Shown here: positions 1-64,000 of the stretch, one piece after another
How the letters are laid out: the number at the start of each line of letters is the position of its first letter
Position numbering within the stretch: the first letter of the stretch is position 1
Origin: Escherichia phage MLP3
DNA length: 64,000 bases
Reading direction: 5' to 3' (one strand)
Sequence record: OK148440
Translations under genes and position numbers: made by a program
Notes under the pieces: generated by a model
What the model saw: the letters and a program-made list of their open reading frames with translations, nothing else
What the model was told of the DNA's origin: nothing
Database searches by the model: none

Positions 1-13
1 CCAACTCAGTCAG

Positions 14-853
14 ATGTACACCCCTAGAACTCAACAAGGGTTGGACCAGATGAATGAGTTGGCTCAGAAATATCAAAACCTAGTTAATAAGGGTGGTATC
101 ACTGCTCAGGATGTTAATAACTTTAGCTCTGGATTGAATAACTCTGCATTAGCTAAATCTACAGGTAAAGCTGCTGCTAATGTATCTCTTGGTAATGGTT
201 CTGATTCAGGTTCTCTTAGACGTGCTGCTGCTCAAGGTGCTGCTCTCTCTTCAGCGAATACAAACCTTTCTCGTTCTATTCAAGGTAAGAATATGGGTGT
301 TAACACTCTTCTGAATAACAACTCCTATCATCAAGGTTTGCTCAATGCTCAGTCTGGTTTAGCAAATCAGAACCTGAATCTAGGAGCTGCTGGGGTACAA
401 GCTGGTCAACAGGCAATACATAATCAGCTCACTGCCGGGAATCTTCAACAGCAGCAAGATCAACTCCAAGCTAACAACAATTGGGAGAATGCTATTGGCA
501 ATCAGCAGTATGGTTGGAATCAGCTTAACAATCAGCTTAATGTATTAAACTCAGTAAGCCCAATGGCTGGGTACACTATTACTAATAGAGGTGCTGCCCC
601 TAATGCTTCACAACAAATCCTTGGTGCTGGGGTTACTGGTCTTGGTATTGCTGGTCGTCTAGGTGCTTTTACCCCTAACCAGCAAACTACTAATGCTTGG
701 AATTCGTACAATGCTTCTGGAGGTCAAGCTGGGATGGCTGGTCCTATGATTGGTGGCTCAAACCTGTCTCAACAGAACGGTCAGAGCAACTGGTTATCTA
801 CCGCAGGGAGTAATATCTTAGGTGGTGTTCTAGGAGCCTTTGGAGCAAATTAA
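14..853 (+). CDS. virion-associated protein, Gln/Asn/Gly-rich low complexity (possibly 5'-truncated at window edge)
   Basis: ATG at 14 but frame is open back to window start; low-complexity composition typical of fibre or internal virion proteins; co-oriented with structural block. Confidence 0.45.
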   Translation: MYTPRTQQGLDQMNELAQKYQNLVNKGGITAQDVNNFSSGLNNSALAKSTGKAAANVSLGNGSDSGSLRRAAAQGAALSSANTNLSRSIQGKNMGVNTLLNNNSYHQGLLNAQSGLANQNLNLGAAGVQAGQQAIHNQLTAGNLQQQQDQLQANNNWENAIGNQQYGWNQLNNQLNVLNSVSPMAGYTITNRGAAPNASQQILGAGVTGLGIAGRLGAFTPNQQTTNAWNSYNASGGQAGMAGPMIGGSNLSQQNGQSNWLSTAGSNILGGVLGAFGAN

Positions 854-862
854 GGAGGAGCT

Positions 863-1831
863 ATGGCTTTATTTGGTGGTGGGAGTAGCAAGACTACTTC
901 TAAAATGACAAGACCTGACTACATTCAATCCTATATTGATCAGTTGGTCAATCAGGTTAATAACACTAGTTCAGGCGATTATGTGTATCGAGAAAATGTT
1001 GGACTTAATCAAAACCAGCAAGAGGCTCTGAACAATCTATCACAATCTGGTGCATTAGGTGCACTTTCTTCTCAATACATGGATGCTGCCCAATCTGGTT
1101 TAGGGTATCTAGATAACGCATACTCTGGATACAACAACCTTGCAAACTCTGGTCAAATCACTGGAGAACAGATCGGTGCTCTTGCAGGCCAGCTCTATGA
1201 CGACGAGGCTGTGCAAGCAGCTATTGCAGCGAATAATGAACAAACCCAACAGAGTTTGGCTAGGAATGCACTTCCTCAAATCTCTCAGCAGTTTGCTGGT
1301 CAGCAAGGTTCTGGTGCACGTATGGCTAAATCTTTTGCTCAGGGTGATGCTCTGAACCAGATGCAGAACACAGCAACTAATATTACTAATAGTGCTTATG
1401 ACTCCGCTCTAACTCAAGCACAGAACATTCTTTCTGGTAATAGACAAACACAAGCATCTGCTTTAGGTGGTTTATCTAACATTGGCTCCAATCTTGCTAA
1501 TCTAGGAAACCAAGCTGGTCAGTTATCACAACAGCAAATGATGAATCAGTGGAATGCAGGACTGCAACAGCAGCAACAACAGCAGTCTGATTTGAACAAT
1601 GCTTATGAGAATGCTCAGAATGCTGCTAATTGGGGTTGGCAGGATATTAACAATCAACTAGGTGCTGCCGGGGTTCTTAATGGAGCTTTAGGGACAACCA
1701 CAACTACTAAAACATCTGGTGGTAGTGGAGGCTTCCTAGGTGGTGCTGCGAGTGGTGCTGCTGCTGGTTCAGCTTTTGGCCCTTGGGGTGCTTTAGCTGG
1801 CGGTGTTATCGGTGGATTAGCTAGCTCTTAA
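863..1831 (+). CDS. virion-associated protein with Gly-rich hydrophobic C-terminal tail
   Basis: ATG preceded by AAGGAGG; Q/N/A-rich; C-terminal glycine-zipper-like segment. Confidence 0.55.
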   Translation: MALFGGGSSKTTSKMTRPDYIQSYIDQLVNQVNNTSSGDYVYRENVGLNQNQQEALNNLSQSGALGALSSQYMDAAQSGLGYLDNAYSGYNNLANSGQITGEQIGALAGQLYDDEAVQAAIAANNEQTQQSLARNALPQISQQFAGQQGSGARMAKSFAQGDALNQMQNTATNITNSAYDSALTQAQNILSGNRQTQASALGGLSNIGSNLANLGNQAGQLSQQQMMNQWNAGLQQQQQQQSDLNNAYENAQNAANWGWQDINNQLGAAGVLNGALGTTTTTKTSGGSGGFLGGAASGAAAGSAFGPWGALAGGVIGGLASS

Positions 1832-1845
1832 TTAGGAGAATAATT

Positions 1846-3513
1846 ATGCAACAAACTTCTTATGCGTATCTTCGCAGTCAAGACCCAAGAAATCAGATTT
1901 ATGGTGTTAAACAAGGGGCCGCTTCGGCCTCTCCATACATGGCAAGACCTGCTTATCCAGCTGCTGATGTTTCTATGTATAACCGGAGACCTCCTGCTTC
2001 TCCTGTAGGTTTGTCTTCTCTTGTTGCCAATGCTCAAGAAGACCAAGAAGCTATGTTAAATCCGGGATTTAAACAGCGCCTTATGGAAGCAGAGAATCAA
2101 GGAACTCCTACAAGCCTTCAGGGTATTGATATTGGTGAACCAGCTCCTGCTATGAATAACCCAGATCTATCCTCTGATGAGGGTCTACAAGCTGCTGGGT
2201 TGATGCCTAGTGACCCACTTCCTGTTACTCCTCCTCGTAAACCTCTGGAAGAAACAGATAAAGAGTTCTCTCCAGTTCAGGTGGAACAGGCTCAGAATGT
2301 TATTAACACTTTAGCTAATAGTAATCCAGCTCCTGAAGGTATGGCTGGTGCAACTCGTGCTAAAGACCAAGAACGTATTAATAATGATATTATGGAAGTA
2401 GCTAAAGCTAAAGACCCAGCACAAGCTTGGAATGAGCTTCAGAAGCAACCGTTCTATCAGAAGTCTAGTTTCTACACTGGCTTAATGGGTGTTGGTCTTT
2501 CTATCATGTCAGGTAAATCCCCTATTGAAGCTTTCCAGATTGGTTCTGGCTTAGCTGCTCAGGATGAAACTAAACAACAACTAGAAGCCAATCGCGATGC
2601 TCTGTTAGAACAAGGCTACTCTCAAGATTCAGTTGCTGCTGCAATTGCTTCGGGAGATCCTTCTCTTCTCAAGATGCGTCAGATGAGTCCTCAGGAGAAA
2701 ATGGCTCTTGCTGCTCAGGATGAAGAACGTGCCAATCGTGAGTGGGATAGACGTCAACAGATTCAAGAGAATTCGATGCGGGAACGTGCTGCTGAAACTC
2801 GTCGTGCTGCTGAAGAACGTGCTAATGCTCAGTTCGAGAAACAGAAAGAACTTATTGGATATCGTGATCAAGTTAAAGCAGAGCGTGCAGAGAAAGCTGC
2901 TCAGAGCTTTACTTTCAACCCTAAAGAAGTTCGTCTGGCTCAGAATACAGCAGAAGGTACTGTTGCTAAACAGTGGGCAGAAAAAGCAGGTCTATTTAAT
3001 CAGTCTCACAAAGACTTGGATTTAGCTGACAAAGCTATTAAAGATAAGGATTATCAAACTGCTCGTTCTGCTTACATGCAGGCTATCATGAACTCCGCAA
3101 GGGCAGAAATTGGTGCTAACCGCTCTCTCCAAGCTGATGACTTGGCTCACTTTGCAGAAGACCCGTCAATCTTTGTTAAGGTTGGTAATACTTGGTCCCT
3201 TAAAGCAGGCTATCGTCCTTCCGATGCTGCTCTGTCATATGCTCGTAAGCAGGCAACTGTTGGTGCTACTTCCGCTGAGAAAGGTGTGAAGGATGCTAAG
3301 AAAGCAACAATTGAGGCATATATCGGTTCTGGTATGGATAAGAAACGAGCGACAGCTCTTGTCAACCGTGCTATTCCTTCTGCTGGTTTCTATGACCCAT
3401 TCGGTACGTTTGAGAGTGAAGCTGAAGCAGCTGTTGGTGGAGATGCTACAAATCCTCGATTAACAGGTGCTCTTTCTTCTTCAGCGGCAGATACGAGTTG
3501 GATGTTCCAGTAA
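1846..3513 (+). CDS. virion internal protein, coiled-coil, Ala/Glu-rich
   Basis: ATG with upstream TAGGAG; 555 aa; position between virion genes. Confidence 0.5.
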   Translation: MQQTSYAYLRSQDPRNQIYGVKQGAASASPYMARPAYPAADVSMYNRRPPASPVGLSSLVANAQEDQEAMLNPGFKQRLMEAENQGTPTSLQGIDIGEPAPAMNNPDLSSDEGLQAAGLMPSDPLPVTPPRKPLEETDKEFSPVQVEQAQNVINTLANSNPAPEGMAGATRAKDQERINNDIMEVAKAKDPAQAWNELQKQPFYQKSSFYTGLMGVGLSIMSGKSPIEAFQIGSGLAAQDETKQQLEANRDALLEQGYSQDSVAAAIASGDPSLLKMRQMSPQEKMALAAQDEERANREWDRRQQIQENSMRERAAETRRAAEERANAQFEKQKELIGYRDQVKAERAEKAAQSFTFNPKEVRLAQNTAEGTVAKQWAEKAGLFNQSHKDLDLADKAIKDKDYQTARSAYMQAIMNSARAEIGANRSLQADDLAHFAEDPSIFVKVGNTWSLKAGYRPSDAALSYARKQATVGATSAEKGVKDAKKATIEAYIGSGMDKKRATALVNRAIPSAGFYDPFGTFESEAEAAVGGDATNPRLTGALSSSAADTSWMFQ

Positions 3514-3538
3514 TCTAAGACCTAAGTCCTATCTCTTA

Positions 3539-3549
3539 TAATGTATATA
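3539..3549 (+). promoter_or_regulatory. TAATGTATATA motif about 35 nt upstream of the 1481-aa gene (candidate phage-specific promoter element)
   Basis: exact motif; recurs upstream of other genes on both strands. Confidence 0.35.
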
Positions 3550-3583
3550 GGAGGTAGGACATTTTTATTTATAAGGAGACGTT

Positions 3584-6500
3584 ATGGCTAATTTAAAATC
3601 GTGGGAAGAAGCTTCCAAAGCTCCTGCGTATCTGAACGCCTCTCCAGAGCAACAGGCTCAAATGAGAGAACAATACAAGGCAGCAGGGGGCACTATTCCT
3701 GAGACTCAACCACAAGAGCAACCACAACAAGAAGAACGAGGTGCTATTGGGGAGTTTGCTCAAGGTGTGTCTAACGCTCTTCAATCAGGTGGTGCTAACA
3801 TTGCAGCTAGTGCTGCTAAAGGTTTAGGTGGGCTGGTAGAGATTGGTGAAAACTTAACTGGTTCGGAAACAAGCTATGGTAAGCGCATTCAAGAGAACTC
3901 TAAGCAATTGCTGGAAGAACGCTTATCTAAGATAGAAGATGGTTTTGGTAAAACAGCCGGTCAGTATGCTGGTGTTGCTGCTGATATTGGTTTGACAGTT
4001 GCAAACCCTGCTGTTGCTGCTGCTGTTATCGCAGCTCGTGAAACAGGTCGTGCTTATGCTGATCAAACTCCTAAAGAAGATGAAGATAAGTCAGTCTTAG
4101 ATGCTGCTCTTGTTGGTGGTGCTAACTACGCTGCTCAGAAGATCCTTCCGGGCATGACTGGTACAGCTTCTACTACTCTAGGTCGTGTAGGACAAAGCGT
4201 AGCCTCTAACGCGGTTGCTGGTGCTAAGGGTGGTGCTATTGTTGGTGCTGCTGAAGCTCAGAACAAATATGGAGATGATACTACTCTAGCTAACGTATTA
4301 GAAGGGGCTATTGAAGAGGGTGCACTCGGTGCTGCTTATGGTGGGACGATTGGTGGGGTTCATGGGTTAATAAGCCGTCCTAGCCCTCAAGTGTTTGATC
4401 GTACTCCTGAGCATGTTAAGACTGACATTGCTGCTGAAGATGAGGCTATTCGTAAAGCTGCTAACGCTGATGAACTTCGTGAAGCCTATGCTAAAGCTGA
4501 GAATGCTAATGCTGCCTCTGCTTTAAACCTTCTGGATGAAAATGGTTTCCGAATCACAGATGCAGTTGCTATGGACTCTCCTGCTGTTCAGCGTATATTA
4601 AATACAGACCAAAGTCGTGCAGAGAAGGCTGCTACGGTTCAGAAAGATAGCTCTAACGTTCCCGGTCTTAATCCTTTAGCTTCTCCTAAAAAGACTCAAG
4701 GTAAAGCTTTTGCTGACAATGAGTACAACCAGAAACAAGCTGTGGCAATGAAAGATGCAATGGCTGACTACACTAAAGATAACACCAAAGCCCTTACTGA
4801 TGTTCTAGACAACCTAGACCGAGAGTTAGTAGCTCTGAGAGCAAGTGGTGATTTTACTGGTAGTGCTATTGACATTAAAAACCGTACTCAAGCTGATCGT
4901 GATTTTATTGATGCTTATAAAACTTTTTACAGTGAAGCTAATCGTTTCAAAGCTCGTGATGGTGAAGACCTAAACAACTTCATTGATAAAGCTACTCAGT
5001 TGCAGAAGCTATCTGAAAATGTTTCTCCAGAAATGAAGAAGGCCATTGGTGGATTAAAGAAACTAAAAGGTATGCCTGAAGGTTTTAACCCTATCCAAGA
5101 TGCTTTCACTCTGAATAATACAGCTAAGTTCATGAGTAACCAAGACCGTGGTTGGACCTCTCTGACTGATGACGGTTTTCGTGAAGCTCCGGCTCCTGTG
5201 TTAGTTAAGAATCCTCTCGGTGCAGCCAAGTATGTACTTAACCGCTTTACTTCCGATCGTGCTCGTGCTCAACGTGAGAAGCAACAGTCAGCTAATAGTG
5301 AAGCTATCCGCTCTTTGGCTAGGGCTGATTTAGAAGTACAACGAGCTAGGACTCAGGCTGAAGAAGCAAGAGCAAAAATGGAAGAAGAACCAACCACAGA
5401 AGACATCAAATTCCGTACTCAAAATGATGCACCTTCCGAACCGGTTCGTGAGGAGCCTTCTGCTACTACTGTGACGGAAGAAATTCCTTCCTCTCCAGCT
5501 CCAACTGAAACACCTCTTACTGCGAGAGATTTGGTTGCTCAAAGACGTGCTCTCCAACAAGCAGAGCTTAGACGTCAAGAAGCTGAAGCTGCTCAGGCTC
5601 AAGAAAGTGCTACACCAGAACCTGAACCGCAGCAAGAAGCTCTTACAGCTAGAGAATTAGTAGCTCAGCGTAGGGCTGTAGCAGAGGCTAAGAAGCGTCA
5701 AGAGGCAGAGGAAGCAGAACGTGCTAAAGAAGCTCCTGAGGAGGCCGTAGAAGGGCCTAAAGAGAAACCTGAGCCATTACCTGCTCGTGCTCCTAAAGCT
5801 CCTGAGAAGGCTCCTGAGCCTGTTAAACCGTCACTTGGTGTAGAGCGTCTAGCTTCTATGTCAACTGCTGCTCGTCAAGCAACGAAAGACCGTGCTGATC
5901 GATTTGCTCGTTCTTTATATTCGGCTGCTGCTAAAGCTAAAGCCACTGCGGAAAACTTCCTTTCTTACAAAGGAGACCCTAAAGAGCTTATGCGTCGTAT
6001 CCGTCAGGAAGACCAAGCAAACAACACACAGCGTCATGAAGAGATGGCTAGAAACCAACTAGCTTCACAGCAAGGCATTGCTTCTGCTAAATCTCAACAT
6101 GTTCGTGCTTCTTTTGCTGATTGGGTGAAAGAACGTGGGTTGCCTTCTGATATTGCTACTAAGGCTTTACGGGCTGAAGAGAAAGGTTTAGGTGGGAACG
6201 TCACAAGTCTAGATTCACTGAAGCGAAGAGCTGAGCGTTTATATCAGAAACAAAGAGATGATGAGTTTGACCGTCTCTATCGAGAGGCTCTAGAAGAGAA
6301 TAAAGCTTTTGATAAGAGAGATACTCCTAAACTGGTAGACCAGAAGAAAGAGCTTCAGGATGAAATTGGTGCGTTGCTTGATGCTGAACCGTTACGTCCT
6401 GCTCAGAAAGATGCTATGCGTAGGATTATGGAAGACTTCGTGGAGAGTAAGTTTAAATCTTCAGAGAGAGCTGGAAGGGTTGAGGCTTTGGAAGTTGGTC

Positions 6501-8029
6501 AGATGAAGGATGTGTGGGATGGGTTTATTAATACCTATAACCGAGAAGTTAACATGTTCAACAAGGCTAACAAGAATTCTCAATACGAAGCAGCAGCTAA
6601 ACACTTGCAAGCACGTCAAGAACGTCTTGAGACGCTCCGTAACAGAGCTAAGGCTCGCAGTGATGCTAAGGCAGCCATGGAGGCTGAGAAGCAGTCCTTG
6701 GAGGCTATAGCGGCTCAGAAATCAGAGATAGAGAAGATGTTCAAAGAATTGCCTGAAAGTGTCAGAGAGGCTCAGGAAGGGCGTACTTTGAAACAGCTTG
6801 CTGCTCACCATGATAAGAACTCTCCAGTACCACCAGAGCGTTTCCGTAGTATCATTGAACGTATTCACAACGCTGAGAGTGATTACCTCGATCGCAAACG
6901 TCGTTTGACCGAAGCAGAGGAAGATGCTCGTGAAGCTAAGTGGAATAGGATGTATGAACAGGCTGAGGAAATGAACCGTAAGTTTGATATCGATGCTAGA
7001 GTGAAGAGAGATAAGGCTCTGAAGGAAGCTCAAGAACGAGAAAATGACTTAATGGCAGTTCAACGTCAGCGTGACGACATTCATAAGCGTTTGGTCAATA
7101 CTCTGGAAGAGAAGGGAGTTTCTAGAGAAGATGCTGAAGCATATGCTGGGTCTTACATGGATAATCGGTATGCTTTGTTAGAGAAACCAATGACTCCAGT
7201 GGAACATCAGAATGCTCGTGCTCGTATCGAATCTGACGTAGAGAAGTTTGTTAAGAAATACGAAACAGCTACTCCAATCGAAAGAGAGATTGCTAAAGCA
7301 ACTGGTGATGCAGATGGGAAACCTTCTGACTTAGATGCAGAAACATTAAAAGCTATCGAAGATGCTCGTAAAGTTGATTCCGATTTTAAGAAACTCTTAG
7401 ATGAAGAGAAGGAAATGGAGAAGATTCGTTCAGCTCTACCTGAAGATGAAAGATCTCAGGCGAACTCTGATATTCTGGAAAGTATTAAGAAACAGGAAGA
7501 TGATTTTGCTAGCAAAGCAGAGAAAGCTTTTATTGAAGGGAAGGACTTGCAGGAGTTAGCGAGTGTTGCAGAAGTTCTAGATAGGGTTCATGGTGCAGAC
7601 AAGGCTGGTAACAACCGTCGATTTGTACGTGCTCTACAGACTGCTGCCGAGAACAAGAAACGTTATGGGGATAATCCAGTGGCTTGGTTTAGTGCTGATG
7701 ATTACTCTGCTATTGCGAAACTTGGTGCTGCTTCGGCAGGTGGTAACAAATCTCGAGCACTTGAGAAAATCTTTGGTTCTACAGCAGAACAAGCTAAAGG
7801 GAAACTTTTAGGGCGGGATGATGTAGCTAAGATTAGACGTGTGATTGAAGCGAATCCCAATGTTAAGATTCCTTCTTACAAGACAACTACTCGACAAGAG
7901 TACATGCAGTTCTTGGAGAAGTATAATGACGAGGGAGAGTTGAAAGTCAAACGTGGTTCTCTGTCTGACAAGTTGGAGAGAAGTAAGCGTCAAGCTAAAC
8001 TCCGTGTTAGAGTTCGAGCTAAGGAGTAA
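3584..8029 (+). CDS. large virion protein (1481 aa), candidate internal core / DNA-ejection protein
   Basis: ATG with AAGGAG; long Ala-rich and coiled-coil segments; largest ORF; last plus-strand gene before terminator. Confidence 0.6.
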   Translation: MANLKSWEEASKAPAYLNASPEQQAQMREQYKAAGGTIPETQPQEQPQQEERGAIGEFAQGVSNALQSGGANIAASAAKGLGGLVEIGENLTGSETSYGKRIQENSKQLLEERLSKIEDGFGKTAGQYAGVAADIGLTVANPAVAAAVIAARETGRAYADQTPKEDEDKSVLDAALVGGANYAAQKILPGMTGTASTTLGRVGQSVASNAVAGAKGGAIVGAAEAQNKYGDDTTLANVLEGAIEEGALGAAYGGTIGGVHGLISRPSPQVFDRTPEHVKTDIAAEDEAIRKAANADELREAYAKAENANAASALNLLDENGFRITDAVAMDSPAVQRILNTDQSRAEKAATVQKDSSNVPGLNPLASPKKTQGKAFADNEYNQKQAVAMKDAMADYTKDNTKALTDVLDNLDRELVALRASGDFTGSAIDIKNRTQADRDFIDAYKTFYSEANRFKARDGEDLNNFIDKATQLQKLSENVSPEMKKAIGGLKKLKGMPEGFNPIQDAFTLNNTAKFMSNQDRGWTSLTDDGFREAPAPVLVKNPLGAAKYVLNRFTSDRARAQREKQQSANSEAIRSLARADLEVQRARTQAEEARAKMEEEPTTEDIKFRTQNDAPSEPVREEPSATTVTEEIPSSPAPTETPLTARDLVAQRRALQQAELRRQEAEAAQAQESATPEPEPQQEALTARELVAQRRAVAEAKKRQEAEEAERAKEAPEEAVEGPKEKPEPLPARAPKAPEKAPEPVKPSLGVERLASMSTAARQATKDRADRFARSLYSAAAKAKATAENFLSYKGDPKELMRRIRQEDQANNTQRHEEMARNQLASQQGIASAKSQHVRASFADWVKERGLPSDIATKALRAEEKGLGGNVTSLDSLKRRAERLYQKQRDDEFDRLYREALEENKAFDKRDTPKLVDQKKELQDEIGALLDAEPLRPAQKDAMRRIMEDFVESKFKSSERAGRVEALEVGQMKDVWDGFINTYNREVNMFNKANKNSQYEAAAKHLQARQERLETLRNRAKARSDAKAAMEAEKQSLEAIAAQKSEIEKMFKELPESVREAQEGRTLKQLAAHHDKNSPVPPERFRSIIERIHNAESDYLDRKRRLTEAEEDAREAKWNRMYEQAEEMNRKFDIDARVKRDKALKEAQERENDLMAVQRQRDDIHKRLVNTLEEKGVSREDAEAYAGSYMDNRYALLEKPMTPVEHQNARARIESDVEKFVKKYETATPIEREIAKATGDADGKPSDLDAETLKAIEDARKVDSDFKKLLDEEKEMEKIRSALPEDERSQANSDILESIKKQEDDFASKAEKAFIEGKDLQELASVAEVLDRVHGADKAGNNRRFVRALQTAAENKKRYGDNPVAWFSADDYSAIAKLGAASAGGNKSRALEKIFGSTAEQAKGKLLGRDDVAKIRRVIEANPNVKIPSYKTTTRQEYMQFLEKYNDEGELKVKRGSLSDKLERSKRQAKLRVRVRAKE

Positions 8030-8036
8030 ACAAGAA

Positions 8037-8077
8037 AAGCCCCCAACCTGTAAAAAGGAAGGGGGCTTCTTTATTTC
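8037..8077 (+). terminator. rho-independent terminator after the 1481-aa gene
   Basis: AAGCCCCC / GGGGGCTT 8-bp stem, 16-nt loop, then CTTTATTTC. Confidence 0.6.
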
Positions 8078-8146
8078 TAGATGTTAGAATCCATCAAATT
8101 CATCATACATCCCAATTTTCTTCTTCAAAGTCAATCATAAAACCTC

Positions 8147-8446
8147 CTAGATTAAATCGTAATACTTAATAATATCAGAGAGCTTAAACTCTCTAATGTC
8201 ATTCTTGTCATTATCCCAAGCAGTCATTATCCAACAAGGTTTGCCCCCATTATGATAAGGGGAAGAAGCAACTGAGGTTCGTATAGGAATAACGGAGCGG
8301 TCTGCAATCTCGCCTCTCCAATTACGATAGCTAAAGCGAAGAATTTGTTTCGTAGATACTTGATCATTTGTGCTTTCCTTGTTCATTGATTCAAAGACTT
8401 CTTTTTCTTCAGGAGTCTCTAGATTTTTTAAATTCACGTCTTGCAT
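8147..8446 (-). CDS. hypothetical protein (start placed at internal ATG with AGAGGA RBS)
   Basis: ORF overlaps 3' end of HNH gene; start uncertain. Confidence 0.35.
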   Translation of the reverse strand: MQDVNLKNLETPEEKEVFESMNKESTNDQVSTKQILRFSYRNWRGEIADRSVIPIRTSVASSPYHNGGKPCWIMTAWDNDKNDIREFKLSDIIKYYDLI

Positions 8447-8813
8447 CGTTTTCCTCTTTAGTTTTAATCTTATGGCACGGTTCTTTACATAAGACCTGAA
8501 AGCCATCTTTCTCAACCAAAGCTCTCTCAATAATCTCATCCCAAGTAGCTTCATGGTCCACTGGAACAATAGGCTCGATGTGGTCGACAGCCACCTCTTT
8601 CAGAGGAGAGTCATTACCGCACATGGCACACTTGTAGTGCATTGCCAGCTTGCCAGTCTTAGGGTTGATTTTACGTTCTGTCTGAGCTTCTTTGAGAGCA
8701 TCAAACATAGGCTTCCACTTTCTAGTCAGAGAACGAATCCCTGACTTAATGAAGGAGTTGTAACGTGCTTCAGTCCACTGATTTGAACATCTTGTCTTCT
8801 CAGCCTTCGCCAT
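8409..8813 (-). CDS. HNH endonuclease
   Basis: VDHIEPIVPVDH HNH core flanked by CxxC and C..CH zinc-finger-like pairs. Confidence 0.6.
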   Translation of the reverse strand: MAKAEKTRCSNQWTEARYNSFIKSGIRSLTRKWKPMFDALKEAQTERKINPKTGKLAMHYKCAMCGNDSPLKEVAVDHIEPIVPVDHEATWDEIIERALVEKDGFQVLCKEPCHKIKTKEENDARREFKKSRDS

Positions 8814-8991
8814 AACCTACATCCATATCAGCGTCTTCCCAAATGCGTTTATTGACTCGGTGTGATTCTTTATCAGCACGAGGGATACGACCTGTGCGAC
8901 GATCAAATGCTTGGTGCTTAATCTTTTGATCTTTACGAGATTCACGAGTAGAGAAGTTTTCATCATACGAACGATAGTCAAATTTACCCAT
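8800..8991 (-). CDS. hypothetical basic protein
   Basis: ATG with AAGGA RBS. Confidence 0.45.
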   Translation of the reverse strand: MGKFDYRSYDENFSTRESRKDQKIKHQAFDRRTGRIPRADKESHRVNKRIWEDADMDVGYGEG

Positions 8992-9001
8992 TATAATATC
9001 C

Positions 9002-9823
9002 TTATTCCCAAGTTTTATCTAACCATGACCAATCAAAGAGGTCACCTTCAGCTTGTCCAACGAAGAGCAATCGAGCGTTTTCTAACATCTTATCTTCTGC
9101 TTCTTCCTCGAACCTCTTATAGTATTCCATTCGTATAATATGATAAAGAGTCCACTTATCGAATACCTTCTCAATAAGTTTGATTGCAGCCTTGCTACCA
9201 ATGCCTTTACGGCGCATAACCAAGTTGCCACCCCACATCATTTCAACCTTCTCACCACAACCGGGAATATTATCTGTATTATCCCCAATCAACATTTGGT
9301 AGAAGAAATTCTGCCATGCTACTTCTTCTGATACATAATGAGGAGGTACTTCTTTCTGTCTTTCTCCACAAGCCCAACGATAATGCCATCCGGGAGTGAT
9401 TAACAAATCTTTATCACGAGTACAGATAATCGTATTCTTATCTCGTCTCTGTCTTTCAGCTAGGGCATCATCTGCCTCTCTCCCAAAGACTTCTACATAC
9501 TCGTAATTTTCTTTAATATAATCACTAACGTTCTGCCAGTGGTGGGGTCTTTCTCCCGGTGGGCGATTAGCTTTGTAGCCTTGCTGTTTAGCAATGTTAA
9601 ATCGAAAGTTACCACCTTCACTGAAGTAAAAGATTGTTTTCTCACAACCTGACCTTGCAATGATTACATCAATTTTGTGTTGAAGTCGTTCAATCAAGAA
9701 TCCATAATCAACTGGAACACGACCTGTGTCTAGAAAAGGATGCTCTTGTGTAAGAGCACCGACTTCATATCGCAGAACATCTGCATCCACAATTGCTACT
9801 TCAGGATAGATTACATCAGACAT
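9002..9823 (-). CDS. 5'-3' exonuclease / flap endonuclease (FEN family)
   Basis: GREADDALAE motif typical of 5' nuclease family; table start is TTG at 9850, ATG with GGAGAG RBS at 9823. Confidence 0.7.
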   Translation of the reverse strand: MSDVIYPEVAIVDADVLRYEVGALTQEHPFLDTGRVPVDYGFLIERLQHKIDVIIARSGCEKTIFYFSEGGNFRFNIAKQQGYKANRPPGERPHHWQNVSDYIKENYEYVEVFGREADDALAERQRRDKNTIICTRDKDLLITPGWHYRWACGERQKEVPPHYVSEEVAWQNFFYQMLIGDNTDNIPGCGEKVEMMWGGNLVMRRKGIGSKAAIKLIEKVFDKWTLYHIIRMEYYKRFEEEAEDKMLENARLLFVGQAEGDLFDWSWLDKTWE

Positions 9824-10412
9824 AGAGTTCTCTCCGTGTCCGTACAACAATCCAGTTTAAATAATCTACTGCATCTTCTACAGTAGAATTATTCGCTAGG
9901 TAGTATGTATTTCTCTGACTACCTTCAATGTAGGAACGAGAATCTCCTTTAAAATCACAACCTTCACGAATCACCTGAATTACCTGAACATGGAAATGTT
10001 TCTCTAGTTCTTCAACTTCGGCTTTGAACCCACCATCAGAGAAGACGATAACATCATTCTGTGATGGGATACGTTGTTGAATACTGCTAACAGCAAGTTT
10101 ACCCATGCAGGTCTCACCAAACATAGGCTTCAGGTAATTCTCGCTAGTTGCAATCATCAAGTCTCGAACTGACTTACCGTCCCATTCAGGACGGCTATGT
10201 TCTTTCCACTCACGATCGTTGTACAGCTCCATGAACTCATAAAGAGGTAGACCTAATGCAGCAGCAGCCACTCGATACATAGGCTCCTTAAAAGCCTTTA
10301 CATGAGGCCTAAACTCGGTGTTACCAAGTGTTTTCTCTAACCAAGAATTAGCGATTGTATCTTTACCACAACCCGGTGGTCCATTCAGAATTACTACTAA
10401 TGGTTTACTCAT
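9816..10412 (-). CDS. P-loop nucleotide kinase (dNMP kinase-like)
   Basis: Walker A GPPGCGKDT near N-terminus; about 200 aa. Confidence 0.5.
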   Translation of the reverse strand: MSKPLVVILNGPPGCGKDTIANSWLEKTLGNTEFRPHVKAFKEPMYRVAAAALGLPLYEFMELYNDREWKEHSRPEWDGKSVRDLMIATSENYLKPMFGETCMGKLAVSSIQQRIPSQNDVIVFSDGGFKAEVEELEKHFHVQVIQVIREGCDFKGDSRSYIEGSQRNTYYLANNSTVEDAVDYLNWIVVRTRRELYV

Positions 10413-11062
10413 TATTGAATCATCCCTTGAAGATCTTCTTTATCAAAGTGCTTCTCTACTACCGCTTCATACAGATCACGATTCTCTGAATAACGACGAT
10501 AGAAGGTTCCGTGTGAAATTCCCAACTCTTGCTGGATGTGATCATGTGGGATGCCGAGAAAGAGCATTGAGAACATGCTTGCCATCTTACGGTTTTCCAT
10601 AATGTCACTCAGGTCTTGGAAGAAGAAAAAGATTCTAGATTCCAAGAACGGGTCTCCAGTAGAATCATGCTTATCCATCGCAATCTCTAAAGGACTTTCC
10701 CATGAATTCATCTCAGGAGGTCTAAACATATCAGCCTCTGGAATAGAGTAGATACGTCGGTCTCCAACTGTCTGGCGATTAGAACGAATCGACCAGATGA
10801 TATTCTTGACACGATAAGTCATGTGCTCAATATCTTTTTCATCAGTGAGCAGAAGTTCTTCTTGCTTTGCAAACACAAAACGCCAAGCGTTCAGTAATAC
10901 TTCCTGAGCAACATCCTCTGCCTCGTGATAGTCTTTAATGTCATACATAAAATACTTATGCACAACTTTCCAGTTCTCTCGATAAAATTCATCGAAGGTT
11001 GGATAATATTTAATAGGAATGCCATGAATACGATAGCGTGTGGGTGTTGTCTTTTTCTTCAT
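10412..11062 (-). CDS. sigma-70 family (ECF-like) sigma factor
   Basis: region-2-like [15 protein letters not shown] and region-4-like [13 protein letters not shown] segments. Confidence 0.5.
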
Positions 11063-11086
11063 AAGTCGTCCTTAACTTATTTTATA

Positions 11087-11311
11087 TTAAACTACACAGA
11101 ACAAATACATTGCTGTGTCAGGACAAGGGATGTGATCGCTAGGTTGCCTAATTCTATCCCATTCACCATCTTCTGCTATATAATAAGCCCAATAAGACTC
11201 ACCATCGTTGATGAAGAATTTGAATGTTCGTCCCCAAATCTGATTATTATGTTCCCATACTGCATGAAATTGAGTAACACCTTCTGGTATTGTAAGTTCC
11301 GCTCTGATCAT
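11087..11311 (-). CDS. hypothetical protein
   Basis: ATG; ATGA overlap with upstream gene. Confidence 0.4.
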   Translation of the reverse strand: MIRAELTIPEGVTQFHAVWEHNNQIWGRTFKFFINDGESYWAYYIAEDGEWDRIRQPSDHIPCPDTAMYLFCVV

Positions 11312-11568
11312 TGTATTCCTCTCTCCTTGAGAGCTTTCAGTAAACCATTATGGTTAGCAGCACAGGTTGTGTAGTTGTCCTGATACCACTCTAATGTTGC
11401 TGCAAATGCCACTCCCTGTGCACTCTGAAGCAAAGGGAGATCAACATCACACTCAGCTTTTAGGTTTGTTGGTAAGGGCATTAGCTGCCTGCTGTTGTCG
11501 CTCGTTGAACAAGCTGACATACTCATCACTAGCACACACATTGTAAAAAACTGGCTTAGTCTTTTCAT
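11308..11568 (-). CDS. outer-membrane spanin (o-spanin) lipoprotein
   Basis: signal peptide with lipobox-like SMSAC; Pro-rich; overlaps i-spanin out of frame. Confidence 0.5.
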   Translation of the reverse strand: MKRLSQFFTMCVLVMSMSACSTSDNSRQLMPLPTNLKAECDVDLPLLQSAQGVAFAATLEWYQDNYTTCAANHNGLLKALKERGIQ

Positions 11569-11800
11569 AATGCATCTCTTTGTAAATAGTTTCCGTGTTC
11601 TTCTTCCAGTTAGATAAACCAGTCAGAACTTTCTGAGCCACTTCATCAGCAGCCTTAGCTCTCTCAATCTCAATCTCTTGCTGTTTCTTCTCTTGGTCAA
11701 GAGCATTGCTGTCATTTCGATATTGCTCAAACTTGACACCACCAAAGAAAACCAGAGCTGTGAAGATTAAAAAACCTATATTGTTTTGAAGCTTTTCCAT
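11453..11800 (-). CDS. inner-membrane spanin (i-spanin)
   Basis: N-terminal TM helix then coiled-coil periplasmic domain; start placed at internal ATG (MEKLQNN). Confidence 0.5.
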   Translation of the reverse strand: MEKLQNNIGFLIFTALVFFGGVKFEQYRNDSNALDQEKKQQEIEIERAKAADEVAQKVLTGLSNWKKNTETIYKEMHYEKTKPVFYNVCASDEYVSLFNERQQQAANALTNKPKS

Positions 11801-11813
11801 TTTAACTCCAACG

Positions 11814-11836
11814 AAAAAAGCCACCCGAAGGTGGCT
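11814..11836 (-). terminator. rho-independent terminator downstream of SSB-like gene
   Basis: on minus strand AGCCACC-UUCG-GGUGGCU followed by U6. Confidence 0.55.
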
Positions 11837-11858
11837 AAGCTATTACAAGGAGAGATTC

Positions 11859-12599
11859 TTAGAATGGGCTATCATCTTCTTCAAAGGTTGATTGCGGCTC
11901 TTCATTAATGGTAGGGATGCTTGGAGTAGCATCTTTCTGTTCAGTATCAGAAGCTTTAGTAACTTCACGACCAGCCAGAGGGATATTCTTAGCATCGTTA
12001 GCTTGAGTCAAGAGGTTACGTTGGAATGGGAAGATTGCTTGATAAGCAGCTAAGTTAGCGTCAGTCTCAGCATACGGTTCGAAGAAGATCAACTCACTAC
12101 GAGGAGCACCTACCGCGTCACGATATTTAGTCGGGATTGGAGTGATGCTTTTAATGGAGTTTTTCTTCTCACCAGCTTTATTGGTGTAAGAGTTAACCAG
12201 AATGTTAACAGGCTGACCTAACAGCATATCTTTAAACCAACCCAAATCACCTTTCAGTGCTTGAACACTTGGGTCGATCATTTTAATCAGATTTAGAATA
12301 CCAGAGTTCTTAGCTCGTGGGTTTACATCGAAAGATTTAAACTGGCAAGCAGGACGAGGGTCCAGAGGTTTGCCTTCATTATCAGTCCCTGTTGCATCCA
12401 CGCCAATCAGTTCAAAAGCCAAGTCCATACGGAAAGCTGGGTTCTTAGGAGTAACTGCTTTAGTCTTAGGGTCAATCCAAGGGTCACGATTGTGAACACC
12501 TAAACCTACAACACGAACAATACGTGCTTCGTACTCACCATCAGGGATTACATCGTAGTTGGATTTACGGGATACAGACAGTTCAGGGATCATAGACAT
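11859..12599 (-). CDS. ssDNA-binding protein-like, acidic C-terminal tail
   Basis: C-terminus FEEDDSPF resembles the SSB acidic tip ending in Phe; sits in replication block. Confidence 0.45.
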   Translation of the reverse strand: MSMIPELSVSRKSNYDVIPDGEYEARIVRVVGLGVHNRDPWIDPKTKAVTPKNPAFRMDLAFELIGVDATGTDNEGKPLDPRPACQFKSFDVNPRAKNSGILNLIKMIDPSVQALKGDLGWFKDMLLGQPVNILVNSYTNKAGEKKNSIKSITPIPTKYRDAVGAPRSELIFFEPYAETDANLAAYQAIFPFQRNLLTQANDAKNIPLAGREVTKASDTEQKDATPSIPTINEEPQSTFEEDDSPF

Positions 12600-12656
12600 A
12601 TTAATATTTCCTTATATAAATTTAAGATTGTTGCTCTCTTTGAGCGGTTTGTATAC

Positions 12657-12667
12657 TATATACATTA
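12657..12667 (-). promoter_or_regulatory. TAATGTATATA motif about 58 nt upstream of SSB-like gene
   Basis: exact motif on minus strand. Confidence 0.35.
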
Positions 12668-12729
12668 CACTTATACAGATAAGGTTCTATTATACTATAA
12701 CCTTTTTGGTAGTAGATAATGACAAGTAG

Positions 12730-12740
12730 TAATGTATATA
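12730..12740 (+). promoter_or_regulatory. TAATGTATATA motif, plus orientation, no downstream plus-strand ORF
   Basis: exact motif, divergent to the copy at 12657-12667. Confidence 0.3.
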
Positions 12741-13145
12741 TGGTATAGCTAGTAAAGCTATTGCAGGCTTGTATATTGGGCAATTCATAGAATCCCTTGC
12801 AAGTACCGAAGGGCAGGAGCCACCTGCGAGATAAAAATAGAGAATTAAGGAAATCCTTGATTTAGGTTGTAGGGACTCCTAGGGACTTTGATTCTCTATT
12901 TAAAAGAATATTAATTACTTACTACCTAAATAATTAACTAACTTACTTAAACCAAACTCAAGAATAATAGATAAAAAGATTATTCCTAAGAAAGCTAAAA
13001 AGTAAAGGATATAAGTTACCATTCAAGTAAACCTTTAAAGTTAGTTTGTTCTACTATCCTCTGATAATGAAGATTAGAATCAGCTTGTTTCTTTAACATC
13101 TCATTATATTTATCTCTGATAGAGTCTTTATAAACTACAGGTTCT

Positions 13146-13667
13146 TTAAATAATGAGATCTTGTTCTTTTCTTCTTTCATCGAAAACCTTCCTAATCTCT
13201 TGCAGAGAAACAGCTTTATAATTAATTTGCTCCATTGATGTACAGAAATATCTCCAATCATCAATTACATGATTATGGGTATGAGCATAAATATTAAACT
13301 TCCCTCTCATTTCATCAGTGTGAATAGGAATATGAGTTACCCAAAACTCTTTATATTTATAATCACCAGAGATTCTACGGAAGACTTTCATCATATCAGG
13401 GAGAAGTTCTAACCTGTCATGGTTTCCTAAGACTAGATGCTTCTCTCCTTTTACTTCAGCGATGATATCAAGGGCATACTTTTCAAACACCCAATCACCG
13501 GTAAAGAAAGTTTTATCACGTTTAGTAACATGGTCAAACGCTGCTAAGATAGCTTTGTCGTGTTCTTCAATACTACTAAACCTCTTCCTAAAGCTACAGA
13601 TGTTACGATGGCCTAGGTGACCATCACCTGCAAAATAAACTTCAGCCATTCTCGTATGTGTCCTCAT
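13146..13667 (-). CDS. metallophosphoesterase (calcineurin-like Ser/Thr phosphatase family)
   Basis: GDGHLGH and GNHD motifs. Confidence 0.7.
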   Translation of the reverse strand: MRTHTRMAEVYFAGDGHLGHRNICSFRKRFSSIEEHDKAILAAFDHVTKRDKTFFTGDWVFEKYALDIIAEVKGEKHLVLGNHDRLELLPDMMKVFRRISGDYKYKEFWVTHIPIHTDEMRGKFNIYAHTHNHVIDDWRYFCTSMEQINYKAVSLQEIRKVFDERRKEQDLII

Positions 13668-13792
13668 AATATGAGTAGTTGAAGGATTCAGCTTTCGTTT
13701 CAGCCTCCTCCATATCGTCTGTTTCCAGAATCACTTTCCAGCCAGAACCATCAGGATACTCAGCTCCTTCGTCTAGCCAGACTTTATATCGT

Positions 13793-13996
13793 TTAGATAG
13801 TGCAACCATCGCAGATGTAATCTCCGCTTAGAGACTCTTGCAAGAGCCGGGATTGTTCATCTGATACCAACTTGTCAACCTCTTCTTTCAGAGCCATAAG
13901 GTCAACAAAGGTTAGTAGCTCGTGTCGGTCAGCAATCACTTGGTATTTGTAGTCATTAGTATGTGGTGCGCTTTGTACGACGTAAATATTAGACAT
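13793..13996 (-). CDS. hypothetical small protein
   Basis: ATG with GGGAG RBS. Confidence 0.4.
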   Translation of the reverse strand: MSNIYVVQSAPHTNDYKYQVIADRHELLTFVDLMALKEEVDKLVSDEQSRLLQESLSGDYICDGCTI

Positions 13997-14220
13997 TATA
14001 AGATCTCCCTTTGTTTAGCGTTAATGACTGACATTGCTGTGATTGGGTTGTTTGTTCCAAGATACTCTAGAACAGGTGGACTACTAACTGGTTTACCAGC
14101 CTCCACGTAATTCTTAACCTTTCCACCAAGAACTGCTAGAGAAGCCTGAGCTTCTGCTTCATCAGTATGAACTCGGTCAACTACTTTCTTTCCAATCTTA
14201 TAAGTATGAACCCAAATCAT
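13996..14220 (-). CDS. hypothetical small protein
   Basis: ATG; contiguous with neighbours. Confidence 0.4.
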   Translation of the reverse strand: MIWVHTYKIGKKVVDRVHTDEAEAQASLAVLGGKVKNYVEAGKPVSSPPVLEYLGTNNPITAMSVINAKQREIL

Positions 14221-14423
14221 TTAACTTCCTCAATATCAACTAGTTCAAAACTTCCTATTTCTTCAAGCTGGATAATCTCTTTAACCTTCTCAACAGCTTT
14301 AATAGGGTTTTCTTCTTCTACAACTTTACACCCTGACACTTCAAGACTGCCTGTTCCACGAAGGTATAAATTCAACTTATAAACTACTTTGTAGTATTTC
14401 ATCGTGCTCCCAATTTCTTTCAT
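14217..14423 (-). CDS. hypothetical small protein
   Basis: ATG; ATGA-type overlap. Confidence 0.4.
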   Translation of the reverse strand: MKEIGSTMKYYKVVYKLNLYLRGTGSLEVSGCKVVEEENPIKAVEKVKEIIQLEEIGSFELVDIEEVK

Positions 14424-14556
14424 AATATCCAGAGTTGTAGTTTAGGGCGCATTTCTCGGCCTCTTCTATGTCGTCTGTGTTTAGGATATTAACCCAACCA
14501 CCAACTTCATCAAAACCCTCTTCTACCTCATTGAACCACACGCTGTATTTCTTCAT
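14377..14556 (-). CDS. hypothetical small acidic protein (start at internal ATG)
   Basis: ATG at 14556 overlaps upstream stop as ATGA. Confidence 0.35.
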   Translation of the reverse strand: MKKYSVWFNEVEEGFDEVGGWVNILNTDDIEEAEKCALNYNSGYYERNWEHDEILQSSL

Positions 14557-14732
14557 CTTGATAAGACCCTTCCCCAATCCTTGATGTAACATCGACCATC
14601 AACCCACTTGGTCTCTGATTTAAACTCTTGAGAGATTCTTGTTTCACAGTCTTCTTTACTGTAATCACCAAGAGCATCCATCACCCAAAGAAACAGAGCA
14701 ATTACAATAGACCAGATTAGAAACTTCTTCAT
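14553..14732 (-). CDS. small membrane protein (59 aa), below the ORF-track cutoff
   Basis: my translation MKKFLIWSIVIALFLWVMDALGDY...; hydrophobic N-terminal helix; ATGA overlaps at both ends. Confidence 0.4.
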   Translation of the reverse strand: MKKFLIWSIVIALFLWVMDALGDYSKEDCETRISQEFKSETKWVDGRCYIKDWGRVLSR

Positions 14733-15121
14733 CGTATCACCAGAGGCTCTTCAGAGTACACAGGAGAGGCTATTTCTACCGGAGGTGCTGCTCTAAGGTC
14801 ATTAAGCCTTACGCCCTTCAGCATACCATCTAGGTGGTCCATTTTAGGGATACCTACAGGGAAGTCATCAATCCAAACATCCACAAAGAAACCCAAGCTC
14901 TGAGTGACGGAATCCTTCTGAACACCATTGCAAAAGATAACAGGAATATCTAGACTTGCTGCATCTGCTAGAAGCTCCTCATTTGAATACCCATTAGGTT
15001 GAGCAAAACGATAGGTGACAATACGAACATCATGTCCACGAGATTTCATAAGACCTACAATGTGGGTCCACATCTCTTTGTCCACTGTAAAAGTATCATC
15101 ATAATCTAAACCAATATTCAT
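14729..15121 (-). CDS. HAD-like phosphatase (possible nucleotidase)
   Basis: N-terminal DYDDT (DxDxT) motif; RBS AAGAGG. Confidence 0.35.
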   Translation of the reverse strand: MNIGLDYDDTFTVDKEMWTHIVGLMKSRGHDVRIVTYRFAQPNGYSNEELLADAASLDIPVIFCNGVQKDSVTQSLGFFVDVWIDDFPVGIPKMDHLDGMLKGVRLNDLRAAPPVEIASPVYSEEPLVIR

Positions 15122-15137
15122 ATTAGCCTCTTAGACA

Positions 15138-15160
15138 AGAAAAGCCACCCGAAGGTAGCT
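15138..15160 (-). terminator. hairpin terminator/attenuator
   Basis: AGCUACC-UUCG-GGUGGCU plus U-rich tail on minus transcript. Confidence 0.45.
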
Positions 15161-15405
15161 TATTTATTCTGTGTTTCCAGTTCGCTGATACGAACTTTCA
15201 AACCGTTAATCTCAGCCTGAGCAGCTTCTAGTTTAATTAGAGCTTCTTCAGCGTCAGCTTCTGTTTGAAGAACCGCAGTGGTTAGTTCGTATAAAGCTTG
15301 GCGGAGAGAATCTTTTCCCATAGCATGAATCTGTGCAACAAAGAATTGCTTACCTTCCGTGGTTTCCAAAGTCTCTTTTAATTCTTTAGATGTTAAAGTC
15401 ATCAT
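15160..15405 (-). CDS. hypothetical coiled-coil protein
   Basis: ATG; 81 aa. Confidence 0.45.
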   Translation of the reverse strand: MMTLTSKELKETLETTEGKQFFVAQIHAMGKDSLRQALYELTTAVLQTEADAEEALIKLEAAQAEINGLKVRISELETQNK

Positions 15406-15572
15406 TACTCCCTTTCATAAATTTTAAGAACTGTACCGCCATCTGCTTCAATCTGAGCAACTACTTCATCGCGCTCTTCATCAGAATAAACCAGTTGGTT
15501 GTGAAATTTGCCTGTACTATCTTGGAAATACACATTCCATTTTGGAGCAGGTTTACGAATCAAATCCATCAT
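15405..15572 (-). CDS. small protein (55 aa), below the ORF-track cutoff
   Basis: my translation MMDLIRKPAPKWNVYFQDSTGKF...; GAGGAG RBS; stop overlaps next ATG. Confidence 0.35.
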   Translation of the reverse strand: MMDLIRKPAPKWNVYFQDSTGKFHNQLVYSDEERDEVVAQIEADGGTVLKIYERE

Positions 15573-15784
15573 TGATCTTTCTCCTCTCGTTCAACCCATG
15601 TATGGAAAAGCTCCCCATACACTTTGGCATCATCAAAACGTCCTTCTTCCTGTGCGAGTTTTTGTTGCTTCAAGCACCATTCAGAACTTTTTACTTCTTC
15701 CACTTCCTTGTCTCCTTAAAAAGAACTAATCAATAAGACTAGTTCATTTCGTAATACGATTCAGCTCTTCCACTGAACTAATCA

Positions 15785-16096
15785 CTACTTCTCCACCACA
15801 AAGAGGTTAACTTCAATGAAAGTTTCGTATTGTGTTGACTCCTGCTTACGGGTGTAGTAGAAATGACGACCTTCTAATGCACCTCCGTACTGAGTGGCAC
15901 ATCTTTTAACCATCTCTTTTATCACATCTACAACTGATTCGCCTTTCCACGGACGTAACCCCTGAGTTGGGACTTTTGCTGTACAGGTTACTTGTGTGTA
16001 ACCTACATCTTGTAGAGATATCTCAAGAATCAGCTTTGCCCAAGCATCAAAATTAAGCTTGGGGTTATATTTAACTTCAGTTTTGATATCAATCAT
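15785..16096 (-). CDS. hypothetical protein
   Basis: ATG overlapping polymerase stop (TAATG). Confidence 0.45.
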   Translation of the reverse strand: MIDIKTEVKYNPKLNFDAWAKLILEISLQDVGYTQVTCTAKVPTQGLRPWKGESVVDVIKEMVKRCATQYGGALEGRHFYYTRKQESTQYETFIEVNLFVVEK

Positions 16097-17940
16097 TAGT
16101 GAGTATGATTCCAGTTTAATCCAATCTTACAATCTGATGCAAGAGGACATTCCATCTTGAGGTATTCCCCTGCTTTACGAACACATTCTTCAGTGAGGAT
16201 ACGAAGTTTGTTAACATCATCACGATGTACAGTGAACTGTCCTTCATCATGCATGTCAATAACCTTCGCACAACGAACACCATCCCGCTCAATCCATTTA
16301 TTGAGGAATAGCATTGCATACTTCATAACAATCGCCCCAGCGCTCTGTAAGAGTGTATTTAAGGCTTTATGGACCATAACCTTTCCAGTTGCATCTCTTC
16401 TCATTGTAATACGACGTCCATCCACACCGTAGATGTATCCACTTTGCGCTTTCTCTGTCATACGTTCAATAAGGATTGCAATACAAGGGTTCTCTGCTAA
16501 GAATCTTGCTCTCATGATAGCCCCTTCGTCAGAGCCACCACCTACAATACTTCCTAATTTAGCGTCACCTGCCCCATAGTTAAAGGCATATATAAACGTC
16601 TTAGCGTTATCACGAGTAGGAAGACCAGCAAGTTTTTGGTTATGTGAGTGAATGTCTCCTTCTAAAAGAATATCTCTGTACATAACAGCAGAAGCTAGAC
16701 CACGTTCAGCTTCTCGTTTCTTAGCCGGGTTGTTTTCTCGCTCTGCTTCAGCGAGCATCTCACGACATTCTTTAATAAGGTAGTGAGCTAGCATCCTCAG
16801 CTCAAGACCAGAGCCATCGTAACCTAAGAAGATTTCACGACCAGCAGGAACATAGAACTTATAGGCACCTACAGGTTTGTCTTTCTTGCCCGGTTTTCCC
16901 ACTTCGTAGATAATGTTAGTACCCTTTCGTACGTAACACCCATCAGGGATATGGTTGGTAATGATGAAAGGATGGTTATGACTATCGTCTGAGGAATAGT
17001 CAGATTGAAAAAGACTGCGGCACTCGTGACCAAACAAACCGCGAGAAGGAATATTAACAACAATGCGATGTTTAAAACGAAATGTCGGAGTAGCGCAGCT
17101 ATTAGCTTCGGCGGACAACTTACCATCTTTACGTTCCTTGTCGATAAGCCCGCTAATCAAACCTAGCCTGTGAGCCGCTACAACGCGTCTCTTAAGCAAA
17201 CTTCCTACACCCCCTAGCTCACCCCCAAGCCCCTCTTCAAGAGTCTCCTCAAGGTTTGTAGGGGCTGTGGGCCACTTGTTTGATGTAGCCAAAGCTTTTT
17301 TGATTTCATCAAAGGTTACAGGTTTCTTCCTATTCGGATTAAGACCTAAACCACTGACGTAGGCTTTCATGTAGTTGACAGTGTGATAACGGAAATGTTT
17401 ATCCAAAAATCTTCGGATATCAGCATCTATCATCTCCGCTGTCTGTTTCTCTTTAGCATTACCTCGAATCCAAGCAGAATACCATGCAGAGTATGTACCA
17501 TACTTCTTCATAGCTCTACGGATTTCAAATGTATTCCAAGGTTTCTTAGAATAATTCCACTCTGGAGGTATGAAGCCCTCATCCATCAAGGCTTCTTTAA
17601 TACGTGCATCTTTCGATGGGTCGAAGTCTACATACTCAACGCAAGTAAACGCCCCACCGATATCTTCTCTTTTAAGACCAACCCTATCGCAATAGAGCTG
17701 AGGCCACTTCTGTAAAGCACCTGATTTCTTAAAAGGCTTAGCATAAGTTGAACCATCCACCCGCATTTTAGGGAGGAGAGGAATCAGTTCTTTATCAATA
17801 TTGACAATAATCTCTTTGAGAAGGTGAACAAACCACCGAGCGTTTCTTCTGTTGAAGTTGACTCCATGCTTCGCTTGTTTTGAGATTATATCAGCGACTG
17901 TCATCTCCGTTATGAAAGGTAACTTATCAGGGTTATCCAT
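16096..17940 (-). CDS. DNA polymerase, family A, polymerase domain only
   Basis: motif A DGSGLELRMLAHY, motif B RDNAKTFIYAFNYGAG, motif C VIDMHDEG; ATG at 17940 with AAGGAG RBS (table start is GTG at 17943); no exonuclease motifs. Confidence 0.85.
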   Translation of the reverse strand: MDNPDKLPFITEMTVADIISKQAKHGVNFNRRNARWFVHLLKEIIVNIDKELIPLLPKMRVDGSTYAKPFKKSGALQKWPQLYCDRVGLKREDIGGAFTCVEYVDFDPSKDARIKEALMDEGFIPPEWNYSKKPWNTFEIRRAMKKYGTYSAWYSAWIRGNAKEKQTAEMIDADIRRFLDKHFRYHTVNYMKAYVSGLGLNPNRKKPVTFDEIKKALATSNKWPTAPTNLEETLEEGLGGELGGVGSLLKRRVVAAHRLGLISGLIDKERKDGKLSAEANSCATPTFRFKHRIVVNIPSRGLFGHECRSLFQSDYSSDDSHNHPFIITNHIPDGCYVRKGTNIIYEVGKPGKKDKPVGAYKFYVPAGREIFLGYDGSGLELRMLAHYLIKECREMLAEAERENNPAKKREAERGLASAVMYRDILLEGDIHSHNQKLAGLPTRDNAKTFIYAFNYGAGDAKLGSIVGGGSDEGAIMRARFLAENPCIAILIERMTEKAQSGYIYGVDGRRITMRRDATGKVMVHKALNTLLQSAGAIVMKYAMLFLNKWIERDGVRCAKVIDMHDEGQFTVHRDDVNKLRILTEECVRKAGEYLKMECPLASDCKIGLNWNHTH

Positions 17941-17956
17941 CACCCACTCCTTATAG

Positions 17957-18310
17957 TTATTGGTATATTAAGTCTGTGAATGCTTGGTTGTCTTCAACAA
18001 TATCTAAAGCTTCATATGAATCAGCCAATTCATCCACATAAAAGACTGCTGGAATATCTTCTGCTCGCTGTCTACGAGATTCCCTTTGTTCATTGATATT
18101 TCTTTGAACCTGTGCAAGTTTCATACCCCACACCTGCTCATACAACTCTGGATATTTGTCACTAACCACTACATAGTTTCGAGCTGGTTGGTTTCTATTA
18201 ATCTTCGCTGTCAACTCAATAAACTGGCGAAACTCTTGAATAGAGAGGTTGTCATGAATATTATCCCATTTGAGAACGCAGTGACGTTCTAGGCGTTGAG
18301 GTACTGGCAT
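17957..18310 (-). CDS. hypothetical protein
   Basis: ATG; 117 aa. Confidence 0.45.
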   Translation of the reverse strand: MPVPQRLERHCVLKWDNIHDNLSIQEFRQFIELTAKINRNQPARNYVVVSDKYPELYEQVWGMKLAQVQRNINEQRESRRQRAEDIPAVFYVDELADSYEALDIVEDNQAFTDLIYQ

Positions 18311-18313
18311 AAC

Positions 18314-18571
18314 TTACTCCACTGTCGGGAATGGTTTTAGGTTGTTCATGGCTGTACGAACATCAGCACAGATTTCAGGATCACGATAAGAGAGGAATTT
18401 ACCATCCTTACCACGAATCATTACATTAGTCCGTGCTGTTTTATTAGGCAATAAAGAAATCCCTCCAATAAGATGGTTGGTAGGGTGTTGTCCTTGATTA
18501 ACCTTGTAGTCATGAGTCTGAGCGTCACCATTAAAGAGATGATCACGAATTTGGATTAAGCTAATCTTCAT
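18314..18571 (-). CDS. small protein, paralog pair member 1
   Basis: shares KTARTNV.IRG.DGKF.S.RD...NLKPFP with 18573-18824. Confidence 0.45.
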   Translation of the reverse strand: MKISLIQIRDHLFNGDAQTHDYKVNQGQHPTNHLIGGISLLPNKTARTNVMIRGKDGKFLSYRDPEICADVRTAMNNLKPFPTVE

Positions 18572-18572
18572 A

Positions 18573-18824
18573 TTATGCACCAAAGTTAGGGAAAGGTTTC
18601 AGATTTTCAATAGACTTAGCAATACGCTTAGGAACAGCCTTATCACGGAAGGAGATGAACTTTCCATCAGGACCACGAAGGGCTACATTAGTACGAGCTG
18701 TTGTTTTGTTAAACTGAATCATCTCAACAGAGCTTGTAACATTTTCTACAGGAAAAGTATAGCTCTCAGTTGTGTTCAGAGAAGGGAGGAAATCAGTTAC
18801 AGTGATGTAAGTTACTTTAGACAT
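18573..18824 (-). CDS. small protein, paralog pair member 2
   Basis: tandem paralog; ATG at 18824 with AAGGT RBS (table start is GTG at 18860). Confidence 0.45.
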   Translation of the reverse strand: MSKVTYITVTDFLPSLNTTESYTFPVENVTSSVEMIQFNKTTARTNVALRGPDGKFISFRDKAVPKRIAKSIENLKPFPNFGA

Positions 18825-18845
18825 ATTTATTACCTTAGGTTCTAT

Positions 18846-18875
18846 AAAAGAAAAGGCCACCCGAAATGGGTAGCC
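18846..18875 (-). terminator. rho-independent terminator
   Basis: GGCUACCC-AUUUC-GGGUGGCC plus U-rich tail on minus transcript. Confidence 0.55.
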
Positions 18876-18880
18876 TTATA

Positions 18881-19198
18881 TCAACTTGAGCTTAAAGCTC
18901 CTTTGCGACCGCCTGCTGATTTTCCAGCACGATCTCCACTTTTGCCGCCGTTCGAGCGATTTCGAGAGACTGATTCAACACGTAAGTTACTTGACGCATT
19001 AGAACCTCCCGACTTGATTGATCGTTTGTGTCCAACATCTTTACCTCGGACAGCAGCTTTTCCATCGCGCTTTTCAACGATGCGACGTGCACGGTGGCGC
19101 TGAGCATCTCCGCTCTTGCTACCAACGCCGGTCTCACCCCTTGCGATTGCAGTTCTTCGTTCTTGTGCATAATCACGTTTCGCCTTATCGGTCATCAT
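18881..19198 (-). CDS. highly basic low-complexity protein (R/K/G/S-rich), possible nucleic-acid-binding
   Basis: ATG ATG with strong AAGGAG RBS; fully overlaps an alternative-frame ORF. Confidence 0.4.
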   Translation of the reverse strand: MMTDKAKRDYAQERRTAIARGETGVGSKSGDAQRHRARRIVEKRDGKAAVRGKDVGHKRSIKSGGSNASSNLRVESVSRNRSNGGKSGDRAGKSAGGRKGALSSS

Positions 19199-19242
19199 AA
19201 CTCCTTAATATATCAGTGTACACTAAGGAGTATACATTATGT

Positions 19243-19980
19243 TTATGATTTTTCAGATTCCATTGCTTTAACAATAGCTTTACAGAAACCTGAACGAACA
19301 ATATCATCTGATTCGCCATCTACTAGAGCGGCAAATTCAAATAACTGGTGACGGTAGATGAAATCAGTAGCCCAATCAAGACCGCTCTCACCACGCATGT
19401 CGTGCTGGTTAGTGTCCCCCATGCAGAACATCTGAGAGGTTTCACCAAGACGTGTCATGATTGAATATGCTTCATCAGGAGTAGTGTTCTGGAACTCATC
19501 AACAATCACGATAGCATCGTTGAACGAGCGACCACGTAGATATTCCAGAGGTACGAACTCAATATTACCATTACCTACTTGACATTCGTAGAAACCTTTA
19601 CCGTAGCGCTGAGTAATAACATCAACGATTGGCATTAGGTATGGTTCAAACTTCTCACGAAGCCCACCGGGAAGTAATCCAAGACTATTACCCATACCAA
19701 CAGCAGGTCGGCTTAGGATAATCTTCTCAATCTTCCCACTCTTCAGAGCATCGATCACTGTAGAAGTGATTACGAAGGTCTTACCACATCCAGCAGGAGC
19801 ATCTGTGAATACAACCTGTTTTGTTTTGATTGCATCAAGCAATTCACTCTGGAATTGGTTCTGAGGTACTACCGGCTTAGCAAGAACTACTTCTTCAAAT
19901 TCCCGCTTTCCTTTCTTGGTGACGAGAGCTTCACGACGTAATTCTCTCCGTGATGCTTTCCGAGATTCTCTACGACTCAT
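19243..19980 (-). CDS. phoH: PhoH-like ATPase
   Basis: Walker A APAGCGKT and PhoH-like central region. Confidence 0.8.
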   Translation of the reverse strand: MSRRESRKASRRELRREALVTKKGKREFEEVVLAKPVVPQNQFQSELLDAIKTKQVVFTDAPAGCGKTFVITSTVIDALKSGKIEKIILSRPAVGMGNSLGLLPGGLREKFEPYLMPIVDVITQRYGKGFYECQVGNGNIEFVPLEYLRGRSFNDAIVIVDEFQNTTPDEAYSIMTRLGETSQMFCMGDTNQHDMRGESGLDWATDFIYRHQLFEFAALVDGESDDIVRSGFCKAIVKAMESEKS

Positions 19981-20158
19981 TTCCTACCTCCGTGTTCTTC
20001 ATATAAGAAGCTACAGGATTTACACTCTGAGCAATGGATACCTATAACCTTAATTTCGACAAACTTCTTATTCTTCCCTTTAGTCGGGGAGCCTTTGGCA
20101 AGCTCCCGTATTACTTTCGAGTCCAAATGGAGAAGAGTTGATTCACATTTAAAACATT

Positions 20159-20479
20159 TCAGATTGATTTGTCCTTATGTAAACGGTATACTTCAGTAGC
20201 CATACAAGCTATACGCTCGTCATGTGGGAGATGCATACCAGTAGAGCCGTTCCATCCTTCGAACTCTGAATCAAAGAATCCAATAGGCTCGGGATACATC
20301 TCTTGCAAGGTGGTTAAGTCATCAGCCACTTGTTGCCATTTATCGTCAGACCAGATTGGGTCATCCAACCAATAATACAAATAGGAGTGGATAAGCATCT
20401 GTGTTCTATGTCGTTTAATCACTTCAGCAGGACTGATTTCATTTCCGTTACCAGTCCTAAATGTATTATTGTTGATCAT
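20159..20479 (-). CDS. hypothetical protein
   Basis: ATG; 106 aa. Confidence 0.45.
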   Translation of the reverse strand: MINNNTFRTGNGNEISPAEVIKRHRTQMLIHSYLYYWLDDPIWSDDKWQQVADDLTTLQEMYPEPIGFFDSEFEGWNGSTGMHLPHDERIACMATEVYRLHKDKSI

Positions 20480-20955
20480 TCCAAAACCCTTTCTTCTAAA
20501 TCATAAAAGATTTGATTTGTCCCATTATTCTCAACAAGCACTGTTCCATTATCTAGCAGGGTAGCAACTTGGGAATAAGGAATGTTCTTTAACATCAGAG
20601 CATTAATGGTCGGCTTGTTTTTGAAGTAAGCGACAGGCTCAACATAGAAGGAAATCCCACGACTTCCTTTAATTGGGGTGCTTGAAGATAGAACCCAAAT
20701 TGTTTCTGGCTTGTCTATTTCCTTTTCAACACCAACCTCAACAAGCGAGTCAGCAGCGAAACCTACAGGACGACTAGAAGAGCCAAGCGCCCGAATAAAT
20801 CCCGGTAATTTTGACATATTAGACCAACTACCAGTGTTTTCATTAAACACAGGTCTTACATCACCATATGCCCAAACCAGATTATCATAGTCACGGGCTA
20901 TGTATTTGGTCCAATCAGGAACATCATACTCTCTTCCTTCAAAAATAGCTTTCAT
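20476..20955 (-). CDS. hypothetical protein
   Basis: ATG; ATGA overlap. Confidence 0.45.
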   Translation of the reverse strand: MKAIFEGREYDVPDWTKYIARDYDNLVWAYGDVRPVFNENTGSWSNMSKLPGFIRALGSSSRPVGFAADSLVEVGVEKEIDKPETIWVLSSSTPIKGSRGISFYVEPVAYFKNKPTINALMLKNIPYSQVATLLDNGTVLVENNGTNQIFYDLEERVLE

Positions 20956-21150
20956 TTAGATAACCTTGTGCTTGTAGATGCTAGGGTTGAAGTAATGCAA
21001 CCAGTTTATGTATTGTTTCTGTTCAAGGTAGTGTCTGCAATCATGACAAAAAGCATGACCCAAACCTGTTTCCTCGTTCAGCTTGAAGTTGATAAGAAGC
21101 TTCTGCTTTTGACAGAAGCTACATGCTTTAGTGGGCTTCACGTAGTGCAT
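20956..21150 (-). CDS. small Cys-rich protein (start uncertain)
   Basis: CSFCQK...CHDCRHY; long table ORF overlaps ThyX-like 3' end, so internal start chosen. Confidence 0.3.
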   Translation of the reverse strand: MHYVKPTKACSFCQKQKLLINFKLNEETGLGHAFCHDCRHYLEQKQYINWLHYFNPSIYKHKVI

Positions 21151-21778
21151 CCCATGAGATTGGGAAAAGTTTACGAAGCTCTTCATCAACAGTTGATGCG
21201 AACACTCGTACTTCATACTGAGCATGGTCGGACAGTCGCTGACGACATAACTCTGACCAGCCATATAAAGAACCTGTCCACACCCACTCAGTGATCATAC
21301 CTTGAGGTAGAACGAATCGGGCTTGCTCTGGAGCAATAAACTTAATCAACTCATCATATGACTCAAGAGCTGTTTCATATGCCCGATTAATCAGAACTAG
21401 TGCAGAGTTTTGCGCTCCTGTGGTGAGGAGATTCCCCGCACCTGCATGGAGGTCCGAAGGTCTTTCAAAAATCTCTTTAGGGATGAAGAGTTCAACTGCT
21501 CCATCTTTATACCGCCGGGACATTTCGTTCCACGAGAATCCAACTTGATGCTTGCCCAGCTGTCTCGCAATTGCGATTGGCGCTTTGCATCGGAAGCTAA
21601 TTGTCGGATGGCGGAATGGTGTGACATGCTTTTCTCTGGCAAGGAACTTGATAAGGCGTTCATCTCGTTCATTTAACTCTCCTTCACGAGTAACCCCAAA
21701 GGAAACTCGAGCTGCATTAACAACAGATTTATCAGAACCCATTGCTTCAATTAGTGTTGCTTGTAATTGTTCGTTCAT
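21128..21778 (-). CDS. thyX: flavin-dependent thymidylate synthase-like (ThyX family)
   Basis: HVTPFRH...KAPIAIARQLGKHQVGFSWNEMSRRY aligns with the ThyX core; canonical RHR appears as KHQ. Confidence 0.65.
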   Translation of the reverse strand: MNEQLQATLIEAMGSDKSVVNAARVSFGVTREGELNERDERLIKFLAREKHVTPFRHPTISFRCKAPIAIARQLGKHQVGFSWNEMSRRYKDGAVELFIPKEIFERPSDLHAGAGNLLTTGAQNSALVLINRAYETALESYDELIKFIAPEQARFVLPQGMITEWVWTGSLYGWSELCRQRLSDHAQYEVRVFASTVDEELRKLFPISWDALREAH

Positions 21779-21792
21779 CCTTGAATTCTTCC

Positions 21793-22008
21793 TTAGTAAT
21801 GAATCTTTTTATAAATCAGGTTGCTTCCACTTTCTGTTTCAATCCCTTTCTGGATTGTAATCTTAGAAGCACCGGTATTAGCAATTTTTAAAGCTCGTTT
21901 AAAGCGGCGAGCCTCTCTCCGTGTTGTGTATGAGGAGAAGCTAGGGATTGTACTATCAAAATTAAACCACTTAACTACCCAAAAAGTAATCCAAGGTTTC
22001 TTTTCCAT
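21793..22008 (-). CDS. small protein, TRQEAR-motif paralog family member
   Basis: shares W..W...TR(Q/R)EAR..K...KI.I.K...SG..(V/I)(H/Y)Y with 23665 and 23880 genes. Confidence 0.45.
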   Translation of the reverse strand: MEKKPWITFWVVKWFNFDSTIPSFSSYTTRREARRFKRALKIANTGASKITIQKGIETESGSNLIYKKIHY

Positions 22009-22009
22009 A

Positions 22010-22285
22010 TTAAATACCTTTCAGAGCTATATCTAAAAACGCACGGAGGTTTGATTCAGTTTGCATACCGGACAAGCTGTAGTGAGCACCACTGTTCATA
22101 TTAGGAACTACAAAGGCTGGGATACTACGAACACCGTATTCAACAGCTCGCTCTCGACCATCACCTTCAGTGATATTCACTTCTTCAACCTCTACGTTGT
22201 AATCAGCTACAACTTTCTTAAACACAGGAGCCATAGCTGCACAGGGTGCACAGGAATTACTATAAAACTTAATAACTTTACTCAT
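22010..22285 (-). CDS. thioredoxin/glutaredoxin-like protein
   Basis: CAPC active-site motif near N-terminus; ATG at 22285 with AAGGA RBS. Confidence 0.7.
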   Translation of the reverse strand: MSKVIKFYSNSCAPCAAMAPVFKKVVADYNVEVEEVNITEGDGRERAVEYGVRSIPAFVVPNMNSGAHYSLSGMQTESNLRAFLDIALKGI

Positions 22286-22462
22286 TCTATTCCTTGTTAA
22301 TAAACAGATTGATATGACGCTGGGTAGCAGGAACAACAATAAAAGACTTATACTGCCCTTTTGCTAAATCATGGGCAATCTTCTTCGTCTGACCAAGACC
22401 CATTACACAGCCACTAACGATAATGGCATGTGCTTGTAGCTCTTCAGGGAGGCTTAATTTCA

Positions 22463-22684
22463 TTATGCAGTCCACAGGTGGAGAAGGAAAGGAATCACAA
22501 CAGAGAAGACTACCAGAGCAATGCTGCCATGTTTAATGGGTTTAGCGTCATTCGGGTTCTCTTTAAGCATCTGTTTCTGAGCTACATAAACGATACCGCC
22601 AACAAAAATTGCCCATACAGACCATACGATTGCTGAAAACATACTCATATCCTTATAAAGAAGTTCGCCCCACCTCTTGAACAA
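22463..22684 (-). CDS. small membrane protein (two predicted TM helices)
   Basis: hydrophobic segments; start not verified. Confidence 0.4.
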   Translation of the reverse strand: MFKRWGELLYKDMSMFSAIVWSVWAIFVGGIVYVAQKQMLKENPNDAKPIKHGSIALVVFSVVIPFLLHLWTA

Positions 22685-22705
22685 AGAGACAGGGCGGAGG
22701 TTTGA

Positions 22706-23281
22706 TTAGTAAGACACGTCACCACTGGAGTGGGACATGTTGCTCTTGACGAAGTAACAGAACTTGCCAAGACCTTCATTAATTTCTTGAAGCATACTCT
22801 GATCAACTGGATAGGTGCACAAGTCTGAATCAAACTCGTCCATCTTCTCAATGATACACATAAGAGTCATGCACATGTCGGAAAGCATACCGTCCATGTC
22901 GAGATCAGCGTTACCTTCTCGGAACCAAGCGTGACCTAAATAGTTACTAGCAGTGGCATCCACCTTAACACAATGGAAGCGCATACGCTCTGCTATTCGG
23001 TCGCCTGCCTCACGGGCATAATCTTCTAGTTCATCGAACATACCATGAACACCTTGGAAACCAGCTCCAGAGACGTTCCAGTGGTAGTTCTTTGCTTTGA
23101 TGTGTAGAAGTTCAAGGTTAGCCTGCACACCACAAAGAATGTGCTCTAGGCTGTTACTGCTAATCAGTTTATTCATTCCCTCAAGACGAGAGATAGAAGA
23201 ATCAGTAGTAGAGAATGGATTACTAGAACCCACTCTTGTTAGTTCTGGTAAGTCGAAGACATTATTATGCATTAGGTGCAT
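22706..23281 (-). CDS. Dps-like ferritin-fold protein
   Basis: YHWNVSGAGFQGVHGMFDELEDYAREAGDRIAER resembles the Dps signature. Confidence 0.65.
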   Translation of the reverse strand: MHLMHNNVFDLPELTRVGSSNPFSTTDSSISRLEGMNKLISSNSLEHILCGVQANLELLHIKAKNYHWNVSGAGFQGVHGMFDELEDYAREAGDRIAERMRFHCVKVDATASNYLGHAWFREGNADLDMDGMLSDMCMTLMCIIEKMDEFDSDLCTYPVDQSMLQEINEGLGKFCYFVKSNMSHSSGDVSY

Positions 23282-23612
23282 CCCCTTCTAAGTTAGTTGA
23301 ATTAGCTACATTACGAGCAATGTTATCCATGACCTGCTGTGTAATAACAATGCAATTCTGAGGGTCTACCGATTTAGAACGCCCCATCTCAGGGTCATAG
23401 ACTTTGACTCGCTTGGCTGTTGAGCCAGTAACTTGCAACACTTTGAGAAGATAACCTTGGTTTCCAATAGACCATGCAACAACATCACGATTCTTGATAT
23501 AACGACCAAGCATATCACGATGATAGAACTGCTGCATAACTTTAGCTTTGCTAATCTCTTCAGATGGCGGGGCCACTTTACTCAAATCTAACATAACTCT
23601 CTCCTGTTTCAT
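23265..23612 (-). CDS. hypothetical protein
   Basis: ATG with GGAGAG RBS. Confidence 0.45.
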   Translation of the reverse strand: MKQERVMLDLSKVAPPSEEISKAKVMQQFYHRDMLGRYIKNRDVVAWSIGNQGYLLKVLQVTGSTAKRVKVYDPEMGRSKSVDPQNCIVITQQVMDNIARNVANSTNLEGDAPNA

Positions 23613-23628
23613 ACAATATTCTTATACT

Positions 23629-23640
23629 GTATATACATTT
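23629..23640 (-). promoter_or_regulatory. AAATGTATATAC motif (TAATGTATATA-like) upstream of 23265-23612 gene
   Basis: near-exact motif about 17 nt before RBS. Confidence 0.3.
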
Positions 23641-23664
23641 GAGAGTTATCATATCTACTACCAA

Positions 23665-23880
23665 CTAGTAATAAACCTTGCTGGATATGAATCCAGCACT
23701 GTTATGGATATTTTCAATCCAACGATGAATCTCCACCTTTTCAGCGATTCCTAAAGCTTTTGTAGCTTTTATAGTTTTCTTAGCAAGACGAGCCTCTTGT
23801 CTTGTGTTGAATAATTGAATACAATCACCACCAAGAGTTTTGTTAGCCCATTTAGTACGAACTGCCCATAATTTATCCAT
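23665..23880 (-). CDS. small protein, TRQEAR-motif paralog family member
   Basis: paralog alignment. Confidence 0.45.
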   Translation of the reverse strand: MDKLWAVRTKWANKTLGGDCIQLFNTRQEARLAKKTIKATKALGIAEKVEIHRWIENIHNSAGFISSKVYY

Positions 23881-24092
23881 TAGTAATGTACCTTTCCGCT
23901 GATATAGAAACGACCTGATTTAAAGTCTTGAGCTTTGTGGATAGTGATCTTATTAATTGTGCTTTCACAACTTAATAAGAACTTCTTATGAGCGCGAGCT
24001 TCTTGACGGGTATTCCTAATACCCATTGACTCTGTACCACTGCTCCAGTGAATACGAACTACCCAACGTCTTTTCATTGTTCCAAACTCCAT
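23880..24092 (-). CDS. small protein, TRQEAR-motif paralog family member
   Basis: paralog alignment. Confidence 0.45.
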   Translation of the reverse strand: MEFGTMKRRWVVRIHWSSGTESMGIRNTRQEARAHKKFLLSCESTINKITIHKAQDFKSGRFYISGKVHY

Positions 24093-24283
24093 TATCTGTC
24101 AACCGATTTAGGGACAAACTGCATTACACAGACCTGACTACGAGGGAGATTTATTTCACAAGCGGCTCTTCTCGTCTCAATCTTAACGCTAGAATCTGGA
24201 CCAACGTTAGATATAAATACTCCCATAGCAAATGCCCCAACTACAAAACCTATAGCTAAGTAAGTAGCTTTTTCTTCTTTCAT
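24092..24283 (-). CDS. small membrane protein
   Basis: ATG; one hydrophobic helix. Confidence 0.4.
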   Translation of the reverse strand: MKEEKATYLAIGFVVGAFAMGVFISNVGPDSSVKIETRRAACEINLPRSQVCVMQFVPKSVDR

Positions 24284-24288
24284 CTTGG

Positions 24289-24822
24289 TTATACACCCTT
24301 AGATGCAACTACACCATTACTGCCGTTGTATCGACCCTTCACTGCATAAGAGTCATCACCAGCGTGAGAGTGTTCGAACATAACCATTTGACCAACACGC
24401 ATCCCAGCACGAACTCGTAAGCTATGATTATGGGTAACGTTATGAAATTCAAAGGTTAGTTTACTGCTGTTAAACCCTGCATCAGCCCAACCAGCATGGA
24501 GGTGGTTTAAACCACAACGAGCCATTGAGGAGCGAAGTACAAACAGGCTTGAGATGTTATCTGGAAGGTTAAACTCTTCCATTGAGTGCGCTAAGAAGAA
24601 TTGCCCCGGAGTGATAACAATACCATCTTCAGGGATTTTTACTTCTTTCCACTTGAGGTTTTCTTTAGCATCAATGTCAACAATTCCGTCAGCCTGTTCT
24701 TCAACAAGGATAGTATCACCAATACGGATATCCACGCTAGCAGCGTTAACATATTTATGCTCCGCATCTAAAAAGCCATTATCAATAACGCTGTGTAATT
24801 CTTGAGAACCTAAAAGACTCAT
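24289..24822 (-). CDS. dCTP deaminase / dUTPase superfamily protein
   Basis: N-terminal NAASVDIRIGD as in dCTP deaminases; about 177 aa. Confidence 0.6.
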   Translation of the reverse strand: MSLLGSQELHSVIDNGFLDAEHKYVNAASVDIRIGDTILVEEQADGIVDIDAKENLKWKEVKIPEDGIVITPGQFFLAHSMEEFNLPDNISSLFVLRSSMARCGLNHLHAGWADAGFNSSKLTFEFHNVTHNHSLRVRAGMRVGQMVMFEHSHAGDDSYAVKGRYNGSNGVVASKGV

Positions 24823-26255
24823 GAGTTTCTGTTTCCTTGTACAGATGATGCCAAATTATTAATCATGTTACGAGCTGTTTCACGAGATAGTGTAACACCT
24901 GCTAAGTTGTTATGAAGCTCACCAGATAGCTCACGAGCAGCAGCTCGAAGTTCTGTACCAAGTGTAGTATCGGAGTGAGCCAAACCATTACGACGACTAT
25001 AAGGTCGAGGAGCTTCGTTAGCGTCATTAGCCAATGATGCAAAACCAATACGAGCAGCTTCACGAGCCGCTATAGTTGACACTCGATCTTCCGTAGGGGT
25101 TGGCAAATCACCAACTTCTACACGTTCTATATCACCAGCACGTAGACCCTGAGCGACTGAGCTTACTGTTTCCCATGAACGACGAGAACGCTGTAAATCA
25201 CCCATTGACGGAGAAGGAATAGGACGAGCAGTTCCTCCTTGGACATGCCATGTACGAGTATCCATTCCAGAAGAGCGTGCACTACCAAAACTGCCAGTGA
25301 AAGTGTCACGAGGTGCCATTGTAGGAGGAACTGCGAATCTTTCCTGTTGCCAAGAATCGCGTCTGTTAGTTCCCGGAGTCCAAGGTTGTTCAATTGCTTC
25401 AGCACCGATAGTAACTAATCCACTAGACCATTCTGTCTGTAGGTTAACTTCTTCATCAAGATAAATACGACCCCTTTCCTGAGGAATATTTAATGCAACC
25501 TCCATCATCTTCAGGGTATAATGACGACGTTGATTCTGGTATAAGTTTACACCAGCCATAGGTCCAACTAACTCACTGATTGGATAAACTTCTGGCTCAC
25601 CAAAAGCACCCATCGCAAGGTGCATGTATTCGGTAGAACTGCTATAAACTGCAACAGTTGCTTCAGGCCACTTTTTGTAGACATACTTCATTTCACGGCC
25701 TGTCACCACAGGGATAGAATCAGTATATGCCATTGCAAACAAACCTTCGTTTGACACATACATATCATTAAGAGTCATAAATCCTTGACAGATCATAGGG
25801 AAACGACGACTCAAAGTATCCATATCCAAAGGTAGATTAATCATCATCTGGATTTTAACTTGATCAATCTCAATTTCCAGAATCTCTTGGAAAGTGAAAA
25901 GTGATTCAGTATAGGTTGTTCCACTGATAGGCTGAACTAAGCGAGATGTGGTTTGAAGTCCTTTACTTTCTGTCCAAGATAAGAAGTTGTCAAGGAAAAG
26001 TGCAGCATTACCTGCGTTAGCAGGGCTGTTTTCCTGACGAGTGTTCCAACGAAACCCTCCTTGAACTAGGAAGATATCAACATCATTCGGAGTTCGATTT
26101 TGGAAGAACGTATCACGGATAGCACCACCTGCAATAACAGGATAGATGCCATCAGGAACTACGTTGTCTCTGATCAGATTGCGAATCAGATCAAGCCCTA
26201 CGCTGAGGGCTTCTCCTTCTTGAAGGTTTAATTCAGACAATGGAATCTTAATCAT
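24819..26255 (-). CDS. nucleotidyltransferase (pol-beta superfamily, CCA-adding / poly(A) polymerase-like head)
   Basis: IAGGAIRD...DVDIFL matches the GGxVRD...DxD head motif; C-terminal Arg/Ser-rich region; table start TTG at 26270, ATG at 26255. Confidence 0.5.
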   Translation of the reverse strand: MIKIPLSELNLQEGEALSVGLDLIRNLIRDNVVPDGIYPVIAGGAIRDTFFQNRTPNDVDIFLVQGGFRWNTRQENSPANAGNAALFLDNFLSWTESKGLQTTSRLVQPISGTTYTESLFTFQEILEIEIDQVKIQMMINLPLDMDTLSRRFPMICQGFMTLNDMYVSNEGLFAMAYTDSIPVVTGREMKYVYKKWPEATVAVYSSSTEYMHLAMGAFGEPEVYPISELVGPMAGVNLYQNQRRHYTLKMMEVALNIPQERGRIYLDEEVNLQTEWSSGLVTIGAEAIEQPWTPGTNRRDSWQQERFAVPPTMAPRDTFTGSFGSARSSGMDTRTWHVQGGTARPIPSPSMGDLQRSRRSWETVSSVAQGLRAGDIERVEVGDLPTPTEDRVSTIAAREAARIGFASLANDANEAPRPYSRRNGLAHSDTTLGTELRAAARELSGELHNNLAGVTLSRETARNMINNLASSVQGNRNS

Positions 26256-26257
26256 TT

Positions 26258-26806
26258 CTACATTTTCCAATTTAGAGATGGGGGATTCTTATAATCAAAT
26301 CCAGCCATTTGACAAAGACACATGTAAACTTTAACTGTCAAGTTAACGTCTTGCTCACAATAGGCGAACATGTCTTCAGTGAATGCGTCCCATGCCTCCT
26401 CCTGTTCTCCATAATCTCCTTTCAGCTCCCCAAGAAACTCGCCCCATTGTTTGAGGCCGTGACCACGAGGGCCATGTCTAGGGTCGCCTTTGGGGTATTC
26501 TGGACTATCACCAATACGGTCAGGCTTGAGATATCTACTCAGGCACAAAGTATCGAAGACGTTAAAGCGAAAAGGTATCACATGAGAATAAAACTTAAAC
26601 AAAGCAGGAAGGTCAAAATCAATAATATTGTGACCTATTACTACATCAGCTTCTTTCAGTTTGTGTAGTGCTTCTTCAATTTGGTGAGGGCGATACCCCC
26701 ACCGCTCTCCAGATAATACATCAAATATCCAGATACACCAGACATTCTGAATACCATCATAGAGATTATCCCCCTCAATATCAAACGCATACAGTTTCTT
26801 TACCAC
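26258..26806 (-). CDS. DnaQ-like 3'-5' exonuclease (stand-alone proofreading domain)
   Basis: Exo I FDIEGDN, Exo [13 protein letters not shown], Exo III YCEQDV; GTG start with GGGAGG RBS overlapping primase-helicase 3' end. Confidence 0.7.
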
Positions 26807-28590
26807 GGACGTGCCTCCCCTTCTTGTGCAAGTAAGGAAGCTGCATCCTCTCCATTGGTAACGGTAAAAGGATGCTCTTCATCAACTTCATGATCTTCTC
26901 GTTCTACAAGACGACCTGTTTCATTGATGTATTTGGTATAGCAAACCCCTGTCTGTCCATAGTTACGCTCTTTGAGCAGTCGTATGATTGACAAGTTTTT
27001 ACCTAACCCATCCGCTTGTTTGTTACGTTCAAAACCAATAATACACTGACACCAGCGCATCAATGAACGTGAACCAGTAAACTGTACTTCTTTAACCTGA
27101 CCACCTTCTTCGTGGGGTGCACCACCTGCCGGAGCGTTCAAGTGAGATAATACAAAAGCAGTGAAGTCTAATTCCTTACACATACCAGCAAGCTCTGAAG
27201 CAATCTTGCTGATTTCTGTGTTTACCTCAGATGGGGTTAAGTGAGATACCAATGCAGTGATGTTATCAAGAATGATAAATTTACACTGATTCTCAACTAC
27301 CCAAAAGCGAATACACTGCTTAATGTCTTCCCACTCGTTCTGCCCAAAGTTGTCATACAAGAAAAACTTATCAGCGTATCGAAGTGCTTCATCTCGTAGC
27401 TGGCTTTCTTCGTACTCAACATCCGGTCGGTGGAATGGAATAGATGCAGATTTACCTGCAATGTTCTTAACAGACATGCCTACCTTCTCTTCCAAGAAGA
27501 AGCCACCACCATTAAAACCATGCTCAAGGCAAAGCCATGCTACTAGTTCGTGTGCGATTAAGGTTTTACCTGAACCAACACCACCGCCGATTGCAACCAT
27601 CTCTCCCCAACGAATACCAAAGGTCATGTCGTTAAGAGTTTTCCACGGATAAGGAATACCCCATTCCGCTTTCTTCAGAGCATCTTCGAGGCAATCAAAA
27701 ACTGTAACAGCGCCGGCAGGAGATTCCCGCTTAGCTGAATACTTCAGATTGTTGAAAAGCTCTTGACCTCTCCCTGCAAGTAACATGTCGTTTGCATCTT
27801 TGATTTCCTTTTCTTGTCCGTTATAAGTGAACGTACCTTTTGGAATCCTTGCAAACTTAACATGCGGGTACAGAGAACGACCCTTAGTTAAAGCAATCTC
27901 ACCTGCATCATCATTGTCCATGCAGAGTACAATCTCCTCGAAACCATTAATAAAATCACGGTTTCTTGATAATACAGAAGAGATTGAACCTGCACCGAAC
28001 GGAAGAGAGACGCAAGCAGGTTTGATGTTAGTTGCGTTTGTAAACGCGGTAAGTACGTGGAACCCAGACATACAAGAGAGAGGATCTTCAAAGATGAAGA
28101 GTTTCTTGTTGTATACGTCACCACGTTGTGCTTGAGCCATACCAAACAAGTCGGCTTCTTTCACATTACCTACATAATAGAACTTCTTGCTGTCTAGAAG
28201 TTTTACTTCATATCCAACAATGTTCCCATCACGTTCACGAGGGAAGAAGTAGCTGTCAGGAGTTTGACCATCTGTTTGGCTTAAACCGATACGGCATCCA
28301 TAACGTTCAGATACAGCTTTAGGAATTAAGCGACGAGTCAACTCTCCCTGAGGAAGCTCTAAGCAATCGTCTAAGACTTCTCGGAGTTCTTCAGGGGACA
28401 GCTCTTTCTTTTCATTAGGAGTGGGCGTCGTTCCTTTCTCGAAGATTTCATACGCACCACATCTGTTACATGAACCCCACTCCTCACCGGACTCTTCATT
28501 TCGGAAGAGAATCATGTGATTGCGGGTCTTATCACGACCATGAGAGATACACTCTTTACAGCCTGTGTCTCCCAAAATGATCTTTGACAT
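26800..28590 (-). CDS. primase-helicase (T7 gp4-like)
   Basis: N-terminal Cys4 zinc motif, TOPRIM-like [10 protein letters not shown], Walker [10 protein letters not shown], Walker B FIILDNI. Confidence 0.85.
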
Positions 28591-28625
28591 GCTCTATCCT
28601 CCTTGGAATTCCTTGAGCAATCTTC

Positions 28626-28832
28626 TTAGTAAAACGATCGTATTTCTTCCCACACATCATCTTGCAAGTTTCTAAAACCCTGCAAGGTTTGCTTTGTTCT
28701 GTGAATAAATTCTTCAGAGTGCTTATCAGGTGTGAGCATACTGACAAACTTTTCATAGCGATTAATCTTCCACCGCATCTTCAAGTAGTCAGATTCCAGC
28801 TTTCTTAACTTCTGCCTGTCAGTTACTGTCAT
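28626..28832 (-). CDS. hypothetical small protein (start uncertain)
   Basis: table ORF overlaps neighbour; internal ATG chosen. Confidence 0.3.
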   Translation of the reverse strand: MTVTDRQKLRKLESDYLKMRWKINRYEKFVSMLTPDKHSEEFIHRTKQTLQGFRNLQDDVWEEIRSFY

Positions 28833-29250
28833 CCTTCTCACCTGCCAGATATGCTGTCCAGTCACCAGATTCAACCAGAACATCTTGTTCTTCGTCGATG
28901 TGATAAATCCATGCTTCCACAGTTTCACCGCTATCCAATAATACTGGAATCAGCGTACGCTTGTAAAAGGTGTATGGGTTATCATTACCACGATGACCTT
29001 CTAGACCGTCATACGGACCTTCCAGACCAGCTTGGGTTGTTTCAAAGACTTCTACACGAACAGGCTTACCATTGCTATCATGCTCCAAAGATACACTTGG
29101 GAAGTATGCTGTGCAATACTGATACAGGTTACAGTTGTTGACTGTCCACCCTTCACCAATAGACACACCACCTGCACGAGCGTTGATAGCGTGGTTGTGT
29201 TGACCTTTACGAAGAGAACCATACGTTGCAACTAATACTTTATCAGACAT
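28819..29250 (-). CDS. gamma-glutamyl cyclotransferase-like (GGCT/AIG2 fold)
   Basis: N-terminal VATYGSLRKG; about 140 aa. Confidence 0.6.
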   Translation of the reverse strand: MSDKVLVATYGSLRKGQHNHAINARAGGVSIGEGWTVNNCNLYQYCTAYFPSVSLEHDSNGKPVRVEVFETTQAGLEGPYDGLEGHRGNDNPYTFYKRTLIPVLLDSGETVEAWIYHIDEEQDVLVESGDWTAYLAGEKDDSN

Positions 29251-29254
29251 TACA

Positions 29255-29452
29255 TTACCTTTTGTTTAAGATTTCTTTTGTACAAGAAGTCCCGTTACAC
29301 ACGAGAATTGTTTGAGTTACAGAATCGACAACCGTTACATGACTGCCACATTGAGTTATGATTTGACCTCTCCCTGAATCTTTAGAGATACACTCATCAG
29401 CGGCAATTGCTGATACGCTGAACAAGGAGAGTAGGAGTAGAATCTTTTTCAT
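29255..29452 (-). CDS. small secreted Cys-rich protein
   Basis: signal peptide MKKILLLLSLFSVSAIAA; 4 Cys in mature part. Confidence 0.4.
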   Translation of the reverse strand: MKKILLLLSLFSVSAIAADECISKDSGRGQIITQCGSHVTVVDSVTQTILVCNGTSCTKEILNKR

Positions 29453-29458
29453 GGCAGC

Positions 29459-29875
29459 TTACCAATCATATTCGAAACCAGAATAGCCGGAGAAGAGGAT
29501 TGATCGGATTGTCTTTTCAGGAAATTCTTCAAAACTTTCCTTAATAGCCCCCTTGGTTTCATCAGACACTGATCCTTTTTCACCAAACCAATATTCTCCA
29601 AAAATGTCAGAGAAGGTATAGGTTCGATATTTTTCCAAGTAGTAACAACCTTCCACCGCATCGGTAACCTCCTCACTGATGACACAAGAAGCTACAGGGA
29701 AAAGTGAGCTGTGCTCCATAAACAAACACCAACGATTAAAGAGAGGAATCTCTTCATCTTTCAGAAGACTTTCTAATTCTTCCTTTGCCTCTTTCTTGTG
29801 CTTCTCAAAGAGGTTTTTGGAATACTCTACATCTAAGATATGGCTTTTAAACATATCCAGTTTATTGTCAACCAT
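29459..29875 (-). CDS. hypothetical protein
   Basis: ATG; 138 aa. Confidence 0.45.
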   Translation of the reverse strand: MVDNKLDMFKSHILDVEYSKNLFEKHKKEAKEELESLLKDEEIPLFNRWCLFMEHSSLFPVASCVISEEVTDAVEGCYYLEKYRTYTFSDIFGEYWFGEKGSVSDETKGAIKESFEEFPEKTIRSILFSGYSGFEYDW

Positions 29876-29932
29876 TTTACAACCTCCAGTTAAATTCGAA
29901 CTAGCCCCCTCTTTCGAAGAGGCTAAAGCAAA

Positions 29933-30118
29933 TTATTCTACTTCGAAGTGTTTGATCACACCAGTCAGTACATCAGATTGGAACGTACCTACTAGCTCTG
30001 TACCTCGGAAAAAGTTAACACTTGTTCCAAGTGATTCAAAGCGATCTGCTTGAATGTCCAGAGATTGAATATTTCCTTCTGCTGACATTGTACGAAACAT
30101 GATTGTGTATTTATTCAC
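29933..30118 (-). CDS. hypothetical small protein
   Basis: ORF only. Confidence 0.35.
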   Translation of the reverse strand: MNKYTIMFRTMSAEGNIQSLDIQADRFESLGTSVNFFRGTELVGTFQSDVLTGVIKHFEVE

Positions 30119-30357
30119 AGACTTGTTACTCCCTTATCTGCTTGTGCAATTGCGATGATACGCTCAGCACATTCCATTGAATATTTATCACCTCGTTTGA
30201 GGAAGGTGATGATTGCAGAGAACTGATTACCAATCATTCTCTTATTTGTGATACCGAACTCTTCACAGAGTTGGTTGATAGCTTTACGAGAGCCTACAAT
30301 CAGAGGCTCTTTTTCTTCGGTCATTCCACGGCTGATCAAATCTTCGATAGACAACAT
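30115..30357 (-). CDS. hypothetical small protein
   Basis: ATG. Confidence 0.4.
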   Translation of the reverse strand: MLSIEDLISRGMTEEKEPLIVGSRKAINQLCEEFGITNKRMIGNQFSAIITFLKRGDKYSMECAERIIAIAQADKGVTSL

Positions 30358-30383
30358 TACAAATTCCTTTTTGTTTAATTTAA

Positions 30384-31619
30384 TTACAGAGTTACTGCTA
30401 CTTCGCTACCCTCAACATTGACAGACTCTAACTTGCGAGGGTTATGAATCTGGACTGGATTGACCGGAACGTTCCAACCACTGCGGTAGAAGTTACGACC
30501 ATCACAGAACAGGATGACATTGGCAGACATTGCATTCGGTTGCAGGTTGTTGTGGACATGACGGATATTTGCAATCCAGTAGCCACGAGACAAAGTGTAG
30601 CCAGTAGGTGCATTACGAATAGTTTGAGTATTCATCTGACCTTCCAGTTGCATTTCTTCAGGAACCACATCAACTGAATCAATCGGCTGTGCTACTTGTC
30701 CTTCCAGTGCAAAGTTTTCATCATCAGCACTTTCAATATCATCCACCAACTCACCGTCTCCATCTTCAATCGGAGTCTGGTAAACCACTTTATACTGAGG
30801 AGTATAGAGAGGGTTTTGAGCTTTAACAAACTCAAGAATGTTATGACGGTAGGTATCCAGAGTTGTACCAGTCAGGCCCGGTGCTGTATTAACTTCCAGT
30901 ACCCACGCTTCTTGACCTTTGGTGATAATATCAACTGCACCGAAATCCAGACCCATTGATTCAACAGCTTTCACTGCATTGATCAGAGAGGCGTCATTCG
31001 GAGCATCTGTGAAGGAGCTTGAGTAAACCCAGCCAGTGTGGTGATTACGAATATCTTCACGATAGTTAGGGTCTTCGCGATAACCATTGCGACGAATCTT
31101 CTTCTGAACATAGGTGATTACACCTTTGAACACATGGACACGCCACTCACGACGTGGGCCTTGAATGCCTTTAGTGTACAGTTCAGCTCGACCAAGACCA
31201 TCACCCGGTTCTACAACAACAATGCCCGAACCAGAGTGACCAGTCAGCTCATGGCGCTCATACACAATATTACCAGTGTTTGACCACTCTTGAGCAGTCT
31301 CTTGAGCATCTGTGTATTCCACAGTTTTAACACCTGCTTGGTCCATCACGCTGAAAGCACGACGTTTGTTCGCTGCCATATGTAAGGCTGCGGTACGGTT
31401 AAGGACGGTTGCAGAACCAAAGAATGATTCAGGATAGCGACGGTTCCCGTAGTTAACAACCACATCACCTTCACGAGAACGCCAGCGGCTATTCTCTGAA
31501 AGAAGACCCATCACGTTAGCATTGATGCGTTCATCACGGATAGTATCACTGATAGCAGATACTAGAGCGTTAACAGAATCAGACGGGCCATACGGAAGAA
31601 CACGGATACGAGTAGTCAT
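30384..31619 (-). CDS. ATP-grasp family ligase with C-terminal extension
   Basis: GAVDIITKGQEAWVLEVNTAPGL matches ATP-grasp C-terminal catalytic motif (RimK-like). Confidence 0.7.
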   Translation of the reverse strand: MTTRIRVLPYGPSDSVNALVSAISDTIRDERINANVMGLLSENSRWRSREGDVVVNYGNRRYPESFFGSATVLNRTAALHMAANKRRAFSVMDQAGVKTVEYTDAQETAQEWSNTGNIVYERHELTGHSGSGIVVVEPGDGLGRAELYTKGIQGPRREWRVHVFKGVITYVQKKIRRNGYREDPNYREDIRNHHTGWVYSSSFTDAPNDASLINAVKAVESMGLDFGAVDIITKGQEAWVLEVNTAPGLTGTTLDTYRHNILEFVKAQNPLYTPQYKVVYQTPIEDGDGELVDDIESADDENFALEGQVAQPIDSVDVVPEEMQLEGQMNTQTIRNAPTGYTLSRGYWIANIRHVHNNLQPNAMSANVILFCDGRNFYRSGWNVPVNPVQIHNPRKLESVNVEGSEVAVTL

Positions 31620-31621
31620 TT

Positions 31622-31852
31622 TTAGATACCTTTTAGTTTAAGAATTTCGTTACGACAGGATTGAATTTTAGCTTCGATTGCCCAATACTCAGCGAACATT
31701 TCGTCTTCTTGGTCATCGCTTGGAGAGTCGATTAAGTTAAAAGCAAACGGATACAGCTTTCGCTGCTCCGTTACCAGTTGTTGAAGTCGGAGTTGTTGAT
31801 ACTCCAGCATTGTCAGGTGAGGCTTAGCTCCCTTGCTTGACATGAGGCTCAA
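31622..31852 (-). CDS. hypothetical small protein (TTG or internal ATG start)
   Basis: ORF only. Confidence 0.35.
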   Translation of the reverse strand: MSLMSSKGAKPHLTMLEYQQLRLQQLVTEQRKLYPFAFNLIDSPSDDQEDEMFAEYWAIEAKIQSCRNEILKLKGI

Positions 31853-32057
31853 CTTTAATCCCCTTCATTTTAACATAGTCAGCCAACACGTTATTGATAA
31901 CGGTTGGAAAAGGGATTTCTACTGGAGAGTCAACCAGCTTCCCAATACCTTCTTGCATCCACTTCTGGATTGCTCGGAGGTTATCACATCCTGTGCTTGT
32001 CATCGGAATACGGCGGGTAGTTACCACGTTATCCAACATCAGTTTACGAACTTCCAT
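31824..32057 (-). CDS. hypothetical small protein
   Basis: ATG. Confidence 0.4.
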   Translation of the reverse strand: MEVRKLMLDNVVTTRRIPMTSTGCDNLRAIQKWMQEGIGKLVDSPVEIPFPTVINNVLADYVKMKGIKVEPHVKQGS

Positions 32058-32068
32058 AACTATACCTC

Positions 32069-34102
32069 TTAGTGTTTACCTTTACAGTAATCTGAATTAC
32101 AGATCACCCTGTTTTCTTTGTTCAGTGAGCAAGTTTCTGCATCACGCCACGGAATTTGTTTATAACAAACTGCACAAAACCCAATTGAAGTCCAGAGGGC
32201 TTTTGTAAACTCAGCTGTTCGTTGTCCATCGTAACTGACAACTGTTTTTCGGAGAGAGGTTGACTTTTCTGGAAATGTCTCCGCTTTCTCAGCGGGTACC
32301 TCCTTTGGGGCATTCTTTGGACCATAAACAGAGATGGCATAAGTATCACCACCACGTTTTTCCAAATACGAATTAGGAACATCTGCAAGTGTGATGTCCC
32401 CTGAACGTTTTGCTGAGCTGACCATTACAATCATACGGCTAAGCATACGTTCATCAACACGAACAGCTACTTCAGGACGACGTGGGTTGGTTGTGTCCAC
32501 TGCTTTAGTCCAAATATAACCCTCAGACAGCGTAACATTCTTTACTTTGTCTTTGATTTCTTTGGAGCAGATATAACAAACATCTTCACCACGAAGTTTA
32601 CTCATTTCGTTGTCAAACTCGAAATCAGTCTTGACTTCACCACAGATAGCACATACACCCAAAGGCACATCTTCTTCCTCTTCAGAGGTTTTAGATAACG
32701 CTTCGAAGCATTCTGGATGCCAGTATGCCTGATAAGCAAACACAGCCTTACGAGCATCTTTCCAGTCAATGTGCTTATCACAACCACCACAGTCACCATG
32801 AGAGTGAGATTCCCAGAACTTACGAGTGACTTCTACACCATTCTTAGTGATGAAGGAGTCCTCTGCATCAAAAGGGATATCATCATCAAAATCAGCAGTA
32901 GTGCTTTGAGGCTCCTTATCTGTAGCATCAACAAACAGCCCTGAAGTTAGTACGAGGCGAATCATACTGTCCACTTCGGAGATACAAGCAATCGTCCCGC
33001 GATATACTACCTTTGGGTTTTCAAGAGCCTTAAGATATTCATCTTTGGCTACGTTGTGAACATCCCCTTCGACATACTCTTGAGCTTTATCATCGTAGAT
33101 GTAACCAACCATCTTACCACGATCTGTGTTGTTATAAGCATGGAACTCGTGAGGAATAATATCCACACGACCATCACGACGATAAGGAAGACCACGATCG
33201 GCAGCCAGTTTGTTCTGGTCTTCAATCGCTTTACGACGACGAATGTCTCCGCTTGTCACGCCGGGCTTGTCGTCTTTGTTTCCGTAAATGTCGCTTGTGC
33301 TGCTGCTTGATTTGTTTGTCTGTTGGTTCTGATAAAGAGAGGAGTTCGAGTAATAGCCGCCCCAGCGACTCGTTACCGTAAAAACCGGAAGCGTGTGCTC
33401 CACCTCTTGAACCAGAGTCATACGACTGTTAGACACATCAAAGATATACTCAGTTCCCACTTTACATTCGAAGTGGTCATTGATACGGTTCTTATGGGAC
33501 TTAGAACGCTCTAAAATCCACATAAGCATAGCTTCTTCAGAAGCTCCAAACCAATCCAAACCACAGCGGGCTAGGTGGAAAGGACGCTCATCATTACGGA
33601 TAATGTGAAGTGTGTTGTCTTTAGCATCATGCCAAATCAAAGTGAATGCACCATCCAGTTTTTGGATAGTCTCTGCTGCTCCAATGGTGTTAATTGAGTG
33701 GCAGATGTTTTCACTATCAACTTCGAAACGCTTACTGTCAGGAAGGAGATCTTGATCTAACAGGGTTCCATTATGAACCAGAGTAATATCCCCGTGAGTA
33801 AATGGGTGAGCATTTCGAGCATTGACAGCCCCACGAGTGGCATGTCGGCTGTGACCAACAATCCACGAAGGAGGAACTACGTAGTTCGTAAGCCCTTTGG
33901 TAATATTTGTATATTCTGTCTGGAGCATAAAAGCATAAGAAGGAAGAGCTTCTTTATAAGAGAAGACTTGCTTTTCACCTTTACGCTGACCAAACACACC
34001 AGTTGAGTGCTGTCCACGGAAAACACCAGCATACAGAAGTTGGTTGAAAATGTCCAAATCTGCTGAGGTCATGTTGCCGCCAGCTAATACGATACCACAA
34101 AT
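32069..34102 (-). CDS. class-II (Ntn) glutamine amidotransferase-like protein with C-terminal Cys-rich zinc-ribbon region; probable non-ATG (AUU) start
   Basis: CGIVLAGG...VFRGQHSTGVFG matches GlmS/PurF N-terminus; the Cys codon lies 9 codons upstream of the first ATG, after an in-frame TAG, with AGGTGG 8 nt before ATT. Confidence 0.6.
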   Translation of the reverse strand: MCGIVLAGGNMTSADLDIFNQLLYAGVFRGQHSTGVFGQRKGEKQVFSYKEALPSYAFMLQTEYTNITKGLTNYVVPPSWIVGHSRHATRGAVNARNAHPFTHGDITLVHNGTLLDQDLLPDSKRFEVDSENICHSINTIGAAETIQKLDGAFTLIWHDAKDNTLHIIRNDERPFHLARCGLDWFGASEEAMLMWILERSKSHKNRINDHFECKVGTEYIFDVSNSRMTLVQEVEHTLPVFTVTSRWGGYYSNSSLYQNQQTNKSSSSTSDIYGNKDDKPGVTSGDIRRRKAIEDQNKLAADRGLPYRRDGRVDIIPHEFHAYNNTDRGKMVGYIYDDKAQEYVEGDVHNVAKDEYLKALENPKVVYRGTIACISEVDSMIRLVLTSGLFVDATDKEPQSTTADFDDDIPFDAEDSFITKNGVEVTRKFWESHSHGDCGGCDKHIDWKDARKAVFAYQAYWHPECFEALSKTSEEEEDVPLGVCAICGEVKTDFEFDNEMSKLRGEDVCYICSKEIKDKVKNVTLSEGYIWTKAVDTTNPRRPEVAVRVDERMLSRMIVMVSSAKRSGDITLADVPNSYLEKRGGDTYAISVYGPKNAPKEVPAEKAETFPEKSTSLRKTVVSYDGQRTAEFTKALWTSIGFCAVCYKQIPWRDAETCSLNKENRVICNSDYCKGKH

Positions 34103-34179
34103 TTTCTAATCCACCTGAAGGGTAAACCCTTTCATCTAATTAACCTTTAAATGCGCCCTGTATAAGAGCGCCCGTTGTG

Positions 34180-35280
34180 TTACAGCAGTCGTTCTAATTG
34201 CATTTCCAGATGGTCTGGAATATAACCAGTGACGTTATCATCACTGCTACCTGATTCACGCATCAATGCAAACATGTGACGAATTTCACGAACCGTTGCG
34301 ATTCGAGTGCTTTCAATCTGAGGGGTGTAGTAGGTCATGATCTCTTCGTAGACACTGTTGGCATTACCGCGCACATATCCCAAGAAACCATAGAAGTCAT
34401 TCATATCACGTAAGTTGATAAGGACTTCACCATCAGGGCCAGTCTGTTGCACACGAACACGACCAACCAAAGTTACAGATTGCTCACGACAGAAGAGAAT
34501 ATCACGAGCAAGACGATACCCTTCAGTGAGATCACTGTCTCTTGGAGTATAGTCTAGGGGTAGATGTTGAATCATAGGAGCGAAGCGCAGCTCATTCAAC
34601 TTCTCAACATAAGCTTCATTGTCTAAATCTGCATATTCAACAGCAAGTTTCTTGAGAACCAAGAAGCGGTTGACCAGATTCAGAAGTTGGCTCTTTTTCC
34701 ACTTCGGCTCTGAGATACGGAACTCAACAGAACCAAATTGAGATAGAGGCAAAAGATTAAGGGAGGTATATTTATCCCAGCTATTAACAAGAGAGTGGAA
34801 GAAAGCTTCCCCGTCTCGGTTGAACGCTGACGAAGCATTCATAACTTGTGCTTGAACGACAGCAAAAGCTGGACAGAAGTTGCTACGATAGCGATGGTAT
34901 CCAGAACATTTGAACATCATCTTTTCATAGAACGTCCATCCAAGAATAACTTTCTTAAGGATATTACTATCAGCGTCACGCATATCCATATGAACGTGAG
35001 TGGAGCAGCGCCAAGTTCCCTCGGCTCCAGAATCCTGTACTGCTTCACTCAGATTGTTAATAGCACGAAGTAATTCTTCACCGTTGTAAGGTCGTGCACA
35101 TACTAATTCACAACCATCACGAAGAGAGCCATCTTCAGTACAAACCCACATATCAGCGTCAATGTCAGTTGTACCTTCGACTTCTAACTCAATACCAACA
35201 CCACACTGAAAAGCAATACTTGGATGCGGTTCAGATAAGCGAGGGTTACGGTATCCAAAAACTTGTGCTACGGTTGTCAT
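34180..35280 (-). CDS. amidoligase (glutamine-synthetase-like COOH-NH2 ligase family)
   Basis: VGIELEVEG and STHVHMD motifs. Confidence 0.55.
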   Translation of the reverse strand: MTTVAQVFGYRNPRLSEPHPSIAFQCGVGIELEVEGTTDIDADMWVCTEDGSLRDGCELVCARPYNGEELLRAINNLSEAVQDSGAEGTWRCSTHVHMDMRDADSNILKKVILGWTFYEKMMFKCSGYHRYRSNFCPAFAVVQAQVMNASSAFNRDGEAFFHSLVNSWDKYTSLNLLPLSQFGSVEFRISEPKWKKSQLLNLVNRFLVLKKLAVEYADLDNEAYVEKLNELRFAPMIQHLPLDYTPRDSDLTEGYRLARDILFCREQSVTLVGRVRVQQTGPDGEVLINLRDMNDFYGFLGYVRGNANSVYEEIMTYYTPQIESTRIATVREIRHMFALMRESGSSDDNVTGYIPDHLEMQLERLL

Positions 35281-35903
35281 AATGATTCCACCAACTCTAC
35301 ATTATATGATGACAGGTCTGAAGAAATATGCTTGAACTTCTCCAGAAGGTTTAAAGATTGACGACCATTGTCGCCATAACCAGCTTCAAGAAGCACGTTT
35401 CCAACGTAAGCCCCTTTGTAATAAACTTTTCCATCGACAGGATTGATATAGATGAAACGAGTAACCAACCCTTCAAACTCTGGATTAAACAGGTTATACA
35501 CCAAATCACCCGGAATCGAACGTCCGAGAGAAGGTGGAGTACCACGAAGTTTATTCCCCATCAAGCCTTTAGCTCGCTGACGAACAGGGTTGATATGGGT
35601 CCAGCTCACCATGTTATTACCATGCTGAAGGTATCCTACATCTGGAGACTCCAGAATGAGGCTGTGATCAAACACTGGGATATTACTAACAATCTGACGT
35701 TCAAACTGACCTTCAGAGTTTTTAGTCCAGCGTTCCGCCTCAAACACTAAAGACATTTCAGCGTCGTGTGAGTAGTCGTCAATATCAAAGTTACCTTGCT
35801 GACGAACATCAAGCACATATAGAGGGAGGTTTTTACCATCAGGTGATCGCTGAGCAATCCATGTTCCACAATAATAGTGTTGAAAATCTCTTAACAAGCT
35901 CAC
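35277..35903 (-). CDS. hypothetical protein in ligase cluster
   Basis: GTG start with AAGGTGA RBS; 208 aa. Confidence 0.45.
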   Translation of the reverse strand: MSLLRDFQHYYCGTWIAQRSPDGKNLPLYVLDVRQQGNFDIDDYSHDAEMSLVFEAERWTKNSEGQFERQIVSNIPVFDHSLILESPDVGYLQHGNNMVSWTHINPVRQRAKGLMGNKLRGTPPSLGRSIPGDLVYNLFNPEFEGLVTRFIYINPVDGKVYYKGAYVGNVLLEAGYGDNGRQSLNLLEKFKHISSDLSSYNVELVESL

Positions 35904-35912
35904 AATATCACC

Positions 35913-36719
35913 TTATACAATCTGGAGTTTAGAGGAGAATTTATCCGCTTCTTTAACATCGTTACTGTTGATGATGTTGTGAAGCTTTTCAATTGGAAGG
36001 CGAGAGTGAAGTGACATCAATACTTCCATATCACAGCCTTGAACAACCTTATCAACTTGCTCATAAACAAACTTGCGGGTTGACTTCTCGCCAATCCAGA
36101 AGTTAGAAAGAGAACGATATTCAATACCGTAATCTTTGTAGCGAATGGCAGAAGCCTTTCCGTATAACTCTTTACGACGAGTATCTTTATCCATGATCAC
36201 AGCTGGCAAGGACAGGAAGTAATCACACAACACACCCAACATCATTTGAGTCTGACGACTAATTTCCAGCGTACCAGTGACGCCAAGGTGAACATGACCG
36301 CCAGCAGTACGCAGACCTTTGTCTGTCGCTACTGGAGATGGGTTTTTCTGACCAGTGAAGGCGTTGAAATCAGGAGTACAACCAAATACAAAGGCTGACG
36401 GATGGAAAGATTCCAGCTCTTCTGAAGTGAACACATGAGAGCTAATCCCAAGTGCTGCCTCCATGCCACGTTCATTGAGAACTTTGTTAGTCAGATCAAT
36501 ACCACGCTGAATGTTATCATTAAACGCTTCAAACCCTTTCTGTGGGTTAATATCGAACTCGGCCAGAACGTTGTCTTCTTGAAGACGAACATCAGGGGCC
36601 AGATCAATTTTGTTGTCTTTAGAGCAGCCCAGCTTACCAGCCACAGAGGTGATAATACCAGAAGCAGTACGAACAAACATTTCAGGGTCAGAACCAATAA
36701 GGAAAGCACGCTTAGTCAT
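35913..36719 (-). CDS. amidoligase-like protein (second copy, divergent)
   Basis: FLIGSDPEMF and AGGHVHLGV motifs; ATG at 36719 with GGAG RBS (table start GTG at 36764). Confidence 0.45.
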   Translation of the reverse strand: MTKRAFLIGSDPEMFVRTASGIITSVAGKLGCSKDNKIDLAPDVRLQEDNVLAEFDINPQKGFEAFNDNIQRGIDLTNKVLNERGMEAALGISSHVFTSEELESFHPSAFVFGCTPDFNAFTGQKNPSPVATDKGLRTAGGHVHLGVTGTLEISRQTQMMLGVLCDYFLSLPAVIMDKDTRRKELYGKASAIRYKDYGIEYRSLSNFWIGEKSTRKFVYEQVDKVVQGCDMEVLMSLHSRLPIEKLHNIINSNDVKEADKFSSKLQIV

Positions 36720-37662
36720 TGTAATACTCCACGAGTTCATCAAAAAGGGAAACAACACGAGCACCAGCTTCTTCTGGTGTCATTGAGGAAGGTACTGCTT
36801 GCATCAGTCGTTCGATAAAACTGCGAACAGTAATTCTGTCCATACGCTGATCTAATACTTCTCTCTTGTGACCTGCACAAGTTGACCAGAGACGCAACCA
36901 CTCACTCATACTCTCGTAATGGTCAGGGTCTTGGTCACGACGACGTGCCATACGACGGAGAACTCCATCATTGTGGTTTCGTACATAACCATCTCGGTTA
37001 TCATCAACACCGAACACATTCTGAACCCATACGTTTTCAGAAAATTCATCAGTGGTGCAAATTAGTGGCAGAAATGCAATTGCACTCATGTCACCATCAA
37101 AATAAGTCGCTGCTGACTCGTCAGTTGAGTCTACGTCATTACTATAACACCAGCGACCAAAGAAGTTACGACTTAAACCAGCTAAGCGTAGAGCTAAACC
37201 GATTCGTTGTCGCTTAAGCAACTCTTCCTTGTCTTGTACGCCTTCCTGAAGGAACTCCATTCCATTAAAATCACCATCCAAATAGCTACGGATGGTCATT
37301 AGTCCAGTAAACACCTTGTCTGCTGGATGGTTTCGAAGGTTCACGGCAATGGAGTTCACCGAAGTGACAGAGAACATATCTTTATAGCAAGACATTGAGT
37401 TAAAAATATCTGTTGCTTCAACTAAAGCTCTTTCGATATCTTTAGCTGGCACGCCATAAAAATTGTGAGGCCAGAAGTTAATAACTTCAATTTCTGAAGT
37501 TCTATCACGAAGGCTTGTTCGGTTACGACTTTCACCGTTAATGTCTGTAACAGAATACATGTGCATACAGTTAAAAGTACCAAAGCAAGCTCTTCCTTTG
37601 AACACTGACTCACCGAAATCCTCTGCCGGTGTTACCGGAGCAATCGATGCGGAGATTGACAT
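36712..37662 (-). CDS. hypothetical protein in ligase cluster
   Basis: ATG; 316 aa. Confidence 0.45.
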   Translation of the reverse strand: MSISASIAPVTPAEDFGESVFKGRACFGTFNCMHMYSVTDINGESRNRTSLRDRTSEIEVINFWPHNFYGVPAKDIERALVEATDIFNSMSCYKDMFSVTSVNSIAVNLRNHPADKVFTGLMTIRSYLDGDFNGMEFLQEGVQDKEELLKRQRIGLALRLAGLSRNFFGRWCYSNDVDSTDESAATYFDGDMSAIAFLPLICTTDEFSENVWVQNVFGVDDNRDGYVRNHNDGVLRRMARRRDQDPDHYESMSEWLRLWSTCAGHKREVLDQRMDRITVRSFIERLMQAVPSSMTPEEAGARVVSLFDELVEYYND

Positions 37663-37670
37663 ATTCGCCT

Positions 37671-38888
37671 CTATTTATTAAAGAATAATTTTTCCATAAT
37701 GGTTTCCCACTCTTCTGAGGGGAGGGTTGAGAACCCGTTTCCGTGAAGCCTGTTTGTCATGCAACTAATAATATTGTACATGTTGTAGCTTCGGGTGGAT
37801 TCTGTTCCATTGTTCCAGTTATAACCGAAAACAATTTTATCGAAGGAGGTTTTATCCGTAGTTACTTCTCGGATGAACTCAACCAAGAGCGATTTCTCTG
37901 TGATGACCGCACGTTCACCATCTGGCAGATTACAATACTGAGGAAGAAGGATTGGTAAGAACATCGAATTGTTCACTCGACAATCACGAACACCTTCACT
38001 GCGATAGATTAGGCTTGAGAAGTCTTCATCACGCAGGTGTCCTTCACCTTCAGTGTATTCACACTGTCGCCATTTGGTCTGGCGAGGTTCAATCATTGTA
38101 CTGCCAACGCCTACTGTATACAGAGACGCTTGGAAGATACACGAGTCGTAATCATTCCCTGTTAAAGCAACTTGCTCATTGCCGAACACATCCACTGAAG
38201 AGTTAATCAGTCGGCTGAATGCAAGAGAGGCTAGTGGAGACCAACCTTTCTTATACATCTTGTTCAGCATTTCATACACAGCAGATTTTTCATCATCTGT
38301 ATAGAATGTACGATTCAGCATCAGATAGAACAGAGCGCGATCAGCAGGACAACCATCAGTACAAACACCCATGAATCCTACTTCATGCCATACCAGACAT
38401 GAGTCAGAATCTTTATCCATGAATGCTTCAAAGGCTTCCATTACAGCCCTGTCAGTAACATCAGGACGGTTGTTTTCTTCTGCCCATGTTTCTACATGAG
38501 AAGGAGGACGAGGGTCTCCATTCTCCACCCCTTCGCGGAAATATTGAGTGGTAATAGGCTTTTTATCACCATAACGTTTTACACCATAAGCGGGAAGGTG
38601 TGTACCAGAGTTCCAGATGTACTTAATTTCGGACATAGGCATCATGTTTTCGAGAACGTTCTCTTCAGCAGTGCCTTGACGAACCATCATATTTTCACTC
38701 CACACCTTAATGCGGATATTCCAGCCGTAGTTGCTGTCATACGTGTTATAATAATCAGGATCACCATCTTCATCTTCATCATAATCACCACCCTGATAGT
38801 AACCTGCTTTCAGGAAACCATAACAAGGAGGCCAGACGGTTACAACATCATCTGATTCTTTCCAGCTTTGAAGTGTTACAGGGAACAT
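37671..38888 (-). CDS. hypothetical protein in ligase cluster, acidic N-terminal segment
   Basis: ATG; 405 aa. Confidence 0.45.
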   Translation of the reverse strand: MFPVTLQSWKESDDVVTVWPPCYGFLKAGYYQGGDYDEDEDGDPDYYNTYDSNYGWNIRIKVWSENMMVRQGTAEENVLENMMPMSEIKYIWNSGTHLPAYGVKRYGDKKPITTQYFREGVENGDPRPPSHVETWAEENNRPDVTDRAVMEAFEAFMDKDSDSCLVWHEVGFMGVCTDGCPADRALFYLMLNRTFYTDDEKSAVYEMLNKMYKKGWSPLASLAFSRLINSSVDVFGNEQVALTGNDYDSCIFQASLYTVGVGSTMIEPRQTKWRQCEYTEGEGHLRDEDFSSLIYRSEGVRDCRVNNSMFLPILLPQYCNLPDGERAVITEKSLLVEFIREVTTDKTSFDKIVFGYNWNNGTESTRSYNMYNIISCMTNRLHGNGFSTLPSEEWETIMEKLFFNK

Positions 38889-38899
38889 CTTTTACCTCT

Positions 38900-39262
38900 T
38901 TACTCTGCTACCAAAAGGCTCAGAGATTTGCGAATGTAGTCAATACTACGGAAGTTTCGATAATTCTCTTGGAAGCGCATCTTTTCAAACTCTGCTTCCT
39001 GAAGCTCTACCTCTGCTGCTTTATATCCTGATAAAGCTAAACTTACCACATCCTGAGGTAAGGTATTACGACGGCGAATAAGATATTTATTCGCTTTTAG
39101 TTTACCTTGTGCACGAGCCATTTTGGCCTTTGCCGCCTTGATACCATGAGAAATCCAAAGCAGTTGCTGTTTCAGATCTTCCTCATCCATACCACCTAAA
39201 TCATTTGCTACTTTATGCAGCGTAGACAGGTTCACATGGCCTTTAATGGGGCGTAGGTTCAT
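38900..39262 (-). CDS. hypothetical protein
   Basis: ATG; 120 aa. Confidence 0.45.
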   Translation of the reverse strand: MNLRPIKGHVNLSTLHKVANDLGGMDEEDLKQQLLWISHGIKAAKAKMARAQGKLKANKYLIRRRNTLPQDVVSLALSGYKAAEVELQEAEFEKMRFQENYRNFRSIDYIRKSLSLLVAE

Positions 39263-39529
39263 AACTTCTCCTGTTTGTCACATTGATTGGTTAGCCAGTT
39301 GTAAGACCCACTGTTGTTCTTGCTTAACTCGCAAGATGCAAAAGAGTACATCCTGACAAACCCCACAGTGGCTAAGCAAATAAAGATTGCTGCCAATAAG
39401 AATTTAGCTTTCAACTTATTATCCATACAACCTCTTCTTTGAGCTTAAAAAAGGACTCTCCTAAGAGAGCCAAGCTTTAAGGCCAATTAAATAGATATCA
39501 CCCAATATCTGTGGATAACCTGCTCTTAA

Positions 39530-39670
39530 AATATTCTATCCGACGGATGTTCGAGGATTATTCCTCTCCCTAGCATCGGCCCCATACGGGAAAGATTAAA
39601 TTAAGTTTAGGTTAGTTGAGCCAGAATAGCTCACATAGCCCTCTGATACTCACAAGGGCTATAGATGTTA
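39530..39670 (-). repeat. conserved structured noncoding element, copy A (candidate regulatory RNA)
   Basis: about 70 percent identical over about 140 nt to copy at 44800-44957; conserved hairpin AUAGCCC-15 nt-GGGCUAU. Confidence 0.4.
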
Positions 39671-39916
39671 CTCTGTGGCTCCGTCGAATCGGAGGATTGC
39701 TGCTGGAACAGGGTATACTTCCAGATCTTCATCCAGTCGGTATAGATGCCCTGTACTTAAATTTACAGCTGTTACTGGCTTAGAGTGGCCTCCAGCCTGT
39801 ATGGAAGGAACTCTGATAAAGAACTCTTCTGGATATTCAACAGAGTGGAACACACTTCCTGAATAAAGATCTTTTATTTTAGAAGTTTGTTTAGGAGTTT
39901 TATCAGCAATTTTCAT
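39668..39916 (-). CDS. small protein, L.DL.PG.VF paralog family
   Basis: shares MKI...L.DL.PG.VF...NL.TG...V.PV with 41037, 41307, 44955, 45180 genes. Confidence 0.45.
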   Translation of the reverse strand: MKIADKTPKQTSKIKDLYSGSVFHSVEYPEEFFIRVPSIQAGGHSKPVTAVNLSTGHLYRLDEDLEVYPVPAAILRFDGATE

Positions 39917-40149
39917 TACAGACCTTTCTTAGCACGATCTTTGGCAGTTTTGCCAGTGCGGATACGATGGGAAACATTAACCAGCTCGCCACCTTCGACG
40001 ATGGTTACGCTTTTGTTTTTCGCAATATCAAACACAGTTTTCTCTGTGCCGCCCAGACGAATCTGTTTAGGCTCACTGTGGGTCTGAGTTGATTTAGACT
40101 GGAACTGGAACGGCTGACGGATGGCATCAATTGCGCTAACTTTAGACAT
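39916..40149 (-). CDS. hypothetical small protein
   Basis: ATG; TAATG overlap. Confidence 0.4.
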   Translation of the reverse strand: MSKVSAIDAIRQPFQFQSKSTQTHSEPKQIRLGGTEKTVFDIAKNKSVTIVEGGELVNVSHRIRTGKTAKDRAKKGL

Positions 40150-40177
40150 GTTTTTATTACCTTACATTAAAGAGAGA

Positions 40178-40591
40178 TTAAACAACGAATTGGAACGCTT
40201 CGTATCCAAACTTATATAAGAAATCGTGTTTGAACTTCGTTACACGACCACGGTCACGGAAAGATTTCAGACGGTTACTGAACCCAGCCATCGGCTCAGG
40301 GTCAATAGGACTACGAATCTTCATAGCTACAGAGTGCAGCTTGAAGCGCTTACCAGTGCTACATGCCATCATCACATACTCCATACGAGTAGTCCAGATG
40401 TTAAGCACCATACTTGTTTTCTCCGCTGACCAACCAGTCTTGCGGGCGATTTCCTTATGGATGTTAAGCTCCAAAGGAAGTGGGAATTGCTTGTTGAATG
40501 AAGCCGGATAGAGTTTGACCAGAAGATCAATGTTTTCTTTATACGTTAAGTAAGCTAATTTCTTGCTTACGTTGGGGAATTTCCCAGACAT
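40178..40591 (-). CDS. ProQ/FinO-domain-like RNA-binding protein
   Basis: LYPASF...PLPLELNIHKEIARKTGWSAEKTSMVLNIWTTRMEY follows the ProQ N-terminal FinO-domain pattern. Confidence 0.4.
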   Translation of the reverse strand: MSGKFPNVSKKLAYLTYKENIDLLVKLYPASFNKQFPLPLELNIHKEIARKTGWSAEKTSMVLNIWTTRMEYVMMACSTGKRFKLHSVAMKIRSPIDPEPMAGFSNRLKSFRDRGRVTKFKHDFLYKFGYEAFQFVV

Positions 40592-40789
40592 TTTTGAAGC
40601 TCCAAAACAGCGCCGAAAAGAGAGGCGTCATAGTAGCTAAAAGGAGGAGAGAAGAGGGCTTATTTACTTGCCTTTTTCTGTCCGTTAATGTACCAGATAA
40701 CTGAACCGTCAGGCTGTCGTTGACCGAAGCCTTTCAAGTTAACCATTTCTTCTTCAGAGTAGGCACGTTTTCTCACTGATTTTCTCCTG

Positions 40790-41047
40790 TCAGTAGAAGG
40801 TGTGTGTAGAGTCGTCGTTCATAGATAACCAAACGAAGAAGACAATCACACAGAAAGCAATAACACCGAGAATTGCAAGGATTATAGTGTTAGCTAATGT
40901 GATATCTAACACGCTTTGCAGATACATAAAGAACTGTACGACACCACATACCATCAGCACAACCCCAACGACAATGAGGAGCCAATATGTGCAGAGAAGG
41001 ACTGCATCTAATAGTGATACATACTTTGGATGATCTTTATGTCTCAC
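40790..41047 (-). CDS. small multi-pass membrane protein
   Basis: hydrophobic helices; start not verified. Confidence 0.4.
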   Translation of the reverse strand: MRHKDHPKYVSLLDAVLLCTYWLLIVVGVVLMVCGVVQFFMYLQSVLDITLANTIILAILGVIAFCVIVFFVWLSMNDDSTHTFY

Positions 41048-41303
41048 TGATCTTTTCCACTAAATCCAGAGTTGCTGATTCAAATACAACACCAACTACC
41101 ATATTAGGTGCCATATTACGAACGTATCCGCTCTGCATAGACACGGCCCGAGAGTATTCAGAACCGTTAGAACTTTTGTTTACCTTCATGTAAAGGGTTT
41201 GCTCTTTATCTTCTTTCAGAGTAAAGAAAGAGCCGGGAAGAAGCCTCTGAACAGTCAGAGGGATATCTGCAACATGAGTCTTATTGATAGTAAGAACTGT
41301 CAT
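41037..41303 (-). CDS. small protein, L.DL.PG.VF paralog family
   Basis: paralog alignment. Confidence 0.4.
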   Translation of the reverse strand: MTVLTINKTHVADIPLTVQRLLPGSFFTLKEDKEQTLYMKVNKSSNGSEYSRAVSMQSGYVRNMAPNMVVGVVFESATLDLVEKISET

Positions 41304-41306
41304 TGC

Positions 41307-41561
41307 TTATTCCTTAATAGTTGCTTCAGCTTTAATAGGAATAACAGCAACATCTTTACGAGGTGCTGTCGCTCGACCTGTGTTAAGGCAGGCTACAAGT
41401 CTATGCTCGTCCGCACCCTTGATGCAGAGTCGAGTTGAGAACTCAGTAGACAGCAAGATGTACAAATCATCATCTTCACTGTTAGGGTACATGAAGCAAT
41501 CCCCAAGTCGTAAAGCACTGAGAGGTATTGCACTCTTACCTGCTGGTTTATTAACTTTCAT
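41307..41561 (-). CDS. small protein, L.DL.PG.VF paralog family
   Basis: paralog alignment. Confidence 0.4.
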   Translation of the reverse strand: MKVNKPAGKSAIPLSALRLGDCFMYPNSEDDDLYILLSTEFSTRLCIKGADEHRLVACLNTGRATAPRKDVAVIPIKAEATIKE

Positions 41562-41837
41562 TTTACCACCTTTAGTTATGGACCAATTTATGAGAGAACT
41601 CTCGGAAGAATGCTTTCATAAATAGGGGGAGGGGACGAATCCTCCCATATCCTATTAATTAATATTGCATGTAAGATCTAACAATTCGATGCTGTAGTGG
41701 ATAGCGTAAAACGCTTACCGGCATTAAACCCAGCCCATGAGGGGCTTATGTGAATAAAATGCTCAACATTGAGCGGTTAGTTGATAGGAGATCTGAAGTC
41801 CTATCTCAAAGGACTCTCGTAAGAATCCTTCACGATA

Positions 41838-42104
41838 TTACTTAGTAATAAAGACTGTCACCTTATCCATTACCCAGCCTATCAGCATAAGGAAAGGTAA
41901 GAAGAGGATAAAGATCAGCATAAAAGGCCAGAAGAATATCACCGTCCAAATAGAGTATTCATCAGGCTTACCACTCCATGAGGAATGGAAGAAGTTGTAG
42001 AGTGTATTGGTTTTGAAGCACCATTTAACTACAATGGCTGCCAACCACCAACCAATAACATAAATCAGGAGGACATACGCTGCTGTAACCATTGACCGTT
42101 CCAT
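41838..42104 (-). CDS. small membrane protein
   Basis: hydrophobic helices; start not verified. Confidence 0.4.
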   Translation of the reverse strand: MERSMVTAAYVLLIYVIGWWLAAIVVKWCFKTNTLYNFFHSSWSGKPDEYSIWTVIFFWPFMLIFILFLPFLMLIGWVMDKVTVFITK

Positions 42105-42319
42105 TGATAGTTGCGAGTTACCACGTTTCCGTGGATAAGAAAGTGCTGGCGGCGAAGGATATCTTTAACGTTGTAATAGGCAGCGTTACCGAGATGGCCT
42201 TCTTTGATAAGCCAACGAAGATTACGAATATCAACCAACAGCATTTTTACTTGCTGTTGGCATGAAGTTTGAGCTGCTGTTTCAAGTAGAGCTTTCGTAT
42301 CAGAATAATGACCGGACAT
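42065..42319 (-). CDS. hypothetical small protein
   Basis: ORF only; overlaps neighbour. Confidence 0.3.
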   Translation of the reverse strand: MSGHYSDTKALLETAAQTSCQQQVKMLLVDIRNLRWLIKEGHLGNAAYYNVKDILRRQHFLIHGNVVTRNYQWNGQWLQQRMSS

Positions 42320-42320
42320 A

Positions 42321-42653
42321 TCACCACTCCTTACCTGTTGTTGTCACAGAGCCACCACACAGCTCACCACGGGAGATGAAGTCATAACGTGACCAATCAC
42401 CTTGGGTAGCCATATCACGATCTGCATAAGCTTTCTCGTCAACAGCACCGCCATTGGAACAAGAAGCACCGGCATAACGTATATCAACCTCACCACTAGG
42501 AATCTTCTCCCCGCTATGCCAACGGGAAACACAGACACCTTCTACAGATAATGCACACCATCCATCAGGACGATGCTGTACACAGCCTGTAAGAGCTACA
42601 CAGGCGATAAAGATACAGGTTAAGGTAATTACACCACCCCAACTCATAAGCAC
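42321..42653 (-). CDS. Cys-rich lipoprotein
   Basis: signal peptide with lipobox-like LTGC; start not verified. Confidence 0.4.
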   Translation of the reverse strand: MLMSWGGVITLTCIFIACVALTGCVQHRPDGWCALSVEGVCVSRWHSGEKIPSGEVDIRYAGASCSNGGAVDEKAYADRDMATQGDWSRYDFISRGELCGGSVTTTGKEW

Positions 42654-42787
42654 CTCCTATTTGATTTGGTGGACTATCTGGAATCGAACCAGAAGCTCAC
42701 TAAGAAAGCAATTCCCACTGTTATAAAAGCACTTGCCTCAACAGGGATACACTAACTCTGGTGCCGTACCCATACTAGCCCTAAATG

Positions 42788-42863
42788 TGGTGCACCCTAC
42801 AGGACTCGAACCTGTAACCAACGACTTAGAAGGTCGCTGCTCTGTCCGTTGAGCTAAGGGTGC
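42788..42863 (-). tRNA. tRNA-Arg, anticodon UCU
   Basis: hand-folded cloverleaf: acceptor GCACCCU/AGGGUGC, D-stem GCUC/GAGC, anticodon loop CUUCUAA, T-arm ACAGG-UUCGAGU-CCUGU, encoded CCA. Confidence 0.85.
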
Positions 42864-42872
42864 TGAATTTGT

Positions 42873-43082
42873 TTAACTGAAGATACGCAAGGCCACATCG
42901 TGACCGATATGACCGGGAACTTTATGCTGTTCTATTTTCAAACAGTGTTTACAGATACGAGATACACGAGATTCTTTTCTCTCTACTGGAGTGTCTTTAG
43001 CGTGAGTGATATGTAAGTTTTCAGTGACCACCCATTCATGTTTACATCCAGAATCTTCGGGCTTTTTCTTACGAAAGAACAT
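42873..43082 (-). CDS. small zinc-ribbon protein, paralog family
   Basis: CKHEW...CKHC pairs; similar to two tandem neighbours. Confidence 0.4.
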   Translation of the reverse strand: MFFRKKKPEDSGCKHEWVVTENLHITHAKDTPVERKESRVSRICKHCLKIEQHKVPGHIGHDVALRIFS

Positions 43083-43090
43083 AACACCCC

Positions 43091-43255
43091 TTAGATCAGA
43101 TCTGTTTTCTTGTGCTTACCACACACTTTACAGCGGGAATAGATACGCAACCCCTGTCGCTCTCCTCCAGCAAGACGATGTGTAACCTTCAATTCATAAG
43201 TAGAAAGATCTTCCCACTCATGGAAATGAAAGAGACGCTTGAACCATTTAATCAT
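43091..43255 (-). CDS. small zinc-ribbon protein (54 aa), below the ORF-track cutoff
   Basis: my translation MIKWFKRLFHFHEWEDL...CKVCGKHKKTDLI; paralogous to both neighbours. Confidence 0.35.
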   Translation of the reverse strand: MIKWFKRLFHFHEWEDLSTYELKVTHRLAGGERQGLRIYSRCKVCGKHKKTDLI

Positions 43256-43264
43256 AATGATTCC

Positions 43265-43426
43265 TTAGATTACATCACGATGACTAACATCACCACACAC
43301 CTTACACTGAATAACGTAACGTGTGCCCTTGTCATTGTTCCCATCTGAATCTGTATAGACCAGAGGACGGGTGTTAATAATCTTCCAATCATGACAATGG
43401 AAGACACGCTTTAGCCATTTAATCAT
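43265..43426 (-). CDS. small zinc-ribbon protein, paralog family
   Basis: MIKWLKRVFHCHDW...CKVCG; internal ATG chosen by paralog alignment. Confidence 0.4.
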   Translation of the reverse strand: MIKWLKRVFHCHDWKIINTRPLVYTDSDGNNDKGTRYVIQCKVCGDVSHRDVI

Positions 43427-43427
43427 A

Positions 43428-43685
43428 CTAAGCACACGCCGGTAATTCAATTAACTGAGGAGTACGACAAGGGCCATCCTCATACACACCTACTAGTGTT
43501 GGCATGTAAGGCCCAGCGCACTGGTATTCATCGAACAGTTCATTGTAAGTAGGCTTCCACTTCCAAGCCCACACATAACCCATTCGATCAATGGCAATGT
43601 AACGAGTGTTCAGAGGAACCTGCATCATCACATCACCAACTGCTATTACTTTCGTAATAACTACTGCTCGGAAGTTTGTCTTCAT
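43428..43685 (-). CDS. hypothetical small protein
   Basis: ORF only. Confidence 0.4.
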   Translation of the reverse strand: MKTNFRAVVITKVIAVGDVMMQVPLNTRYIAIDRMGYVWAWKWKPTYNELFDEYQCAGPYMPTLVGVYEDGPCRTPQLIELPACA

Positions 43686-43990
43686 GACTTTGCAGCCTCC
43701 ATCATTTTATTCATTTTAGCCACACCTTTACGGATAAGAGGCATAAATTCATCAGCCAGTTCAGTGGATAAAAGTTTAAGCCCGCCTGATTTAATACCGT
43801 TCACCGCCTTCTCAACTTCATCCGACAGCAATGTCATTGTTAACCACGGGGATTTTATTACCACAGTAAAGCCTGGTTCATACCGCGAGTGACTGTAGGT
43901 GAACTCTAAATGAGTAACACCGGGCATCTTAGACATTTGAGCACGGATATCTACATTAGGGTTGCAGCGAGTTGAAGATGAAATTGTCAT
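43682..43990 (-). CDS. hypothetical small protein
   Basis: ORF only. Confidence 0.4.
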   Translation of the reverse strand: MTISSSTRCNPNVDIRAQMSKMPGVTHLEFTYSHSRYEPGFTVVIKSPWLTMTLLSDEVEKAVNGIKSGGLKLLSTELADEFMPLIRKGVAKMNKMMEAAKS

Positions 43991-44238
43991 GGCGCTTTAA
44001 TCTCAATCTGAACGTTGACGACGAATACAGTATGGTTTGCACTGTACACTGAAGTGCCTATGATTGGCTTATCATCACTGAGGATTTCAACAGCGTGCTC
44101 AAGGTTAATCTTCAGATGAAGACGCCCTGATTCCATGAAGAAATCACCAGCACGTATCTCACCGAACTTAGCTGGCACACCGATAGAGGGTATCAGTATG
44201 TCAGTGCGACCTTTACGGTCAAATAAACGATTGAACAT
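43987..44238 (-). CDS. hypothetical small protein (internal ATG start)
   Basis: table ORF start would overlap terminator; ATG at 44238 with GAGAGG RBS. Confidence 0.35.
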   Translation of the reverse strand: MFNRLFDRKGRTDILIPSIGVPAKFGEIRAGDFFMESGRLHLKINLEHAVEILSDDKPIIGTSVYSANHTVFVVNVQIEIKAP

Positions 44239-44280
44239 ATCAACCTCTCTTGTTAGTTTAAGTAAGAGTTGTCCCTTAAT

Positions 44281-44312
44281 TAAAACAACAAAGGCCACCC
44301 CTAAGGGCAGCC
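44281..44312 (-). terminator. hairpin terminator
   Basis: GGCUGCCC-UUAG-GGGUGGCC with two G-U pairs, then U-rich tail. Confidence 0.5.
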
Positions 44313-44318
44313 TCTTAT

Positions 44319-44534
44319 TTAAGCGCAAGCACTACGCAGTTTGTTATTCAAGAAGCGATCTTCTGCATTATACAGGAATGCATAGAACAACTCTTTTGCT
44401 ACATCCCGATCGCAATTGAGACATTTAGAGATCTGTAACAACAAACCATCACGACTATTAGGATGATCAATTATCGCAAGACGAATAATCTCACGAATAC
44501 CAATGTCATGCTCAGCCGCCATAGAACCAATCAC
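44319..44534 (-). CDS. hypothetical small protein
   Basis: ORF only. Confidence 0.4.
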   Translation of the reverse strand: MIGSMAAEHDIGIREIIRLAIIDHPNSRDGLLLQISKCLNCDRDVAKELFYAFLYNAEDRFLNNKLRSACA

Positions 44535-44799
44535 CCTGACGTTTACGAATGTTAGTTGTCAGACGAAGCATGGCAGACTCAATCTTCAAAGCACCATTTG
44601 CTACTGCATCCATACGTTCAGGACGGTTCATACGTTTGGTTGTCTTTTTCATAATGTTCTCTCTTTATTGATGGAGGCAGGATTGCCAGTTAATATAAAG
44701 GGAAGCCCTACACGTTAAGGCTTCCGCTTGTACAAACTGTCGAGAACTCTCTACCCCTAGAATGTTCTCTATCCCAAACCGATACATACCCCTACATAT

Positions 44800-44957
44800 C
44801 GGAATGCCATTCGAAAATTAACAGGTTTTAGTCTATCACCGGATGTTTGAGACAAGTCTCTCCCTAGCGGTGAGCCATATGGCGTTGAGATTATAGTTAA
44901 TTGAGGAACACCCTCACATAGCCCTCTGATAAACACAAGAGCTATAAGTCGATGTTA
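44800..44957 (-). repeat. conserved structured noncoding element, copy B
   Basis: homologous to 39530-39670; overlaps stop codon of 44955-45179 gene. Confidence 0.4.
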
Positions 44958-45179
44958 CTTGTTGGTTAGTCGTGCGTTAGGTACAGGTCTGACTACAGTC
45001 GATTTACACTCAGAATCACGCTTACCTGTATAAAGGTTAACAAAATAACTTTTGTTTTCACCATAACACGCAGTACGCATGTAGTATTGAGTTTCATTGT
45101 AGTTAAACTGGAAGACTTCACCCGGATTTAGGTCTCCGAGAGTTACAACCTCTGGCGTACTATCAATGTCAATCTTCAT
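44955..45179 (-). CDS. small protein, L.DL.PG.VF paralog family
   Basis: ATG; paralog alignment. Confidence 0.45.
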   Translation of the reverse strand: MKIDIDSTPEVVTLGDLNPGEVFQFNYNETQYYMRTACYGENKSYFVNLYTGKRDSECKSTVVRPVPNARLTNK

Positions 45180-45410
45180 TTAACCACCAATATTAGTCAC
45201 TTGAACATCAAATACAGGGATAACTTCATGATGTTCCTGTAACTGGAATAGTGTTCCCTGACGAAGACCAACCACACGATGCATATCATTCAGGCAGGTG
45301 TCTGTCTTTAGATAGAGGTGTTCAGAGTTAGTTGGTAGACGGAATACATCACCCGGACGTAGATCGCTGAGTTTTTTAGTAACAACTAAAGATGGGAGAT
45401 TAATTTTCAT
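45180..45410 (-). CDS. small protein, L.DL.PG.VF paralog family
   Basis: paralog alignment. Confidence 0.45.
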   Translation of the reverse strand: MKINLPSLVVTKKLSDLRPGDVFRLPTNSEHLYLKTDTCLNDMHRVVGLRQGTLFQLQEHHEVIPVFDVQVTNIGG

Positions 45411-45598
45411 TTGATTAACACCAAATCAGTACGACGTTCGAAGGAAGGGGAGGATTCACCATTCCACTGAACAAGATAACAGAGAACACCATCAATCGTT
45501 GTTCTCCGACGAATAACACCTGTAACAGTTCCACCAACAAGGCGAACGGTGTCGCCAACGGTAAATTTAACCTTTGATCGCATCTCCTGTTTCCTCAT
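45407..45598 (-). CDS. small beta-rich protein
   Basis: ORF only. Confidence 0.4.
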   Translation of the reverse strand: MRKQEMRSKVKFTVGDTVRLVGGTVTGVIRRRTTIDGVLCYLVQWNGESSPSFERRTDLVLIK

Positions 45599-45872
45599 TC
45601 TGGCGTTTAATTTCTTCAGTGAGTTGTTTGTTTAGATCTTGAATACGCTTAATCTCCCAACCCAAAGAAGCCAAACGATCGTTACGTGCTTCGATTTGTT
45701 CCTGCATTTTGAGTAATTTGGAACGAACATCAGCATTAAAAACTTCTTCTTGCTTAAGAAGGAACTCGTAACGACGCTTCCAGCTTGCTGATTTATTTCT
45801 TAAAATAATAAACCCTAGAGTAGAAACCGTTACAGTGAGTACGAAAAGGAACTTATAAACCTCTAAAGACAT
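45567..45872 (-). CDS. membrane-anchored coiled-coil protein
   Basis: N-terminal TM helix then coiled coil; start not verified. Confidence 0.4.
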   Translation of the reverse strand: MSLEVYKFLFVLTVTVSTLGFIILRNKSASWKRRYEFLLKQEEVFNADVRSKLLKMQEQIEARNDRLASLGWEIKRIQDLNKQLTEEIKRQNEETGDAIKG

Positions 45873-46073
45873 ATCTTTATCCTCTTAAAGTAAGATATTA
45901 TAAGAAATATTATTTAGAATTTATTATTTCTAAACTTAATTTCTATCAATAATTTTCAGAGGTCTATATACAGTCATTACCTCTGGTCCCAAATCACTTC
46001 CACTTTTTACAGAGAAAATCATAAGTGTGTGATTTATAAGGAAATTTAGTTTGTCAATATTGGCACCTACGAA

Positions 46074-46460
46074 TCAGTCACGGGAGCTATTATTGAACAC
46101 TAAATCACCACAATACATCGGATTGGTATACCACTTTGGCACCCCTTCGCTCTTACTCTGAAAGTATGTACCACTGTATAAAGGCACATAATCTTTCTTC
46201 AGTGCACGCCTTGCAAGCCGCTCGCTTTCTCTGATTGATTTCTTTATCAGAGGGTTATCATCACGAATTAGCTTTACATAACGCTTAAAAGGTTTCTCCT
46301 TCTTTAATAGGACGGGTATCCACTCGAACTGGTTTCGTTGATTTATAACCTGCTCGGCAGTCAGTTTTCGTTGTGACATTCTGTTTATTACGGTATCCGC
46401 TACTAATGCTTTGCAAGCGGTTGGCTGATTCCCTGCCTCATAATAAATAGTCAATGTCAA
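46074..46460 (-). CDS. SleB-like cell-wall hydrolase (endolysin candidate), start codon unclear
   Basis: IYYEAGNQPTACKALVADTVINRM resembles the SleB/Hydrolase_2 N-terminal motif; no in-frame ATG or GTG. Confidence 0.4.
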   Translation of the reverse strand: MTLTIYYEAGNQPTACKALVADTVINRMSQRKLTAEQVINQRNQFEWIPVLLKKEKPFKRYVKLIRDDNPLIKKSIRESERLARRALKKDYVPLYSGTYFQSKSEGVPKWYTNPMYCGDLVFNNSSRD

Positions 46461-46513
46461 AAGTAGCTGGGCTGTCGTTATCAGAACTTACTACCCCCTT
46501 GTTTTACGGGCAT

Positions 46514-46539
46514 AAAAAAGCCCCATCCGAAGACGGGGC
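46514..46539 (-). terminator. rho-independent terminator
   Basis: GCCCC...UUCG...GGGGC hairpin followed by U6. Confidence 0.6.
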
Positions 46540-46699
46540 GACCTGAAAGAGTGAACATGACCTCACTCATTTAAGAATCCTCGTAAAGACTCTTAAAAAA
46601 GCGGCCTCGTTAAAGGCCCGGTCAAATGACCATCCAATAGGGATTGAACCATGCCAATGATTCACAAAGGGAGTTCCCTTTAGGTATCACTAGCTACGC

Positions 46700-46720
46700 A
46701 AAAAGCCGCACAAAGGCGGC
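46700..46720 (-). terminator. rho-independent terminator
   Basis: GCCGC-CUUUGU-GCGGC followed by U5. Confidence 0.6.
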
Positions 46721-46777
46721 AGACAAAGACGCTCAAGAAGAGCGTCATAGTAGTTGACCACTGGTACAGAAGAGGGC

Positions 46778-47221
46778 TTACTTAACTCTTGCTGTTTTGA
46801 GTGGGTCAATATATTTTTCAACTCCCCACTTATGTTTACTATCAGCGTAGAAAACATCTGGTGCACATTGGCTAGTAGTAGGAAATGCTTTCGGTGGCTT
46901 AGTGCTACCTTTATTCTTCTGCTTACCTTTAGTGCGACCGTTACAAAAGATTTCTAAACGCTTTTCTTGTTCCGTTTTCGCCGCCCCGTTGATTAACAAG
47001 GAACGCTTGTGATCAGCAAGAAGAAGCGCATCAGCACGATGAACACGACGACCTAGTACCTTTGGTACAGGAGATTCTTTATGTTCTTGAGCGGCCTGTT
47101 TCATAGCCCTGCGTTTAAGGCTACGTTTGCTAATATGGTTAACAGCGGCTGGCTTTTCTTTTTCCAGCTCATTCATAGAGAACACTCGTCCGCCTTTCAT
47201 GCTGATTTTAGATTTAGCCAT
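46778..47221 (-). CDS. basic hypothetical protein
   Basis: ORF only; K/R-rich. Confidence 0.45.
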   Translation of the reverse strand: MAKSKISMKGGRVFSMNELEKEKPAAVNHISKRSLKRRAMKQAAQEHKESPVPKVLGRRVHRADALLLADHKRSLLINGAAKTEQEKRLEIFCNGRTKGKQKNKGSTKPPKAFPTTSQCAPDVFYADSKHKWGVEKYIDPLKTARVK

Positions 47222-47291
47222 TGTTTTATTCCTTTCGCTGATAAATTATATCGTGCAAGCCTTACCACATAGCAAGGCTTAACCAAATAAC

Positions 47292-47501
47292 TTAATCAAT
47301 TAAACTAAACGATTTCCAACTACGTGTAATTGCTACCTTTTCGCCATCAAAGAGAACACTTACAGAGATCAGTTTACCGCGACAACTGGATACCGTGGTA
47401 ATACGTCCGGTTAATGCCTTACCTTTATTCAGGTAGTGATAGCGGACACGACGTCCTAACAAACGAGTAGCTTTCTTCTCTAACGTGCTTAAGCTGGTCA
47501 T
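47292..47501 (-). CDS. hypothetical small protein
   Basis: ORF only. Confidence 0.4.
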   Translation of the reverse strand: MTSLSTLEKKATRLLGRRVRYHYLNKGKALTGRITTVSSCRGKLISVSVLFDGEKVAITRSWKSFSLID

Positions 47502-47722
47502 TAAATAGCCCCTTTATATTGGAGTGATCTTACACGACGATACATAACAGTTGATGCACTAATCGCCGCTTGTTTTCTTTCGTGCTCATGCTGATTCTTT
47601 CGAATCTTATCCATCTCGGCATCATTACGACGACGTTGTAAGATTCTGCTACATTTGCGATGGTTATTATTAGCACGTGCTTTCTTACAGATAGGGCACA
47701 AATGGGATTGAGTTAAGATCAT
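47501..47722 (-). CDS. small basic CxxC protein
   Basis: HLCPICKK...HRKCSR. Confidence 0.4.
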   Translation of the reverse strand: MILTQSHLCPICKKARANNNHRKCSRILQRRRNDAEMDKIRKNQHEHERKQAAISASTVMYRRVRSLQYKGAI

Positions 47723-47943
47723 TTGCGTAACCCCAGCTTACGAAGGAATCGGCCTAACTTAGTTTCTTGCGTGATAGTGTAAGTAACAGAGTTATCAATC
47801 AAGGCTTGTTCTTGAATCGGCGACGGATACCATTCACCGGTAAGAATGCATTTGCATTCGATTCCATATTTATCGGTTTTACGATAGGTCATGTTGTTGA
47901 GAATGTTACGATACATCTTAACTTCTGTTTTCAGTTTTGGCAT
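47719..47943 (-). CDS. hypothetical small protein
   Basis: ORF only. Confidence 0.4.
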   Translation of the reverse strand: MPKLKTEVKMYRNILNNMTYRKTDKYGIECKCILTGEWYPSPIQEQALIDNSVTYTITQETKLGRFLRKLGLRK

Positions 47944-48050
47944 GGTGTTTATCTCTTTTTAGTTTCTTTGATTAGCACACTGAATCAATGCACTAGTAAA
48001 AGAAAAAGGCGCTACCCTTTCGAATAGCGCCTCATGTGTTTTATTGTTGG

Positions 48051-48953
48051 TTATGCTGCCAGTTGACGCGCCGCCATAATCTCGGCAGCTTTGCGTAACA
48101 CTTCCTCTTCTTCCTGCGCAGCTTTCTCATTAGCTTTGACAGTTGAAGCGTTTGAGATACGACCGCGAAGGTTAGACAATTTTTCAGTCATTTCATTGAT
48201 CACCTTTTCCATTTCATCGGCGTACGAGTCCAGAGATTCAAGCTCTTTAGTTGAGGCATTAATCAGGTAGTCATCGCTGATAGAAACAGTTGAAGCGGTT
48301 ACTTTCTTAAGGAGTGAATCGAAAGTTTTCTTAACTTTGCCTACTTCTTCACTCAATGCGATAGTATTGTCAGAAGATGCGCCGTTGCGTTCATCTGCCA
48401 GTAGTGCCGCTTCAATACGGATTGCAGCCAGACGGTCAACCAGTGCATAAATATCCTGATTAAAGTTTTCGTTAACCTTCTGGTTGATCTGGTTTGCTAC
48501 CGGAACATTGTCGTTGCAACCTTTGTAGAATGCTGGGTTATCAACCTGCACGTCTTCACCTTTAGCAAAGCGTTCAAAGGAATTAGACCAGCGGGCGCGG
48601 TTTTGTTCCATTTTGGCCTTAACTTGTTCCGGTTTAGCATCCTCTTTCGCTTTCGCTTCACCTTCCAGATTAATCCATTTCTTTTTACCGTTCGCCCCGT
48701 CGCTGTTGTACTTGATCGGGGTTAAGAAAGAGATGGCAACCGCAATCACGTCTAAGTCACGATAACGCTCAGTTAACAAGAAATCAACCGCCGCCTGCAA
48801 TACATCCAGTTTCTTACCGTTGGTGCGGAAGTGCTGCAAATGGCCTAACAGGAAGTTAGAAACATCTTGTTTGATTGCCGCGTTGTTGCTACGAATGTTG
48901 TTAGCCAGTGCATTAAAGCCGGATTCGTTAACCAGATTAAAAACTTTAGCCAT
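48051..48953 (-). CDS. hypothetical protein, first gene downstream of early promoter region
   Basis: ATG at 48953 with AAGGTG RBS (table start is GTG at 48962); C-terminal coiled coil. Confidence 0.5.
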   Translation of the reverse strand: MAKVFNLVNESGFNALANNIRSNNAAIKQDVSNFLLGHLQHFRTNGKKLDVLQAAVDFLLTERYRDLDVIAVAISFLTPIKYNSDGANGKKKWINLEGEAKAKEDAKPEQVKAKMEQNRARWSNSFERFAKGEDVQVDNPAFYKGCNDNVPVANQINQKVNENFNQDIYALVDRLAAIRIEAALLADERNGASSDNTIALSEEVGKVKKTFDSLLKKVTASTVSISDDYLINASTKELESLDSYADEMEKVINEMTEKLSNLRGRISNASTVKANEKAAQEEEEVLRKAAEIMAARQLAA

Positions 48954-49872
48954 GATATTCACCTTTCAATTGTAAGGGCACTATGCCCCGCTCTCTATGA
49001 GCTTTTTAAGTCACTATTGACTTATCAATAATCACTCAATATCAAGTAATTATTGATAAGCGAGGCGGTCTTATCAGGAGTTAACCTTGCCGCCTCCTTA
49101 TCCGTGATGTTTCATCTGGTATCTTTAATTAGTCGCTATAAATAAAGCCGACCTGATAGCGATGATCAATCATCACAATAAGGCAGTGCGTCCGACTCTA
49201 TTTAATTACTTTATCGTAACCGTCGGCAATATCGTCTACTTTGCTTTCGCTCCCGCCTATCCTTTTGTACTAACTCTCAATCGCTAACCATCGCCCACTA
49301 CGGGAGGTTATTGCGAAAGAGTCATTAGCCGTCTAATACATTGACGTTTTATATCTTTCAGCAGGTTTACTACATAAACTGATTATGTACGCCATCAATA
49401 GTGGCCTCAAATCATTCACATCGTAAACGTTCACACTAAACCTTATTGTTAAATAGCAATTTGCCACTTTTTAACCATTCACCGCCGCCCCCAATTGGGC
49501 GTTAATTCGTCGGATTTGCCTACCCTGATAAACTTCTTTCACTGTAGCACCTTGTTAGCGATGGCCGCCGCTACCCTTTAACCGTGGGCGATTAGTTTAG
49601 GCCGTTGCGTGTACTCAATGAATCCGTTTTATCAGTGGTGACGTTTCCAGTTAAGGGATTGTAAAAACTGTTTACCCTGATAATTTAGGGAGTCTTACGC
49701 CGTTTTATCTGGTATGTTTTCCGATGGTTATTATCATCCAACATATTCAACCGATATAGGAGAATGTTTAAATTGTTAAAGAGCGGTAAATCTATCAGTG
49801 TGCTTTCTCACACTATGCAACTGTTAGCCGTTGTTACGCTTTTCTTAAGCGGTGAATTGCTTAAGTGTGCTC

Positions 49873-49901
49873 ATTATGAATCATGCTGTTTTAGCTGTCA
49901 A
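49873..49901 (-). promoter_or_regulatory. sigma70-like promoter (TTGACA-17 nt-CATAAT)
   Basis: minus-strand -35 and -10 hexamers with 17-nt spacer. Confidence 0.45.
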
Positions 49902-50038
49902 CCGCTTTTTAATCTTTTTCGTCGTTCCCTTTATTGGGAGGATATATCAATCAGCTATATTTGATTGAAGATTAAGCGGTAAGGCTTAACTCGCGATTCA
50001 TATTTTTAAAGAGCGGTGTTTCTTACTGCTTGGTGAAC

Positions 50039-50066
50039 ATTCTATCAGAGTGTTTCACCTTGTCAA
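50039..50066 (-). promoter_or_regulatory. sigma70-like promoter (TTGACA-16 nt-TAGAAT, TG-extended) within repeat unit
   Basis: minus-strand hexamers; CCGCTCTTTAA about 22 nt downstream. Confidence 0.4.
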
Positions 50067-50197
50067 CTCTTTTTATCATCTTCTTTTATTCTATTCCCTT
50101 ATCTCGCTTGAATCTATGCGAAAGGGCAAGATGATAAATTGTTAAAGAGCGGGGCACTAAGTGCCGGATGTTTCAAGTCATCGCTGACCGTGTGAAC

Positions 50198-50225
50198 ATC
50201 TTATCATAGTGATTCGATGTGTCAA
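50198..50225 (-). promoter_or_regulatory. sigma70-like promoter (TTGACA-16 nt-TAAGAT, TG-extended) within repeat unit
   Basis: minus-strand hexamers; CCGCTCTTTAA about 46 nt downstream. Confidence 0.4.
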
Positions 50226-50286
50226 CAACTATTTTTCGATTAATGCATCTTGATAAACTAGCGACCATTAAGGCCGCTAACCTACC

Positions 50287-50487
50287 TCAGTTCATACGTT
50301 TAAAGGTTAAATCTTTATCCGTACTTACCAGCGAAAGCACCGCAATAGCTTTGCCTTTATCGGCATCGGCTACCATCTCTTTAGCTTGCTGTAGCGTACT
50401 ACCGACTATTCTCATAATCATGTTAGTAACGTTAATGCTAGTGCAAGTGATTTGCGTGTCTTTGCTTGAGAAGGTGTAAATATTCAT
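50287..50487 (-). CDS. hypothetical small protein inside early regulatory region
   Basis: internal ATG at 50487 with GAGGA RBS; lies between promoter-like repeats. Confidence 0.35.
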   Translation of the reverse strand: MNIYTFSSKDTQITCTSINVTNMIMRIVGSTLQQAKEMVADADKGKAIAVLSLVSTDKDLTFKRMN

Positions 50488-50836
50488 TGATAAATCCTCA
50501 TTATGGCATGGTTGGGAGTTTATCAAGATACACTAATCAGATTCTTAAAGAGCAAGGCTAAACATCTAGCCTATCAGGAGGTAATTTACTGCGTCACGTC
50601 CTGACAAGATTCAATATACACTATCCTAAAACCGTTGCAAGCCTTTTTCTAAAATAATTTCACTTTCTTTTAGGCATAGAGGAACACGCGCACGAATAGC
50701 ATCAAGGGAGGAAGAAAACAAGCCTTATAATCGAAAATAAGGCATACAGGAGGCGTTCTAACGAGCTAAACAGGGGCAAGATGTGCAATCACCTTAGAAA
50801 TGAAAAAAGCGCCTCAAAAGGGCGCTTAGGGAAGTT

Positions 50837-51208
50837 TTACGGATTGGTGCAAGTGCCGTTACCGGATGATATTTCGTTCATCGACTCATCAAACAACGTC
50901 ATGCTAGACCGCATCATGTGATCTATAGTGATTTGCTTTCCGGTAATTTCGTTAACAAGCATCGCATACTTGCCATCAACGACACGACGATCATAGTCAT
51001 TCAGGTCAATCAATACTACCTTGCTAGACTTCTTTCCAGTGTCGTAGTTTTCCATAAGGTAGGTGCATTGCAGACCATCAAGGCTAGACTCATTGAATAC
51101 GGCAGCATAGGACACGGAAGAAATAGCGAACAAAGCAGAACATACAGCTAATTTAATTTTCATGATCCAACCCTTAAGCGGAACGTGCAACAAAGAAAAA
51201 CAAGTCAT
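50837..51208 (-). CDS. secreted protein with signal peptide
   Basis: MKIKLAVCSALFAISSVSYAA signal-like N-terminus (likely start at internal Met). Confidence 0.45.
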   Translation of the reverse strand: MTCFSLLHVPLKGWIMKIKLAVCSALFAISSVSYAAVFNESSLDGLQCTYLMENYDTGKKSSKVVLIDLNDYDRRVVDGKYAMLVNEITGKQITIDHMMRSSMTLFDESMNEISSGNGTCTNP

Positions 51209-51255
51209 AGATAAATGCTATGATACAGAGAACTAACAGACAATGCAAAAAATAC

Positions 51256-51528
51256 TTATGTAACATTACTCACCACTTTATCTAGATGATCATTGAACGT
51301 TTCACAAATGGATTGCACTTCGTCAATATCTAATAGCAGACCGTGACGGGCAAAGAATTGAGCTAACTCAAGATAATCCGCACCAATAAGCATGACACCA
51401 TTGAAAGGGGCGATCTTAACATCTTGAGATGTTACCAATAATAAATTACCAATATCAGCAATAGCGTCATAATTCAGCGTAACGCCTACACCGTAATTGT
51501 GTGTTTCAATAATGGCAATAGTTTCCAT
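51256..51528 (-). CDS. hypothetical small protein
   Basis: ORF only. Confidence 0.4.
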   Translation of the reverse strand: METIAIIETHNYGVGVTLNYDAIADIGNLLLVTSQDVKIAPFNGVMLIGADYLELAQFFARHGLLLDIDEVQSICETFNDHLDKVVSNVT

Positions 51529-51530
51529 CG

Positions 51531-51779
51531 TTAATTATCCTCGACGGTTAGTAGTTCTTCCAGTGACAAACCGGATTTAACCAGCAAATCACGATATTCG
51601 TTAGCATCCATCGGATCGAGGCCGGATAATCGGGCAACGGTCATGCGTGCATGTGCTGAAGACAAGGAAGCTAAAGCACGGATAGGAATCAATACAAGCC
51701 CATACTTGCCACTAATAACTAAATCACCGTGCTGGATGCACATATGAGCATTTACTACGATTGCAAATGATTCGTTCAC
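51531..51779 (-). CDS. hypothetical small protein
   Basis: ORF only. Confidence 0.4.
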   Translation of the reverse strand: MNESFAIVVNAHMCIQHGDLVISGKYGLVLIPIRALASLSSAHARMTVARLSGLDPMDANEYRDLLVKSGLSLEELLTVEDN

Positions 51780-52639
51780 TTGATAGCCTCACAATTAGCA
51801 AAGTTAATAAAAGTTGTATAGACTGCTATACCGTCATTGTAGGCAGTGGTAGCGAGTACAGTTTCGCTAACATCGCCATAACTAACGAGATTAGTTACAA
51901 ACTGTAATTTCTCTTTCTCAATCTTCTGATATAGAGAATAAGTTACCATGTCATGATCACTATCAGCACGCTTTAAATTAATAACCGATTGAACGCCAGA
52001 CTTATCACCTAAGGGGGTAAGAGTGACACGCACACTACTAACACTGACGTCATTGAAACGAACACGCCAAAAGGCATCATTTCCATCACTTCCAACGTCA
52101 CGGCAAGCCATATCAGGAGCGTTTTTAAACGTGCTAACAAAGGATTGCAGACCAGTAGAAAGAGAGTCTTTTGCCTGAACATTGGTAGAGATAGCACTAA
52201 CACCGATAGCTGCAACCAGTGCATAAGAAGCCAGATTAACAGACTTCATAATCTTACTTGCAATAGAAGGCTTGCTATCTTTCTTCTTCTTGTTCTGAAT
52301 AGCTTCAACCATAGCAGACAAGCGGGATAATACTGCGTTAGCATCGCGGCAAGATTCAGGCCAATCCTTTTGAGTCCAACTATCTAAATTAGCCTGAATG
52401 TAACAGTTGATAGCATCTTGCATATCGGTAAAACCATTCTCTTTCATCGACTCTTTATCTTCACACTGTAAGGCGTTCGCGGTGGAATCAATGATGAGGC
52501 AAGCCAGAATGACAGAGTTTTTGAAGCTGGTACGAGCTTGCTGGTTATCCATCCATTGAGAAGGCACACCAACGGAAAGACCTAACGAAGAAAGTACATC
52601 ATTTGCTTGATTCAAGTATTTAATTGCTAACTTTGACAT
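51776..52639 (-). CDS. hypothetical protein with internal signal-peptide-like segment
   Basis: ATG; MKSVNLASYALVAAIGVSAISTNVQA at residues 131-156 could mark a second start. Confidence 0.45.
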   Translation of the reverse strand: MSKLAIKYLNQANDVLSSLGLSVGVPSQWMDNQQARTSFKNSVILACLIIDSTANALQCEDKESMKENGFTDMQDAINCYIQANLDSWTQKDWPESCRDANAVLSRLSAMVEAIQNKKKKDSKPSIASKIMKSVNLASYALVAAIGVSAISTNVQAKDSLSTGLQSFVSTFKNAPDMACRDVGSDGNDAFWRVRFNDVSVSSVRVTLTPLGDKSGVQSVINLKRADSDHDMVTYSLYQKIEKEKLQFVTNLVSYGDVSETVLATTAYNDGIAVYTTFINFANCEAIK

Positions 52640-52683
52640 TTCCTTATCCTTTCGGTTGATGTGAATTAAAAACTACGATTGCA

Positions 52684-52711
52684 ACTATATATTAAAGGAA
52701 AAACCTGTCAA
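52684..52711 (-). promoter_or_regulatory. sigma70-like promoter (TTGACA-16 nt-TATAGT) upstream of 51776-52639 gene
   Basis: minus-strand hexamers about 45 nt before ATG. Confidence 0.4.
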
Positions 52712-52830
52712 CCACTTATTTTCAAACTATTTCATAACTCACTGAATATAAAAGGAATTTAATTTACTAAACTTTCTTGTTCAGAGATACAGCTTACCAA
52801 ATAGATGTTATTTTATAACACTTACAGAAC

Positions 52831-53919
52831 GGGTAGCAGACCAACGGGATAGATAGATGGGTAAGACGTGCCGCATAGGTTAGCCAATGGGTAAGAAGCC
52901 TAACGAGGAAGGGGAAACGGGTAGGATATAATGTAAGTTAGTTACAGTTAACAGGTCAGACCATGCGGTAATAAATTACCAGTCAATTCGCTACTATCGT
53001 AGCTCATATCAAATTCCTACTCATCAAAGATAAAAGAAAAAGAAAAAAGAAACGCTGAAAAAGAAAAGAATAAAAGAAAGAATAAAAATAATAACTAAAG
53101 TAAACAACTACCAGTCTAAACATACATACATCAATAATCCACTCATGAATAATCACATAAGTTATTACATTCAAACTATGGGGGATGGTCATCAATGGTA
53201 TAGTTTACATAGGTTATCATTAATGTTCTTACTATTAATACCGGTTAGTTATAGTCTTCTATTAGTATGCCTGTACAGTGCTAGCCTTTCATCCCTTCTC
53301 AACATGAGTAAGAGAAATACGGGTAGGAAATCACTGGTTAGATATACATGGGTAAATAATCAATGTGTAATATCAATGGGTAGGTTATTTATGGGTAGGT
53401 ATGCCACTGAACGCAGGTAGGGCAAGGCTTAGAGCTTAAAGGCTGATTGATTTCCTAAAGGCAATTGCATTGGTAATAACCCTTTTTTAAATGAGGACTC
53501 CCCCCTTTTAGGAAACGCGCTCGGAGCGGCTAGGTCCATCCGGTCAAATTGAAATTTTAAACTCTTATATATAAGAATAAGGAACTATTTTATGTGGAAG
53601 ATTAAGTTACTAATTAAGCAATTCAAATGTCAACACGAATACTACCCGATACGGATATCGAGAGGAGATGAACGGTTACACGCTTATTACAAGAGTACAT
53701 GGAGATGTGCAGACTGTGGTAAGGTTAGGAATAGTAAATGGGTGGATAGACCATAGAGAGTATGGGGTGGCCTTAACATGACATGGCCTTAATGGGTAAG
53801 CACTACTTCGTAGTGACGATGCCTTAATGTGGGGTAGCCTTTATGGAGTCCCCTTTACATCAGCGTACACGGGTTAGTACACGGGTGGGCCTTTAGATGA
53901 GTACGCCTTTATGGGTTGA
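52831..53919 (+). repeat. iteron-like array of at least 15 GGGTAGG / ATGGGTARG repeats in divergent intergenic region
   Basis: repeats all in plus orientation; proximal copies extend to GCCTTWATGGGT. Confidence 0.5.
53592..53756 (+). CDS. small zinc-ribbon-like protein (54 aa), below the ORF-track cutoff
   Basis: my translation MWKIKLLIKQFKCQHEYY...CADCGKV; AAGGAA RBS. Confidence 0.35.
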   Translation: MWKIKLLIKQFKCQHEYYPIRISRGDERLHAYYKSTWRCADCGKVRNSKWVDRP

Positions 53920-53948
53920 TCACTCTCGTTTATCAGAGGAGAATAAAT

Positions 53949-54197
53949 ATGTTTCTAGACTTTTTATCAGAGGTACTTCCCTACTTCCGCACTGAGAAAT
54001 GTGCATTTGTATTTGATGAAGGGGAGGAGTCAATGACTTGTTTGGGTAGATTGGTAGACCTAGACGACGATGAAGATTTTGATGCTACGATGGACATTAG
54101 TTCATTGGGCTGGTTGTACATGAGATGCTTTGTAAGTTACAAGGCTGAAACGTTTAAAGATTATCGCTATAGCGCTGAAGGAGAGAATGATGAATAA
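53949..54197 (+). CDS. hypothetical acidic protein
   Basis: ATG at 53949 with AGAGGAG RBS (table start is TTG at 53916). Confidence 0.45.
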   Translation: MFLDFLSEVLPYFRTEKCAFVFDEGEESMTCLGRLVDLDDDEDFDATMDISSLGWLYMRCFVSYKAETFKDYRYSAEGENDE

Positions 54198-54843
54198 CAT
54201 GACAGGAACTAATACACTGAATGCAATCTATGAGAACATGGGATGTAAAGGCGAAGTTACTTACAATGGTTCACTCCGTCCTTTATCAGAGGACACTTTC
54301 TATCTGAATCGTGTTCATGAAACTACTGGAGGTAAATCCCGAGTTGAGATGGTAAAACAACTGGCTCATGGTTCTGTGTACGGTTATGCTCCTTCAACCC
54401 GTGAAATATGGGAAGGTTTGATTCCTCGTACAGAAGCTAAAGATGTGAAAGACTATTTCACTGTGGCAAAAGAAGTTAAACGTAAGTGTCCATCCAATTT
54501 AGAAGTTGTTCCGTATGTAGCTGACAAACATGCACACCTACCGGACTATGCCCGTGAGATGATTGAGATGATTGAAGAAGCCGAGTATGAAGCTCTGAAT
54601 AATTATTTAAATTCAAAAGATCAATGGTCACGTAATGTAGTAATTGATGAAGAAGGTAATGAAGTAGTTACGTGGGTACATGCTAGTGAACAAGCTCTGG
54701 ACCCCGAGCTTGAAGAATACAAAAAATTTTTGGCGTCCTCTTCTTTTGATGTAGAGAATGACAAATCTGTTCCAGTTAGCTGGGAAGGTGAAACTGTAGC
54801 TCTCCAGACTTTGTTCAACCTACACGTAGGTGATGTAGATTAA
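54187..54843 (+). CDS. hypothetical protein
   Basis: ATG with GAAGGAGAG RBS; 218 aa. Confidence 0.5.
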   Translation: MMNNMTGTNTLNAIYENMGCKGEVTYNGSLRPLSEDTFYLNRVHETTGGKSRVEMVKQLAHGSVYGYAPSTREIWEGLIPRTEAKDVKDYFTVAKEVKRKCPSNLEVVPYVADKHAHLPDYAREMIEMIEEAEYEALNNYLNSKDQWSRNVVIDEEGNEVVTWVHASEQALDPELEEYKKFLASSSFDVENDKSVPVSWEGETVALQTLFNLHVGDVD

Positions 54844-54854
54844 TAAAAGGTGTT

Positions 54855-54880
54855 GCCTCCTCTCGTGGGAGGCTTTTTGT
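54855..54880 (+). terminator. rho-independent terminator
   Basis: GCCTCC-TCTCGTG-GGAGGC followed by T5. Confidence 0.5.
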
Positions 54881-54908
54881 TATAACGATAATGTAGAAGG
54901 AGTATAAG

Positions 54909-55376
54909 ATGTTTGGAGAAAAAGGAGAACTCACGCCTGCACAGGTAGCTGAGATTACAGGAAGACTGCCCGGAGTAACGGAAGAACTTGAATCCAAGGG
55001 CATGGAACCAAGCACAGGGAAGTTTACTAAAGGTAATAAATTTGGACGTCCCAAAGGTAGTAGAGGTAAATTGACACAGCTCATGCTCGATCGTGTTGCT
55101 GCTAGTCATCTGTCTCCCGATGAAGTGTTGATTCAGATTTATGAAGATCCAAATATTCCACCCGATCTTAGATTCAAGGCTGCAAGTAAAGTCGCTGATC
55201 TGGTATATCCTAAGGCAGCTTCTGTTGAGGTTAAGATTGAGGAAGAGAATGTAATCAATGAAGAATCACTGAACGCACAGATTCGAGACTTCTTGACTGG
55301 TGCACTGAAAGTGGATGTGCTACCTCCAGAGGACTCTGAGGACGCTGAAAAGGAGGAGGAAGCGGACGAGAGTTAA
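54909..55376 (+). CDS. terminase small subunit candidate
   Basis: 155-aa acidic C-terminal protein immediately upstream of large terminase; positional inference only. Confidence 0.4.
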   Translation: MFGEKGELTPAQVAEITGRLPGVTEELESKGMEPSTGKFTKGNKFGRPKGSRGKLTQLMLDRVAASHLSPDEVLIQIYEDPNIPPDLRFKAASKVADLVYPKAASVEVKIEEENVINEESLNAQIRDFLTGALKVDVLPPEDSEDAEKEEEADES

Positions 55377-55442
55377 TAGGAATAGAGGGGAGGGTTCTTT
55401 TCGCGAGGGATCTCTCCCTTTTTTATTTTATTGGAGGAATAT

Positions 55443-56984
55443 ATGTCGTTAGATAAAGAAATCTATGAAGCTCTAACTGGAGACAAGTTGAGTATAGAGG
55501 AAAAGAAAGCTTTGCTCAATATGTTAAAAGAAAGGGACCAGTGGAGAAAATATAACAAGATGTTGGCTTTTAAAGCTTACGACTTTCAGAAGAAATTCTA
55601 TGCAGCAGGGTTGAAGCATCGCTTTCGATTCCTGTGCGCAGCTAACCGTGTTGGTAAATCTTACAGCGAGGCATACGAGTTTGCTTGTCATGTCACAGGT
55701 CGCTATCCAACTTGGTGGACAGGTTACAGATTTAATCGACCCATATTGGCTTGGGCAGTAGGGATTACAGGGGACTCTACAAGAAAGGTATTGCAAAAGG
55801 AATTGTTTGGAACACCTATCGGAAAGGATATGAATCTAATAGGAACAGGTGTTATTCCTCGTGATGCTATCGTATTGGACACGATAGAACGAGATGGGAA
55901 CAAATTACAGATTGTACAAATTAAGCATCAAAACGCGAGAGGCGAGTTTGACGGTTTAAGTACATTAGAGTTCCGTTCTACCCAACAGGGTGAACATACA
56001 TTGATGGGTGCTACAGTTGATTATATTTGGCTGGACGAAGAAGATCCATATGAATCTATGGCAATCTTCTCTCAGTGCGTAACACGTACACTTACAACTA
56101 AAGGTTTAGTTACTATTACAGCTACACCAGAGAACGGTTTAACAGAGCTGGTGGATAAGTTTATGAAAGGTGAAGGAGATGAGAACACAGGTTCTCTGTA
56201 TTTCCAGAATGCTTCTTGGTGGGATGCTCATGTAGATTTAGGTGGACATATCACTGACCAAGATATTAAAGACATGACTGAAGGTATCCCAACATGGCAG
56301 TTAGAGATGCGTTCAAAAGGTATGCCGTTGCTTGGTTCTGGTTTGATTTATGATGTATCAGATGACATGATTAAGTGTGATCCCTTTGAGATACCTGATA
56401 CGTGGAAACGTGTTTGTGCTATTGATATTGGTATCGATCACCCGACAGCCGCTGTTTGGACAGCATACGATGCTAACACTGATACGATTTATGTTTATGA
56501 CTGCTATAAAGAAGGTGGATTTACTCCGGTGTACCATGCACCAGCTATTAATGGTCGTGGTCAGTGGATTCCAGTTATTCTTCCTCACGATGCCGATAAT
56601 ATTGAGAAGGGAAGTGGTTCGTCTGTTGCTCAATTCTATAAGAATGCAGGGGTTAATGTACAGAGTGAGACCTTCTACAACAAGATTGGAATGGATGGTA
56701 AGAAGAACTTCTTTGTAGAGCCGGGAATTACTGATATTCGTGAACGTATGATGTCAGGTCGTTTTAAAATCTTTAACATTGCTTCGTGTGCTAAACTCTT
56801 TGAAGAGAAAGCTCGCTATCACCGTAAGGTTGGCAAGATTGTTAAGGAACATGATGACTTGATGGATGCTATGCGATATTCAGCTTGTTCTGTAACACAT
56901 CGTGGACGTAGTAAGCATGATGCTAGTTATGGTAGTTCATCGCTTTATCAAGACAATATTAACAGATGGAATTCGAGTTACTAA
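55443..56984 (+). CDS. terminase large subunit
   Basis: Walker A AANRVGKS, Walker B-like IWLDEED, C-terminal nuclease-like region; ATG at 55443 with GGAGG RBS (table start is TTG at 55431). Confidence 0.85.
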   Translation: MSLDKEIYEALTGDKLSIEEKKALLNMLKERDQWRKYNKMLAFKAYDFQKKFYAAGLKHRFRFLCAANRVGKSYSEAYEFACHVTGRYPTWWTGYRFNRPILAWAVGITGDSTRKVLQKELFGTPIGKDMNLIGTGVIPRDAIVLDTIERDGNKLQIVQIKHQNARGEFDGLSTLEFRSTQQGEHTLMGATVDYIWLDEEDPYESMAIFSQCVTRTLTTKGLVTITATPENGLTELVDKFMKGEGDENTGSLYFQNASWWDAHVDLGGHITDQDIKDMTEGIPTWQLEMRSKGMPLLGSGLIYDVSDDMIKCDPFEIPDTWKRVCAIDIGIDHPTAAVWTAYDANTDTIYVYDCYKEGGFTPVYHAPAINGRGQWIPVILPHDADNIEKGSGSSVAQFYKNAGVNVQSETFYNKIGMDGKKNFFVEPGITDIRERMMSGRFKIFNIASCAKLFEEKARYHRKVGKIVKEHDDLMDAMRYSACSVTHRGRSKHDASYGSSSLYQDNINRWNSSY

Positions 56985-57081
56985 AACATGGATGCCGGAG
57001 TCTAAGTTAACCGGATATGTAGGGGAGGCATAGTCCTCCCTTTAGTAATTCCTTCCAAGCTATCACCGAGGGAGAGATTAG

Positions 57082-59325
57082 ATGGCTAAGAAGAAATTTA
57101 GTGAAGATGTTTTGGATGAATTACGCGTTGACCTTCAACGTCGATTCAATTATGCTCAAGGATATGTAGACTTAGCTGTAAAAGGCTATGCTCGTGAGGC
57201 TTGGGAATACTTCTATGGGAACCTTCCTGCTCCAGTTACTGCTGGTAGTTCTAGTTGGGTAGACCGTACAGTATGGGAATCAGTGAACGGTACGCTCCAA
57301 GATATCATTAACGTGTTCTGTTCTGGTGACGAAGCGGTAACTTTCGTAGCCGATAACCAAGAAGATAGTGATGCTGCTGACGTAGCCACTAAACTTGTCA
57401 ACCAAATTTTGTTACGTGATAATCCGGGATACAATATTATCTCTTCAGCGGCACAAGAGTGTCTGGTTACACGTAACTCTTTTATTAAATATTATTGGGA
57501 TGAACAGACTTCTACTCAAACAGAAGAAGCAGAGGGTGTTCCTCCGGAAGCTTTGGCTGCATATGTCCAAGGTTTAGAAGCTGGTGGGCTTCAAGATTTA
57601 GAAATCTTTACCACTGACAATGAAGATGGTACAGTGGACGTTAAAGTAACTTACAAACAAACAGTAAAACGTGTTAAAGTAGAATATGTTCCTTCAGAAC
57701 AGATTTTTGTTGACGAACACGCTACCTCTTTTGCAGATGCTCAGTACTTCTGTCATCGCACACGTAAATCTAAAGAAGATCTGGTTGCTATGGGCTTCCC
57801 TAAAGACGAAATTGAAGCTTTTAACGATTGGACGGATATGATGGACACTACCCAATCGACTGTTGCTTGGTCACGTACTGACTGGCGTCAGGATATAGAT
57901 TCAGATATCGGTGTAGACACTGATGATATCGCTTCTATGGTTTGGGTTTACGAGCATTACATCCGTACTGGTGTACTGGATAAGAATAAAGAAGCAAAAC
58001 TCTATCAAGTTATTCAAGCAGGTGAGCATATTCTCAGTTGTGAAGAAGTAACTAGCATTCCTTTTGTAACATTCTGCCCTTATCCTATTCCGGGTTCATT
58101 CTATGGACAATCTGTTTATGATATCACCAAAGATATTCAGGATTTGCGTACCGCTTTGGTTCGTGGTTATATCGATAACGTAAACAATGCTAACTATGGT
58201 CGATATAAGGCGCTTGTAGGCGCGTATGACCGTCGTTCTTTGCTAGACAACCGTCCGGGCGGTGTAGTAGAAATGGAGCGTCAGGATGCGATTGATCTCT
58301 TCCCATACCATAATCTACCTCAAGGTATCGATGGCTTGCTGGGAATGTCTGATGAGTTGAAAGAAACTCGTACTGGTGTTACTAAGCTTGGTATGGGTAT
58401 TAACCCTGATGTGTTTAAGAATGATAACGCATATGCAACTGTTGGATTGATGATGAATGCTGCTCAGAACCGTCTCCGTATGGTCTGTCGTAACATTGCT
58501 CACAACGGTATGGTTGAATTGATGCGTGGTATTTATAATTTAGTCCGAGAAAATGGTGAGGTTCCTTTACAAGTACAAACCCCTCGTGGTATGGTTCAGG
58601 TTCATCCTAAACAACTGCCTGCTCGTCACAATCTACAAGTTGTTGTAGCTATCTCTCCTAGCGAGAAATCAGAACGTGCACAGAAACTCATTAGTCTGAA
58701 GCAATTAATTGCTGCTGATGCTCAGTTAGCACCTCTGTTTACTCTGGAGCAAGATCGTTACATGACTGCACAGATCTTCGAGTTGATGGGAATTAAAGAC
58801 ACTCACAAATACTTAATGCCTCTGGAACAGTATCAACCGCCAGAACCTTCTCCGATGGAAATCCTCCAGCTTGAGATGACTAAAGCACAGGTTGAGAACG
58901 TACAGGCTTCTTCTCAGAAGATGATTGCTGATGCATTCGACCAGCGTGAACGTACTACGTTTGAACAGCAGAAAGCTGCGGACGAGTTCAGCTTACGTCA
59001 AGAAGAACTGCAATTTAAGCAAGAGAATGCTGCTGATCAGATGACTTTGGAGAATCGTAAAGAAGACAACAGTGCTACACTTGAACAGGCTAAGCACAAG
59101 TTGGCTCTGCTCCAGCAACAGGTCCGTCAGTATGAATCTGTACTTAAAGAATTGCAGATGACTCTTAATCATCAGGTCGATGTTGAGAAAGTTGCAAATC
59201 AGGCTAAAATTCAAGATAAGACTTTGGAACTCCAAAAGAAAGAAGCAAATGAAACTAAGAAAGAACAGCAAAGTTCAATCAAAGATTCACGGATTCCTAA
59301 CCGTCGTCTTGGTAGTAGAAAATAA
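57082..59325 (+). CDS. portal protein
   Basis: 747 aa; follows terminase; C-terminal coiled-coil, charged tail. Confidence 0.7.
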   Translation: MAKKKFSEDVLDELRVDLQRRFNYAQGYVDLAVKGYAREAWEYFYGNLPAPVTAGSSSWVDRTVWESVNGTLQDIINVFCSGDEAVTFVADNQEDSDAADVATKLVNQILLRDNPGYNIISSAAQECLVTRNSFIKYYWDEQTSTQTEEAEGVPPEALAAYVQGLEAGGLQDLEIFTTDNEDGTVDVKVTYKQTVKRVKVEYVPSEQIFVDEHATSFADAQYFCHRTRKSKEDLVAMGFPKDEIEAFNDWTDMMDTTQSTVAWSRTDWRQDIDSDIGVDTDDIASMVWVYEHYIRTGVLDKNKEAKLYQVIQAGEHILSCEEVTSIPFVTFCPYPIPGSFYGQSVYDITKDIQDLRTALVRGYIDNVNNANYGRYKALVGAYDRRSLLDNRPGGVVEMERQDAIDLFPYHNLPQGIDGLLGMSDELKETRTGVTKLGMGINPDVFKNDNAYATVGLMMNAAQNRLRMVCRNIAHNGMVELMRGIYNLVRENGEVPLQVQTPRGMVQVHPKQLPARHNLQVVVAISPSEKSERAQKLISLKQLIAADAQLAPLFTLEQDRYMTAQIFELMGIKDTHKYLMPLEQYQPPEPSPMEILQLEMTKAQVENVQASSQKMIADAFDQRERTTFEQQKAADEFSLRQEELQFKQENAADQMTLENRKEDNSATLEQAKHKLALLQQQVRQYESVLKELQMTLNHQVDVEKVANQAKIQDKTLELQKKEANETKKEQQSSIKDSRIPNRRLGSRK

Positions 59326-59334
59326 GGATACTGA

Positions 59335-59571
59335 ATGAATACAAGACAGCAATTCAATAAAGAGCACGCCGCCGCTTTGGCGGCTCTCAATCACAACGGC
59401 ATTCTTGACGCAGCATTAGAGGCATTAAAAGAAACCCTCATGAGAGATATTGTATTAACCGAGGCTCATGAGAATAAGAAACGCGAAGAGTGTTATCAAA
59501 AGTATAAAATGGTTGGTAGCTTAAAAGAGGTCATAAAAGCTGCTATCAATAATGCAGGAGATATTTCCTAA
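59335..59571 (+). CDS. hypothetical head-module protein
   Basis: ATG; between portal and scaffold. Confidence 0.45.
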   Translation: MNTRQQFNKEHAAALAALNHNGILDAALEALKETLMRDIVLTEAHENKKREECYQKYKMVGSLKEVIKAAINNAGDIS

Positions 59572-60653
59572 TGGCAAATGATTATATTGACCCGAACGAT
59601 TTTAAATCTTTCCTCCAACTAGACGACTTAAAAGGCTCCTTCAAAGAAGAGCTTAGTCAATTAGAATCAGAACGTGAACCAGAAGTGAACATTGATGATG
59701 AATTCCCAGAACAGTCTGAGACTTTTGATCTTGATGCTTCCGACCTTCTCGGTGATGACGATACGTTAGCGTTCGAAGATGAAGATGGTTGGGAAGATCG
59801 TGAAGAGGAAGGCGAAGAAGAAGAGGAAGAGTCTGAGTTCTCTGATGAAGACGGTGAAGAAGATGATTCCGGTGAAGCAGATCACGATGAAGCTGCTAAC
59901 AGCGATGAAGATGGCGAAGAAGGTGAAGTCTTTGACGTAGATTATGAAACTGTTATCACCCTTCCTGATGGTCGTGAGATGACTATTGAAGAGTTGTCTA
60001 ATGGCTATTTGACTGGTGCAGAAATGTCCGAACGTGAGACTACTTTGCAGCGTCATGTTGAAGCTTTTGAAGAACGTGTTGCTGGCTTGGGGGATGTATT
60101 AGAACTAGCTGCCCTAGAAGCAGACCGAGTAATTGAAGATTACAACGGTTTTGATTGGGACAAACTTGCACAAGAAGATCCTCAAGCTTATGTAGAAAAC
60201 AAACGTTTCTTAGAAAAATATACAGCTCGTCGCCAACAGCTTGAACAAGCTCAGCTTAAAATCAAGCAAGAAGCACTAGCAAAAGAACAACAGCTCTTCC
60301 AAGCTAAATGTACTGAGTGTGTAAGCGTACTTAAACGTGAGATTCCTAATTGGGATGACAACTTGTATCAGAACCTGATGCAGTATGCAATCGACTTAGG
60401 TGCTACAGAAGAAGAAGTGCTGAAAGAGAACCGTCCGTCAATCTTCCTAGCTCTACACAAAGCATACCAGTTTGATAAAGGTAAGCAGCAGGTGATGGCT
60501 AAGATTAAACGTCCCGGCTCTCCACGCAAGGTTGTGAAGTCCGATGCTTCTAAGTCTCGTTCTTCCAATACGCCAGACAACGCTAAGGTTGCCAAGGCAT
60601 TCTCAGAGGGTCGTATTCGTCACGAAGACGCATTTAAGTATCTCGTAGATTAA
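59571..60653 (+). CDS. scaffolding protein candidate
   Basis: highly acidic N-terminal half, coiled-coil C-terminal half, immediately upstream of capsid gene. Confidence 0.55.
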   Translation: MANDYIDPNDFKSFLQLDDLKGSFKEELSQLESEREPEVNIDDEFPEQSETFDLDASDLLGDDDTLAFEDEDGWEDREEEGEEEEEESEFSDEDGEEDDSGEADHDEAANSDEDGEEGEVFDVDYETVITLPDGREMTIEELSNGYLTGAEMSERETTLQRHVEAFEERVAGLGDVLELAALEADRVIEDYNGFDWDKLAQEDPQAYVENKRFLEKYTARRQQLEQAQLKIKQEALAKEQQLFQAKCTECVSVLKREIPNWDDNLYQNLMQYAIDLGATEEEVLKENRPSIFLALHKAYQFDKGKQQVMAKIKRPGSPRKVVKSDASKSRSSNTPDNAKVAKAFSEGRIRHEDAFKYLVD

Positions 60654-60693
60654 TCGACAAATTTATTTTTAATAGTATAGGAGCTAATATAAC

Positions 60694-61749
60694 ATGGCAA
60701 ATCCAACTTTATTTGTATCTTACGACCAGAATGGTAAAAAACTTTCTTTTGCTAACTGGATTTCTGTCCTGTCTCCGCAAGACACTCCGTTTGTGTCTAT
60801 GACTGGTAAAGAGTCTATCAATCAGACTATTTTCAGCTGGCAGACCGATGCTCTGGCGAGCGTAGATGCTAACAACGCCCACGTCGAAGGCTCTCGTGCT
60901 GAAGACGGCGAAATGAAACCGACTGTAATCAAGTCCAACGTTACTCAGATCCTGCGTAAAGTTGTTCGTGTTTCTGATACTGCTAACACCACCGCTAACT
61001 ACGGTCGTGGTCGTGAACTGATGTATCAGCTGGAGAAGAAAGGTAAAGAGATTAAACGTGACCTCGAGAAAATCCTGCTGTCCGGTCAGGCTCGTACCGA
61101 TATTCTGGCAGACCAGTATCTGACCAACTCTGCAACTGATCCTGCTGTTGTAGGTCAGAATGATACCTCAGCTGCTCGTAAGACTGGTGCTTTCCAGTTC
61201 CTGTGTGCACACAATGGTGTTGCTGGTGGTGTTGTTAAGAAAGAAGATGGTCCTGCTGACCCGGATACTGGTGCAGTAACTGTTAAAGTTGCACAGAATG
61301 CTTCTAACCCGACTACTAACATCGGTTTTGATGAAGCTGATATCTTTGATATGACTCTGCAATTGTATACCGCTGGTTCTGAAGCAGACATCATCATGAT
61401 TAACCCTGCTCACGCTAGTATCTTTGCTAAGCTTCAGGAAAACTCTGTTGGTTCTCGTCAGCGTATCTTTGAGAACACCAAACAGTTCATCTATGAAGTT
61501 AACAGCATCACTGACCCGCTGGGCCAGAGCTATAAAATCATCGTTAACCGTTGGATGCCTGCTGATGCAGTTTACTTCTTCCGCAGCTCTGACTGGACTC
61601 AGATGGTTCTTCGTGCTCCGAAACGTACTGAACTGGCTAAAGATGGTTCTTACGAGAAGTGGATGATTGAAATGGAAGTTGGTCTGCGTCACCGCAACCC
61701 GTATGCTTCCGGCGTTCTGTTCACTGCTGCGGGAAAGGTGGCGGCGTAA
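60694..61749 (+). CDS. major capsid protein
   Basis: 351 aa after scaffold with strong TAGGAG RBS; position and size typical. Confidence 0.7.
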   Translation: MANPTLFVSYDQNGKKLSFANWISVLSPQDTPFVSMTGKESINQTIFSWQTDALASVDANNAHVEGSRAEDGEMKPTVIKSNVTQILRKVVRVSDTANTTANYGRGRELMYQLEKKGKEIKRDLEKILLSGQARTDILADQYLTNSATDPAVVGQNDTSAARKTGAFQFLCAHNGVAGGVVKKEDGPADPDTGAVTVKVAQNASNPTTNIGFDEADIFDMTLQLYTAGSEADIIMINPAHASIFAKLQENSVGSRQRIFENTKQFIYEVNSITDPLGQSYKIIVNRWMPADAVYFFRSSDWTQMVLRAPKRTELAKDGSYEKWMIEMEVGLRHRNPYASGVLFTAAGKVAA

Positions 61750-61760
61750 CAGTAGACAGT

Positions 61761-62273
61761 GTGACTGTTAGCCCTGCGTCTTTAGCAAGCCTAGAGACAG
61801 GGGCTACTCGGCAGTTCACTGCAAGCGCGGAGAAAAGTGATGGTTCTACCGAAACAACTGGCTTTACTTGGTCAGTGACAGGAGGTGGTTCTATCACTCA
61901 GTCGGGTTTGTATACTGCTCCGAGTGCGTCTCAATCCACTGATGTATCCATTACTGCAACTTTAGAAGGTGTTTCTGGTACAGCAACCATTTCTGAAATT
62001 GTTGCTCCTGCTCCTACTATTGTAGCTAAGGGTCCAATTACGGGTAAAACTGGTGGTTCTTCCACTAACTTCACTACCATGTTTACTGTAACTAATTCTA
62101 CTGCTGCGGATTACACGTTTGTTGTAACCCCTACAGAAGCTGGTACAGTAAGCGCCGCTGGTGCGTTAACCTTAGATGCTGCTGCAAGTGGCGAAGTTAC
62201 TGTTCAAGCAAGTTTGACAGCTGACCCGTCCATCAATGCAACATGCACTTTTACTGGTGTAACACCTGCTTAA
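61761..62273 (+). CDS. Ig-like domain ORF, probably expressed as a -1 frameshift C-terminal extension of the capsid protein
   Basis: Thr/Ser/Gly-rich beta-type sequence; no ATG or RBS (GTG only); frame open from 61671; slippery G_GGA_AAG at 61731-61737. Confidence 0.5.
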   Translation: MTVSPASLASLETGATRQFTASAEKSDGSTETTGFTWSVTGGGSITQSGLYTAPSASQSTDVSITATLEGVSGTATISEIVAPAPTIVAKGPITGKTGGSSTNFTTMFTVTNSTAADYTFVVTPTEAGTVSAAGALTLDAAASGEVTVQASLTADPSINATCTFTGVTPA

Positions 62274-62280
62274 AACTAGA

Positions 62281-62304
62281 CCCTGCCTTCGGGCGGGGTT
62301 TTTT
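62281..62304 (+). terminator. rho-independent terminator after capsid module
   Basis: CCCTGCC-TTCG-GGCGGGG followed by T6. Confidence 0.65.
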
Positions 62305-62332
62305 CGTTTTAAGACCTATACAAGCTAGTGTG

Positions 62333-62343
62333 TAATGTATATT
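62333..62343 (+). promoter_or_regulatory. TAATGTATATT motif upstream of HNH gene
   Basis: motif about 32 nt before ATG, directly after terminator. Confidence 0.35.
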
Positions 62344-62374
62344 CTTTGTCTACATATAACAAGGAGGACAACCT

Positions 62375-62887
62375 ATGGCAATGCCAGATTTCAGAGGAGC
62401 TTTTACATATAACCCAAATACAGGGCATCTTTTCTGGTCTATGAGTAACATATTCAATAAACAGAAAGGTCAACGTGCTGGATGTATTAATAGTAAGGGA
62501 TATCGTGTGTTAACCTTCAAGAAGAAATCTTACCTAGAGCATAGAGTCATAGCTGAACTCTTTCTTCCTAAAGTAGAAGGGAAGGAGTATGTCAACCATA
62601 AGAATGGAATAAAAGATGACAACAGGATTGAGAAGCTAGAGTGGTGTACTCAACAAGAAAACTGTGTACATGCTTATGAAACAAAACTCTCAACACCAAG
62701 GAATCTTGAGGATAATCCTAATTCCAAACTTACTAAAGAACAAGTTCTTTTCTGTTTAGAGAACTATAAACCGAGGGACAGACAGTTCGGAGCTAGAGCT
62801 TTAGCTAGGAAGTTTGGAGTCTCTTCAAGCACAATAAGCCTAATAATCAATGGCACAAACTGGAAGGAGGTATCCTATGTTGCCTGA
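62375..62887 (+). CDS. HNH homing endonuclease
   Basis: VNHKNGIKDDNRIEKLEWCTQQEN HNH core; own terminator and promoter motif. Confidence 0.7.
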   Translation: MAMPDFRGAFTYNPNTGHLFWSMSNIFNKQKGQRAGCINSKGYRVLTFKKKSYLEHRVIAELFLPKVEGKEYVNHKNGIKDDNRIEKLEWCTQQENCVHAYETKLSTPRNLEDNPNSKLTKEQVLFCLENYKPRDRQFGARALARKFGVSSSTISLIINGTNWKEVSYVA

Positions 62888-63626
62888 CGTTCAATACCCC
62901 ATCAATACCTATGGGTGGCTAAAGAAGGCCGTGTCCCTCTGGGCAGATAGGGACGATGACGAATTTGTTAATCAAATTCCAAACTTTATTAACTTTGCAG
63001 AGAAAGAGATTTATCGTAACTTACGTATTCCTCCTCTGGAAAAAGAAGTGTATTTAGATATTAAAGATGGAGTAGCTTATATTCCTCCTGATTACTTAGA
63101 AGCTCAATGGATGATGAGAGCCAAAGATGGCACAATCTTCCAAGTAACCTCTCCTGAAGAGATTAGCTATCGTAGACAGCATGGAACAATTAACCCATCT
63201 CACTGGAATAACCAACCTGTCAACTTTGCTCGTTTCGGTAGTCGTTTCATTTTCTACCCTAGCATCGAAGCAGATACTCCGTACTACCCTGATGATGGAA
63301 GCCCTTTGATTCCAGCAGAAAACTCAGTGATTCTTAGCTATTATGCAGACCCACCGGAATTCCATGAAGATACAGATACTAGTACTATTCTTACTATAGC
63401 ACCAGAACTTCTTCTGTACTTCACCCTACGTCATGCTTGTCTCTTTGTTCAAGATGATAATGGTGTTCAGAAATGGTCAGCATTAGGAAAAGCTATCCTT
63501 GATGAAATAGTAGAGCAGAATAAGAAACAAGAGTACTCAGGTTCACCTATCGCAATTCCGAATAACATGACTCGACTTCAGAGCAGCTTGCCTGATATTT
63601 ATGGTATTCGTACTTCTCGTGTATAA
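62877..63626 (+). CDS. virion structural protein (function unassigned)
   Basis: ATG at 62877 with AAGGAGG RBS, overlapping HNH stop. Confidence 0.5.
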   Translation: MLPDVQYPINTYGWLKKAVSLWADRDDDEFVNQIPNFINFAEKEIYRNLRIPPLEKEVYLDIKDGVAYIPPDYLEAQWMMRAKDGTIFQVTSPEEISYRRQHGTINPSHWNNQPVNFARFGSRFIFYPSIEADTPYYPDDGSPLIPAENSVILSYYADPPEFHEDTDTSTILTIAPELLLYFTLRHACLFVQDDNGVQKWSALGKAILDEIVEQNKKQEYSGSPIAIPNNMTRLQSSLPDIYGIRTSRV

Positions 63627-63635
63627 GGAGATAAT

Positions 63636-64000
63636 ATGATCGTTTATAATAACCAAGCACCCGATGCAGTGAATAATGTTGGGCAGTTTGGTGCTACTGA
63701 AGGCTCTATTGGAGCTTATAAGCAAGCCGCAGAATATGCAGCTGACTCTAAATATTGGGCACTGTTAGCAGAATCTAAGTTTGGTACAATTGATGACTTG
63801 ATCGCTGAAGTAGAACGTCTGTATCAACAGGGTGTTCTTATGAAGCAAGATATTGAAGATCTTAAGCAGGACTTTAAAGATCAAGATGCTCGTCTGATGA
63901 ACTTGATTGCTCAGACTAATGCAGCAGTATCTGATGCAAATAACGCAGTCGCCCTTATTAACCAGAAACTCATTGAGGTTCAGAAACAGCTTGATGTTCT
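63636..64000 (+). CDS. structural protein, 3'-partial (continues beyond window)
   Basis: ATG with AAGGAG RBS; open to window end; coiled-coil-like. Confidence 0.45.
   Translation, partial: MIVYNNQAPDAVNNVGQFGATEGSIGAYKQAAEYAADSKYWALLAESKFGTIDDLIAEVERLYQQGVLMKQDIEDLKQDFKDQDARLMNLIAQTNAAVSDANNAVALINQKLIEVQKQLDV

Follow-up and report, generated by a model that had tools for sequence, protein, structure and literature searches.

What does the dense cluster of peptide-ligase-type genes in Escherichia phage MLP3 build, and on what acceptor? The window analysed here, a stretch of 64,000 nucleotides from sequence record OK148440, belongs to a Kuravirus that shares 98.6% identity with deposited phages. 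The cluster at 28819–38888 is the phiEco32-type phage amidoligase module. Its genes match phi32_77–88 one-to-one, and in the deposited near-identical genomes they carry the same annotated names in GenBank. The module is already known, since it was described as a computer prediction in 2009 (Iyer et al., 2009, via PMC11945000 and PMC10580990), and papers of 2023 and 2025 still call its function unexplored. The MLP3 locus shares families, gene order and phage subfamily with the phiEco32 amidoligase neighbourhood after which PF14395 is named (Iyer, Abhiman, Burroughs and Aravind, 2009), and differs in nothing essential apart from an added insertion. In the literature reached, as far as those sources relay it, Iyer et al. 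(2009) is the sole source of a functional hypothesis and no product has been demonstrated; this agrees with the original prediction, which had noted that comparable neighbourhoods are computationally predicted to build peptide-like metabolites or peptide tags on proteins, with no known experimental proof of a product or target. The present analysis adds the core order, the alternation of two cleaving enzymes (GGCT and C26), the X1/X2 family, the X3 fold, the ATT start of the amidotransferase, the variable cargo and the gp79 homologue.

Composition and conservation of the module

The nine ORFs originally proposed were each recovered at their coordinates on the minus strand (Table 1). All the enzyme genes among them stand as module parts, but the secreted Cys-rich peptide does not. 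It belongs to a variable cargo together with a DUF7020 gene, and neither is part of the module because both are absent from Bas87, SU7, EK010 and phiEco32. Small genes that the original prediction did not mention (the DUF7195 gene, the phi32_81 and phi32_78 homologues and the gp79 homologue) lie between the enzyme genes.

Table 1. Features of the amidoligase module in the MLP3 window, with profile matches (E-values) and amino acid identity to phiEco32 where available.
Feature	Coordinates	Strand	Length (aa)	phiEco32 homologue	Matches and remarks
GGACT/AIG2-like gamma-glutamyl(amine) cyclotransferase	28819-29250	-	143	phi32_77	PF06094 (8.9e-16); phrog_2520 (4e-41)
Variable insertion	29255-29875	-			DUF7020 gene and secreted-peptide gene
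Cys-rich peptide	29255-29452	-	65		Signal-peptide-like N-terminus
DUF7020 protein	29459-29875	-			PF22885 (2e-21)
Small ORF	29933-30118	-	61	phi32_78 (38%)	
phi32_gp79 homologue	30115-30357	-		phi32_79 (76%)	phiEco32 ORF at record 52601-52849
ATP-grasp ligase, RimK/MptN type	30384-31619	-	411	phi32_80	phrog_2599 (3e-170)
Small ORF	31622-31843	-	73	phi32_81 (63%)	Annotated in Bas87
DUF7195 small protein	31824-32057	-	77	phi32_82 (84%)	PF23825 (3.3e-19)
Class-II (Ntn) glutamine amidotransferase (GATase)	32069-34102	-	677		GATase_6 (2.6e-14); phrog_4736 (3.8e-184)
Amidoligase_2 (GS-like carboxylate-amine ligase)	34180-35280	-	366	phi32_84	PF12224 (3.1e-8); phrog_7469 (4e-142)
X3	35277-35903	-	208	phi32_85	GTG start
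COOH-NH2 ligase type 2 (glutamine-synthetase/GCS2-like carboxylate-amine ligase)	35913-36719	-	268	phi32_86	PF14395, COOH-NH2_lig (2e-8); phrog_3815 (1.7e-112)
X2 (X1 paralogue)	36712-37662	-	316	phi32_87	
X1	37671-38888	-	405	phi32_88	Phage-only

Genes across 28819–38888 are closely packed or overlap, and this packing, together with conservation and synteny, confirms that the cluster is not a chance assembly. The region is kept in 98 phage records, and the core synteny recurs in at least 573 viral contigs. Of 44 complete, distinct viral loci, 43 contain all five core genes, arranged as ligase 2, X3, Amidoligase_2, GATase and ATP-grasp. Phyletic counts of module genes among 50,697 phage records are also nearly equal (310, 293 and 315, the first two being those of COOH-NH2 ligase type 2 and Amidoligase_2). 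This fixed order and these matching counts argue that the module is one functional unit, and the co-conservation across relatives is strict.

The DUF7195 gene is kept between the GATase and ATP-grasp genes in the Kuravirus, 7-11-like, Vp_R1 and LUZ24-like groups, and its product aligns with 7-11 gp101, Vp_R1 gp066 and TL gp19. Profile searches gave no family match for the phi32_81 homologue, and no small ORF looks like a Pup-like or LysW-like tag or carrier ending in a conserved acidic C-terminus. In phiEco32, gp79 is an inhibitor of sigma70-RNAP and an activator of the phage sigma factor, and belongs to the middle-gene class (PMC8948821). Its MLP3 homologue is a transcription-factor homologue that lies inside the cluster and outside the ligase chemistry.

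Ligases, amidotransferase and gamma-glutamyl-cleaving enzymes

Profile searches verified every fold assignment of the original prediction (Table 1), including the GGCT-like protein with its YGSLRKG motif, the class-II GATase, the amidoligase with its second, divergent counterpart and the ATP-grasp ligase. Catalytic residues persist across some 75 distinct versions per enzyme, and by these residues the five enzymes are active-looking. At 90% conservation or more, COOH-NH2 ligase type 2 keeps D11, E13, E48, D49, E54, C114, R137, H142, H144, D166, D177, R182, K195, E200, Y201 and R202 (75 distinct versions), and Amidoligase_2 keeps E31, E33, E35, D50, S52, R54, E58, H95, H97, E119, R130, E186 and R188 (78 versions). 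Both of these GS-like ligases retain acidic clusters as well as HxH and ExR.

The ATP-grasp ligase has the RimK/LysX/MptN alpha-L-glutamate ligases as its closest sequence relatives and shares their ATP- and Mg-binding residues, with K85, R122, G130, G132, E158, R160, K174, D230, E242 and N244 conserved in 75 versions. MptN is its best NCBIfam match (3.5e-9), followed by rimK_fam (1e-6), and RimK is its top PDB match (0.003). The likeness is nevertheless distant: the phage protein scores 28 bits against a family cut-off of 143, matches RimK in Pfam only below the cut-off (7e-4) and carries an extra C-terminal domain of ~140 aa. GenBank names this protein 'ribosomal protein S6 glutaminyl transferase' on grounds of homology only.

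The coordinates originally given for the GATase proved correct, the true start being an ATT at 34102; a standard ORF listing reports the gene only as 32069–34072. An AGGTGG lies 8 nt before the ATT, the resulting N-terminus is M-C-G-I-V, which exposes the nucleophile Cys2, and GATase proteins of equal length are annotated in Bas87 and phiEco32. The glutaminase domain spans approximately residues 2–225, with R29, H84, R86, T89, N111-G112 and D129 conserved, an unassigned middle region follows, and the C-terminus holds Cys-rich zinc-ribbon/LIM-like modules (the LIM match is weak). Profile searches found no known synthase domain fused to it. The gene adjoins that of Amidoligase_2 in the main architecture, and when a Bruynoghevirus was put through directed evolution, two lines acquired parallel missense mutations in both the amidoligase and the GATase (PMC11450229). 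Adjacency and parallel mutation suggest that the two are a working pair.

In the GGACT protein, YGSLRKG occupies residues 10–16, and Y10, G11, L13, E84, G85, Y96, Y116 and W131 are conserved in 35 versions. Peptidase_C26 takes its place in other lineages: of 44 loci, 22 have GGCT only, 19 C26 only, two both and one neither, and one or both enzymes occur in 23 of 24 lineages. A reduced variant locus consists of ligase 2, C26, GGACT and C26. Since the two enzymes are near-exclusive alternatives, cleavage of a gamma-glutamyl-amine bond is integral to the module.

The combination of a GATase, three ligases and an enzyme that cleaves gamma-glutamyl bonds would be just as typical of small-molecule pathways (the glutathione cycle, PuuA/PuuD, EgtA/EgtC and butirosin). 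The butirosin side-chain pathway pairs the ATP-grasp ligase BtrJ with the gamma-glutamyl cyclotransferase BtrG on a carrier-bound intermediate, with gamma-glutamyl as a protecting group. The phage module resembles it in pairing an ATP-grasp ligase with an AIG2/GGCT-type enzyme that later strips gamma-glutamyl from an amine, but lacks an acyl-carrier protein, a PLP enzyme and an acyltransferase, and has two GS-like ligases and a GATase. Pupylation (PafA/Dop and Pup) offers a further parallel, in that GS-fold ligases could link the gamma-carboxylate of Glu to a protein lysine and an eraser activity is present; however, the module has no Pup-ligase family match, Pup-like ORF or proteasome link.

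The phage-only proteins X1, X2 and X3

X1 and X2 are paralogous, fast-evolving members of a phage-only family marked by conserved Cys and PAD[RK] motifs. Their common motifs occur in the same order: the invariant residues of X1 include M1, F2, C22-Y23-G24-F25, D183-R184, L189-M190, R193, W273, Q275, H284 and R286, and X2 conserves C26-F27-G28, P113-A114-D115, L121-M122, R125, W212, Q214, G225-Y226 and R228-N229. A single-copy 'Xbig' subfamily bridges the two (hhalign E = 0.005 and 8e-5). A word search for X2 returned just 17 clusters, and only 22 representatives were found among 1.84 billion proteins. The family yields a confident structure model, which has no fold match in the PDB.

X3, whose gene holds a constant place between the two GS-like ligase genes and whose stop overlaps the amidoligase start, consists of two small beta-barrels linked by a conserved, disordered basic loop (P106-V-R108-Q-R-A-K112-G113-L). 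It is not an obvious Lys-carrier, because no Lys is universally conserved and only R108 and G168 are kept. All three proteins are well folded, non-enzyme-like and fixed in the operon through overlapping stops and starts. Relative to phiEco32, identity declines from 93% in the primase and 80% for ligase 2 through 70%, 66%, 63% and 60% to 54% for X2 and 42% for X1, the most rapidly evolving module gene, a gradient typical of a specificity or interface component. Much as in the original prediction, X1, X2 and X3 may serve as substrate, carrier or adaptor; instead of being adaptors, X1 and X2 could also have an enzymatic, regulatory or immunity function.

Possible functions of the module

We tentatively propose a cytoplasmic, middle-phase ligase complex of several proteins, which assembles and trims an amidated gamma-glutamyl peptide on an amine acceptor that is probably a protein. 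Judging from context, the acceptor would be a macromolecule, most likely a protein amine of a host target or of the X proteins, and not a free metabolite. Several observations favour a protein-level or complex reading: three phage-only proteins are locked in the operon; X1/X2 diverge; RimK and MptN, the nearest ATP-grasp relatives, attach Glu to the tail of a protein or to a cofactor; and the Pfam GGACT subfamily is the gamma-glutamylamine type.

A soluble-metabolite pathway of auxiliary metabolism is an unlikely alternative. Here the enzymes would make or remodel a free gamma-glutamyl compound, for instance a peptide thiol that is amidated or resembles glutathione, or a polyamine bearing a gamma-glutamyl group as a PuuA/PuuD-like handle; GGCT or C26 would recycle the gamma-glutamyl group, and X1, X2 and X3 would be regulators or scaffolds. 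The GGCT/C26 alternation in phage loci fits the handle logic of PuuA/PuuD, EgtA/EgtC and the glutathione cycle, where the gamma-glutamyl amide made by a GS-like ligase is later removed by GGCT, a C26 hydrolase or an amidohydrolase resembling class-II GATases: a GS-like ligase with ATP-grasp and GGCT recalls the glutathione cycle, and one with a C26 hydrolase recalls PuuA/PuuD. The GATase has a weak EgtC match, and its class-II domain might itself be an amidohydrolase. The small ORFs include no tag- or carrier-like protein, and MptN, the leading NCBIfam match of the ATP-grasp ligase, is a cofactor glutamate ligase. However, family membership in these systems is lacking at the sequence level and the X proteins have no counterpart there; three structured phage-only proteins, including the fastest-evolving genes, are hard to fit into a simple route. 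Transporter, PLP, redox and tailoring enzymes are missing beside the ligases in 95 loci. A borrowed host pathway should also have cellular relatives, whereas the module is phage-restricted, its cellular occurrences among 100,044 species genomes being only 19 mis-binned contigs.

The only published hypothesis, as relayed by later papers, is modification of the cell wall (Iyer et al., 2009, per PMC11945000 and PMC10580990), in which unusual amide links and amidation would be introduced on the peptide stem of cytoplasmic peptidoglycan precursors, to block superinfection or ready the wall for lysis. The ATP-grasp ligase has weak, sub-threshold matches to D-Ala-D-Ala ligase. Peptidoglycan does contain a gamma-glutamyl linkage, and the enzymes that amidate it depend on a GATase. 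We nevertheless find this explanation improbable: RimK and MptN, not Ddl, are the best ATP-grasp matches, none of 95 loci holds a Mur ligase, transpeptidase, flippase or envelope-targeted component, and the core proteins all lack signal peptides.

Hypermodification of DNA or nucleotides, with an amino-acid- or amide-containing group on a base, would account for the restriction-modification resistance of Gordonclarkvirinae, which site avoidance does not explain, since 9 EcoRI, 24 EcoRV and 102 EcoP1 sites are present in the window. The module adjoins primase/helicase in 64 of 95 loci, and viromes carry Amidoligase and GATase domains beside thymidine-hypermodification genes (PMC8989533). This explanation is highly improbable, as 11 of 16 enzymes cut the DNA of U17 and RsaI, HpaI, EcoRV, SmaI and HaeIII cut that of tf (both LUZ24-like phages with the same module), dUMP/dCMP hydroxymethylase, 5-HMUDK, aGPT-Pplase, DpdA and TET/JBP were not found and the phage has ThyX, and sites for CCWGG (1 observed vs 78 expected), PstI, SacI and BamHI are strongly avoided in the window, which speaks for DNA that is open to restriction. 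The original statement that the cluster is not for DNA metabolism is plausible, with support that is indirect.

In the ligase complex that we prefer, the module proteins would cooperate in the cytoplasm, ahead of DNA replication or while it is under way, a middle-phase timing suggested by the gp79 homologue in the cluster, whose phiEco32 counterpart is a middle-gene product. Each ligase would spend ATP to convert a carboxylate into an acyl-phosphate and then join it to an amine, and jointly the three would build a short glutamate-containing chain with a gamma-glutamyl-amine bond. The GATase would hydrolyse glutamine and pass the ammonia to one of the ligases, with the neighbouring Amidoligase_2 as the likeliest recipient, so that a carboxylate is capped as an amide. 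X3 may be an accessory subunit whose conserved arginine loop inserts into the two GS-like ligases or sits between them, and the fast-evolving X1/X2 pair may supply the acceptor or target recognition. GGACT, or Peptidase_C26 in other lineages, would later cleave the gamma-glutamyl-amine bond to release 5-oxoproline or glutamate, and the gamma-glutamyl group would thus be a removable handle or a reversible mark.

Parts and identity of the amidoligase module

The amidoligase module of Escherichia phage MLP3 is an already known and annotated locus and not a discovery, since the enzyme names stand in near-identical GenBank records. Along its whole 10 kb, the region matches Escherichia phage vB_EcoP_HC-25922 with 98.6% identity, and phages IME267, 4E8 and Bas87 share 98% identity with it. 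All 98 phage records that match the region are Escherichia or Shigella podophages of the phiEco32 group (Gordonclarkvirinae; Kuravirus and relatives), several of which carry the labels 'ATP-grasp enzyme', 'amidoligase enzyme', 'COOH.NH2 ligase', 'glutamine amidotransferase' and 'gamma-glutamyl cyclotransferase'. The module genes have one-to-one counterparts in phi32_77 to phi32_88 of phiEco32. The locus carries PF14395, whose Pfam title is 'Phage phiEco32-like COOH.NH2 ligase-type 2', and the partner enzymes with their typical co-occurrence and order, and it belongs to the phiEco32-type amidoligase modules. What the present analysis adds is a sharper parts list. Every open reading frame of the original prediction was recovered at its coordinates on the minus strand; its observation is real and its interpretation sound.

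Features of the module and its surroundings in the window, with protein identities to phiEco32 counterparts
Feature	Coordinates	Strand	Identity to phiEco32	Remarks
GGCT (gamma-glutamyl cyclotransferase, GGACT)	28819-29250	-	65%	
DUF7020 gene and 65-aa signal-peptide, four-Cys peptide	29255-29875	-		~620-bp insertion
phi32_79 homologue	30115-30357	-		80 aa; 76% identity
ATP-grasp ligase	30384-31619	-	60%	
DUF7195 protein	31824-32057	-	84%	Same position in four phage groups
GATase (class-II glutamine amidotransferase)	32069-34102	-	66%	ATT start codon, 34100-34102
Amidoligase_2	34180-35280	-	70%	
X3	35277-35903	-	63%	208 aa
Ligase2 (COOH-NH2 ligase type 2)	35913-36719	-	80%	
X2	36712-37662	-	54.5%	316 aa
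X1	37671-38888	-	42%	405 aa
Primase/helicase			93%	
Hairpin GGCTCTCTTAGGAGAGTC with T run	39454-39471	-		Terminator-like; ~570 bp upstream of X1
dCTP deaminase, then 483-aa protein	24289-26270	-		Deaminase PF22769, E=1.6e-34
Exact TAATGTATA copies	3539; 12730; 62333	+		
Exact TAATGTATA copies	12659; 19231	-		

The phi32_79 homologue, which is missing from the original prediction, is not part of the module chemistry. In phiEco32, phi32_79 is encoded by a middle gene, inhibits the sigma70 holoenzyme and activates the phage sigma factor (PMC8948821), and the presence of its homologue inside the cluster dates the module to the middle phase. The homologue is absent from the cluster versions of Salmonella phage 7-11 and the LUZ24-like phages. 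The secreted Cys-rich peptide, which had been counted as a cluster member, did not hold up as one. Together with the DUF7020 gene it forms an insertion that is found in HC-25922, IME267, 4E8 and ECBP2 and is missing from Bas87, SU7, EK010 and phiEco32, and which looks like variable, moron-like cargo. PADLOC returned no defence-system match.

A sigma70 promoter scan yielded fewer sites than shuffled controls. The gp36-type promoter TAATGTATA, which is the promoter consensus that the phage sigma factor of phiEco32 recognizes, was found neither inside nor just upstream of the cluster; the stretch from 19.3 to 52 kb contains no copy, so the ligase cluster lacks a TAATGTATA promoter of its own. The hairpin upstream of X1 could mark the boundary between the early-gene and ligase-module transcription units.

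Folds and catalytic residues of the enzymes

Profile searches bear out the predicted folds. Ligase2 matches PF14395 with 34.2 bits against a cut-off of 25 (E=2e-8) and phrog_3815 with E=1.7e-112, while Amidoligase_2 matches its Pfam family with E=3.1e-8. The GATase scores 53.8 bits against the GATase_6 cut-off of 27 (E=2.6e-14), and GGCT scores 59 bits against the GGACT cut-off of 22.8 (E=8.9e-16) and has the YGSL motif and the catalytic Glu. The ATP-grasp enzyme was recognized through PHROG and NCBIfam (phrog_2599, 3e-170; MptN, 3.5e-9; rimK_fam, 1e-6) and has RimK as its best solved relative, at scores that lie under the curated RimK cut-offs (rimK_fam, 28.4 bits vs 143; PF08443, RimK, 7e-4, 19.6 vs 21). 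No sequence relatives were found in the PDB for either amidoligase or for GGCT.

The predicted catalytic residues are also retained among the ~75 distinct versions of each enzyme. Residues kept in at least 90% of these (window numbering) are K85, R122, G130, G132, E158, R160, K174, D230, E242 and N244 in ATP-grasp; E31, E33, E35, D50, S52, R54, E58, H95, H97, E119, R130, E186 and R188 in Amidoligase_2; D11, E13, E48, D49, E54, C114, R137, H142, H144, D166, D177, R182, K195, E200, Y201 and R202 in ligase2; Cys2, R29, H84, R86, T89, N111-G112 (oxyanion hole) and D129 in the GATase; and Y10, G11, L13 and E84 in GGCT. All module enzymes are under purifying selection and, judged by these residues, look active.

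The GATase coordinate of the original prediction was right: an open reading frame listing had ended at 34072, and the real start is an ATT at 34102-34100. This codon comes 8 nt downstream of AGGTGG, and with TGT as the next codon the protein begins M-C-G-I-V and carries the N-terminal nucleophile of class-II amidotransferases. A start codon followed by Cys-G-[ILV] was found in 61 distinct GATase genes, and 11 other matches lack such an N-terminus. The ATT-Cys start recurs in seven of the 61, in unrelated lineages and each time with a good Shine-Dalgarno sequence, among them Klebsiella phage Asterion (L006) and loci L069, L075 and L091; it may be a means of keeping translation low. Standard open reading frame callers shorten the gene and lose the catalytic Cys. 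In Pseudomonas phage TL (L003, 10508-11609), the GATase is annotated as two misc_features, N- and C-terminal, instead of a CDS, and may be split, frameshifted or affected by a sequence error.

Past approximately residue 225, the GATase has only Cys-rich zinc-ribbon/LIM-like modules (weak LIM match), and none of the fused synthase domains GlmS SIS, AsnB, PurF or GltS was matched there. This leaves the GenBank name 'glucosamine-6-phosphate aminotransferase' without foundation. A search for Rosetta-stone fusions found no extra Pfam domain in the longer amidoligase, ATP-grasp and GATase forms of phages 7-11 and Vp_R1, and hhalign related neither the ATP-grasp nor the GATase C-terminus to X1, X2 or X3.

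Distribution, gene order and the phage-only proteins

The three ligases were searched with tblastn against 50,697 phage records and occur in near-identical phage sets, as the expected co-conservation requires. COOH-NH2 ligase type 2, Amidoligase_2 and ATP-grasp were found in 310, 293 and 315 records, respectively, of which 121, 120 and 120 are Pseudomonas phages and 93, 92 and 93 Escherichia phages, with Proteus (8), Salmonella (7), Cronobacter (6) and Shigella (3) contributing equally to each. GGCT tracks the enterobacterial and Aeromonas groups. The same genes are present in annotated loci of Salmonella phage 7-11, Pseudomonas phages TL and UFV-P2, Vibrio phages Vp_R1 and IME234, and Klebsiella phage Asterion; all share the gene order except IME234 and Asterion, in which the GATase lies upstream of ligase2. 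A scan of IMG/VR with the ligase2 alignment gave at least 573 contigs, from which 80 loci were fetched. Annotation of 95 sources with iterated local HMMs left 44 distinct loci with complete flanks, and 43 of these hold ligase2, X3, Amidoligase_2, GATase and ATP-grasp, almost always in this order. In 64 of the 95 sources, a primase/helicase gene is no more than 10 kb away. The module is phage-restricted, as one genome for each of 100,044 prokaryotic species yielded only 19 loci, all of them on short MAG or contaminant contigs with the phage module.

Two MAG contigs (L110 and L111) carry a reduced variant in which a 553-aa protein is followed by ligase2, Peptidase_C26, GGACT and a second Peptidase_C26; no recognizable X3, Amidoligase_2, class-II GATase or ATP-grasp was found in either. 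In Asterion (5542-11060), six small interspersed open reading frames each end in L-E-N-K, which is probably a repeated stop/ribosome-site/start junction and not a functional peptide motif.

X1 and X2 have no match in Pfam, NCBIfam, PADLOC or PDB sequences. Among 1.84 billion proteins, only 22 represent X2; for X1, 40 homologue clusters were found, with identities down to 26%. BLASTP of both against their positional counterparts in Salmonella phage 7-11 and Pseudomonas phage TL gave nothing significant. Three motifs recur in X1 and X2 in one order: C-[FY]-G close to the N-terminus, P-A-D-[RK]-x4-L-M-x2-R, and W-x-Q...G-[HY]-x-R-[DN]. 'Xbig', a single-copy subfamily from 20 loci, aligns to X1 (E=8e-5) and X2 (E=0.005) in hhalign, with the alignments falling exactly on the R-x-C-F-[GA]-x-x-N and PAD[RK] motifs. 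All X1, all X2 and all LUZ24-like X1 counterparts (100%) have the Cys motif, vs 2.9% of control open reading frames; the LUZ24-like versions are tied to X1/X2 by the C[FY]G motif and position only (Foldseek E=1.9). From the ordered motifs, the 'Xbig' profile links and BFVD structure matches, we conclude that X1 and X2 are paralogues in a phage-only family that has no solved structural relative. A strict combined-motif search found no X-like protein in the C26-type environmental loci.

Known folds were considered for this family. The papain motif is C-W-A-F, which the C-Y-G-F of X1 resembles, and C22 of X1 is placed directly before helix 23-26 in the AF2 model. Despite this cysteine at a helix start, X1/X2 were not filed as papain- or transglutaminase-like because both a fold match and a family-wide catalytic His are missing. 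Ntn hydrolases and Hint domains were rejected as the cysteine is on a helix, not a strand, and no fold match was obtained. A loop lysine of X3 was likewise rejected as a conserved acceptor, with R108 and G168 alone conserved in 73 versions.

The accessory proteins have diverged fastest from phiEco32, X1 most of all, as would be expected of a component facing a variable partner. The three phage-only proteins, including one family without known fold, appear to be obligatory partners of the module, and X1/X2 are likely its specificity elements.

Proposed chemistry and possible acceptors

The strongest clue to the chemistry is the exchange of two gamma-glutamyl-cleaving enzymes. In ~50-kb Vibrio and Klebsiella phages, the cluster lacks GGCT and has a Peptidase_C26 (C26) of the gamma-glutamyl hydrolase/PuuD type. 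Among the 44 complete loci, 22 have GGCT alone, 19 C26 alone, two both and one neither (Fisher p=4e-9, for loci that are not independent). Counted per lineage, GGCT and/or C26 is present in 23 of 24 ligase clusters at 60% identity. Cleavage of a gamma-glutamyl-amine is thus integral to the pathway, and the swapping of two unrelated folds that cut gamma-glutamyl amides argues that such a link is made and later removed. The Pfam description of Amidoligase_2 names a GATase-like thiol peptidase or, alternatively, an AIG2 protein as an associated partner, and the alternation itself is therefore probably not new.

The module comprises five intact enzymes and three phage-only proteins, its core proteins have no secretion signals, and its genes are tightly packed in a fixed order. 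In the proposed scheme, each of the three ligases would form an acyl-phosphate and then an amide bond, and their joint product would be a short chain that contains Glu and a gamma-glutamyl-amine link. The GATase would supply ammonia, probably to Amidoligase_2 for amidation of a carboxylate, and GGACT or C26 would take off the gamma-glutamyl group. X3 would act as an accessory subunit of the ligases, and X1/X2 would set acceptor or target specificity. We hold this general chemistry to be highly probable.

We tentatively take the acceptor to be a protein; a free metabolite is a rather unlikely alternative. The only functional proposals come from Iyer et al. (2009), as relayed in later papers (PMC11945000; PMC10580990): cell-wall modification, leading to a superinfection block or preparing lysis, or alternatively the making of secondary metabolites or peptide tags. 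The original prediction held that such neighbourhoods had been interpreted computationally and that no product had been shown, and our full-text literature search agrees in finding no experimental product or target. A peptidoglycan precursor as acceptor appears improbable, given that Pfam searches gave no Mur-ligase match and Dala_Dala_lig_C reached 14.2 bits against a cut-off of 24.

Action on DNA is very improbable. The BASEL study described the Gordonclarkvirinae, which have no known modification pathway, as 'remarkably resistant to RM systems', and EcoRI, EcoRV and EcoP1 sites are present in the window, which would suit a modified genome. Against this, restriction enzymes readily cut the DNA of LUZ24-like phages that carry this module, and Pfam searches of the cluster and ten neighbouring replication-region open reading frames found no hydroxymethylase, TET/JBP or 5-HMUDK/aGPT-Pplase-type transferase. 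Several sites are moreover strongly avoided across the window (1-64000; observed/expected: CCWGG 1/78, PstI 0/17, SacI 0/17, BamHI 0/9.5), as are NcoI (1/9.7) and GATC (133/254). No avoidance is seen for EcoRI (9), EcoRV (24), EcoKI (7) or EcoP1 (102) sites, and the published resistance of the subfamily to these systems therefore needs another explanation. The replication region encodes ThyX and a dCTP deaminase, the latter followed by a 483-aa protein that has no Pfam match and is called 'nucleotidyltransferase' in relatives; the BASEL authors suspected this pair of a role in DNA modification. Vibrio phage IME234 has a tRNA-nucleotidyltransferase-like gene near its module.

Returning to a protein acceptor, the module might, though this is a doubtful extension, be a self-contained phage protein-conjugation system analogous in function to pupylation or tubulin glutamylation. 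The GS-fold ligases would then mark lysines of a host or phage protein with a gamma-glutamyl group or a short amidated peptide, the RimK-type enzyme would lengthen the mark, and GGACT or C26 would erase it. The fast-evolving X1/X2, with their conserved Cys, would be the target-recognition or thiol-transfer component. Pupylation differs in using a PafA/Dop ligase, for which there is no Pfam match here, and a Pup tag ending in GGQ/GGE; no small module open reading frame has a conserved Gly-Gly-Gln/Glu end. If true, this reading would mean a new post-translational modification for host takeover or counter-defence.

The module occurs in ~0.6% of deposited phage genomes, besides the IMG/VR contigs, and its carriers infect E. 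coli, Salmonella, Pseudomonas aeruginosa (therapy phages) and Vibrio and include marine phages. In a directed evolution experiment with a Pseudomonas Bruynoghevirus, missense mutations arose in the amidoligase and amidotransferase in both evolved lines (PMC11450229); training of a therapy phage on its host is accompanied by parallel mutation of the module. It is one of the commonest enzyme sets of lytic podophages still to be solved, and its product, once found, would turn out to be a novel metabolite made by the phage or else a novel modification of proteins.

Follow-up and report, generated by a model that had tools for sequence, protein, structure and literature searches.

A predicted AUU start codon and its recurrent initiation block in a glutamine amidotransferase gene of phiEco32-like phages

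Introduction

At which codon does translation of a putative phage amidotransferase gene begin, when the first ATG of its open reading frame (ORF) lies downstream of the codon for the predicted catalytic cysteine? The locus is found in a stretch of 64,000 nucleotides (here called the window), which is from a phiEco32-like E. coli podovirus. An earlier note on this DNA had located the ORF's first ATG at 34070-34072, with codons for I-C-G-I-V-L-A-G-G-N preceding it in frame, and had proposed initiation at AUU; both positions were confirmed when the sequence was read again. Every comparative test made here favoured the proposal, and the AUU at 34100-34102 is highly probably the codon at which translation of the amidotransferase begins. 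Very few natural AUU starts have been confirmed, those of infC and pcnB in E. coli (10.1101/063800), and AUU has approximately 1-2% of the activity of AUG and is suppressed by IF3 (10.1101/063800; PMC2268962). In the GenBank/RefSeq records of phiEco32, SU10 and Bas87 the CDS already starts at this ATT, and the AUU reading is therefore not new at the level of annotation. The new part is the wider pattern apparent from sequence comparison: the recurrence of ATT and ATC, a shared block, and a hairpin abutting the Shine-Dalgarno sequence (SD) across the enzyme family.

Structure of the start region

The minus strand reads ATG(34135) AAA GGG TTT ACC CTT CAG GTG GAT TAG(34108-34106) AAA(34105-34103) ATT(34102-34100), followed by TGT GGT ATC GTA TTA GCT GGC GGC AAC ATG(34072-34070). 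The ATT at 34100..34102 is the sole near-cognate in-frame start between the TAG and Cys1, and no in-frame ATG, GTG or TTG is present in this interval of the window. The ATT had been described as directly following the TAG, which needs correction, as the AAA (Lys) codon intervenes. The next codon, TGT at 34097..34099, encodes the predicted catalytic N-terminal Cys, residue 1 of the mature protein, as indicated by profile alignment and by its invariance in the family alignment A1. Upstream of the ATT, the 8-nt spacer ATTAGAAA (34103..34110), which includes the in-frame TAG stop, is identical in at least seven divergent GATase lineages. It is preceded at 34111..34116 by the SD AGGTGG, which reads AGGAGG in metagenomic relatives; the spacing of exactly 8 nt agrees with the earlier description. 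The statement that nothing comparable precedes the ATG is fair, as only GGCGG is found, 4 nt upstream. The GCGG inside this GGCGG is marked as a ribosome binding site in the SU7 record.

The corrected CDS (32069..34102, minus strand) comprises 677 codons and is supported by Pfam GATase_6 and phrog_4736. The internal ATG at 34070..34072, which encodes Met11 and is the start in the window's own database record, is not a conserved codon.

All other features of the leader are likewise on the minus strand. The hairpin AAGGG-TTTA-CCCTT (34118..34131) abuts the SD and has its 3' end 15 nt before the ATT. Overlooked in the earlier note, the ATG at 34135 opens a 9-codon upstream ORF (uORF), MKGFTLQVD* (34106..34135), in the amidotransferase frame and terminating at the TAG. 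The uORF ATG is preceded by AGGTTAATTAGA (34135..34146), a direct repeat resembling a translation initiation region (TIR) and identical in 10 of 12 positions to AGGTGGATTAGA at 34105-34116. A stem-loop, GCGCUCU-UAUAC-AGGGCGC, was predicted at 34153..34171, 3' of the amidoligase stop codon; it is terminator-like without a T-run, its stem shows compensatory changes in phiEco32 and KBNP1711, and it was not called in the terminator scan. The amidotransferase gene sits in an amidoligase/ATP-grasp gene cluster.

Neither half of the leader recurs elsewhere within the window, and no credible match (E<10) to Rfam covariance models was found for the leader (33900-34300). The fold of the whole leader was no more stable than that of shuffled sequence (z = -0.59), and the analysis therefore relies on the local hairpin only. 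The sequence AUU-UGU-GG also yields an out-of-frame UUG and GUG within range of the SD; these are intrinsically stronger starts, so that much initiation at the site may be unproductive. An overlapping out-of-frame gene starting at the UUG or GUG was rejected, the ORFs being short and not conserved.

The encoded enzyme

By its Cys1, its active-site residues and its Pfam scores, the ORF product belongs to the class-II (Ntn) glutamine amidotransferases and is a predicted glutaminase. GATase_6 scored 53.7 bits (cut-off 27) and GATase_7 25.1 (cut-off 25), and phrog_4736 was matched at 3.8e-184 over residues 2-514 of the corrected CDS. The Cys of the window, codon 2 of the ATT-started ORF, corresponds to position 2 of phrog_4736, and profile position 1 aligns with Cys1 of GlmS (1xff) and PurF (1ecb/1ao0). 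The proposal that CGIV is a class-II amidotransferase N-terminus, with Cys required as residue 1, thus finds support. In A1 the invariant columns are C1, G2, R28, G29, H83, R85, T88, G90, H98, P99, F100, H109, N110, G111, D128 and S129; the conserved active-site set begins with Cys1-Gly2 and includes Arg-Gly, the His-Asn-Gly oxyanion hole and Asp-Ser. Relatives have MCGIV N-termini, to which the CGIV stretch of the window is homologous, and this homology together with the alignment of the Cys to residue 1 of GlmS and PurF puts the arrangement far beyond chance. The amidotransferase was detected in SU10 proteomics; no N-terminal peptide data for it were found.

Conservation and annotation in phiEco32-like phages

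The 60-nt leader including the ATT was at least 99% identical in 94 of 98 phage genomes, whereas its flanks were 72-76% identical in most; conservation of ATT-TGT in related phages had been proposed earlier as a check and is borne out. The 55 nucleotides 5' of the ATT contained no change at all, while the changes in the codons between the ATT and the ATG were almost exclusively synonymous, which means that the selection regime switches exactly at ATT|TGT. TIR function alone does not account for the lack of variation in the upstream half of the leader. The internal ATG of the window is replaced by CTG in phiEco32 and by CTC in KBNP1711 and cannot therefore be a conserved start. In the relatives 7-11, J3S, 009 and LAh_6, ATG-TGT was found at the position of ATT-TGT.

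The database records disagree on the start. In those of UKE3 (taken as the window's own record), SU7 and ECBP2, the CDS begins at the internal ATG, and in those of KBNP1711 and BUCT695 further downstream still. The enzyme is widespread in phages, and many of its public records, RefSeq included, begin at a later ATG or GTG, which deletes the catalytic cysteine, makes the enzyme look inactive and corrupts family alignments. With approximately 10% of the genes using ATT or ATC, gene callers that ignore ATT will repeat the error family-wide. Outside the key phiEco32 papers PMC2587145 and PMC3275717, a literature search turned up no discussion of ATT starts in phages of this group.

ATT and ATC starts in the wider family

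In an unbiased, de-duplicated sample of the family, the start before Cys1 was ATT or ATC in 7 of 73 genes. Independent lineages carry one of these codons immediately 5' of Cys1, together with a suitably spaced SD, and of the ATT/ATC-class relatives only L222 has a canonical in-frame start after the preceding stop and before Cys1. An identical 22-nt block, AGGAGGATTAGAAA-ATT-TGTGG, was present in at least seven lineages scattered in the tree, the proteins of which are 28-41% identical to that of the window. Within the unbiased sample, sequences within one mismatch of the spacer ATTAGAAA preceded three of the seven ATT/ATC genes versus none of 63 ATG genes. That ATTAGAAA is merely a favoured phage spacer was considered and rejected, because composition-matched permutations are equally common before ATG (at least 120 and at least 87 matches for two permutations, and at least 120 for ATTAGAAA itself).

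A hairpin occupied the zone abutting the SD in 12 of 16 non-AUG family genes, but in the same zone in only 5 of 64 ATG family genes and, among the matches listed, 7 of 73 ATG genes with the same TIR (p ~1e-7 against the two control sets). Given the low count in the latter set, the idea that the hairpin simply goes with this TIR was rejected. No two lineages have the same stem sequence, and in L227 the hairpin is retained with an extended stem, AAGGGAT-TT-ATCCCTT.

The uORF is conserved in the phiEco32-like phages and BUCT695 and missing from L227 and most other ATT-class lineages. An ORF ending beside the start was seen in the clade of the window and in L043, L093, L104 and L246, and was absent from L029, L090, L114, L119, L063, L166 and L227. 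The uORF as the conserved feature was accordingly rejected as a general rule.

Alternative explanations

Translation from the ATG at 34070-34072 would produce a protein without Cys1 and with a glutaminase-dead domain. No canonical start precedes that ATG in the ORF, three of the records use it, and it has the weak GGCGG upstream, but it is absent from phiEco32 and KBNP1711, the 10 codons upstream of it are under purifying selection at the protein level, the full catalytic set is conserved, and alignments to family profiles and to solved structures alike begin at the Cys upstream of it. Such a start is very improbable. Equally improbable is readthrough or suppression of the TAG, by which the uORF, being in frame with the enzyme, would supply a propeptide MKGFTLQVD-X-KI that is then removed autocatalytically. 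Propeptide-bearing Ntn amidotransferases exist, and the propeptide of B. subtilis PurF is removed in this autocatalytic way. Processing of this type calls for an in-frame extension with a canonical start, but here a stop lies two codons before Cys1 with no start in between. No suppressor tRNA was found in the window, in which the only tRNA is tRNA-Arg(TCT), and the would-be propeptide is conserved in one clade only. Elsewhere there is no start-bearing in-frame sequence upstream of the TAG, and upstream genes occur in all three frames; neither the upstream sequence nor its frame is conserved across lineages, as programmed readthrough would demand, and L227 has two consecutive stops, TAG TAA.

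The invariant leader could also be primarily a promoter, or a stem-loop stabilising the 5'-end of a transcript that starts a short way upstream, with the conservation of the ATT as a by-product. Upstream of the hairpin, approximately 25 invariant nt have no TIR role, several relatives have a TTTAAA(T/G)GT motif after a terminator-like hairpin, and transcripts from gp36 promoters begin 6-8 bp past the promoter element (PMC8948821). Against this, the gp36 consensus tAATGTAtA is not matched in the leader, the mapped promoters do not include one at gene 83, and the scan for sigma-70 promoters and terminators found nothing in the leader. The leader is also unique in the genome and without a match in Rfam, and a promoter cannot explain an identical SD-spacer-ATT block in unrelated contexts; this explanation is thus quite unlikely. 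Somewhat better placed, although still unlikely, is the idea that the AUU is reached mainly by termination and re-initiation from the uORF (34135 to 34106) or, in some relatives, from the upstream gene. Having melted the hairpin, ribosomes would terminate 3 nt short of the AUU and start again there, which would refine AUU initiation rather than replace it. In its favour, an in-frame uORF with a TIR-like repeat of its own is invariant in the phiEco32-like phages; a long upstream ORF terminates at the very same TAG in L043, L104 and L246; L093 has a four-codon uORF (ATG CAG GAG GAT TAG); and in infC the thrS stop codon occupies the same place. On the other hand, no uORF or upstream ORF terminates at the TAG in L029, L090, L114, L119 and L063, L227 lacks the uORF ATG, L166 lacks the TAG, BUCT695 has kept the uORF ATG without an SD, and the strong, ideally spaced SD of the AUU would be just what is needed for de novo initiation.

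Proposed mechanism and significance

From the observed anatomy, the absence of an alternative start and the conservation, initiation at the AUU may be pictured as follows. The SD would position the 30S subunit 8 nt upstream of the AUU, and initiator fMet-tRNA would read the AUU as a near-cognate start. Removal of fMet by the host deformylase and methionine aminopeptidase would then leave Cys as the residue 1 nucleophile. An N-terminally extended product would be catalytically blocked, and the in-frame TAG two codons upstream would prevent its formation. As AUU is intrinsically weak and discriminated against by IF3, it may act as a built-in attenuator dependent on IF3. The strong SD, the optimal, A-rich 8-nt spacer and the small abutting hairpin would constitute a module by which the weak AUU can be used whatever sequence lies upstream. 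Since AUU is known to be weak and sensitive to IF3 (10.1101/063800; PMC2268962), we reasonably infer that the amidotransferase gene may be translationally tunable.

An AUU fixed in approximately 100 genomes, and recurring across a deeply diverged enzyme family with its companion SD-spacer-hairpin module, offers a natural setting in which to study how a weak start codon can be made usable and open to regulation, and suggests strong selection on the dose or timing of this glutaminase. A bolder reading, which is possible but tentative and rather doubtful, is that the hairpin, GGAGG, AUUAGAAA and AUU form an ancient, portable phage module for AUU initiation that is bound to AUU, serves multiple genes and senses IF3 like infC. 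Such a module may be under near base-for-base purifying selection where the start is AUU and may decay after a change from AUU to AUG. It may not be confined to amidotransferases, since the same 17-mer heads genes for internal-virion and structural proteins, the family profiles of which align from position 2-7. If this is true, the module would be an IF3-sensing attenuator that makes the expression of some phage genes depend on the condition of the host initiation machinery.

Comparison with known systems

GlmS and PurF share with the phage protein the predicted glutaminase fold and catalytic set, and in all of them Cys1 would be exposed by removal of the initiator Met. GlmS and PurF use AUG-UGY. 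Where those enzymes carry a sugar isomerase or PRTase domain, the C-terminal region of the phage protein, approximately 430 aa in length, is unrelated and rich in Cys. Propeptide processing of the B. subtilis PurF type is another route by which Cys1 is exposed in Ntn amidotransferases, but it requires an N-terminal extension with a canonical start, and none is available in the phage gene.

The gene of the window is orthologous to phi32_83 of phiEco32 (ABY52884 / YP_001671828) and its orthologues in SU10 and Bas87, which have an identical leader and are annotated from the same ATT, whereas UKE3, SU7 and ECBP2 are annotated from the internal ATG instead. In Enterococcus faecalis, a rare ATT start is reported to attenuate the expression of ebpA, a gene formerly mis-annotated at a downstream ATG (PMC4447247). 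The ebpA case, which was tested experimentally, concerns a pilus gene of a bacterium, and its TIR is unrelated to that of the phage gene.

The layout is shared by infC of E. coli MG1655, TTGGAGGAATAAGGT-ATT, with GGAGG, an 8-nt spacer, AUU and the thrS stop in frame exactly two codons upstream. The block GGAGG-AT-TAG-AAA-ATT of the phages has the same arrangement, and in the window TAG-AAA-ATT-TGT follows AGGTGG at 8 nt with no canonical in-frame start. The AUU is conserved among orthologues in infC and in the phage gene alike, in the latter across the 94 genomes and the independent ATT/ATC lineages. The two spacers have only 3 of 8 bases in common, and no hairpin abutting the SD was seen in infC when its sequence was read by eye, whereas the phage gene has one. 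In infC the AUU is the sensor of IF3 autoregulation; the resemblance of the phage gene is one of layout. Unlike in infC, the residue after the initiator in the phage gene would be needed as the catalytic nucleophile.

Start site of the amidotransferase gene

The amidotransferase is encoded on the minus strand, within a cluster already known from phiEco32 that includes a RimK-like ATP-grasp protein (30384-31619), an Amidoligase_2 protein (34180-35280) and a phiEco32-type COOH-NH2 ligase (35913-36764). Across the 801 nt compared, the window was 100% identical to Escherichia phage vB_EcoP-101114UKE3 (UKE3), a phiEco32-like podovirus (Suseptimavirus, Gordonclarkvirinae). The minus-strand codons are ATG (34135) AAA GGG TTT ACC CTT CAG GTG GAT TAG (34108-34106) AAA ATT (34102-34100) TGT GGT ATC GTA TTA GCT GGC GGC AAC ATG (34072-34070). 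An earlier note had proposed initiation at AUU, before a Cys codon located upstream of the first ATG, and every feature it named was present, including the AGGTGG Shine-Dalgarno (SD) sequence at 34116-34111, 8 nt 5′ of ATT. The AAA codon was overlooked when ATT was placed directly after TAG, as was a same-frame mini-ORF (uORF) opened by an ATG nine codons 5′ of TAG. A direct repeat, AGGTTAATTAGA and AGGTGGATTAGA, at 34135-34146 and 34105-34116 (minus strand), 30 nt apart, shows that the main SD and spacer have a near-copy in front of the uORF. No canonical start codon separates the in-frame TAG from the Cys codon; AAA and ATT are the only codons there.

The ATT-started product of 677 amino acids scored 53.7 bits against Pfam GATase_6 (cut-off 27) and matched phrog_4736 with protein residue 2 on profile position 2 (E = 3.8e-184). 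In an alignment of 14 diverse homologues C1-G2, R-G, H-x-R...T-x-G, H-P-F, H-N-G and D-S were invariant, and profile position 1 fell on residue 1 of mature E. coli GlmS (1xff), E. coli PurF (1ecb) and B. subtilis PurF (1ao0). The Cys thus corresponds to the catalytic N-terminal Cys of class-II enzymes, as had been proposed, and this alignment together with the invariant active-site set indicates that the enzyme needs it as first residue. The C-terminal ~430 amino acids (32069-33350, minus strand) are Cys-rich with several CxxC pairs; a LIM match to this region was weak and sub-threshold, and no acceptor or synthase domain was assigned to it.

At the level of annotation the AUU start is not new: in three GenBank/RefSeq entries, those of phiEco32 (2008), SU10 and Bas87, the CDS begins exactly at ATT. 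It begins at the internal ATG in UKE3 (NC_070982/MZ234017), the window's own record, SU7 (NC_070980) and ECBP2 (NC_018859), and still further downstream in KBNP1711 (NC_023593) and Aeromonas phage BUCT695 (NC_070977), so that the deposited proteins of these phages lack the catalytic Cys1. In the literature that was searched, no discussion of this start codon was found. SU10 proteomics detected the amidotransferase as an early product; the data examined list no peptides.

Conservation among related phages

With a 60-nt query of leader and ATT, at least 99% identity was found in 94 of 98 phage genomes, most of the leader-sharing phages being just 72-76% identical to the window over the 801-nt query. 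The same TAG-AAA-ATT-TGT and nearly the same leader occur in BUCT695, which belongs to a different family (Grimontviridae); conservation of ATT-TGT in relatives, suggested earlier as a check, is thereby established. Salmonella phage 7-11, Proteus phage J3S, Cronobacter phage 009 and Aeromonas phage LAh_6 have a plain ATG-TGT-GG at the ATT position. Among phiEco32-like genomes the ~55 nt 5′ of ATT contained zero substitutions and third-position synonymous changes appeared right after ATT-TGT (GGT/GGC, GCT/GCA, GGC/GGG/GGT/GGA, AAC/AAT), which indicates that the Cys codon is exactly where coding-type selection sets in.

The upstream half of the leader (34118-34150, minus strand; TTAAAGGTTAATTAGATGAAAGGG...) was as invariant in the 94 of 98 genomes as the start-site region (TIR) itself. 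It is unique within the genome and matched no known phiEco32 promoter consensus, sigma-70 pattern or Rfam family. Just 3′ of the amidoligase stop codon, a stem-loop GCGCUCU-UAUAC-AGGGCGC (34153-34171, minus strand) displayed compensatory changes in phiEco32 and KBNP1711 (GUGCCUC...GGGGCAC); as it has no T-run, its identity as a classical terminator is doubtful.

A conserved block before divergent amidotransferases

Metagenomes were scanned for the exact pattern GATTAGAAAATTTGTGG, and the matches listed were mostly due to chance. Among them, besides the phiEco32-like phages, at least nine contigs carried GATTAGAAAATTTGTGG at the head of divergent class-II amidotransferases (L029, L043/L090, L093, L104, L114, L119 and L063/L087), whose aligned members were 28-41% identical in protein to that of the window. 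GGAG preceded the pattern immediately in 9/9 contigs (AGGAG, except for CGGAG in L063/L087), giving a common block of ~22 nt, AGGAGGATTAGAAA-ATT-TGTGG. Both flanks of the block are unrelated in sequence between contigs, and the upstream genes differ and occupy all three frames. By our own count, the upstream ORF was in the frame of the ATT gene at 7 of 11 ATT-class loci, a small sample in which one third is expected. The amidotransferase is the same in L043 (ATT at 585) and L090 (ATT at 785), although the genes upstream of it differ; similarity between the two contigs breaks off precisely where CAGGAGG begins at its 5′ side, indicating that the TIR moves together with its gene.

In a motif-independent sample, collected by protein profile and then de-duplicated, the codon before Cys1 was ATG in 63 genes, ATT in 6, ATC in 1, GTG in 2 and TTG in 1. 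One-base spacer variants were found in L166 (AGGAG-ATGAGAAA-ATT) and L227 (GGATTAGTAA-ATT), and a spacer within one mismatch of ATTAGAAA occurred in 3/7 ATT/ATC genes vs 0/63 ATG genes (p = 6e-4). An ATC-started member, L213 (Cys codon at 601), has a TIR (ttaacttaaaggagatatatc) resembling the leader of gene 10 in phage T7. When followed by ATG, the SD-spacer combination is very common (at least 120 matches), and so were two composition-matched spacer permutations (at least 120 and 87), ruling out ATTAGAAA as a generally favoured spacer; its recurrence is specific to AUU-started amidotransferases.

On a neighbour-joining tree of low resolution the motif-bearing genes were scattered, each with ATG sisters. 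An identical 22-mer cannot come repeatedly from convergence; the simplest reading is that the block is an old arrangement, which would have been frozen while the start was AUU and decayed once AUU changed to AUG. Alternatively, the TIR may be mobile.

The 17-mer AGGAGGATTAGAAAATT, in which TGTGG is not required, also headed long non-amidotransferase phage ORFs without a nearby canonical start among the matches listed: L246 (ATT at 2114, plus strand), L242 (8206 of the reverse strand) with its near-duplicate L253, L250 (8546, plus), L251 (188, plus) and L256 (1733 of the reverse strand). L246 aligned from residue 2 onward with positions 2-188 of 189 of the internal-virion-protein profile phrog_805, and L242 with the virion structural profile phrog_6121 from profile position 7. 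By eye, a hairpin ended 15-19 nt before ATT in 3/5 of these loci. In a mirror control that combined ATT with a permuted spacer, none of the 17 matches (7 lineages, own count) headed an ORF of this kind. The resulting 6/15 vs 0/7 (own count; p about 0.07) is the basis for reading the block as a portable AUU module, which is suggestive only.

A hairpin abutting the SD

In 12/16 non-AUG family genes a stem-loop of 4-8 bp, abutting the SD, ended 12-22 nt before the start codon, and in eleven of the 12 it ended at 13-15 nt, with a different sequence in every lineage. In the window it is AAGGG-TTTA-CCCTT (34131-34118, minus strand). Such stem-loops in this zone were present in only 5/64 ATG family genes (Fisher p = 1.4e-7) and in 7/73 unrelated phage genes with the identical AGGAGGATTAGAAA followed by ATG (p = 2.7e-7), none of these 7 ending at 13-15 nt. 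L227 has kept the hairpin with a lengthened stem and lost the uORF ATG, which points to the hairpin, not the uORF, as the conserved companion of AUU. It may serve as an insulator by which the SD stays single-stranded whatever the context, as a platform-docking element, or as a stabiliser of the 5′ end.

Alternative explanations

AUU initiation is very probably the mechanism used, being the best supported by the sequence comparisons. A start at ATG 34070-34072 cannot be the conserved mechanism, given the replacement of this ATG with CTG in phiEco32 and CTC in KBNP1711, the selection switch at ATT-TGT and the near-invariant leader. Readthrough of TAG, yielding a propeptide, is disfavoured: the window holds no suppressor tRNA, its sole tRNA gene being tRNA-Arg(TCT) (42788-42863, minus strand), two stops stand in tandem in L227, the corresponding in-frame TAG is missing from L166, and in most lineages there is no in-frame upstream sequence with a start codon.

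Re-initiation after the uORF is a possible contributor in the window's clade, where a TIR-like repeat precedes the uORF, and in L043, L104 and L246 this TAG is the stop codon of a long upstream gene; it is, however, not general across lineages. AUU-UGU-GG necessarily holds a UUG and a GUG, both out of frame and within reach of the SD, which may act as decoy starts. Their ORFs are short, at 7-39 and 2-15 codons respectively, and their length is not conserved, ruling out a hidden gene.

Comparison with E. coli infC

What is added here to the annotated AUU start is a family-wide, deeply conserved SD-spacer-AUU block with an abutting hairpin and an infC-like layout. AUU initiation in E. coli reaches ~1-2% of AUG (range 0.02-3%), infC and pcnB being the only confirmed AUU genes given (10.1101/063800), and non-canonical starts are selectively suppressed by excess IF3 (PMC2268962). 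From this weakness and suppression it would follow naturally that the amidotransferase AUU is an attenuating, IF3-sensitive start. The infC initiation region, TTGGAGGAATAAGGT-ATT-AAA, consists of GGAGG, an 8-nt spacer and AUU, with the thrS stop codon in frame exactly two codons 5′ of AUU, the same layout as the phage GGAGG-AT-TAG-AAA-ATT.

Follow-up and report, generated by a model that had tools for sequence, protein, structure and literature searches.

The locus and its two copies of a conserved element

The DNA analysed here (the window) is a stretch of 64,000 nucleotides from Escherichia phage MLP3 (OK148440), in which all genes from about 20 to 52.7 kb lie on the minus strand. Two small genes of this block are each followed by a long untranslated spacer. 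The early open reading frame at 39668-39916 ends in a TAA stop codon at 39668..39670 (minus strand), and that at 44955-45179 in a TAA at 44955..44957 (minus strand); the spacers that follow measure 241 nt (39427-39667) and 302 nt (44653-44954), respectively. A covariance model run against the whole 64 kb recovered exactly two copies of a conserved element, each of about 125-136 nt and each on the minus strand, the strand with the sense of the mRNA: copy A at 39535-39670 (127.9 bits) and copy B at 44832-44957 (116.7 bits). No third copy was found in the window with this model.

The two copies share a 34-nt core, TATAGCCCTTGTGAGTATCAGAGGGCTATGTGAG (minus strand), which occurs at 39630-39663 with no mismatch and at 44913-44946 with three, where the chance expectation is none. 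Within this core the 18-mer ATCAGAGGGCTATGTGAG is identical in copies A and B. Pairwise alignment of the minus strands gave a mean column identity of 75%, and conserved blocks common to the two copies lie also outside the core hairpin, among them GCTAGGGAGAG and CTC(G/A)AACATCCG. In each case the functional unit reaches past the core to a downstream terminator, at 39471-39447 for copy A and at 44725-44692 for copy B.

These findings bear out much of what had been proposed from a sequence-only reading of the window, namely that two similar regions of about 140 nt are duplicated, that each overlaps the stop codon of a small gene, that each stop codon is followed by some 250-300 nt free of open reading frames, and that the noncoding part is better conserved than the adjacent proteins. 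The proteins encoded upstream of copies A and B are only 33% identical (pairwise E=2e-4), against 75% for the core. The upstream genes had also been described as paralogous: within the window they are weak paralogues, but in relatives of the phage very different genes end at the same point, for example that for the SU10 membrane protein gp093. In every lineage the upstream open reading frame, whatever its product, ends 4-20 nt before the first helix (H1) of the element, and mostly at a conserved U(A/G)A; in copy A the stop codon lies inside a conserved leader, GUAAC.

Distribution of the element

Over the interval 39200-40200, the identity of the window reaches 100% with Escherichia phage IME267 and 95-99.9% with SU7-like phages (Gordonclarkvirinae, Suseptimavirus); elsewhere copy B is 98.9% and the ProQ-like protein discussed below 96.3% identical to the IME267 counterpart. 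Judged by these identities, the phage is an IME267/SU7-like Suseptimavirus and a close relative of IME267. By blastn, 104 phage records contain copy A and 98 contain copy B. Almost all belong to Kuravirus and Suseptimavirus phages of Escherichia or Shigella, and these phages (about 100 Gordonclarkvirinae) have both paralogues. A single A-like copy, 70-76% identical, is found in the Salmonella phages 7-11, SE131 and pSal-SNUABM-01 (Moazamivirus, Grimontviridae). Between 36 and 47 kb of the window, the only stretches that can be aligned with those Salmonella phages are the COOH-NH2 ligase gene and element A itself.

Metagenomic relatives came to light in pattern scans of IMG/VR, metagenomes and GTDB genomes, as did a diverged copy, scoring 64 bits, on a contig of 48.7 kb that had been binned with a Flavobacterium MAG. 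The proteins encoded in an 8-kb stretch of this contig have no match among the proteins of the window. A 446-aa protein of the contig is 41% identical to a protein of Citrobacter phage CVT22, and has further relatives in Klebsiella phage Klyazma and Erwinia phage Pecta (Zobellviridae, Citrovirus). Klyazma and CVT22 contain weaker, syntenic copies of the element (30 bits and 21 bits, respectively). Two other pattern matches from IMG/VR, L012 and L016, were set aside as chance, one of them lying inside an HNH gene.

Comparison of the whole window with Rfam 15 at gathering threshold returned tRNA only. At E<=10, over 38800-45600, the best overlapping match was STnc100, with 21 bits vs 47 and covering the terminator region only; no Rfam family was matched by either element. 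There is likewise no mention of the element in the literature searched on phiEco32, SU10 and 7-11. As judged by these comparisons, the element is a member of an undescribed structured RNA family common to three phage families, and its conservation across those families exceeds that of the neighbouring genes.

A conserved fold on the sense strand

RNAalifold, combined with pair counts, yielded four helices, H1, H2, H3 and H4, in the last of which an internal loop divides an outer stem from an inner hairpin. For 37 distinct sequences, 95.9% of cells are paired vs 83.1% in the shuffled case and 31-48% with slid partners, and 13 of the 24 pairs have changed on both sides. The nine cross-family sequences gave 96.1% vs 77.9% shuffled and 32-44% with slid partners, once more with changes on both sides in 13 of 24 pairs, and a covariation score of 0.50 vs 0.17 in shuffles. 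U-G pairs are seen in H1 in 12 sequences and in H4 in 21; they would be C-A mismatches on the opposite strand, and this assigns the fold to the minus strand, which has the sense of the mRNA.

The structural constraint that had been suspected on the minus-strand transcript is thus upheld by covariation across related phages, by strand-specific U-G pairs and by conservation in three phage families, and confidence is high, on these comparative grounds, that both copies act as a functional RNA structure of the sense strand. The hairpin originally pointed out on that transcript is real, as is the U-G pair by which a C-to-U change in copy B keeps the pairing, but it is just the first of at least four conserved helices. 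A very recent duplication with uniform divergence, which had been raised as a way of accounting for the similarity, does not agree with what was found: the duplication is an old one, since both Kuravirus and Suseptimavirus have the two paralogues, and its divergence is non-uniform, as the stems covary and the loops are invariant.

The helices of copy A, all on the minus strand, can be described as follows. H1 (39635..39662) pairs AUAGCCCUU with AGAGGGCUAU around a variable loop; 100% of its cells are paired, and four pairs have changed on both sides across families. H2 (39618..39632; GAGC..GCUC) is present as a hairpin in every lineage, with stems that are unrelated to one another: GAGC/GCUC, GAGU/ACUC, GAGUUA/UAACUC, GAGG/CCUC, GGGA/UCCC and UAUAC/GUGUA. 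In some rows it is misaligned by the covariance model, and these stems were taken from the sequences themselves. The 5' half of H2 is able to pair with the GUAAC leader instead, an alternative available in A, B, Klyazma and L044 and not seen in CVT22. There follows an A/U-rich linker (39591..39617), in which UAACCU and UCUUAA supply the 5' side of a long-range helix (RNAalifold, nine A-type sequences). This helix, UAACCU/AGGUUA plus UCUUAA/UUAAGA, shows compensatory changes and closes H3 and H4 into a junction. H3 (39581..39590; CCC GUAU GGG) is 100% paired and displays GC/CG/UA swaps. Within H4 (39540..39579), the outer stem and the inner hairpin are separated by a 7x7 internal loop, CUAGGGA (39567-39573) opposite GAACAUC (39546-39552). 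In all copies of at least 64 bits this loop is invariant as 5'-CUAGGG(A/C)-3' / 5'-(G/A)AACAUC-3', and the single variable position on each side changes jointly with the other, as A-G, C-A or A-A, as a non-canonical pair stacking on the inner stem would be expected to do. The opposing loop positions are partly Watson-Crick in Klyazma and CVT22, which suggests that the H4 loop is a continuous non-canonical helix.

The core of copy B (44836..44945, minus strand) repeats this arrangement, with H1 at 44918-44945, H2 at 44903-44915, a linker, H3 at 44874-44883, and H4 at 44836-44873 with the same 7x7 loop. It is followed by two hairpins specific to copy B, H5b (44779-44802) and H6b (44742-44769), which together span 44742..44802 on the minus strand, bear UAGGGGUA loops and show compensatory changes between Suseptimavirus and Kuravirus. 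A B-type long-range helix (AAUUAAC/GUUAAUU) can be drawn, tentatively, for most B copies and not for the phiEco32-type ones. Inspection by eye for a CRISPR-repeat mimic (H3 against the type I-F repeat), and for a kink-turn, a sarcin-ricin/loop-E motif or an 11-nt tetraloop receptor, led to the rejection of each, the defining nucleotides being missing or freely covarying.

A fold of this kind might serve RNA processing or stability, if its hairpins were cut by RNase III, RNase E or a phage nuclease so as to segment the early mRNA while protective 3' structures stay. The element is intergenic and in every lineage begins directly after a stop codon, it is present more than once per genome, and several stable hairpins with internal loops are accompanied by an A/U-rich single-stranded linker typical of RNase E sites. 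H4, however, has about 10 Watson-Crick pairs (6+4) around its 7x7 loop and is short for RNase III, whose T7-type sites have about 20 bp of coaxial duplex with an internal loop, even if the loop may stack as non-canonical pairs; the invariance of 14 loop nucleotides across phage families goes far beyond the need of such sites; and the complementarity to nrdD described in the next section would be left unexplained. A processing signal is for these reasons unlikely.

An arm of copy A complementary to the nrdD leader

Just 3' of the core, copy A continues into an arm of 34 nt (39501..39534, minus strand) that is antisense to the leader of E. coli nrdD. This stretch adjoins, on the outside, the coordinates first reported for copy A. 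In a comparison of copy A with 5426 complete E. coli genomes one locus was matched, 39501-39534 being identical at 32 of 34 positions to the DNA directly upstream of nrdD; with a shorter query the match was found in 5423 of the 5426 genomes, once in each, at 29/31. A neighbouring stretch of 4 kb, used as a control, matches the host only at tRNA-Arg. Copy B had no match at E<=10 in the same 5426 genomes, and the complementarity of either RNA to the phage's own genome is at chance level (max 13 nt).

The phage RNA has the sense of the strand opposite nrdD, and is complementary to positions -10 to -43 of the leader, directly adjoining the GGAG (Shine-Dalgarno) at -9 to -6. The predicted duplex of arm and leader has an energy of -55 to -60 kcal/mol vs -20.7 +/- 3.8 for shuffled arms; these values come from local RNAduplex runs, as runs on long sequences gave meaningless global pairings. 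The arm is identical in every A-type copy from E. coli phages examined in full, and the flanking sequence varies. Phages 7-11 and SE131 keep 19 contiguous nt of complementarity to a leader core common to E. coli and Klebsiella, and a metagenomic relative keeps about 26. The core in question, CUGUGGAUAACCUGUUCU, is common to Klebsiella-type genomes (the leaders compared outside E. coli were Klebsiella-like ones), and the E. coli phages match the E. coli-specific flanks too. Inside the phage RNA the arm is partly paired, in the long-range helix and in H5. Sites for FNR have been placed at -33.5 and -64.5 for nrdD (PMC10425943), and an FNR box lies at 1726-1739 of the E. coli nrdD locus; from these positions we infer a transcription start about 177 nt upstream of the AUG, so that the target of the arm would lie within the transcribed nrdD 5'UTR of about 177 nt.

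The arm also holds the only perfect DnaA-box 9-mer of the window, TTATCCACA (39510-39518), which the Salmonella phages have kept as well, and two boxes of this kind are present in the nrdD leader of E. coli. Because arm and box overlap, the host similarity could reflect capture at the level of DNA, copy A holding a captured host DnaA-box region that serves as a binding site, a roadblock or an origin component; or else the conserved sequence could be a recombination boundary for module exchange. The last would suit the fact that phages differ in their upstream genes, the point of change falling precisely on the 5' edge of the element. Against this, copy B and the Citrovirus copies are without a DnaA box, and a single box in 64 kb is at the level of chance (45 of 100 shuffles). 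The similarity to the host runs 12 nt past the box on each side, and the compensatory changes and U-G pairs described above show selection on a single-stranded, sense-strand fold. A role at the DNA level is accordingly considered very unlikely. A DnaA-dependent origin in particular, marked by several boxes beside an A+T-rich unwinding element, is not indicated, there being one TTATCCACA in 64 kb and none in copy B.

Transcriptional context

The intrinsic terminator of copy A (39447..39471, minus strand) has a 7-bp stem (39471-39454) followed by U6, and is extended by a pairing of UUAAAG with CUUUUUUAA. It is conserved in E. coli and Salmonella phages, and is annotated as a terminator in SU7 and 7-11. 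Copy B leads into a terminator-like structure (44692..44725, minus strand) made up of a hairpin at 44725-44701 and a weak U-tract, CUUUAUAUU; in NJ01-type relatives the hairpin is without a U-tract. Upstream, strong sigma70-like promoters are found only at 49.9-50.2 and 52.7 kb (three at 49873-50225 and one at 52684-52711), an arrangement that matches the promoter layout described for SU10/phiEco32 (PMC4281155). Intrinsic terminators stand between these promoters and copy B, at 48033-48006 and 46539-46520, and another at 44315-44290 after copy B. For some 20 kb beyond copy A, as far as a gp36 motif at 19231-19239, no promoter or terminator is convincing, and this block appears, from its sequence, to need terminator read-through for expression. 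The genes immediately downstream of the element differ, encoding a small membrane protein, an endolysin or a 46-aa basic protein, and copy A is found upstream of an amidoligase/glutamine amidotransferase module in all three phage families.

The possibility that the elements are themselves promoters was discarded. They lack the gp36 TAATGTATA-like motif (tAATGTAtA, within one mismatch), a consensus scan revealed no sigma70 -35/-10 site in either, and for the GTAAtg-16-aCTA motif of 7-11 the spacing does not fit the conserved GTAAC, as judged by inspection.

The main rival to an antisense role for copy A is that the element is a cis-acting antitermination or attenuation RNA, which would modify the RNA polymerase that has just made it, alone, in the way of HK022 put or Bacillus EAR, or with a phage factor, in the way of lambda nut and N, and so cause read-through of the next terminator and of those beyond it and separate immediate-early from delayed-early expression. 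Much in the setting is in keeping with this. The two paralogous copies lie within one long early operon; several intrinsic terminators follow the few strong promoters, as in the SU10 paper (PMC4281155); copy A is 70 nt upstream of a canonical terminator; and some 20 kb of downstream genes are without a recognisable promoter of their own as far as 19231-19239. The authors of the 7-11 study concluded that an undefined antitermination strategy must exist (PMC8948821). An invariant non-canonical loop would fit binding to a conserved host machine, and the distance to the hairpin, which varies from 68 to about 170 nt, would fit a processive mechanism and not a riboswitch-type one. On the other hand, the two strong terminators at 48033-48006 and 46539-46520 precede the copies, which therefore cannot protect the whole operon. 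There is no similarity to put in sequence or structure, no boxA or boxB was seen, the possible antiterminator pairing is just 5-6 bp and is not conserved, and the 34-nt complementarity to nrdD is left unexplained. We regard antitermination as a possible but rather unlikely function.

It could also be imagined that the element is a leader that senses a ligand or translation, in the manner of a riboswitch-like attenuator, with the junction as sensor and with a ribosome terminating at the conserved stop codon toggling the pairing of leader and H2. In support, a three-way junction with invariant loop nucleotides is followed by a terminator and then by a ribosome-binding site, H2 and the leader-H2 pairing are mutually exclusive and both possible in four of the five lineages compared (not CVT22), and the amidoligase/glutamine amidotransferase module lies downstream of copy A in all three phage families. 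Yet the genes immediately downstream are inconsistent, the sensor does not overlap the terminator and its spacing from it is long and variable (68 to about 170 nt), and there is no Rfam riboswitch match. Such a sensor is highly improbable. A riboswitch-type antiterminator was in any case rejected, its AGAG/CUCU pairing comprising only 5-6 bp and not being conserved.

A possible antisense regulator of nrdD

The reading that we prefer, as quite possible although a little short of probable, is that the element is an early RNA ended by a terminator, with a conserved scaffold and a variable arm, and that in copy A this arm makes it an antisense regulator of nrdD. Both elements would form the untranslated 3' ends of leftward units transcribed early in phiEco32-like phages. 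The conserved 5' domain would be a scaffold that binds a conserved macromolecule of host or phage, candidates being an RNA chaperone (ProQ, Hfq), a ribonuclease or RNA polymerase, and the lineage-specific 3' part would carry the specificity. Copy A RNA, if abundant early in infection, could then pair with nrdD mRNA next to its Shine-Dalgarno sequence, most likely blocking translation of nrdD or triggering cleavage of the mRNA, and anaerobic dNTP synthesis would be altered during infection. Copy B would present the same scaffold with another arm, its two hairpins with UAGGGGUA loops. Features of terminator-ended sRNAs are seen in copy A, which has a U-tailed terminator and complementarity to an mRNA near the ribosome-binding site; in copy B the U-tract is weak or absent and there is no host match. 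Since copy B lacks a host match and some relatives lack the U-tract, the trans-acting model rests on copy A.

Further points count against a regulator directed at nrdD. Parts of the arm are, as noted, paired within the phage RNA; no benefit to the phage is obvious from repressing the sole anaerobic ribonucleotide reductase; and base-pairing sRNAs do not usually have 4-5 helices and non-canonical loops that are invariant.

Cis and trans action might also be combined in one RNA. The nascent H1-H4 would then bind host RNA polymerase and allow it to pass terminators, and the exchangeable 3' arm of the terminated fraction, set free as a stable RNA, would silence a host gene, in copy A nrdD. We think this combination distinctly unlikely. 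If true, it would amount to a new class of dual cis/trans phage RNA in three phage families, and would account for the 'undefined antitermination strategy' postulated for 7-11 and phiEco32-like phages by an RNA that is put/EAR-like and unrelated in sequence.

The proximity of a ProQ/FinO-like gene to copy A had been remarked upon from the outset. The gene, at 40178..40591 on the minus strand and 0.5 kb upstream of copy A, is genuine: its product scores 27.3 bits in Pfam vs a cut-off of 27 (E=3.7e-6). By tblastn (E<=1e-3) it is found in about 21 records of the SU7/IME267 type, in Salmonella phages like 7-11, where identity is 28-31%, and in phages of Erwinia and Aeromonas, but not in Kuravirus (phiEco32, SU10, NJ01), whose members carry both copies of the element. 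Co-occurrence thus rules out ProQ as an obligatory partner, the carriers of the element that also have the gene being SU7/IME267-like phages and Moazamivirus only. FinO/ProQ proteins bind terminator structures (PMC9977716), and because FinO-family proteins bind terminator hairpins the ProQ-like protein may be an accessory, non-defining partner of the RNA.

The regulatory RNAs of virulent phages are very poorly known, and the element constitutes a well-supported structured family that is ready for experiment. No other DNA of the early region is as well conserved between phage families whose proteins show only distant similarity, and the element is located where unexplained terminator read-through was postulated. 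Copy A, moreover, points to a specific host target, the anaerobic ribonucleotide reductase, which is relevant in the gut and silent in aerobic laboratory culture. Either outcome, whether an antitermination RNA or an antisense RNA acting on host nucleotide metabolism, would add a mechanism of host takeover for phages that are held in therapy collections.

Comparison with known systems

The preferred reading, that of an antisense RNA, places copy A closest to the enterobacterial sRNAs that are derived from 3' UTRs and end in a terminator (CpxQ, SroC, RaiZ) and to the ProQ/FinO ligands FinP and RocR. It resembles these in forming the 3' end of a coding transcript, in its intrinsic terminator, in the complementarity of a conserved stretch to an mRNA's translation-initiation region and, in some phages, in the presence of a FinO-domain gene nearby. 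It differs in being much larger, with 4-5 helices and an invariant 7x7 loop, in the length of its complementarity (34 nt, where theirs is about 10 nt), and in that it is encoded by virulent phages and is known here from sequence alone. Extended complementarity to a host mRNA leader is shared with the antisense sRNAs that phages and prophages direct at host mRNAs, such as DicF on ftsZ, and svsR (PMC12803456). These are mostly prophage genes with their own promoters and an Hfq-type architecture, whereas the element is an early 3' UTR of a virulent phage with a large scaffold. In the literature searched, nrdD has not been reported as the target of a phage antisense RNA.

Among RNAs that act in cis, the put sites of HK022 (putL/putR), the EAR element of Bacillus and the antitermination RNAs of conjugative elements offer the nearest parallels; put RNA is marked by factor-independent read-through of terminators in cis, dependent on the zinc-binding domain of RNAP beta'. 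Like the put sites, the elements form a paralogous pair of structured, cis-encoded RNAs that precede terminators in early phage operons. Helices that are bulged and contain non-canonical pairs matter there as well, and EAR-type elements, too, are found inside long operons. The element, however, has about 130 nt and four helices, where put has about 70 nt and two, and it is not promoter-proximal, two strong terminators preceding it. The covariance model, run with filters off on the immunity/early region of HK022 (26-31 kb), gave a best score of 6.9 bits (E=2.1), which indicates no homology. The lambda sites nutL and nutR also number two, and one of them directly follows the first small early gene, with a terminator close behind it. 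In size the element exceeds these sites by an order of magnitude; it is without boxA or boxB, and no N-like protein was identified. When the sequences were read for a CGCUCUUA-like boxA and for a boxB hairpin with a GNRA-like pentaloop, neither was found, the only GCUCU strings being the 5' halves of A-type terminator stems. In having intergenic hairpins that recur along a polycistronic early transcript and contain internal loops, the element recalls the RNase III sites of T7 early mRNA, from which it is set apart by shorter helices, far stronger conservation of sequence and a multi-helix junction. The kinds of RNA to which the element is likely to belong, namely phage regulatory RNAs, 3'-UTR sRNAs and antitermination RNAs, are thus already known; what is new is its architecture, its spread over three phage families, and the nrdD arm.

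Sequence motifs in the conserved helices and the nrdD leader

In copy B, the 10-mer TTATCAGAGG makes up the loop and the 3' stem of H1, the first of the four conserved helices. Chance predicts 0.13 occurrences of this 10-mer in the window, and there are six: at 13058-13067 (-), 44923-44932 (-), 46244-46253 (+), 53930-53939 (+), 53964-53973 (+) and 54283-54292 (+). A variant, GTATCAGAGG, is found at 39639-39648 (-). The 10-mer is frequently the 3' half of a short hairpin, as in GTCCTTTATCAGAGGAC or CCTCTGAT..ATCAGAGGG, and three of its sites lie clustered where the rightward gene block begins. A repeated protein-binding hairpin and a DNA operator are possible roles for it.

The 5' leader of Escherichia coli nrdD contains two perfect DnaA boxes (TTATCCACA) in the same orientation, about 80 bp apart (1513-1521 and 1594-1602 of the nrdD locus, L051), and a box of this sequence is present in the phage at 39510-39518 (-). 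Klebsiella keeps the proximal box of the nrdD leader but lacks conservation in the promoter-distal part. The literature searched did not mention that DnaA controls nrdDG. RNAduplex lengthens the predicted interaction of copy A with nrdD by a second, interrupted pairing, in which the conserved 3' loop and stem of H4 (CAUCCGUCGG, 39545-39555 (-)) meets nrdD +8..+18 (CCGCAUGUGAUG, codons 3-6); this additional pairing may be due to chance.

Gene content around the elements

Many proteins of 60-110 amino acids encoded in the early region (41037-41561, 43987-44328, 44955-45598, 39668-39916 and 47292-47501) have in common the pattern L..GD.F...Y.K....V.L.TG....V.PV, and from their sequences look like a diverged paralog family; none of the four members from the window that were scanned gave a Pfam match at E<=0.001. 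A separate series of small proteins that end in EEENE is encoded on the Citrovirus-like contig L044 (1978-5668). Between copies A and B lies a phage tRNA gene (42791-42863 (-)), whose homologs in SU7 and phiEco32 are annotated as tRNA-Arg; its identity to the tRNA-Arg genes of the host is about 82%. The first gene past copy B (44512-44652 (-)) encodes a basic protein of 46 amino acids (MKKTTKRMNRPERMDAVANGALKIE...), and both this gene and its 5' UTR hairpin GGCAAUnnUGCC are kept throughout Kuravirus and Suseptimavirus.

Comparison with other phages

The element is also present on two metagenomic contigs, L044 (JBOFGJ010000684.1), binned into a Flavobacterium MAG, and L046 (CALKAR010000070.1), binned into a Peptococcaceae MAG. 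Both placements are probably binning artefacts, because in content both contigs resemble DNA of enterobacterial phages, L044 being Citrovirus-like and L046 Kuravirus-like.

Downstream of copy A or its homolog, phages of Gordonclarkvirinae, Moazamivirus and Citrovirus have the same gene module, comprising large proteins of unknown function, HNH, a COOH-NH2 ligase/amidoligase, a glutamine amidotransferase and an ATP-grasp protein (window ~30000-38900 (-); loci L001, 1-6689; L008, 399-3203; and L048, 6312-14194). The RNA element and this module may travel together. In the Salmonella phages a gene for a SleB-type cell-wall hydrolase lies immediately downstream of the element, and ORF 46074-46460 (-) of the window resembles this hydrolase by eye only (IYYEAGNQ...ADTVINR, compared with IYTEAGGEG...ADTVITR). 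If that likeness is real, then the order of genes around the element is not the same between the families.
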